A stretch of DNA of 14,450 nt, taken from assembly GCA_034531095.2 (NCBI GenBank), contig JAVRBV020000007.1:1-14450 (forward strand), read 5' to 3'. Below the pieces are notes generated by a model. The model had not been told where the DNA came from. It did no database searches and saw only the letters and a program-made list of their open reading frames with translations. Both the position numbers and the translations under genes were made by a program. Source of the stretch: Nostoc sp. CreGUA01. GTDB lineage: Bacteria > Cyanobacteriota > Cyanobacteriia > Cyanobacteriales > Nostocaceae. Positions 1-14,450 of the stretch are shown here, in pieces. Positions within the stretch are counted from its first letter, which is position 1; each line of letters opens with the position of its first letter.

Positions 1-33
1 GGAGTTAGGAGTTAGGAGTTAGGAGTTAGGAGT
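1..33. repeat. Heptamer tandem repeat GGAGTTA, 4 full copies plus a partial one (STRR-like)
   Basis: Direct reading: ggagtta at 1-7, 8-14, 15-21 and 22-28, then ggagt at 29-33. The array is cut by the window edge. Confidence 0.9.
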
Positions 34-100
34 GTGGGAGGTGTGTCCGGTGTGGGAGGATGGGGAAGCATTAATTCTCTTTCCCCACACTCCCCACACT

Positions 101-199
101 CCCTCATCCCCCTCATCTCCCTCATCTCCCTCATCTCCCTCATCCCCCTCATCTCCCTCATCCCCCTCATCCCCCTCATCCCCCTCATCCCCCTCATCT
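101..199 (+). repeat. 9-nt tandem array CCCTCATC[C/T], 11 units
   Basis: Perfect 9-nt periodicity from 101 to 199; only the last base of each unit varies (C/T). It is flanked by CCCCACT-type short repeats (84-100, 200-215). It generates the spurious low-complexity ORFs in three frames (PSSPSS, LIPLIS, MRGMREMR). Confidence 0.95.
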
Positions 200-219
200 C
201 CCCACTCCCCACTCCCCAT

Positions 220-867
220 ATGCCACTTATTCTCGAAGCCAGTAGCCTATCTCTCAACGATGTTCATCGCTTTCTCAAAGTAGAAGAACTTTCAACTGGT
301 TCATTCACTGACTTTTTAAATTTAGAACCGTTGACAGAGTTTGAACAACAGGATTTATTGCGAATTAGAAACGACTATCATCGTTATCTCAAGTATGGTA
401 AAATTTCTGAAGGTTTAGTTAAATTTTTGACTATTGCGCCATTAATGCGGTTAGCAGGATTTTACGATGTGCCGATTCGGTTGACAATGGAAGATAGCGT
501 TGCGATCGCTGTGGAAGATGAAGACAAAAAAATCACCGGACGGATGGATATTTTAGCAATCAACAATCCTCAAAGTAATATTGCACCGCCATTTTGGATT
601 TTAGTAATTGAAACAAAAAATAGTGCGATCGAAGTTGGTGAGGGTTTACCTCAATTACTTACTCATACTTTTAAAAGTTTACAAGAACAACCATCTGTTT
701 GGGGCTTGGCAACTAACGGACTGCGTTATCAATTTGTTTATTTAAAACGCGAACAACAGCCGACTTATCAATTAATGCCATTATTAAGTCTTAATGAATC
801 TGCCGGGGCGATTGAGTTATTACAAGTTCTTAAAAACATCTGCCAGTTAGTAAATTTTCAGAAATAA
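220..867 (+). CDS. PD-(D/E)xK nuclease-fold protein, type I restriction enzyme HsdR N-terminal-domain-like (215 aa)
   Basis: This is ORF 34-867 trimmed to ATG 220, because codons 34-219 only read through the 9-nt repeat. The core GRMDILAI...(x17)...FWILVIETKNS fits the D...E-x-K nuclease signature. This family is abundant in cyanobacteria. Confidence 0.7.
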   Translation: MPLILEASSLSLNDVHRFLKVEELSTGSFTDFLNLEPLTEFEQQDLLRIRNDYHRYLKYGKISEGLVKFLTIAPLMRLAGFYDVPIRLTMEDSVAIAVEDEDKKITGRMDILAINNPQSNIAPPFWILVIETKNSAIEVGEGLPQLLTHTFKSLQEQPSVWGLATNGLRYQFVYLKREQQPTYQLMPLLSLNESAGAIELLQVLKNICQLVNFQK

Positions 868-875
868 TTGAAGAA

Positions 876-908
876 GAATTCAGAATCCAGAATTCAGAAT
901 TCAGAATT
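876..908. repeat. Heptamer tandem repeat GAATTCA/GAATCCA, about 4.7 copies
   Basis: gaattca 876-882, gaatcca 883-889, gaattca 890-896, gaattca 897-903, gaatt 904-908. The array is intergenic. Confidence 0.9.
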
Positions 909-978
909 AATTAGTTTGGAGTCGTAACCACCACTTTTTTAACAAAGTGATTTTTGTATCATTGCGGGGCGATCGCTG

Positions 979-1707
979 ATGTCTGAACCTGCTACCTTAG
1001 AAGTCATCTCTGATGATACTTTAGGAGATCGAGTTATTTTTCCTCCTGGCGATATACTGAGTGACGAACCACCCTTGGAAAGTGACCTCCACCGAGACCA
1101 AATCGATTTGCTGATTCGCCTACTGAAATCGTGGTGGCGAGAAAAGCCAGATTTTTATGCTTCTGGCAACTTGACAATTTACTACAGTCCCAATCAGAAA
1201 AAATCAGAATACTTCCGCGGCCCAGACTTTTTTGTAGTTTTGGGAACCGAGAAAAAAGACCGTACAAGTTGGGTAGTTTGGCATGAAGACGGCAAATATC
1301 CAAATGTAATTGTCGAGATTTTGTCCAATTCAACCGCAGCAGTTGACAAAGGCTTCAAAAAACAACTTTACGAAGATACTTACCGTACACCCGATTATTT
1401 CTGGTTTCATCCTGTAACACTAGAGTTTCAGGGATTTCATTTAGTAGATGGAAAGTATCAAGAAATTCAACCCACCACTGATGGACGTTTATGGAGTCAA
1501 CAGTTAGAACTTTACTTGGGAGTTTATGAAGGTAAATTAAGATTCTTTACTACCGAAAATCAATTGATACCATCATCTGAAGAACTGGCCCAACAAGAAA
1601 GTTTACGTGCCCAACAAGCAGAAGAACGTGCCCAACAGGCAGAACAAGAAATTGCCAGACTGCGCGAACTTTTGCGTACACAGGGCATTAACCCTGAGAA
1701 TATTTGA
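979..1707 (+). CDS. Uma2-family (DUF820) putative restriction-endonuclease-like protein with a C-terminal coiled coil
   Basis: 242-aa ORF with an ATG start. It has the Uma2-like pattern PDFFVVLG ... PNVIVEILSNSTAAVDKGFKKQLYEDTYRTPDYFWFHP (a D / E / K triad followed by a Y..YW..P block). The Q/A/E-rich tail AQQAEERAQQAEQEIARLRELL is typical of cyanobacterial members. Confidence 0.8.
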   Translation: MSEPATLEVISDDTLGDRVIFPPGDILSDEPPLESDLHRDQIDLLIRLLKSWWREKPDFYASGNLTIYYSPNQKKSEYFRGPDFFVVLGTEKKDRTSWVVWHEDGKYPNVIVEILSNSTAAVDKGFKKQLYEDTYRTPDYFWFHPVTLEFQGFHLVDGKYQEIQPTTDGRLWSQQLELYLGVYEGKLRFFTTENQLIPSSEELAQQESLRAQQAEERAQQAEQEIARLRELLRTQGINPENI

Positions 1708-1903
1708 CGAGATGAGCAAATTCCATAGACACTTTACAGTTAAAATTGAAAAAGAATACAGAATTGAGAATCAATTTATTCATCCCCCAGTCACACAGAA
1801 TTAAATTCTGTTAGCGGATAGCTAAGGTTTAGCCCATTCTGGCGACTGAGTGCTGAATTGTTTCTTGTTAAAAAATTGTTAATTACTGAAAGTAGGGACT
1901 CGT

Positions 1904-2596
1904 TTGCAAGCAAAAGAGATTAAGGATCGATTAAAATCCCTCATCGAGCAAGCTGACTCGATAGATCCTAATTTAGCGAGAAGATTGAATGAAATCAACC
2001 GTTGGGTAAAGAATATCAAACCGGGTTCCCTGACGGCTAAACCTTTTGTCCTTGCTTTTCTTTTAGAAGTAATTACCGATTCGACAATTTGGCTGATCAT
2101 AAAATCCTCACCTTCCCAAGAAGCACAAAAAGCAAAATTCGAGCAAATGACGCCCATTGAAAGATATTGGTATGGTTACCTTTTTCCCAAATGGATTAAT
2201 GCAAATGATTCCAAGTTTTATATTTGGAAACAAAAATTGATGGCAGGTGAGTTCGATCGCGGTGATGATGATATTATTAGAAATATAGCCCAAGATGTTG
2301 TTCAGCGAGAAGGTAGTTTTTGGCAGCGTTATATTGCCGATCTATCAATGGCAACAGATTTAATTGTCAGTAATCGTCACAATCAACCACTTTGCATTCA
2401 AGTTACCAGTGTCAGTGAAGAACTCAATCAACAAAAGTACCAAGCTTGGCAAAATACACTGCGATCTTGGGAGATAGAGAGAGGATTGTTCCTCAGTTAC
2501 AATCCCAAGGATGCTAATTTTGTTAACCAGTTAGTTAACGTGGCGCTGTATAACAGTGATTATCTTTCTGGTGGGAAATATTTAAAATTTTCCTGA
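1904..2596 (+). CDS. Hypothetical protein (230 aa), no recognised family
   Basis: Long ORF with non-repetitive composition. The only start candidate after the in-frame stop at 1880 is TTG 1904 (apart from a rare CTG at 1886), and a purine-rich stretch (agtaggga) lies upstream. A weak D-x13-Q-x-T pattern (DLIVSNRHNQPLCIQVTS) recalls a degenerate nuclease core but is not convincing. Confidence 0.55.
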   Translation: MQAKEIKDRLKSLIEQADSIDPNLARRLNEINRWVKNIKPGSLTAKPFVLAFLLEVITDSTIWLIIKSSPSQEAQKAKFEQMTPIERYWYGYLFPKWINANDSKFYIWKQKLMAGEFDRGDDDIIRNIAQDVVQREGSFWQRYIADLSMATDLIVSNRHNQPLCIQVTSVSEELNQQKYQAWQNTLRSWEIERGLFLSYNPKDANFVNQLVNVALYNSDYLSGGKYLKFS

Positions 2597-2665
2597 TCGT
2601 TTGCGGATTTTGATGTACAAGATTTGTATTCTAGCCTACATACTTACCTGCTCATTACAGCTTTT

Positions 2666-3106
2666 ATGGCTCACAAAAGAGAAACTCACACCTGCAACAA
2701 TATAAATAATTTTGCCGAAGCTTTAGCAACAGCTAGACAAATGCAGCAGAACTGGTTAACTTATGGGGTGGATTTTATCAACTTTTATGTTGAAGATGTA
2801 GATGGAGACTGGTTAGAAACCTGGGGACATGACGAAATCTTAGGTAATTCTCGATTAGATGCGATTAAAGAATTTTTGGTAAGTGATGATAATGTAGCTG
2901 TAAAAATTAGGCAGTATTTGGGAGAGCGATCGCTCTTTGATTTTGCAGTAAGTTTAGAAGCATATTGGAGAAGTCCTGAGATAGATGACAGGTTAGCTGC
3001 TGTGACAAATCTATTAGCTGGTGGTGAAGATATTCTTCATAAAGATGACATCAGCTTAAGAGATTTAGCAAATAGTCTCTTGGTAAAGTTAGCAGACATT
3101 TTGTAA
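2666..3106 (+). CDS. Hypothetical acidic protein (146 aa from ATG 2666; 160 aa if TTG 2624 is used)
   Basis: ORF 2624-3106 lies on the same strand, 27-69 nt after the previous gene. It is D/E-rich with no recognised motif. A terminator-like hairpin follows it. Confidence 0.55.
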   Translation: MAHKRETHTCNNINNFAEALATARQMQQNWLTYGVDFINFYVEDVDGDWLETWGHDEILGNSRLDAIKEFLVSDDNVAVKIRQYLGERSLFDFAVSLEAYWRSPEIDDRLAAVTNLLAGGEDILHKDDISLRDLANSLLVKLADIL

Positions 3107-3127
3107 AATTTTGCATCACAGCAACAA

Positions 3128-3180
3128 ACGCGATAAACCGATTCTTGTAGAGACGGCGATTTATCGCGTCTTTGTAATTT
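3128..3180 (+). terminator. Terminator-like hairpin built from a small dispersed palindromic repeat
   Basis: AGACGGCGAT (3151-3160), TT, then ATCGCGTCT (3163-3171), followed by TTGTAATTT. An alternative pairing is ACGCGATAAA (3128-3137) with TTTATCGCGT (3160-3169). The GTAGAGACG..CGCGTCT core resembles a repeat common in Nostoc-type genomes (from memory). Confidence 0.5.
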
Positions 3181-3223
3181 AGATTTTTTGTCAAAAAACC
3201 TTAATCTAACCGGATTGATATCT

Positions 3224-3295
3224 CCCTCATCCCCCTCATCTCCCTCATCTCCCTCATCTCCCTCATCCCCCTCATCTCCCTCATCTCCCTCATCC
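3224..3295 (+). repeat. 9-nt tandem array CCCTCATC[C/T], 8 units
   Basis: Units fall at 3224, 3233, 3242, 3251, 3260, 3269, 3278 and 3287. The unit and orientation are the same as in the array at 101-199. It explains the spurious minus ORF 3201-3398. Confidence 0.95.
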
Positions 3296-3367
3296 CCAAT
3301 TTTATGGAATCCAAACAGCTGCTATTGTATCCATCAAGGAATATGTTGCTAAATAAGGTAGGATATT

Positions 3368-3784
3368 TTGGAACCAATAACAGCTGGTGCGATCGCAACC
3401 CTCGCTTTTACCAAAGCATTTGAAAAAACCATCGAGAAATTCACTGAAGCAGCCCTGGTAAAAATGGACGAGCTGCGAAAAAAGATTTGGGATAAATTAC
3501 GGGGAAATCTAAAAGCAGAAACAGCCCTTGTTGCTGCTGAAAATGGCTCAAAACCAGATGTAGAAAGGGTTGCTGCTTACTTGCAGGTAATTTTACATGA
3601 AGAACCGGAGTTTGCCAAAGAAGTAGAAACACTGGCTCGTGAAATTCAGGCTGGTAAGATAGTAGACAACAGCAACATGACCCAAATCAACCAAGACAAC
3701 GCCAAAGGATGGCAAACTAAAGTTGAGGGTGGAACAGTTTATCAAGGCGAGATTAACATTCATCATGCACCCCCCAATTCTTGA
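3368..3784 (+). CDS. Small helical effector-like protein (138 aa), Bell-domain-like, with a C-terminal Q/N/G-rich prion-like motif
   Basis: TTG start at 3368 with AGGA 4 nt upstream. The N-terminal hydrophobic helix is MEPITAGAIATLAFTKAFEKTIEKF. The body is charged and helix-prone up to about aa 100. The tail (aa 104-130) is MTQINQDNAKGWQTKVEGGTVYQGEIN, and this motif is repeated at the start of the next gene. The family assignment comes from architecture, not from alignment. Confidence 0.7.
   Translation: MEPITAGAIATLAFTKAFEKTIEKFTEAALVKMDELRKKIWDKLRGNLKAETALVAAENGSKPDVERVAAYLQVILHEEPEFAKEVETLAREIQAGKIVDNSNMTQINQDNAKGWQTKVEGGTVYQGEINIHHAPPNS
3677..3757 (+). other. Copy 1 of the shared 27-aa Q/N/G-rich motif (C-terminus of the effector-like protein)
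   Basis: MTQINQDNAKGWQTKVEGGTVYQGEIN. Nt 3727-3756 are identical to 3846-3875. Confidence 0.85.
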
Positions 3785-3795
3785 ATTCAGCCATC

Positions 3796-3876
3796 ATGAA
3801 CCAAAGCAACCAGGACAACTCTCAGGGCTGGCAAAATCAGGTTGGGGGTGGAACAGTTTATCAAGGCGAGATTAAT
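3796..3876 (+). other. Copy 2 of the shared 27-aa Q/N/G-rich motif (N-terminus of the NB-ARC/TPR protein)
   Basis: MNQSNQDNSQGWQNQVGGGTVYQGEIN, which is 20/27 identical to effector aa 104-130. Confidence 0.85.
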
Positions 3877-5643
3877 TTCTACAATTCCCCTACTGGGCAG
3901 TTACAGTCATCTCCTCCGAATAATATTCCTTACCGGGGTGTCGCCAACTTTGTCGGGCGGGATGAGAAACTTGTAGAACTACATCAAAAATTGCTGCAAA
4001 AAGACAGCGCGGCAATTTTGGCTGTGACTGGTATCGGGGGAATGGGTAAAACCGAACTGGCGACACAATACGCACAGCGCTACAAAGTCAATTATCCTGG
4101 TGGACTTTGCTGGTCAGATGCCAGAAAACCAGATTTAGCAGCAGAGATTGTGGAATTTGCTCAGTTTTACATGAAACTGGAAGTACCCAAAACCTTATTG
4201 ACTTCCCAAGAACAAGCAAAATGGTGCTGGCAGAATTGGCAACCACAAACAGAACTAGTCTTGGTAGTATTGGACAACGTTGACGATGTAACTAACTGGG
4301 AAAATTGTCGCCAAGTACTGCCAACAAATAACCGCTTCTATATATTAGTCACAACTCGGTTGCGAAATCTCGGTTCAACGGTTCAACAGATAACTTTGGA
4401 TGAACTCTCACCAGACGATGCTTTGAAATTGTTGACAGCTTTGTTGGGTGAGAATGATAGGCGGGTGCAACGGGAACCACAAATCGCAGCAAATTTGTGT
4501 CAACGGTTGGGATATCTGCCTTTAGGTTTGCAATTAGTCGGCGCGTATTTGGCAGAAGATCCAAATTTATCTTTGGCAGAGATTTTACAGCGATTACCAG
4601 CCCAGCAACAATCTCAATTGGCAGCCGTATTTGAGTTAAGCTGGCAACAACTCGATTCAATGACACAGCGTGTCGGTGAATTGTTGAGTTTATTTGCCCC
4701 AGATATCATTCCTTGGCAAATAGTTGAATCTGTCAGTCAGCAGTTAAATTGGGCAAAGGTAGATGTTGACGAAGCGAGAAAGCAACTTTATAAGCGCCAT
4801 TTAATTAAAAGCGTAGCAGAAGGAGAAAGTTGCTATAAGATTCATCCTTTAATTAGGGAGTTTTTGCAGGGTAAATTGGTAGGGTCAAAAACAGCCGATG
4901 ACCTCAAAAAAGCCTTTGCCGCAGCATTAGTAGAAATTGCTCGGAAAATACCTGAATCTCCTACCCTTGAGGATATCAAGTTAGTGCAACTGGCAATTCC
5001 CCATTTGACAGAGGTGGCACAAAATCTAATTGATGCTGTGGAGGATGAAAATTTATATTGGGTTTTCAATGGCTTGGGCAAATTCTATCAAGGACAAGGT
5101 TTGTATACCCTAGCAGCACCTTGGTATGAGCAAGGATTATCAACGGTGCAAACCCGTTTGGGAGAAGAAAATCTCAATTTCGCCACCAGCCTGAGTTGGC
5201 TGGCAAATCTCTACAATTCTCAAGGACGCTACGACCAAGCCGAACCCCTGCATCTCCAAGCTTTAGAATTGAGAAAACGCCTGCTGGGAGAAGCACATCC
5301 CCATGTTGCCACCAGCCTGAACAACCTGGCATATCTCTACGATTCTCAAGGACGCTACGACCAAGCCGAACCCCTGTTTCTCCAAGCTTTAGAACTTTAT
5401 AAACGCCTGCTGGGAGAAGCACATCCCCATGTTGCCACCAGCCTGAACAACCTGGCAAATCTCTACTATTCTCAAGGACGCTACGACCAAGCCGAACCCC
5501 TGTATCTCCAAGCTTTAAAAATTCGTCAGCAGGTGTTTGGGGTAAATCATCCCAATACGGTTACTATTCGGCAAAATCTAGAAAATCTCCAGGCTAAAAA
5601 GAATGCTAGCTGTAAAGTTAAGAATAATGCTAACAATTCCTGA
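3796..5643 (+). CDS. NLR-like STAND NTPase: N-terminal prion-like motif + NB-ARC ATPase + TPR repeats (615 aa)
   Basis: ATG 3796. The alternative start TTG 3781 overlaps the upstream stop as TTGA. Walker A is GIGGMGKT (4030-4053) and Walker B is LVLVVLDNVDD (4255-4287). ILVTTR (sensor/RNBS-B-like) and GYLPLGLQLVG (the GLPL motif of NB-ARC) are also present. The C-terminus carries four 42-aa TPR_10/12-type units (ATSLNNLAxLYxSQGRYDQAEPLxLQAL...). Confidence 0.9.
   Translation: MNQSNQDNSQGWQNQVGGGTVYQGEINFYNSPTGQLQSSPPNNIPYRGVANFVGRDEKLVELHQKLLQKDSAAILAVTGIGGMGKTELATQYAQRYKVNYPGGLCWSDARKPDLAAEIVEFAQFYMKLEVPKTLLTSQEQAKWCWQNWQPQTELVLVVLDNVDDVTNWENCRQVLPTNNRFYILVTTRLRNLGSTVQQITLDELSPDDALKLLTALLGENDRRVQREPQIAANLCQRLGYLPLGLQLVGAYLAEDPNLSLAEILQRLPAQQQSQLAAVFELSWQQLDSMTQRVGELLSLFAPDIIPWQIVESVSQQLNWAKVDVDEARKQLYKRHLIKSVAEGESCYKIHPLIREFLQGKLVGSKTADDLKKAFAAALVEIARKIPESPTLEDIKLVQLAIPHLTEVAQNLIDAVEDENLYWVFNGLGKFYQGQGLYTLAAPWYEQGLSTVQTRLGEENLNFATSLSWLANLYNSQGRYDQAEPLHLQALELRKRLLGEAHPHVATSLNNLAYLYDSQGRYDQAEPLFLQALELYKRLLGEAHPHVATSLNNLANLYYSQGRYDQAEPLYLQALKIRQQVFGVNHPNTVTIRQNLENLQAKKNASCKVKNNANNS
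5182..5559 (+). repeat. Three tandem 126-nt (42-codon) TPR-encoding repeats inside the NLR gene
   Basis: The units are 5182-5307, 5308-5433 and 5434-5559. Units 1 and 2 differ at 14/126 nt, confined to 7 codons. Units 2 and 3 differ at 3 nt over the first 84 nt and then diverge. Confidence 0.95.
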
Positions 5644-5807
5644 TGGGAAAAGTTTTTAGGTTTATTTGAGTGAAGCGATATAGCAAGGGACTGGGGACTG
5701 GGTGAAAAGTCTTTTTGTGTTTAGCCTCTTCCATCAGTCTTGCAAAAAACAACGAGTTTTCGACGTTTCAGCCAACGAAAAATTAAGGTTTCACCACAGA
5801 GTGATGA

Positions 5808-5942
5808 CAATACGGTTCGGATAAGCCCAAAGAATAAAAATGTGTAGGTTGGGTTGAGGAACGAAACCCAACATTTCGCGGGGTTTGTTGGGTTTCACTA
5901 CGTTCAACCCAACCTACAAATATTCTTAACCGAACCGTATTG
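5808..5942. mobile_element. 135-bp MITE-like palindromic element with 13-bp perfect TIRs and a 10-bp target-site duplication
   Basis: The TIRs are CAATACGGTTCGG (5808-5820) and CCGAACCGTATTG (5930-5942). The direct repeat AGAGTGATGA abuts both ends (5798-5807 and 5943-5952). An internal long imperfect palindrome includes TGTAGGTTGGGTTGA (5843-5857) and TCAACCCAACCTACA (5904-5918), a motif I recognise as a dispersed cyanobacterial repeat. Confidence 0.8.
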
Positions 5943-6289
5943 AGAGTGATGAAAGAGCGTTAGGGACTTCCAGTTAACAATTCAAAATTCAAAATGACGC
6001 TCGCGGACTCGCTAACGCTATGCAGCCCTTGTTTTGTTCGCGTAGCGTCTCGTTCGCTCTTAGCGTCTCGTAGAGAAGAGAGGACTAAAGTCCTCACTAC
6101 GAACTTAAAATAATATGCCAGTTGCGTAAGTCCTAAATTAGTTTTGGCTTTAATAATCTTTTAGATGTGCAATCTTTATCACTGTTAGCAATAACAGTTG
6201 CTCCTGAATCTGATAAATAATGCGGTATTTACCCAAACGAACCTTAGAGGATGTTTTAAAAGTCCTGAGTGATGTATCAAATACTTTTA

Positions 6290-6413
6290 GATCCCCCTAA
6301 ATCCCCCTTAAAAAGGGGGACTTTGATTCGAGTTCCTCCCTTTTTAAGGGGAGCCAGTGACGGGTACGCAGGGGGTTTCCCCCATGAGCAACTGGCGTGG
6401 ATTTAGGGGGATC
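6290..6413. mobile_element. 124-bp MITE-like element with 15-bp perfect terminal inverted repeats and no obvious TSD
   Basis: The TIRs are GATCCCCCTAAATCC (6290-6304) and GGATTTAGGGGGATC (6399-6413). Internal G5/C5 mini-hairpins are CCCCCTTAAAAAGGGGG (6303-6319) and GGGGGTTTCCCCC (6371-6383). This element type looks like a dispersed Nostoc-type repeat (from memory). Confidence 0.6.
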
Positions 6414-6469
6414 GAGATATGTGCAACTTCACATTAAATTGGTATTACTAGCTAAAAAATATTCGTTAG

Positions 6470-6637
6470 TTACTCCAGAACATGTTTTTCTTGCTCCAGA
6501 ACATGTTTTTCTTGCTCCGGAACATGTTTTTCTTGCTCCGGAACATGTTTTTCTTGCTCCGGAACATGTTTTTCTTACTCCGGAACATGTTTTTCTTACT
6601 CTGGAACATGTTTTTCTTACTCCGGAACATGTTTTTT
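6470..6637. repeat. Tandem array of 8 x 21 bp, unit TT[A/G]CTC[C/T][A/G]GAACATGTTTTTC, each with the 8-bp palindrome AACATGTT
   Basis: Units start at 6470, 6491, 6512, 6533, 6554, 6575, 6596 and 6617. Only 3 positions per unit vary (plus a terminal C-to-T in unit 8). The array is intergenic and all six frames stay open across it, which produces ORF 6397-6639 (PEHVFLA repeats). Confidence 0.95.
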
Positions 6638-7089
6638 GACTAAAATGTGTTTATTAATAAGTTAAAAACTATTTTTATTAAATCGAATTCTATTTGACTT
6701 ATCATTTAATGACTTTCTATAATTAAAAAAAATATTTTTTCGATAATAGCTTTAGTTTTATTTATATAAAAACGAAAATTTCCAGCAAAAATCTCCAAAG
6801 TATAAATAAAACTTAGATGGAATTGAGAACCAATTATGGTTAATTTATCAAAGGATGAGTTTTTATAAGCGATCGCCTTAAAACTTCTCAAAAACGAATA
6901 TTAAAACTTTTGGTGTATTGACTTACACGCCAAATACCCCAGTAGTAGGGTCATCGCACTAACTCAACCCTCTTCAGAATCCACCACAACCACGTTAAGC
7001 TGGATCAAAGTGGCAATTTACTGCGCTCTTGAATAAAAAAATCTCTGTTAAAGTCGAATTTTAACTTTTTTCTGCTTGAGAAACTTGGA

Positions 7090-7812
7090 ATGCTAGACCG
7101 AATTTTTGATTACCTCCACTTTCATTTCAGCGTTGAAGCCCCGATAGTCCTGCTGATACTAATATTTTTAGAGGCAGTGCTATCTGCTGACAATGCCATC
7201 GCCCTTGCTGCCATCGCCCAAGGACTAGAAGACAAAGAACTTGAGCGTAAAGCTTTAAATTTTGGTTTAGTCGTTGCCTACGTGTTGCGAATCAGCCTGA
7301 TTTTGACTGCCACTTGGGTGCAAAAATATTGGCAATTTGAATTATTGGGCGCTGCCTACTTGCTATGGTTGGTATTCCAACACTTTACCTCAGAAGAAGG
7401 CAAGGACGATCATCATCACGGGCCGCGTTTTAATTCGTTATTGCAAGCCATCCCCGTAATTGCATTTACAGATTTAGCATTTTCGTTGGATAGTGTGACA
7501 ACTGCGATCGCAGTTTCTCAAGAAAGGTGGCTAGTATTAACGGGTGCAACAATCGGTATTATCACGCTACGTTTCATGGCGGGATTGTTTATCCGTTGGT
7601 TGGATGAATATGAAAACCTAGAAGACGCAGGCTATATAACTGTAGCTTTTGTAGGACTGCGACTGTTTTTAAAGGTAGTTAACGATAATTTAGTCCCACC
7701 AGAATGGGTAATGATTACAGCCATCTTCCTAATTCTAGGCTGGGGATTTTCCAAACGCGTTGACACCGAACTACCCCAAGTAGAACCGGAAAAGACTGAA
7801 GTACCGAAGTAG
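7090..7812 (+). CDS. TerC-family integral membrane protein (240 aa)
   Basis: ATG 7090. The protein has multiple hydrophobic helices, the conserved TerC-type motif EAVLSADNAIALAAIA, a second half-repeat FTDLAFSLDSVTTAIAV, and a His-rich loop (DDHHHG). Confidence 0.85.
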   Translation: MLDRIFDYLHFHFSVEAPIVLLILIFLEAVLSADNAIALAAIAQGLEDKELERKALNFGLVVAYVLRISLILTATWVQKYWQFELLGAAYLLWLVFQHFTSEEGKDDHHHGPRFNSLLQAIPVIAFTDLAFSLDSVTTAIAVSQERWLVLTGATIGIITLRFMAGLFIRWLDEYENLEDAGYITVAFVGLRLFLKVVNDNLVPPEWVMITAIFLILGWGFSKRVDTELPQVEPEKTEVPK

Positions 7813-7814
7813 GA

Positions 7815-7910
7815 AGAGGGGATGAGGGGGATGAGGGAGATGAGGGGGATGAGGAAGATAAATAAATATTTCTCCCTCTACTCCCTCATCTCCCCCTACT
7901 CCCTCATCTC
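7815..7910. terminator. Inverted 9-nt-repeat arrays forming a long hairpin between convergent genes (probable bidirectional terminator)
   Basis: A GATGAGGGR-type array (7815-7856) is followed by the AT-rich loop gataaataaatattt and then a CTCCCTCATCTCC-type complementary array (7872-7910). The structure sits exactly between the TerC stop (7812) and the ndk stop (7913). Confidence 0.5.
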
Positions 7911-7912
7911 TC

Positions 7913-8362
7913 TTACTCGTGCAACCAAGCTGTTAAATGCGGTTGCCAGCTGACTAATTCTTCATCTTTAAACCACAGGGCAATTTCGCGTTGGGCGGTT
8001 TCTTGGGCATCGGAACCGTGGATTAGGTTGCGACCAATATTAATACCAAAATCGCCGCGAATTGTTCCCGGTTCGGCTGATAAGGGGTTTGTTGCACCAA
8101 TAATTTTTCTGGCAGATGCAACTACGCCATCTCCTTCCCATACCATTGCTACCACCGGCGCGGAAGTAATAAATTCGACTAAGCTACCAAAAAAGGGACG
8201 TTCTTTGTGAACATCATAATGTTGTTCGGCTAATTCCCGACTGACTTTCAGGAATTTTAAACCAACTAAGGTAAAACCTTTGGTTTCAAAGCGACGGATA
8301 ATTTCACCCACTAATTTGCGCTGTACACCGTCAGGTTTAATTGCTAAGAATGTGCGCTCCAT
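7913..8362 (-). CDS. ndk: Nucleoside diphosphate kinase (149 aa)
   Basis: The translation [36 protein letters not shown] ... NLIHGSD (active-site His context) is an unmistakable NDK sequence at the canonical length. Confidence 0.97.
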
Positions 8363-8403
8363 TGCTATCTCCCAAAACTTAATAAAATTTTTATCTAGTC
8401 AAT

Positions 8404-8476
8404 TGTCCTTTGTCCTTTGTCCTTTGTCCAAGGCTTTGCACTTCTGACTAATGACTAATGACTAATGACTAATGAC
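8404..8476. repeat. Two heptamer STRR-like arrays: TGTCCTT x about 3.7 (8404-8429) and GACTAAT x4 (8446-8473)
   Basis: Direct reading in the divergent ndk/speA intergenic region. Confidence 0.9.
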
Positions 8477-8592
8477 ACATGACTCTTGACCAATCAGAGT
8501 TTATCTCAGAAATTAACCTTGGGTGCATATCGGTTATGAAACGAATGCGCTAAATTGTTAATTCGTGGGTGAAACACAGAGGTTAGGAAGAA

Positions 8593-10611
8593 ATGGGTGT
8601 TGAGTCAACTGCTACATCTGACGAGGTGGTACTACTACCGTCCAATGGACACAAATCTGAAGTGAAAAAAAATCAACAAAAAAAGCTGTTACCATCTAGT
8701 ACTACCACAGGAGATTTACCTCGCTCCTGGAAAATTGAGGATAGCGAAACACTATATCGCATTGAAGGTTGGGGACAACCTTATTTTTCCATTAATGCTG
8801 CTGGTAACATTACCGTTGCGCCGAAGGGCGATCGCGGGGGGTCTCTAGATCTGTTTGAATTAGTTAACGCCCTGAAGCAGCGCAATTTGGGACTACCCAT
8901 GCTGATTCGCTTTTCCGATATTTTAGAAGACCGGATTGAGCGATTAAACGCTTGTTTTGCCAAGGCGATCGCCCGTTACAATTACCCTGGTGTCTACCGT
9001 GGTGTGTTTCCTGTCAAATGTAACCAAGAACGGCATTTGATTGAGGATTTAGTCAAATTCGGCAAGCCCCATCAATTTGGTTTAGAAGCCGGTTCCAAGC
9101 CAGAATTAATGATTGCTCTGGCTATCCTGGATACACCAGGAGCATTGTTAGTTTGCAATGGCTACAAAGACCAAGAATACATTGAAACGGCAATGTTAGC
9201 CCAAAGACTAGGCCAAACACCAATTATTGTCTTAGAACAAATTGAAGAAGTGGATTTGGTGATTGCAGCCAATCGTCAGTTAGGTATTAAGCCGATTTTG
9301 GGTGTTCGGGCGAAACTCAGTACCCAAGGTATGGGACGTTGGGGAACTTCCAGTGGCGATCGCGCTAAATTTGGTTTGACTATGCCTGAGGTCATCGAGG
9401 CAGTTGACAAGTTACGGGATGCTAATCTGCTGGATTCTTTACAGTTGATGCACTTCCATATCGGCTCACAAATTTCTGCCATCAATGTAATTAAAGATGC
9501 CATCCAGGAAGCCAGCCGCATTTACGTGGAATTGGCAATGCTGGGGGCAGACATGAAATACCTCGATGTCGGTGGCGGTTTGGGTGTAGATTACGACGGT
9601 TCCCAAACCAACTTCTATGCATCGAAAAATTACAACATGCAGAACTATGCCAACGATATTGTGGCAGAGTTAAAAGATACCTGTGCGGAACGGCAAATTC
9701 CCGTACCAACACTGATTAGTGAAAGTGGACGAGCGATCGCTTCTCATCAGTCGGTGCTGATTTTCGACGTTCTCAGTACCAGTGATGTCCCCCTCGATCC
9801 ACCAGAACCACCACAAGAGGGCGAATCCCCAATCATTAATTATCTCTGGGAAAGCTACCAATCCATCAACAAGGAAAATTACCAAGAACTTTACCACGAC
9901 GCGGCACAATTCAAAGAAGAAGCCATCAGCCGCTTTAACTTGGGAATTTTACGCCTCAGAGAACGAGCCAAAGCCGAACGGCTATACTGGGCTTGTTGCC
10001 AGAAAATTTTAAACATCACTAGACAGCAAGAATACGTACCCGACGAACTGGAAGACTTAGAGAAAATAATGGCTTCCATCTATTACGTCAACATGTCAGT
10101 GTTTCAATCAGCACCAGATTGTTGGGCGATCGACCAATTATTTCCCATCATGCCAATCCATCGCTTAGATGAAGAACCAACGCGGCGGGGGATTTTAGCA
10201 GACCTCACCTGCGATAGTGATGGTAAAATCGATCGCTTTATTGACCTGCGCGATGTCAAATCAGTATTAGAACTCCACCCCTACAAAACAGGAGAACCCT
10301 ATTACTTGGGTATGTTCCTCAATGGAGCTTACCAGGAAATCATGGGTAACTTGCACAACTTATTTGGCGACACCAACGCCGTTCACATTCAATTAACACC
10401 CAAAGGCTACCAAATTGAACACGTAGTCAAAGGCGACACCATGAGTGAAGTGGTGAGCTACGTTCAATATGACTCCGAAGACATGGTGGAAAACATCCGC
10501 CAGCGCTGCGAGAAAGCTTTAGAGGAAAAGCGCATTACTTTAGCAGAATCTCAGCGGCTCCTACAAACCTACGAGCAGAGTCTCAGAAGGTATACGTATT
10601 TAAATAGTTAG
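8593..10611 (+). CDS. speA: Biosynthetic arginine decarboxylase (672 aa)
   Basis: The length and sequence are typical of SpeA: WKIEDSETLYRIEGWGQPYFSINAAGNITV, FPVKCNQ (PLP-Lys context), HFHIGSQ, and DVGGGLGVDYDG (Gly-rich PLP-binding loop). Confidence 0.95.
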   Translation: MGVESTATSDEVVLLPSNGHKSEVKKNQQKKLLPSSTTTGDLPRSWKIEDSETLYRIEGWGQPYFSINAAGNITVAPKGDRGGSLDLFELVNALKQRNLGLPMLIRFSDILEDRIERLNACFAKAIARYNYPGVYRGVFPVKCNQERHLIEDLVKFGKPHQFGLEAGSKPELMIALAILDTPGALLVCNGYKDQEYIETAMLAQRLGQTPIIVLEQIEEVDLVIAANRQLGIKPILGVRAKLSTQGMGRWGTSSGDRAKFGLTMPEVIEAVDKLRDANLLDSLQLMHFHIGSQISAINVIKDAIQEASRIYVELAMLGADMKYLDVGGGLGVDYDGSQTNFYASKNYNMQNYANDIVAELKDTCAERQIPVPTLISESGRAIASHQSVLIFDVLSTSDVPLDPPEPPQEGESPIINYLWESYQSINKENYQELYHDAAQFKEEAISRFNLGILRLRERAKAERLYWACCQKILNITRQQEYVPDELEDLEKIMASIYYVNMSVFQSAPDCWAIDQLFPIMPIHRLDEEPTRRGILADLTCDSDGKIDRFIDLRDVKSVLELHPYKTGEPYYLGMFLNGAYQEIMGNLHNLFGDTNAVHIQLTPKGYQIEHVVKGDTMSEVVSYVQYDSEDMVENIRQRCEKALEEKRITLAESQRLLQTYEQSLRRYTYLNS

Positions 10612-10792
10612 GAATTGGGCATGGGGCATGGGGAGATGAGGGAGATGAGGGAGATGAGGGGGATGAGGGAGATGAGGGAGATGAGGGGCGGGGTGCAGGG
10701 GGCAGGGGAGAAAATCTTCCCCTCTGCTCCCTGCTCCCTGCTCCCCTGCCTTTTTCCCAATGCCCAATGCCCAATGCCCAATGCCCAATTCC
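10612..10792. repeat. Composite modular repeat: GGGCATGGGG + 6 x GGGRGATGA nonamers + GGCAGGGG/CCCTGCT palindrome + 4-5 x CCCAATG heptamers. It probably also serves as a bidirectional terminator.
   Basis: The nonamers run from 10631 to 10684. GGCAGGGGAG (10701-10710) pairs with CTCCCCTGCC (10741-10750). AATTGGGCATGGGG (10614-10627) is nearly complementary to the CCCAATG array (10756-10790). The element fills the whole gap between convergent stops at 10611 and 10793. Confidence 0.9.
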
Positions 10793-11962
10793 CTAATTCA
10801 CGCTTGTCCCCAGCAATTCTTCAATTGCTTGTCGCTCAACAGGGGTATGGGATGGTACTGTCTGACGAGCATCGGTAATCAACCAGTCTAAAGCTGCGGC
10901 TTGAACATCAATTGCAGCGCCGGTTTTATCAACGCAATAACGTCCAAACACTAGCTTATCCACTAAGCGGACTCCTGGACCGAGGCGCGACCATTCAAAA
11001 ATGACGCTGTTTTCTACTGTTGCGCCGCTACAAATCCAACAATTTGGGCCAATCATTGCCGGGCCGACGATTTTAGCTCCGTCTTCTATTCTTGTCATCC
11101 CACCAATGTAAACTGGGCCTGTGATATCCACTTTGTCCCAATTGACGGCAACATTTAAGCCAGTGTAGATTCCAGGGGCGACTTCATGACCGGGAATTTG
11201 CACATTTTTGATTTCACCCAGCAGTACACCGCGAATCGCCCGCCAATAGTCTGGTACTTTACCAATATCTACCCATTCAAAGTCCATAGGGATGGCATAA
11301 AATGGAGCTTTGATTTCCACTAGTTTGGGAAACAATTGGCTACCAATGTCATATTCGACGCCAGAGGGGATATAGTTAAATACCTCTGGTTCAAAGATAT
11401 AAATACCGGTGTTGATATTGGTGCTGAGGGCTTCTTCAGTTGAAGGTTTTTCTTGGAAAGCTTTAACCCGACCGTCTTCGTCGGTAACAACCACACCGTA
11501 GCTAGAAACTTCTTCTTCGGGGACAGATTTCGTAATAATAGTAGCGATCGACCCTTTAGCTCTATGCCATTTAACTGCGGCAGTTAAATCCAGGTCAATC
11601 AAAGCATCACCGCACAACACGACAAAAGTATCATCGAAAAACGGTGAAAAGTCTTGAATGCGGCGCATTCCTCCAGCTGAACCAATGGCTTCACCTACTA
11701 ATTTACCGTCGTCGTCTATTTTCCCTTCAAAAGAATAGGCAATTTGTACACCAAACCGCTGACCATCACGGAAATAGTTTTCTATTTCCTCAGCTAAATG
11801 ACTAACGTTGACAAGGATCTGGTCAAATCCATGTTGGCGTAAAAGTTCCAGTAAAAACTCCATCACTGGCTTTTGCAGGATGGGCATCATCGGTTTGGGC
11901 ATAGTGTACGTAATTGGACGCACGCGAGTACCCTTGCCAGCCGCGAGAATCATCGCTTTCAT
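10793..11962 (-). CDS. NDP-sugar pyrophosphorylase (mannose-1-phosphate guanylyltransferase-like nucleotidyltransferase with a C-terminal left-handed beta-helix), 389 aa
   Basis: The N-terminal signature is MKAMILAAGKGTRVRPITYTMPKPMMPI (the G-x-G-T-R nucleotide-binding loop). The C-terminal part has hexapeptide-repeat character (IGPNCWICSGATVENSVI). Confidence 0.9.
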   Translation of the reverse strand: MKAMILAAGKGTRVRPITYTMPKPMMPILQKPVMEFLLELLRQHGFDQILVNVSHLAEEIENYFRDGQRFGVQIAYSFEGKIDDDGKLVGEAIGSAGGMRRIQDFSPFFDDTFVVLCGDALIDLDLTAAVKWHRAKGSIATIITKSVPEEEVSSYGVVVTDEDGRVKAFQEKPSTEEALSTNINTGIYIFEPEVFNYIPSGVEYDIGSQLFPKLVEIKAPFYAIPMDFEWVDIGKVPDYWRAIRGVLLGEIKNVQIPGHEVAPGIYTGLNVAVNWDKVDITGPVYIGGMTRIEDGAKIVGPAMIGPNCWICSGATVENSVIFEWSRLGPGVRLVDKLVFGRYCVDKTGAAIDVQAAALDWLITDARQTVPSHTPVERQAIEELLGTSVN

Positions 11963-12183
11963 AAAAGTTTATTCCTCAACCACAAGCCAGTTTACTTTCA
12001 TTGAGTGATACTTAATCATCAGTTTTTATTTCTGCTGTAAGATATCCCTCCAAACAGGGATAACAGTAATTTAGTGGTTATTGCAACCATAGGTACACTT
12101 AGATGACAAGCGATCGCTTATCTTTTCAATTTACTCGGATTTGGAAGCTCAAGTAAAAATCTGTCATATCTGTAAAGTTAATT

Positions 12184-13023
12184 TTAGGTTGCGGAGTTAA
12201 TTGGCTGCTCACAGGCTGGAGAATTGTTAGCTGAATCTGTGAGTAAGCGAACTTTAATCTCATGGTAAAATTCCTCTTGAGAAAGCTCTACTTTGGATTG
12301 AGCCGAGAGTAGTAATAACGCCCAGAAAACGCTCACTAGATGACTGTGTTCAGACTCGTGTCCAGACCCATTTTGAGATGATTGCCTGGTCTGAGTCCAC
12401 AACTGGACAAGTTGTTCCAAATTTAACCAATTTTGTTCTAAACATAGCTCTTTTGCTGATAATTTCAACACCTGCTCTAGTTCTTTTGCCACTTCTGTCA
12501 GATTTTCTTGGTGAGCCAACTCTAGAGCCTGTCGCATACTTTGGATGCTAGGCTGACGTTTGGGACGGATAGGCTTGCTGGTTTTCTCTACGAGTTTGAG
12601 CTGGTTCGCCATAATCTGTAATTGCTCGATTAACTCTTGCAGAGTTACCCGGCGTTTTGGCGGTGGCATTGCTGCTGGACGACGCCGCAATTGTCTCTCC
12701 AATGGTAGACGAGGACCATGATGTAATGCACCATCTTCATCTGCCAATAGGGCATCATCTAGTACACCATCCTGTGTATCTTCTAGTGTTGACAACTGCA
12801 TTAAGGTATTTGCTTTAAACAATACCAGCATTGATGCTGATAAAAAGGCTTGTCCAGATTGAGACAAGTCTGTTTCATAGCCTTTTGTTATTGCCTGCGA
12901 TTCCATCAATTCTAAATAACGGTCAATCACCTCAATCACTTGCACATTCCAAGGGTCAATTTCCCCCTGCTCGGCTTGATGAATCAGGAGTGTAATTGTT
13001 TCTAACAGCTCGGAAGCTTCCAT
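12184..13023 (-). CDS. scpA: Segregation and condensation protein A (kleisin), 279 aa
   Basis: The N-terminus is [28 protein letters not shown]. The C-terminal winged-helix-like block is [30 protein letters not shown]. Both match the ScpA pattern as I remember it from cyanobacterial homologues. Confidence 0.7.
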
Positions 13024-13044
13024 CAGTAGGTACTAAGTTAATCA

Positions 13045-13220
13045 AATGGGGCATGGGGAGATGAGGGGGATGAGGGGGATGAGGGGGATGAGGGGGATGA
13101 GGGGGATGAGGGGGATGAGGGGGATGGGGAGGCAGGGGGAGAAATAACCAATGCCCAATGCCCAATGCCCAATGCCCAATGCCCAATGCCCAATGCCCAA
13201 TACCCAATGCCATGCCCCAT
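13045..13220. repeat. Second copy of the composite modular repeat: GGGCATGGGG + 7 x GATGAGGGG nonamers + GGCAGGGGGAG + about 9 x CCAATGC heptamers
   Basis: The nonamers run 13060-13122 and the heptamers 13148-13210. The flanking inverted repeat is ATGGGGCATGG (13046-13056) with CCATGCCCCAT (13210-13220). Module order and orientation are the same as at 10612-10792. Confidence 0.9.
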
Positions 13221-13229
13221 ACCCAATAA

Positions 13230-13424
13230 TTAAAAACGCCACCAAGTTCTTTGAGCATAACTAATAATCCCGATCGCGATCGCCCCCAGTAATAGCAGCC
13301 AAATAATGCCACCCGGAATAAAAGTCAGAATCCCAATGCCTCTGAGTATCCAAACCGCTAGGCTGACACCAAGAAGGATACCGAAAATCTGAATTAATCT
13401 ACGATTTAAAGATGCTTGACTCAC
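13230..13424 (-). CDS. Small membrane protein with 2 predicted TM helices (64 aa)
   Basis: GTG start at 13424 with a GAGGA Shine-Dalgarno about 8 nt upstream on the minus strand. There are two hydrophobic segments ([15 protein letters not shown] and [17 protein letters not shown]). No family is recognised. Confidence 0.5.
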
Positions 13425-13892
13425 TTATTTTTCCTCTCGACTCAACAGACATTACACATAGTATTAACATTCAGGTATGAAGATACGGTGAAGTAGCAGT
13501 TTCATCAGAAATAATACGTAAAAATTAGCAGATGCTGGCTACTAAAATTGGGCAAAGGTGGACGAAAGTTAGTACTAGAAAAACTTCTAGAATTAATCTT
13601 GCTGCTTGGTCTTAGTTGGTGTTTGTGTCATTTTAGCTGCTAAAAACTTGATTTTTTATTTACGAGTATTACTTTGATAAATTTTCACTTAAGTGTAGAT
13701 TGTGTTAATTGTGTTCAGAAATACAGTTTTCCCAGTAAACTGACTGAAATAATTATCAAAAAATGACTGTTTCCGGAAAAGATAAATACTAAACTGGAAC
13801 TAAAATTGAGTGGGTTGGAGTTGAATCAAGTTTTAATGGCTTGTAGTTTCAACATTTTTAGGTGGATGAGTTGAGGAGTCACTGAAATCATT

Positions 13893-14450
13893 ATGTCTGC
13901 GTCTCATATTTTAAACTCAATTATTGCAGGTTCAGATATGGCTTGGAATCAAGACAAGCAAAGATTATTGGTACAGGGTGAAATTTTAGTAGAAACCCGA
14001 TCGCACAAGGCCTGGGGTGGCGCTGTCACAGCTTGGATGTATGTGCCGATGGTGCGATCGCAAGTCTGGCAGCAGTTAACCGATTACCCCCGCTGGGTGC
14101 AGTATTTTCCCGATATTACCAAGAGTGAAGTAATACATCGGGGTGAAGCCAAGCGTCTGTACCAAGCAGCACAAAAAGCCTTTCTGTTTTTCACGGCTCA
14201 AGTGGAAATTTACCTCAATGTTGTAGAAGTGCTGGGGCAACAAATCCAATTTCGCATGGAAAAAGGAACTTTTGAGGATTTTGACGCTCATCTAGAACTC
14301 AAAGATTGCGGTAATGGCACTTTACTCGCTTATACTGTGCAAGCTACCCCCAATATCCCGATTCCCTCAATTTTCATTCAGCAAGCAATGAACTTTGAAT
14401 TGCCAGCGAATATGCGGAAAATGCGGCAAGTACTTTGTAAAGCTCAATGA
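13893..14450 (+). CDS. SRPBCC-superfamily (polyketide cyclase/dehydrase, START-like) protein, 185 aa
   Basis: Complete ORF with ATG 13893 and a TGA stop at 14448-14450. The segment VWQQLTDYPRWVQYFPDI and the overall size and pattern resemble cyanobacterial cyclase/dehydrase-family proteins. This call rests on pattern memory only. Confidence 0.55.
   Translation: MSASHILNSIIAGSDMAWNQDKQRLLVQGEILVETRSHKAWGGAVTAWMYVPMVRSQVWQQLTDYPRWVQYFPDITKSEVIHRGEAKRLYQAAQKAFLFFTAQVEIYLNVVEVLGQQIQFRMEKGTFEDFDAHLELKDCGNGTLLAYTVQATPNIPIPSIFIQQAMNFELPANMRKMRQVLCKAQ

What the first reader, a model, noticed from the sequence alone, without database searches (positions are those of the whole stretch)
3368..5643. Two-gene NLR-like module: small helical Bell-like protein plus an NB-ARC/TPR STAND NTPase linked by a shared prion-like motif
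Nt 3368-3784 encode a 138-aa protein with three parts:
- an N-terminal hydrophobic/amphipathic helix (MEPITAGAIATLAFTKAFEKTIEKF);
- a helix-prone body of about 100 aa;
- a Q/N/G-rich tail.

Eleven nt downstream (ATG 3796; the alternative TTG 3781 overlaps the stop as TTGA) a 615-aa protein begins. Its first 27 residues repeat that tail. A linker follows, then an NB-ARC ATPase (Walker A GIGGMGKT, Walker B LVLVVLDNVDD, ILVTTR, GLPL-type GYLPLGL), then 42-aa TPR repeats.

This is the layout of fungal HET-S/NWD2. It also matches the bacterial Bell/BASS gene pairs predicted by Dyrka, Saupe and colleagues (recalled from memory). In that model a ligand-activated NLR oligomerises, and its N-terminal motif folds into an amyloid. 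The amyloid then templates the same motif on the partner, unleashing a membrane-targeting helical domain (abortive cell death).

To my knowledge no trigger, in vivo activity or phage-defence phenotype has been shown for such a pair in a cyanobacterium. Routine annotation would reduce it to 'hypothetical protein' plus 'tetratricopeptide repeat protein'.
Basis: partly seen in the sequence, partly recalled or inferred. Interest (0 to 1): 0.9.

Follow-up and report, generated by a model that had tools for sequence, protein, structure and literature searches.

The report
Nostoc Bell/BASS9 amyloid-signalling NLR pair
Two adjacent Nostoc genes encode a small helical "Bell" protein and an NB-ARC/TPR receptor that share a short amyloid-type motif; this is a clear new example of a gene-pair class published in 2020, and its function in cyanobacteria has not been tested.

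Summary
Nt 3368-3784 encode a 138-aa helical protein. Eleven nt downstream, nt 3796-5643 encode a 615-aa NB-ARC/TPR STAND NTPase. The effector tail and the receptor head share 21 of 32 residues.

The shared motif is BASS9 of Dyrka et al. 2020. The small protein is 70% identical to a Calothrix PCC 6303 protein listed there as a Bell/BASS9 partner. It starts MEPIT, which fits the "MEPIS" N-terminal motif of Bell/Hell/Bab domains.

The window comes from the Nostoc sp. CreGUA01 MAG. The two genes are annotated there as "hypothetical protein" and "tetratricopeptide repeat protein".

Nineteen close Nostoc relatives carry the same pair, most with the same flanking genes. Both genes are under purifying selection. 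The number of 42-aa TPR units varies from about 2 to 15 between strains.

Tail and head carry locus-specific shared changes, including one synonymous change. This suggests occasional gene conversion between the two copies.

The Bell body also occurs fused directly to NB-ARC/TPR proteins elsewhere.

No structural match to solved folds was found. Amyloid formation, cell killing and the trigger remain untested for BASS9 and for any cyanobacterial Bell/NLR pair.

Verdict: a new member of a known kind, of modest interest.

The parts
3354..3362 (+). Shine-Dalgarno-like AAGGTAGGA upstream of the Bell start
   Evidence: The sequence 'ataaggtaggata' is conserved upstream of the TTG start in nearly all close Nostoc orthologues.
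3368..3784 (+). Bell-domain effector gene (138 aa, TTG start), carrying a C-terminal BASS9 motif
   Evidence: ORF. 225 homologues, mostly about 138 aa and from Nostocales. 70% identical to Calothrix PCC 6303 P0006, whose tail string and coordinates are those of AFZ02241.1 in Dyrka Table S2. dN/dS 0.12-0.19. TTG start conserved in the 18 close Nostoc orthologues whose start is on the contig.
3368..3661 (+). Helical Bell body (residues 1-98), including the N-terminal MEPIT hydrophobic helix (residues 1-17)
   Evidence: AlphaFold2 on residues 1-101: mean pLDDT 86, pTM 0.75, helices 6-13, 27-44, 48-58, 62-78 and 80-95. Residues 3-15 are the most hydrophobic 13-residue stretch. The 'MEPIS' motif is described in bioRxiv 10.1101/2024.11.07.622273.
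3677..3772 (+). Effector-side BASS9 motif (residues 104-135, MTQINQDNAKGWQTKVEGGTVYQGEINIHHAP)
   Evidence: 21/32 identical to the NLR head. 20/23 identical to a published BASS9 string. pLDDT below 50, i.e. predicted disordered in the monomer.
3785..3795 (+). 11-nt spacer between the Bell stop and the NLR ATG
   Evidence: Length invariant in 19 close Nostoc orthologues. No terminator-like site on the + strand between the genes. A polycistronic transcript is inferred.
3796..5643 (+). NB-ARC/TPR STAND NTPase (NLR-like receptor, 615 aa)
   Evidence: Pfam NB-ARC 5e-19, TPR_12 2e-51, TPR_10 5e-48. Orthologues 74-88% identical. Annotated MFN6513075.1 'tetratricopeptide repeat protein', Nostoc sp. 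CreGUA01.
3796..3891 (+). Receptor-side BASS9 motif (residues 1-32, MNQSNQDNSQGWQNQVGGGTVYQGEINFYNSP)
   Evidence: Conserved at the N-terminus of all 19 Nostoc orthologues.
3964..4584 (+). NB-ARC nucleotide-binding domain (residues 57-263): Walker A 79-86, Walker B about 154-164, ILVTTR 183, GYLPL 239
5050..5580 (+). TPR sensor array: one degenerate unit plus three highly similar 42-aa units (126-nt period)
   Evidence: Tandem repeat 5159-5517, period 126, 90% matches. The three canonical units are 62-74% identical at protein level. Copy number is about 2-15 in orthologues, with variable positions 4, 7, 11, 14, 17 and 36 of the unit.

Best explanation
This is a two-gene amyloid-signalling cell-death module of the Bell/BASS/NLR class, with a motif of family BASS9.

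**Proposed mechanism**
1. The NB-ARC/TPR protein is the sensor. Its hypervariable TPR array binds an unknown cue, most plausibly a cyanophage-derived or other non-self cue.
2. Binding allows nucleotide exchange and oligomerisation of the NB-ARC domains.
3. Oligomerisation brings the N-terminal BASS9 segments together, so that they nucleate a cross-beta fold.
4. That fold templates the identical-type BASS9 tail of the co-expressed 138-aa Bell protein.
5. Conversion of the tail destabilises the helical bundle that shields the N-terminal MEPIT helix.
6. The freed helix attacks the membrane and kills the cell. This would be abortive infection, or altruistic death within a filament.

**What is shown here**
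- The anatomy of the two genes.
- Homology to published Bell/BASS9 pairs.
- Conserved adjacency, with conserved flanking genes in most close relatives.
- Purifying selection on both genes.
- Retention of tail/head similarity across divergent loci.
- Fusion of the Bell body to NB-ARC/TPR proteins in other genomes.

**What is inferred by analogy**
- Amyloid formation by BASS9.
- Templating from receptor to effector.
- Membrane attack.
- The trigger.

The analogy is to HET-S/NWD2, to BASS1/BASS3 prion assays and to E. coli Bab/Agp.
For: - **Domains.** NB-ARC and TPR profiles hit the large protein.
- **Shared motif.** 21/32 identical residues. The tail is 20/23 identical to published BASS9 strings.
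- **Homology.** The Bell protein is 70% identical to the Calothrix PCC 6303 Bell/BASS9 protein of Dyrka Table S2.
- **N-terminus.** It starts MEPIT, against the 'MEPIS' motif whose mutation abolishes Bab and Avast2 activity.
- **Structure.** AlphaFold2 gives a confident helical body, a short N-terminal helix and a disordered tail.
- **Conserved arrangement.** 19 Nostoc orthologous loci all have Bell, 11 nt, then ATG-NLR with a BASS9 head. Most carry the same flanking genes.
- **Divergent lineages.** The motif recurs next to Bell homologues with lineage-specific variants shared by tail and head, in L030, L034 and L069.
- **Co-variation.** Mean cognate score 91 against 63 for non-cognate pairs in 8 non-redundant pairs, permutation p = 3e-4.
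- **Shared changes at nucleotide level.** These include a synonymous ACT in both copies in L024.
- **Selection.** dN/dS is 0.12-0.5 across the pair.
- **Fusions.** All-in-one proteins Bell-BASS9-NB-ARC-TPR (P0168, P0188) and Bell-CHAT-TIR (P0146) exist.
- **Sensor variability.** The TPR units are highly similar internally, with a few hypervariable positions and variable copy number. This is the pattern described for diversifying NLR sensors.
- **Precedents.** BASS1 and BASS3 form prions and fibrils, and NLR-side motifs convert Bell-side motifs. Bab/Agp is an amyloid-dependent Abi system.
Against: - No experiment exists for BASS9 or for any cyanobacterial Bell/NLR pair. Only BASS1, BASS3 and BASS11 have been tested.
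- Foldseek and HMM searches of the PDB gave no significant match to HeLo, MLKL, CC or any other fold. The best E-values were 1.9 and 3.0. The link to pore-forming domains therefore rests on the N-terminal motif and on context.
- No Pfam or PADLOC model recognises the Bell protein.
- The locus is a stable chromosomal site next to housekeeping genes (TerC, ndk, speA). It is not an obvious mobile defence island. Only weak nuclease-type hints lie upstream.
- Some close orthologues carry mismatched tail/head alleles: L002, L013 and L018 (VYQ against AYV) and L004.
- A large sister group of Bell homologues has an NB-ARC gene directly downstream but no matching head motif. Motif sharing is therefore not obligatory for the association.
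Confidence: 0.75

Rival explanations
1. The module is the same, but its role is not antiphage. It might control allorecognition or developmental cell death within or between Nostoc filaments, or partner recognition in symbiosis. Many of the orthologue-bearing MAGs look, from their isolate names, like symbiont-derived Nostoc (my inference).
For: - Dyrka et al. link Bell/NLR pairs to multicellular lifestyle rather than to phage.
- The locus has conserved flanks and lies between housekeeping genes rather than in a mobile island.
- TPR arrays differ between strains, as at fungal het loci.
Against: - The only functional demonstration for a Bell-type amyloid pair is antiphage Abi.
- Bacterial STAND NTPases tested so far (Avs, bNACHT) are antiphage (established knowledge).
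- No data here discriminate between triggers.
Confidence: 0.15
2. The shared segment is an ordinary heterotypic docking motif that tethers the small protein to the NTPase as a stoichiometric regulator or adaptor. No amyloid or prion-like templating is involved.
For: - AlphaFold2 gives no structure for the tail.
- BASS9 has not been tested for fibril formation.
- Sister loci keep the Bell-NLR adjacency without a shared motif.
Against: - The composition (Q/N/G-rich, G-containing pattern of about 25 residues) and the position (C-terminus of the effector, N-terminus of the NLR) match motifs that were all amyloid-forming when tested.
- Identity between the two copies (66%) exceeds the 43-56% that sufficed for cross-seeding.
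- A docking motif would not normally need to be the same sequence on both partners.
Confidence: 0.07
3. The pair is a decaying or split 'all-in-one' Bell-NLR gene, and the repeated segment is a neutral tandem duplication at the break point.
For: - Single-polypeptide Bell-BASS9-NB-ARC-TPR proteins exist (P0168).
- The two motif copies form an 84-nt direct repeat only 119 nt apart.
Against: - The stop codon, the 11-nt spacer, the ATG and both motif copies are conserved in 19 Nostoc genomes. Similar arrangements occur in Calothrix, Nodularia and others.
- Both genes and both motif copies are under purifying selection.
- Walker A, Walker B and the other NB-ARC motifs are intact.
Confidence: 0.03

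Closest known systems
Bell/BASS9/NB-ARC-TPR gene pairs (Dyrka et al. 2020, bioRxiv 10.1101/2020.01.06.895854; e.g. Calothrix sp. PCC 6303 AFZ02241.1/AFZ02242.1)
   Same: - Small protein of about 138 aa with a helical body of about 100 aa.
- Acidic residue at position 2 and a hydrophobic N-terminal helix.
- C-terminal MTQxNxDNAKGWQTKVEGGT.Y motif repeated at the N-terminus of a collinear NB-ARC/TPR gene a few nt downstream.
- Found in Nostocaceae.
- TPR repeats with high internal conservation.
   Different: - This Nostoc clade has the variant core GGTVYQGEIN instead of GGTAYIGE.
- The two copies are more alike (66%) than in the Calothrix pair listed (12 matching positions of 23).
- This specific locus and its set of Nostoc orthologues were not in the 2020 table.
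HET-S/NWD2 of Podospora anserina (fungal amyloid signalling)
   Same: - Adjacent effector and NLR genes.
- Amyloid-type motif at the effector C-terminus and the NLR N-terminus.
- Helical membrane-targeting effector with a hydrophobic N-terminal helix.
- Hypervariable repeat sensor.
   Different: - HET-S has a HeLo domain (no Pfam HeLo hit here) and a two-repeat HRAM motif.
- NWD2 is NACHT/WD rather than NB-ARC/TPR.
- There is no sequence relationship between the motifs.
Bab/Agp of E. coli ECOR25 (BASS11; bioRxiv 10.1101/2024.11.07.622273)
   Same: [quoted passage not shown]
- Demonstrated amyloid-dependent abortive infection.
   Different: [quoted passage not shown]
- The 'Babybell' domain is shorter (about 80 aa).
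- The motif family is BASS11.
- It lies in a prophage defence hotspot, whereas this locus is a stable chromosomal site.
Antiviral STAND NTPases (Avs/Avast, bNACHT)
   Same: - STAND NTPase with a repeat sensor.
- Some carry the MEPIS-type N-terminal helix as a fused effector.
   Different: - In those systems effector and sensor are in one polypeptide and no amyloid relay is needed.
- No PADLOC model of these families matched the window proteins.

Membership tests
Bell/BASS/NLR amyloid-signalling gene pair (Dyrka et al. 2020) | Small protein carrying a Bell domain, i.e. homologous to proteins recovered as Bell by HMMER from ONI86675.1 | tested here: met
   70% identity over 100% of its length to P0006 of Calothrix sp. 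PCC 6303. The P0006 tail MTQINQDNAKGWQTKVDGGTAYI at residues 104-126 is exactly the entry for AFZ02241.1 in Table S2. The original Bell HMM itself was not available.
Bell/BASS/NLR amyloid-signalling gene pair (Dyrka et al. 2020) | Predicted all-helical domain of about 100 aa, with a hydrophobic N-terminal helix and an acidic residue at position 2-3 | tested here: met
   AlphaFold2 gives five helices in residues 6-95 with pLDDT 86. The sequence starts M-E-P-I-T. Residues 3-15 are the hydrophobic maximum.
Bell/BASS/NLR amyloid-signalling gene pair (Dyrka et al. 2020) | Adjacent (within 5 kb), usually collinear gene encoding NB-ARC or NACHT plus TPR/WD repeats | tested here: met
   11-nt gap, same strand. 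NB-ARC 5e-19 and TPR_10/12.
Bell/BASS/NLR amyloid-signalling gene pair (Dyrka et al. 2020) | Motif of about 25 aa shared between the Bell C-terminus and the NLR N-terminus | tested here: met
   21/32 identical, E 3e-16. Conserved in orthologues.
BASS9 motif family | Match to the BASS9 (nlr_20) motif | tested here: met
   The tail is 18-20/23 identical and the head 13-14/23 identical to three Bell-side BASS9 strings of Table S2. The published pHMM itself was not run.
Bell/BASS/NLR amyloid-signalling gene pair (Dyrka et al. 2020) | The motif forms amyloid or prion, and the NLR-side copy converts the Bell-side copy | not testable with these tools
   Shown only for BASS1, BASS3 and BASS11. No data for BASS9.
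HeLo/Hell/MLKL-4HB/CC superfamily of membrane-targeting helical domains | Detectable sequence or structural similarity to a solved member | tested here: not met
   No Pfam HeLo, HeLo-like or SesA hit. PDB HMM search best E 0.31, to an unrelated protein. Foldseek best E 1.9 and 3.0; the NRG1.1 CC-R domain appears only at E 5.4. [quoted passage not shown]
HeLo/Hell/MLKL-4HB/CC superfamily of membrane-targeting helical domains | Membrane permeabilisation or cell killing on activation | not testable with these tools
   No experimental data for this protein.
Known antiphage STAND systems (Avs1-5, bNACHT, CARF/others in PADLOC) | Match to a PADLOC model of such a system | tested here: not met
   Only generic TPR and weak candidate-system hits for the NLR. 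None for the Bell protein.

The most novel reading that the evidence does not exclude
The Nostoc Bell/BASS9/NLR locus is a fixed-position, polymorphic immune or recognition locus. Two processes would act on it.
1. Receptor specificity diversifies by TPR-unit shuffling, giving about 2-15 units with six hypervariable positions.
2. Templating compatibility between receptor and effector is kept by short-tract gene conversion between the two 84-nt motif copies, which lie 119 nt apart.

Gene conversion as the mechanism of amyloid-motif co-evolution has, to my knowledge, not been described. It would explain how effector and receptor motifs stay matched.
Probability: 0.3. Interest if true: 0.55.

Novelty: new member of a known kind. 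Interest (0 to 1): 0.33.

Why it matters
Amyloid relay from an NLR-like sensor to a pore-forming-type effector is a striking parallel between bacterial, fungal and animal cell-death immunity. For the NLR-linked bacterial pairs, no trigger or phenotype has been reported.

This locus has features that make it a good test case:
- Both genes are intact.
- The two motif copies are unusually well matched.
- A set of 19 natural Nostoc alleles exists, differing mainly in the TPR sensor.

That set could be used for cyanophage-specificity or allorecognition experiments. As a discovery, however, it adds an example rather than a concept.

Tried and rejected
- **Pfam, NCBIfam and PADLOC on the small protein.** No family passed its cut-off. 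The DUF3131 hit (17.9 bits against a 20.3-bit cut-off) and other scattered weak hits across 116 homologues are inconsistent, and I treat them as noise.
- **PDB search with a 116-sequence profile.** Nothing significant.
- **Foldseek of the full-length model and of the trimmed, higher-confidence model against the PDB.** No match better than E = 1.9. Neither the Bab crystal structure nor HeLo/MLKL was recovered. Fold-level membership could therefore not be shown.
- **Rfam and tRNA scans of the window.** Nothing found.
- **My first Walker A regular expression** (G.{4}GK[ST]) wrongly suggested that many orthologous partners lack a P-loop. Inspection showed AMGGIGKT variants, so that lead was dropped.
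- **Defence-island context.** Upstream ORFs give only Uma2 and weak PD-(D/E)xK or PDC-S03 hits. This is not enough to call an island.
- **Split pseudogene of a fused Bell-NLR.** Rejected because of the conserved stop, spacer and ATG and the purifying selection.
- **Literature searches for a cyanobacterial Bell/NLR phenotype.** None found.
Full report
**1. Observation**

The ORF list and the raw sequence confirm a 138-aa ORF at 3368-3784 on the + strand. It starts at TTG, downstream of an AAGGTAGGA Shine-Dalgarno-like element. A 615-aa ORF runs from ATG 3796 to 5643. The alternative TTG at 3781 does overlap the TGA stop. In 19 close orthologues, however, the frame is closed two codons before the ATG, and the 11-nt spacer is invariant in length. 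ATG 3796 is therefore the start.

The tail of the small protein and the head of the large one share 21/32 identical and 27/32 similar residues. At DNA level they form an 84-nt direct repeat, 85% identical, spaced 119 nt.

Pfam finds NB-ARC (5e-19, residues 57-263) and four TPR_10/TPR_12 units in the large protein. The TPR period is 126 nt.

**2. Source**

Both proteins are in public databases. They are MFN6513074.1 ("hypothetical protein") and MFN6513075.1 ("tetratricopeptide repeat protein") of the MAG Nostoc sp. CreGUA01.

The rest of the window is ordinary Nostoc chromosome:
- Upstream lie a Uma2-family gene and three unknown ORFs.
- Downstream lie TerC, ndk, arginine decarboxylase (named from the translation only), a sugar-phosphate nucleotidyltransferase (likewise), ScpA and a polyketide-cyclase-fold protein.
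- These genes are separated by short tandem 7- and 9-mer repeats.

**3. What it is**

Dyrka et al. 2020 (bioRxiv 10.1101/2020.01.06.895854) defined two things. One is the Bell domain, a helical domain of about 100 aa in proteins of 120-140 aa. The other is a set of ten bacterial amyloid signalling sequence families (BASS1-10). These motifs are shared between Bell C-termini and the N-termini of adjacent NB-ARC or NACHT proteins, mostly in filamentous Actinobacteria and Cyanobacteria including Nostocaceae.

Their Table S2 lists BASS9 (member motif nlr_20) pairs with Bell-side strings such as MTQINQDNAKGWQTKVDGGTAYI, from Calothrix sp. PCC 6303 AFZ02241.1, residues 104-126. The window's tail, MTQINQDNAKGWQTKVEGGTVYQ, is 20/23 identical to that string. 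The whole window protein is 70% identical to P0006, a 138-aa Calothrix PCC 6303 protein that carries exactly that string at 104-126. The pair is therefore a BASS9 Bell/NLR pair.

The N-terminus MEPITAGAIATLAF fits the "MEPIS" motif. Ibarlosa et al. 2024 (bioRxiv 10.1101/2024.11.07.622273) describe it as the conserved putative pore-lining helix of Bell, Hell, Bab and some antiphage NLRs.

**4. Independent tests**

(a) *Structure.* AlphaFold2 with a 116-sequence alignment models residues 1-98 as helices 6-13, 27-44, 48-58, 62-78 and 80-95. Mean pLDDT is 86 and pTM 0.75 for the trimmed domain. The tail (residues 100-138) stays below pLDDT 50. Residues 3-15 are the hydrophobic maximum of the protein.

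Foldseek against the PDB gave nothing better than E = 1.9, and a profile search of PDB sequences found nothing significant. Relatedness to HeLo, MLKL or CC folds is therefore not demonstrated here. [quoted passage not shown]

(b) *Context.* Among 79 loci from GTDB species genomes that encode a relative of the small protein, 19 close Nostoc loci have the identical arrangement: Bell, 11 nt, then ATG-NB-ARC/TPR with a BASS9 head. Most of them carry the same flanking genes on both sides.

More distant loci from Calothrix, Nodularia, Aetokthonos, Crocosphaera and others also carry a copy of their own tail variant near the start of a neighbouring NB-ARC-type gene. In some of them the motif follows a helical extension of about 50 aa, as in Table S2.

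(c) *Co-variation.* In 8 non-redundant pairs the mean cognate tail/head score is 91, against 63 for non-cognate pairs (permutation p = 3e-4). Clear lineage-specific variants are shared by both partners. An example is L034, with STGYQIGTATGTNYFG in the tail and STGYQVGKATGNNHFG in the head. Shared ancestry inflates this test, so I treat it as supportive rather than conclusive.

(d) *Selection.* dN/dS is 0.19 for the Bell body, 0.12 for the tail, 0.23 for the NLR head and 0.32-0.50 for the NB-ARC and following region. Both are real, constrained genes.

(e) *Fusions.* A profile search of 1.84 billion representatives finds 537 relatives. Most are about 140 aa, but some have the Bell body as the N-terminal domain of a larger protein:
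- NB-ARC/TPR proteins. P0168 has a single BASS9-like segment between Bell and NB-ARC; P0188 is similar.
- A CHAT/TRADD-N/TIR protein (P0146).
- GUN4-domain proteins.

The NB-ARC fusions independently tie the Bell body to this receptor class.

**5. Additional features**

*TPR sensor.* The array is built of 42-aa units that are very similar to one another. Among complete orthologues the number of recognisable units ranges from about 2 to 15, giving protein lengths of 583-1088 aa. Variation is concentrated at unit positions 4, 7, 11, 14, 17 and 36. This is the pattern Dyrka et al. and earlier fungal work associate with rapidly diversifying NLR sensors. Copy numbers in short-read MAGs may be collapsed, and several contigs end inside the array.

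*Start codon.* The Bell start is TTG in the 18 close Nostoc orthologues whose start lies on the contig, GTG in Nodularia and ATG in Calothrix. A conserved weak start would fit low expression of a potentially toxic effector. That reading is my inference.

*Possible gene conversion.* The two motif copies share more identical codons than codon usage predicts: 15 of 19 against 8.2 expected, p about 0.001. [quoted passage not shown]
- The window's head uniquely reads GEIN, like its tail.
- L024 has a synonymous ACT in both copies.
- L005 has K in both copies.
- L011 and L014 have AYV in both copies.
- L010 has DIS in both copies.

The permutation test on nucleotide identity is only p = 0.026, and mismatched loci exist (L002, L004, L013, L018). 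Occasional short-tract gene conversion is suggested, not shown.

*Synonymous divergence.* dS of the pair between strains (0.18-0.27) is about half that of the flanking ORFs (0.46-0.62). This could reflect recombinational exchange of the module. I did not follow it up.

**6. Mechanism**

By analogy with three systems, the most likely mechanism is an amyloid relay. The three systems are HET-S/NWD2, the BASS1 and BASS3 assays, and Bab/Agp. In the BASS1 and BASS3 assays, NLR-side motifs convert Bell-side motifs to the prion state at 43-56% identity. Bab/Agp is an amyloid-dependent abortive-infection system with membrane relocalisation.

The steps would be:
1. Ligand-induced oligomerisation of the NB-ARC/TPR protein.
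2. Nucleation of a cross-beta fold by the clustered N-terminal BASS9 segments.
3. Templating of the Bell tail.
4. Release of the MEPIT helix.
5. Membrane damage and cell death.

The architecture, homology and evolutionary coupling are shown here. Every biochemical step is inferred. [quoted passage not shown] I found no later report.

**7. Rivals**

- The same module could serve allorecognition, development or symbiosis rather than phage defence. This is plausible, given the stable chromosomal position and the multicellularity association.
- The shared motif could be a non-amyloid docking motif.
- The pair could be a split, decaying fusion gene. Conservation argues against this.

A sister group of Bell homologues has a different tail (QNVQNVYGGEAEQNN...APVIQGGSGHNITFN). 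It has an NB-ARC gene directly downstream whose Walker A lies at about residue 51, with no matching head. The Bell-NLR association can therefore exist without a detectable shared motif. The simple relay model does not explain this.

**8. Verdict**

The finding is a clear new member of a known, published class (BASS9 Bell/NB-ARC-TPR), not a new kind of system. Interest is modest. Its value lies in being a well-matched pair, with a ready set of natural Nostoc alleles, for testing an untested function. The hint of gene conversion between the two motif copies adds some value.

Noticed in passing
window 3673-3756 and 3792-3875; L005, L010, L011, L014, L024: The two motif-coding segments share more identical codons than expected (15/19 against 8.2). 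They also carry locus-specific changes present in both copies, including a synonymous ACT in L024. This suggests sporadic short-tract gene conversion between the effector tail and the receptor head.
   Followed up: partly
window 5050-5580; L002, L004, L007, L017, L018: TPR unit number at the orthologous locus varies from about 2 to 15 between Nostoc genomes. Variation is concentrated at six positions of the 42-aa unit. Several MAG contigs end inside the array, so counts may be assembly-limited.
   Followed up: partly
window 3368; L001-L018, L024, L034: The Bell gene uses a TTG start in 18 close Nostoc orthologues (the start is missing from the L015 contig). Nodularia uses GTG and Calothrix ATG. 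This may be a conserved weak start for a potentially toxic product.
   Followed up: partly
P0168, P0188, P0146, P0175, P0158, P0222, P0280: The Bell body also occurs fused to other domains. The partners are NB-ARC/TPR (P0168, with a single BASS9-like linker), CHAT/TRADD-N/TIR (P0146), CHAT (P0175) and, unexpectedly, GUN4-like domains (three representatives).
   Followed up: partly
L039, L040, L042, L043, L047, L049, L050, L053, L055, L057, L058, L065, L067, L071, L073, L076, L077, L079: A sister group of Bell homologues has a different conserved tail (QNVQNVYGGEAEQNN..APVIQGGSGHNITFN). In at least five of these loci an ORF opening directly after the Bell stop has a P-loop at about residue 51, and none has a matching head within 4 kb. 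The simple tail/head relay model does not explain this.
   Followed up: no
window 3368-5100 versus 220-3106: Synonymous divergence between Nostoc strains is about half as large in the Bell/NLR pair (dS 0.18-0.27) as in the four upstream ORFs (0.46-0.62). This hints at recombinational exchange of the module or at unusual constraint.
   Followed up: no
window 5644-7089: This 1.45-kb non-coding stretch is not conserved in the orthologous loci. It contains a MITE-like inverted repeat (about 5795-5945, with a copy elsewhere in L001) and a 21-nt tandem repeat of 7.8 copies (6473-6636). There were no Rfam hits.
   Followed up: partly
window 83-205, 3220-3294, 7812-7918, 10631-10687, 13048-13227: Short tandem 7- and 9-mer repeats (CCCTCATCC/GGGGATGAG and CCAATGC types) fill several intergenic regions on both strands. 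They create spurious long ORFs with SPSSPSS- or MRGMRE-type translations.
   Followed up: no
window 220-867 and 979-1707; L040, L042, L049, L053: ORF1 has a weak PD-(D/E)xK nuclease-like hit (PADLOC PDLC01472, 4e-7). In Scytonema and Brasilonema-type loci its homologue lies immediately upstream of the Bell gene. In Nostoc, a Uma2 gene and two unknown ORFs lie between them.
   Followed up: no

What the first reader, a model, noticed from the sequence alone, without database searches (positions are those of the whole stretch)
3677..3876. A 27-aa Q/N/G-rich motif is duplicated across the gene boundary, with a 30-nt perfectly identical core in different reading frames
Effector aa 104-130 is MTQINQDNAKGWQTKVEGGTVYQGEIN. 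NLR aa 1-27 is MNQSNQDNSQGWQNQVGGGTVYQGEIN. They are 20/27 identical.

At the DNA level 3727-3756 equals 3846-3875 exactly (gggtggaacagtttatcaaggcgagattaa). The offset is 119 nt, so the two copies are read in different absolute frames yet give the same peptide.

The composition is typical of beta-arch amyloid-forming signalling motifs: N/Q ladders, G at turn positions and alternating hydrophobics (V-Y-x-G-E-I). The silent-site identity in the core suggests gene conversion, or very strong co-evolutionary constraint, between the two copies.
Basis: seen in the sequence. Interest (0 to 1): 0.8.

Follow-up and report, generated by a model that had tools for sequence, protein, structure and literature searches.

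The report
Matched amyloid motif in effector–receptor pair
A small predicted cell-death protein and the neighbouring NLR-type receptor of a Nostoc-like cyanobacterium carry the same 27-residue motif, a published kind of bacterial amyloid signalling pair (class BASS9), so the finding is real but a new member of a known kind.

Summary
Bases 3727-3756 and 3846-3875 are identical, inside an 84-nt direct repeat (85% identity, offset 119). The two peptides match at 20 of 27 residues.

The upstream gene (3368-3784) encodes a Bell-domain effector. It is 70-74% identical to two Bell proteins listed in the BASS9 class by Dyrka et al. 2020. The downstream gene (3796-5643) encodes an NB-ARC/TPR receptor whose first residue starts the motif. 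A profile built only from published BASS9 instances hits exactly these two places in the window.

The silent-site identity is not chance. Fifteen of 18 comparable codons are the same (7.9 expected). Two multi-base haplotypes occur at both copies across 20 Nostoc genomes, which argues for at least one DNA-level copying event.

Seen outside the window: 27 related loci have one motif copy only. There the receptor continues in frame after a conserved TGA-C stop and a co-varying hairpin, which suggests programmed readthrough. The window's receptor N-terminus aligns across that stop. I found no paper describing this. It is untested.

The parts
3356..3364 (+). Shine-Dalgarno-like AAGGTAGGA ahead of the effector's TTG start
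   Evidence: Read from the sequence. The element and the TTG start are conserved in 18 of the 19 Nostoc orthologues; the remaining locus, L015, starts inside the gene.
3368..3784 (+). Effector gene, 138 aa, TTG start, TGA stop: Bell domain plus C-terminal BASS9 motif
   Evidence: ORF and translation. 225 homologues were found; all those that carry a source name are cyanobacterial. It is 70-74% identical to the published Bell proteins AFZ02241.1 and BAZ41012.1.
3368..3664 (+). Bell helical domain (aa 1-99), N-terminal hydrophobic helix MEPITAGAIATLAF with Glu at position 2
   Evidence: AlphaFold2 model: helices at 6-13, 27-44, 48-58, 62-78 and 80-95, with pLDDT 73-86. These features match the description of Bell in Dyrka et al. 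2020.
3677..3757 (+). Effector-side BASS9 motif (aa 104-130)
   Evidence: 53.4 bits, E = 3.6e-16, against a profile of published BASS9 instances. The region is of low confidence (pLDDT below 50) in the monomer model.
3727..3756 (+). First copy of the identical 30-mer
3785..3795 (+). 11-nt spacer ATTCAGCCATC between the genes; it resembles the codons for LQSS that follow the second copy (TTACAGTCATC, 3901-3911; 8 of 11 bases by eye)
   Evidence: The tails of the two 119/116-nt units are weakly similar (66 of 5000 shuffles reach the score).
3796..5643 (+). NLR-type receptor gene, 615 aa, ATG start
   Evidence: NB-ARC at aa 57-263 (E = 5e-19) and TPR_12/TPR_10 (E = 1e-51 and 5e-48). The ATG is conserved in 20 of 20 loci, the window and 19 orthologues.
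3796..3876 (+). Receptor-side BASS9 motif (aa 1-27)
   Evidence: 17.3 bits, E = 6.9e-5; the next best hit in the six-frame window scores 5.6 bits.
3846..3875 (+). Second copy of the identical 30-mer
3877..3960 (+). Linker FYNSPTGQLQSSPPNNIPYRGVANFVGR. Codon CAG 3898-3900 (Q35) sits where single-copy relatives have the in-frame TGA.
   Evidence: A BLASTP alignment of the window NLR against 'Bell tail-stop-NLR' of L040 runs across the stop position. DNA comparison.
4030..4053 (+). Walker A (P-loop) GIGGMGKT
   Evidence: Read from the sequence. G84 and K85 are invariant in the alignment of 17 partner NLRs.
5159..5517 (+). Tandem 126-nt (42-aa) TPR units, 2.8 copies at 90% identity: the presumed sensor part
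   Evidence: Orthologous NLRs range from 549 to 1088 aa; the extra length aligns to further copies of this unit.

Best explanation
The region is a two-gene Bell/BASS9-NLR amyloid signalling pair of the kind described by Dyrka et al. 2020.

**Shown here.** The two genes are collinear and 11 nt apart. The first encodes a helical Bell domain with a low-confidence Q/N/G-rich tail. The second encodes an NB-ARC/TPR STAND protein whose first 27 residues repeat that tail.

**Inferred from the family (BASS1, BASS3, BASS11 and fungal HET-S/NWD2).**
1. A ligand bound by the TPR part makes the NB-ARC module oligomerise.
2. Oligomerisation brings the N-terminal motifs together, and they adopt an amyloid fold.
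3. That fold templates the identical motif on the free effector.
4. The Bell domain is released to attack the membrane and kill the cell.

**How the DNA identity arose.** The two motif copies are an old tandem duplication of about 119 nt. The ATG codon of effector Met104 became the receptor's start codon. The core GGT GGA ACA GTT TAT CAA GGC GA is kept in both copies by selection on the shared fold. At least one DNA-level transfer between the copies (ectopic gene conversion) has also occurred. In this genome alone the identity extends through GAG ATT AA.
For: **Membership**
- The NLR has NB-ARC + TPR.
- The effector is 70% and 74% identical over its full length to AFZ02241.1 and BAZ41012.1, both listed under bass_09/nlr_20 in Table S2.
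- A profile of published BASS9 motifs hits only the effector C-terminus (53.4 bits) and the NLR N-terminus (17.3 bits) in the six-frame window.

**Position specificity**
- In 0.92 Mb of related loci there were 99 profile hits: 55 at C-termini of short ORFs, 36 in the N-terminal part of long P-loop ORFs, and 8 in short or truncated ORFs.
- All 17 partner proteins scanned have NB-ARC (14) or NACHT (3).

**Gene layout**
- The same layout, with a conserved ATG, TTG and SD, is present in 19 Nostoc loci in conserved synteny.
- Length differences in the NLR-side motif region (L008, L015) keep the reading frame, so they are whole codons.
- The AF2 model shows a five-helix domain plus a low-confidence tail.

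**DNA-level copying**
- 15 of 18 degenerate codons for identical residues are the same codon, against 7.9 expected from window codon usage (P = 5e-4). For the nine core codons P = 1.6e-4.
- The fraction of synonymous codon differences between copies is 0.19 in this clade and 0.45 in 15 distant BASS9 pairs.
- The haplotypes GTT TAT CAA and GCT TAT GTC (4 differences) each occur at both paralogous sites. L024 has ACT in both copies.
- Copies from the same genome are more alike than copies from different genomes at synonymous codons (permutation p = 0.003).
- The window NLR alone has GAG ATT AAT like its effector; the 19 others have GAT/GAA followed by other codons.
Against: - No experiment on BASS9 exists in the papers I could read; only BASS1, BASS3 and BASS11 were tested.
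- Bell is not a Pfam family, and the effector has no significant Pfam, NCBIfam, PADLOC or PHROGs hit.
- Foldseek against the PDB found nothing significant, so the link to pore-forming HeLo/MLKL-like folds is not shown here.
- The concerted-evolution signal is weak overall: 10.9 against 11.65 nt differences of 75 (p = 0.03), and p = 0.08 at the amino-acid level.
- Synonymous diversity among the orthologues is low everywhere (mean 0.12), so the conserved core is not exceptional.
- The 5' half of the motif keeps fixed paralogue-specific codons, so conversion is not pervasive.
- The window-specific E-I-N match could be two point mutations.
Confidence: 0.8

Rival explanations
1. The two copies are kept alike only by selection on the proteins (co-evolution of a matched pair). 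The 30-nt identity is then leftover ancestry plus codon bias, with no gene conversion.
For: Distant BASS9 pairs match at the protein level with no silent-site similarity; 123 of 276 codons for identical residues differ. Same-genome copies are only slightly more alike than copies from different genomes. Synonymous diversity among the orthologues is low throughout the gene.
Against: 15 of 18 codons are the same against 7.9 expected (P = 5e-4). The 4-base haplotypes GTT TAT CAA and GCT TAT GTC each occur at both paralogous sites; without transfer this needs the same 3-base Val-to-Gln codon change twice. L024 shares a private synonymous ACT in both copies.
Confidence: 0.2
2. The shared motif is an adaptor for a homotypic but non-amyloid interaction between receptor and effector, comparable to the 'effector-associated domains' named in the Pfam annotations of related NTPases. 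There would be no templated fold and no prion-like propagation.
For: BASS9 has not been tested experimentally in the papers read. Related NB-ARC proteins carry other short N-terminal adaptor domains such as PF19954/EAD10.
Against: The composition (12 and 16 Q/N/G residues of 27), the length, the low model confidence in the monomer and the genomic context are those of motifs shown to form amyloid and prions: BASS1 and BASS3 and BASS11 in E. coli.
Confidence: 0.12
3. The motif is a generic low-complexity linker, or the receptor copy is untranslated 5' leader because the NLR starts further downstream.
For: No strong SD precedes ATG 3796. The promoter and terminator scans are uninformative.
Against: The ATG is conserved in 20 of 20 loci, and the alternative TTG is closed by a TGA in the orthologues. 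Length differences among orthologues keep the frame. Published BASS9 NLR-side motifs also begin at residue 1. [quoted passage not shown]
Confidence: 0.03

Closest known systems
BASS9 Bell/NLR pairs of Dyrka et al. 2020, e.g. Calothrix sp. PCC 6303 AFZ02241.1/AFZ02242.1 and Calothrix sp. NIES-4101 BAZ41012.1/BAZ41011.1
   Same: Homologous 138-aa Bell effector (70-74% identity). The same motif MTQINQDNA[KR]GWQTKV[ED]GGT.Y. begins at residue 104. The adjacent collinear NB-ARC/TPR gene has the motif at residue 1 or 2.
   Different: The pair here is more alike: 16 of the 23 published positions match, by my count, whereas the published pairs score 9-13 on Table S2's longest-common-subsequence measure, which is not the same measure. 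Both sides share the derived V-Y-Q-G-E-I-N in place of A-Y-I. The spacer is 11 nt rather than 17-134. In this Nostoc clade the copies also share codons, which the Calothrix pairs do not.
HET-S/NWD2 of Podospora anserina (fungal amyloid NLR signalling)
   Same: An NLR N-terminal motif is proposed to template the same motif at the C-terminus of a pore-forming effector encoded by the neighbouring gene.
   Different: The motif family is unrelated (HRAM, two pseudo-repeats in the effector). The effector domain is HeLo rather than Bell, and the NLR is NACHT/WD rather than NB-ARC/TPR. The function there is allorecognition.
Bab/Agp (BASS11) abortive-infection system of E. coli ECOR25 (Ibarlosa et al. 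2024 preprint)
   Same: A small Bell-related effector with a C-terminal amyloid motif, and an adjacent sensor with the same motif at its N-terminus. This is the only bacterial case with a demonstrated role (phage defence by cell death).
   Different: [quoted passage not shown] The motif class differs, and the pair lies in a prophage defence island. The window pair lies in a conserved chromosomal neighbourhood next to TerC, ndk and speA.
Leaky UGA readthrough in bacteria (phage Qbeta A1 coat extension, from my own knowledge; weak UGA-C context as at prfB, PMC5289835). Relevant only to the single-copy relatives.
   Same: A conserved UGA-C stop is followed in frame by conserved coding sequence. 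One message would yield a short abundant product and a long rare one.
   Different: Not demonstrated for these loci. The hairpin 8 nt downstream is a feature I know from eukaryotic viral readthrough signals, not from known bacterial cases. The window itself does not use this arrangement: the frames differ and the NLR has its own ATG.

Membership tests
Bell/BASS-NLR amyloid signalling pair, class BASS9 (Dyrka et al. 2020) | Effector carries a Bell domain: about 100 aa, helical, N-terminal hydrophobic helix with an acidic residue at position 2-3, homologous to published Bell proteins | tested here: met
   70% and 74% identity over 100% of the length to AFZ02241.1 and BAZ41012.1 (listed in Table S2). 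The protein starts MEPITAGAIATLAF. The model has five helices between residues 6 and 95.
Bell/BASS-NLR amyloid signalling pair, class BASS9 (Dyrka et al. 2020) | C-terminal motif of the effector matches the BASS9 (nlr_20) signature | tested here: met
   53.4 bits, E = 3.6e-16, against an HMM built only from the published instances.
Bell/BASS-NLR amyloid signalling pair, class BASS9 (Dyrka et al. 2020) | Adjacent (within 5 kb), usually collinear gene encodes NB-ARC or NACHT plus TPR/WD repeats | tested here: met
   NB-ARC E = 5e-19 and TPR_12 E = 2e-51. Same strand, 11 nt downstream.
Bell/BASS-NLR amyloid signalling pair, class BASS9 (Dyrka et al. 2020) | N-terminus of that NLR carries the same motif | tested here: met
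   17.3 bits, E = 6.9e-5, residues 1-22; next best hit 5.6 bits. 20 of 27 residues are identical to the effector copy.
Bell/BASS-NLR amyloid signalling pair, class BASS9 (Dyrka et al. 2020) | [quoted passage not shown] | tested here: met
   99 hits in six-frame translations of 0.92 Mb: 55 at C-termini of short ORFs, 36 at the N-terminal part of P-loop ORFs, 8 in short or truncated ORFs. The sample was chosen through Bell homology, so it is biased.
Bell/BASS-NLR amyloid signalling pair, class BASS9 (Dyrka et al. 2020) | Motif forms amyloid fibrils or prions, and the NLR-side copy converts the effector-side copy | not testable with these tools
   No amyloid predictor or multimer modelling was available. 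In the papers read, only BASS1, BASS3 and BASS11 were tested.
Bell/BASS-NLR amyloid signalling pair, class BASS9 (Dyrka et al. 2020) | Bell domain has a HeLo/MLKL/Bab-like membrane-targeting fold and executes cell death | tested here: inconclusive
   Foldseek of the model (pLDDT 69.5) against the PDB: best E = 3.5, no significant match. The profile search of PDB sequences returned only spurious helical-repeat hits.
Ectopic gene conversion between the two motif copies | Excess identity at silent sites between the copies | tested here: met
   15 of 18 codons the same against 7.9 expected, P = 5e-4. Codon-difference fraction 0.19 in the clade against 0.45 in distant pairs.
Ectopic gene conversion between the two motif copies | The same multi-base variants present at both paralogous sites; same-genome copies more alike than copies from different genomes | tested here: met
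   GTT TAT CAA and GCT TAT GTC each occur at both sites; ACT occurs in both copies of L024. Permutation p = 0.003 for synonymous codons and 0.03 for all bases. The effect size is small.
Ectopic gene conversion between the two motif copies | Statistically delimited conversion tracts (GENECONV-type test on a population sample) | not tested
   Only 20 genomes, with a star-like and probably recombining locus tree.
Programmed stop-codon readthrough (considered for the single-copy relatives; not claimed for the window) | Conserved stop codon followed in the same frame by conserved coding sequence with no usable start codon | tested here: not met
   Not met in the window: the NLR is in frame +2 relative to the effector and has its own conserved ATG. 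Met in 27 related loci and in 16 metagenome matches.
Programmed stop-codon readthrough (considered for the single-copy relatives; not claimed for the window) | Leaky stop context and a downstream RNA structure supported by covariation | tested here: inconclusive
   Relatives only. The stop is TGA in 25 of 27 and the next base is C in 26 of 27. A 5-bp hairpin lies 8 nt downstream: 90% of cells paired against at most 38.5% when slid, and 15 double-sided changes against 4.7 +/- 3.5 in shuffles (0 of 500); RNAalifold predicts 4 of the 5 pairs. The stem is short (consensus -3.7 kcal/mol) and lies in coding sequence. No Rfam match. In the window the 3' half of the hairpin is absent.

The most novel reading that the evidence does not exclude
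The duplicated motif in the window may be one of two interchangeable solutions to the same problem: giving the receptor the same amyloid motif as its effector.

In 27 related cyanobacterial loci there is one motif copy only. Some of these loci (Scytonema L040 and L044, partly L042) share flanking genes with the window. The Bell-motif ORF ends in a conserved TGA-C (rarely TAG-C), followed 8 nt later by a co-varying hairpin. The NB-ARC or other P-loop NTPase continues in the same frame, with no start codon before its conserved N-terminal residues. 16 metagenome contigs matched a pattern built from this linker; all have a stop just before it, and some come from the same organisms.

The reading this suggests is programmed UGA readthrough. 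It would yield an abundant Bell-motif effector and a rare Bell-motif-NLR sensor from one message, with sensor and effector motifs identical by construction.

The window's NLR N-terminus aligns across that stop, with CAG 3898-3900 in its place and 24 nt of the hairpin missing. The two-gene form would then derive from, or convert into, the readthrough form through a tandem duplication of about 119 nt. I found no description of this in the searchable literature.
Probability: 0.4. Interest if true: 0.8.

Novelty: new member of a known kind. Interest (0 to 1): 0.4.

Why it matters
For the window itself the value is modest. It adds a clean, highly matched BASS9 pair from a Nostoc lineage in a conserved chromosomal neighbourhood, with 19 orthologous loci. 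Together these form a natural series for asking how a sensor and its effector keep a shared amyloid motif matched. The series shows that the match is maintained partly at the DNA level. It also shows that the effector C-terminus and receptor N-terminus, only 119 nt apart, can be exchanged or converted as one small cassette.

The larger potential value lies in the relatives. If the in-frame TGA-C plus hairpin arrangement is programmed readthrough, it would be a new recoding case in bacteria. It would also be a new way to couple an immune-type receptor to its death effector, and it would explain the Bell proteins whose neighbouring NLR has no matching motif.

Tried and rejected
- **Family libraries for the effector.** Pfam, NCBIfam, PADLOC and PHROGs gave no usable hit; Bell is not in these libraries.
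- **Structure searches.** Foldseek of the AF2 model against the PDB and a profile search of PDB sequences gave nothing significant.
- **Exact-protein look-up** of the window effector, with L or M as first residue: not on record, so the source genome was not identified.
- **TTG 3781 as the NLR start** (a 4-bp TTGA overlap): rejected, because the orthologues have an in-frame TGA two codons later.
- **Unusual synonymous conservation of the core among orthologues:** not supported. The core value is 0.043 against a mean of 0.12, but many codons are invariant anyway.
- **P0125 as a natural fusion.** It looked like a Bell-motif-W-NLR fusion with Trp at the stop position. Its DNA has TGA, and the 'W' comes from a gene call with a TGA-sense genetic code, so it is one more in-frame-stop case and not a sense variant.
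- **An outer stem pairing the stop codon with AGUUAA:** 81% paired but no covariation, so not claimed.
- **Single-sequence folding of the junctions:** z-scores from -1.2 to +0.4, uninformative for so short a hairpin.
- **Rfam** on the window and on a junction: nothing.
- **Selenocysteine at the TGA:** considered unlikely because 2 of 27 loci and 1 of 16 metagenome matches have TAG at the same place and the site lies in a variable linker. The Sec machinery of these genomes could not be checked.
- **Promoter and terminator scan** around the pair: not above chance.
Full report
**1. The observation**

The 30-mer GGGTGGAACAGTTTATCAAGGCGAGATTAA is present at 3727-3756 and 3846-3875 and nowhere else in the window, even with 3 mismatches. 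No shuffle of the window produced a match. It is the best-preserved part of an 84-nt direct repeat (3673-3756 and 3792-3875, 85% identity, spacing 119) that the repeat finder reports on its own.

The offset of 119 (3n+2) simply reflects that the two genes lie in different frames.

**2. The genes**

*Effector.* The upstream ORF (3368-3784) starts with TTG behind AAGGTAGGA. Both are conserved in the orthologues. It encodes 138 aa with a hydrophobic N-terminal helix with Glu at position 2. An AlphaFold2 model has five helices between residues 6 and 95 (pLDDT 73-86) and a low-confidence tail from residue 100.

*Receptor.* The downstream ORF encodes NB-ARC (aa 57-263), a Walker A GIGGMGKT and TPR_10/TPR_12 repeats. 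The ORF listing begins it at TTG 3781. In 19 Nostoc orthologues that TTG is followed by an in-frame TGA, whereas ATG 3796 is invariant. The protein therefore starts with the motif. Among the orthologues, length differences in this region keep the reading frame.

*Neighbourhood.* Upstream are an Uma2-type gene and hypothetical genes. Downstream are TerC, ndk, arginine decarboxylase, a nucleotidyl transferase and ScpA. The Nostoc loci that extend far enough share this neighbourhood.

**3. What it is**

The effector has 225 homologues; all those that carry a source name are cyanobacterial. Most end in MTQ.N.DNA[KR]GWQTKVEGGTAYIGEI.

Table S2 of Dyrka et al. 2020 (bioRxiv 10.1101/2020.01.06.895854) lists exactly this motif as class BASS9, member motif nlr_20. 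Examples are Calothrix sp. PCC 6303 AFZ02241.1/AFZ02242.1 and Calothrix sp. NIES-4101 BAZ41012.1/BAZ41011.1. Two of my hits are those very proteins. They are 70% and 74% identical to the window effector over its whole length.

An HMM built only from the published BASS9 instances hits two places in the six-frame translation of the window. These are the effector C-terminus (53.4 bits) and the NLR N-terminus (17.3 bits, E = 7e-5). The next hit scores 5.6 bits.

This is therefore a member of a described family. That paper shows prion behaviour and fibrils for BASS1 and BASS3. A later preprint shows phage defence by a BASS11 pair in E. coli. I found no experiment on BASS9.

**4. Is the motif a generic linker?**

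I fetched 79 loci encoding relatives of the effector from one genome per species; all are cyanobacteria. Across 0.92 Mb in six frames the BASS9 profile gave 99 hits:

| Location of hit | Count |
|---|---|
| C-terminus of a short ORF | 55 |
| N-terminal part (residue 1 or about 51) of a long P-loop ORF | 36 |
| Short or truncated ORF | 8 |

All 17 partner proteins scanned carry NB-ARC (14) or NACHT (3). The sample is biased towards Bell loci, but within it the motif is position-specific.

**5. The silent-site identity**

*In the window.* Of the 18 identical residues with degenerate codons, 15 use the same codon. Independent draws from the window's codon usage give 7.9 (P = 5e-4). For the nine core codons P = 1.6e-4.

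*Across pairs.*

| Set of pairs | Codons for identical residues that differ |
|---|---|
| 15 distant BASS9 pairs | 45% |
| 20 Nostoc genomes of this clade | 19% |

The DNA similarity is thus a feature of this clade, not of the family.

*Within the clade.*
- The 5' half of the motif keeps fixed paralogue-specific codons (ACC/AAC, ATC/AGC, mostly GGA/GGC).
- The core GGT GGA ACA GTT TAT CAA GGC is shared by both copies in most genomes.
- Two haplotypes differing at four bases, GTT TAT CAA (V-Y-Q) and GCT TAT GTC (A-Y-V), each occur at both the effector site and the NLR site, in matched and mismatched combinations.
- L024 has a private ACT in both copies.

*Statistical tests.* Copies from the same genome are slightly but significantly more alike than copies from different genomes: p = 0.003 at synonymous codons, 0.03 for all bases and 0.08 for amino acids. 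The locus tree is star-like, and the haplotypes are scattered over it.

*Reading.* I read this as an old duplication plus at least one later transfer between the copies. The window is the only genome in which the identity runs on through GAG ATT AA. Its NLR alone has E-I-N like its effector. That could be a further short conversion tract or two point mutations. Synonymous conservation of the core among orthologues is not in itself exceptional.

**6. Mechanism**

*Shown here:* architecture, homology, motif pairing, position specificity, start codons and DNA-level relatedness of the copies.

*Inferred from the family:*
1. Ligand sensing by the TPR part.
2. NB-ARC oligomerisation.
3. Amyloid nucleation of the N-terminal motifs.
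4. Templating of the effector's tail.
5. Membrane attack by the Bell domain.

The Bell fold could not be tied to any solved structure.

**7. What the relatives show**

*The arrangement.* In 27 of the 79 loci the Bell-motif ORF ends in TGA (25) or TAG (2), and the next base is C in 26. The P-loop NTPase continues in the same frame immediately after the stop, as ...TGA CTA CAG TCG YCC GAA CGG GAA CGG RCA AAG..., which reads *LQS[SP]ERER[TA]KLNPP..IPYRGVANFVGR. There is no second motif copy. Only about 50 residues lie between the stop and the P-loop, against 76 or more in all but one two-copy locus.

*No usable start.* In the four loci checked, the first canonical in-frame start codon lies 26-45 codons downstream, inside or beyond conserved residues that are clearly translated in the window-type NLR.

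*Every locus with an NLR-side motif* has its own ATG, in any of the three frames. Every locus without one is in frame.

*The hairpin.* Eight bases after the stop lies a 5-bp hairpin, GTCCG-N8-CGGAC, with compensatory variants (GCCCG/CGGGC, GCCTG/CAGGC, GTCGG/CCGAT). 90% of cells are paired, against at most 38.5% when the partner is slid. There are 15 double-sided changes against 4.7 ± 3.5 in shuffles (0 of 500). RNAalifold predicts 4 of the 5 pairs.

*A wider scan.* A metagenome scan for the linker found 16 more matches, some from the same organisms. All have a stop (15 TGA, 1 TAG) just before the linker. The upstream ORFs that are complete are 139-178 aa long, and the upstream tails include several different Q/N/G-rich motifs. 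The downstream NTPase ORFs are long.

*Context.* UGA-C is the documented weak termination context in bacteria (PMC5289835).

*Conclusion for these loci.* A conserved stop, a conserved frame and a conserved structure are the usual signature of programmed readthrough. The long product would carry the very same motif as the short one. This is inference, because no protein data exist. Reinitiation at a non-canonical codon and selenocysteine insertion are the alternatives; the TAG variants speak against selenocysteine. One apparent sense-codon variant (P0125, 'W') was a gene call with a TGA-sense genetic code, since its DNA has TGA. A true fusion without the linker also exists (P0220). I found no paper describing the arrangement.

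**8. Link to the window**

- The Scytonema loci L040 and L044 of the in-frame type share flanking genes on both sides with the window; L042 shares the upstream flank.
- BLASTP aligns the window NLR residues 10-130 with 'Bell tail-stop-NLR' of L040 straight across the stop. FYNSPTGQ-LQSS-PPNNIPYRG lies over NYHNPPS*-LQSS-ERERTKLN-PPKFIPYRG.
- At the DNA level, CAG 3898-3900 occupies the place of the TGA. The 24 nt that hold the loop and the 3' arm of the hairpin are missing.
- The 11-nt spacer after the effector stop (ATTCAGCCATC) resembles the LQSS codons after the second copy. The two unit tails are weakly similar (66 of 5000 shuffles).

The simplest history is a tandem duplication of about 119 nt, running from the ATG of Met104 to just past the stop. 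That duplication gave the NLR its own start codon and motif and put it out of frame with the effector. The direction of change is not established.

**9. Verdict**

The finding is real and correctly interpreted, and it belongs to a published class. It is a new member of a known kind, with a modest addition: DNA-level homogenisation of the two copies. The in-frame stop and hairpin in relatives is the part that deserves follow-up.

Noticed in passing
L040:7430-7470 (Scytonema sp. HK-05); likewise L029, L031, L035, L036, L039, L042, L044, L048, L049, L051, L054, L055, L057, L059, L060, L062, L065-L069, L071, L073-L075, L078, L080 and L081-L096: The Bell-motif ORF ends in a conserved TGA-C (rarely TAG-C), and the P-loop NTPase continues in the same frame. 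There is no start codon and no second motif copy. A 5-bp hairpin with compensatory changes lies 8 nt after the stop. This looks like programmed readthrough, and I found no paper describing it.
   Followed up: partly
window 5159-5517; orthologous NLRs in L002, L004, L007, L009-L018, L024: The TPR part consists of near-identical 126-nt (42-aa) units. Complete orthologous NLRs range from 549 to 1088 aa (one, in L015, is cut to 236 aa). The extra length aligns to further copies of this unit, so the presumed sensor domain varies by repeat copy number.
   Followed up: partly
window 3305-5520 compared with 219-3116 and 6898-10600: The effector-NLR segment is more alike among Nostoc genomes (88-92% nt identity) than the flanking genes, including the housekeeping genes TerC, ndk and speA (79-91%, mostly 83-88%). 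That is unexpected for an immune-type locus and may mean recent exchange between lineages.
   Followed up: no
L040, L042, L044, L048, L054 compared with window 3590-3923: At loci that share at least one flank, the Bell domain and the NLR body with the window, the motif region belongs to other motif families (for example QNVYGGEAYQNNDSKAPIFQGVDNSPITINY, or NAPVIQGGSGHNITFN). The short stretch between the Bell domain and the NB-ARC therefore behaves as an exchangeable cassette.
   Followed up: partly
L021 and L023: Some genomes cluster several BASS9-bearing genes within 14 kb: two effector/NLR pairs in L023, and two long NLRs plus further motif-bearing ORFs in L021. One motif class can therefore link several receptors and effectors. 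The window holds only one pair.
   Followed up: partly
L080:488-1648 (protein P0125): A public gene call translates the in-frame TGA as Trp, evidently with a genetic code in which TGA is a sense codon. This produces an apparent Bell-motif-NLR fusion protein in the protein database. It is an annotation artefact that could mislead domain-architecture surveys.
   Followed up: yes
window 5700-6897, including 6473-6636: About 1.2 kb between the NLR and TerC has no counterpart in the orthologous loci. It holds no convincing ORF and carries a 21-nt tandem repeat (CTCCGGAACATGTTTTTCTTG, 7.8 copies, 97% matches).
   Followed up: no
window 1-33, 83-205, 875-908, 3220-3294, 7812-7918, 8403-8484, 10631-10793, 13048-13227: Many short tandem arrays of 7- and 9-nt units (for example CCCTCATCC, ATCTCCCTC, GGGGGATGA, CCAATGC) lie in intergenic stretches. 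From memory they resemble the short tandem repeats known from heterocyst-forming cyanobacteria. One array lies 74 nt upstream of the effector start. They create spurious repetitive ORFs (34-867, 12956-13312).
   Followed up: no
proteins P0129, P0135, P0141, P0204, P0228: Close NB-ARC relatives of the NLR carry a different N-terminal adaptor annotated as PF19954 (Effector-associated domain 10) in place of a BASS motif. Its sequence (QIGKNIVNIAEGKDIQIGDRIYQG) also looks like a short beta-arch-type motif.
   Followed up: no
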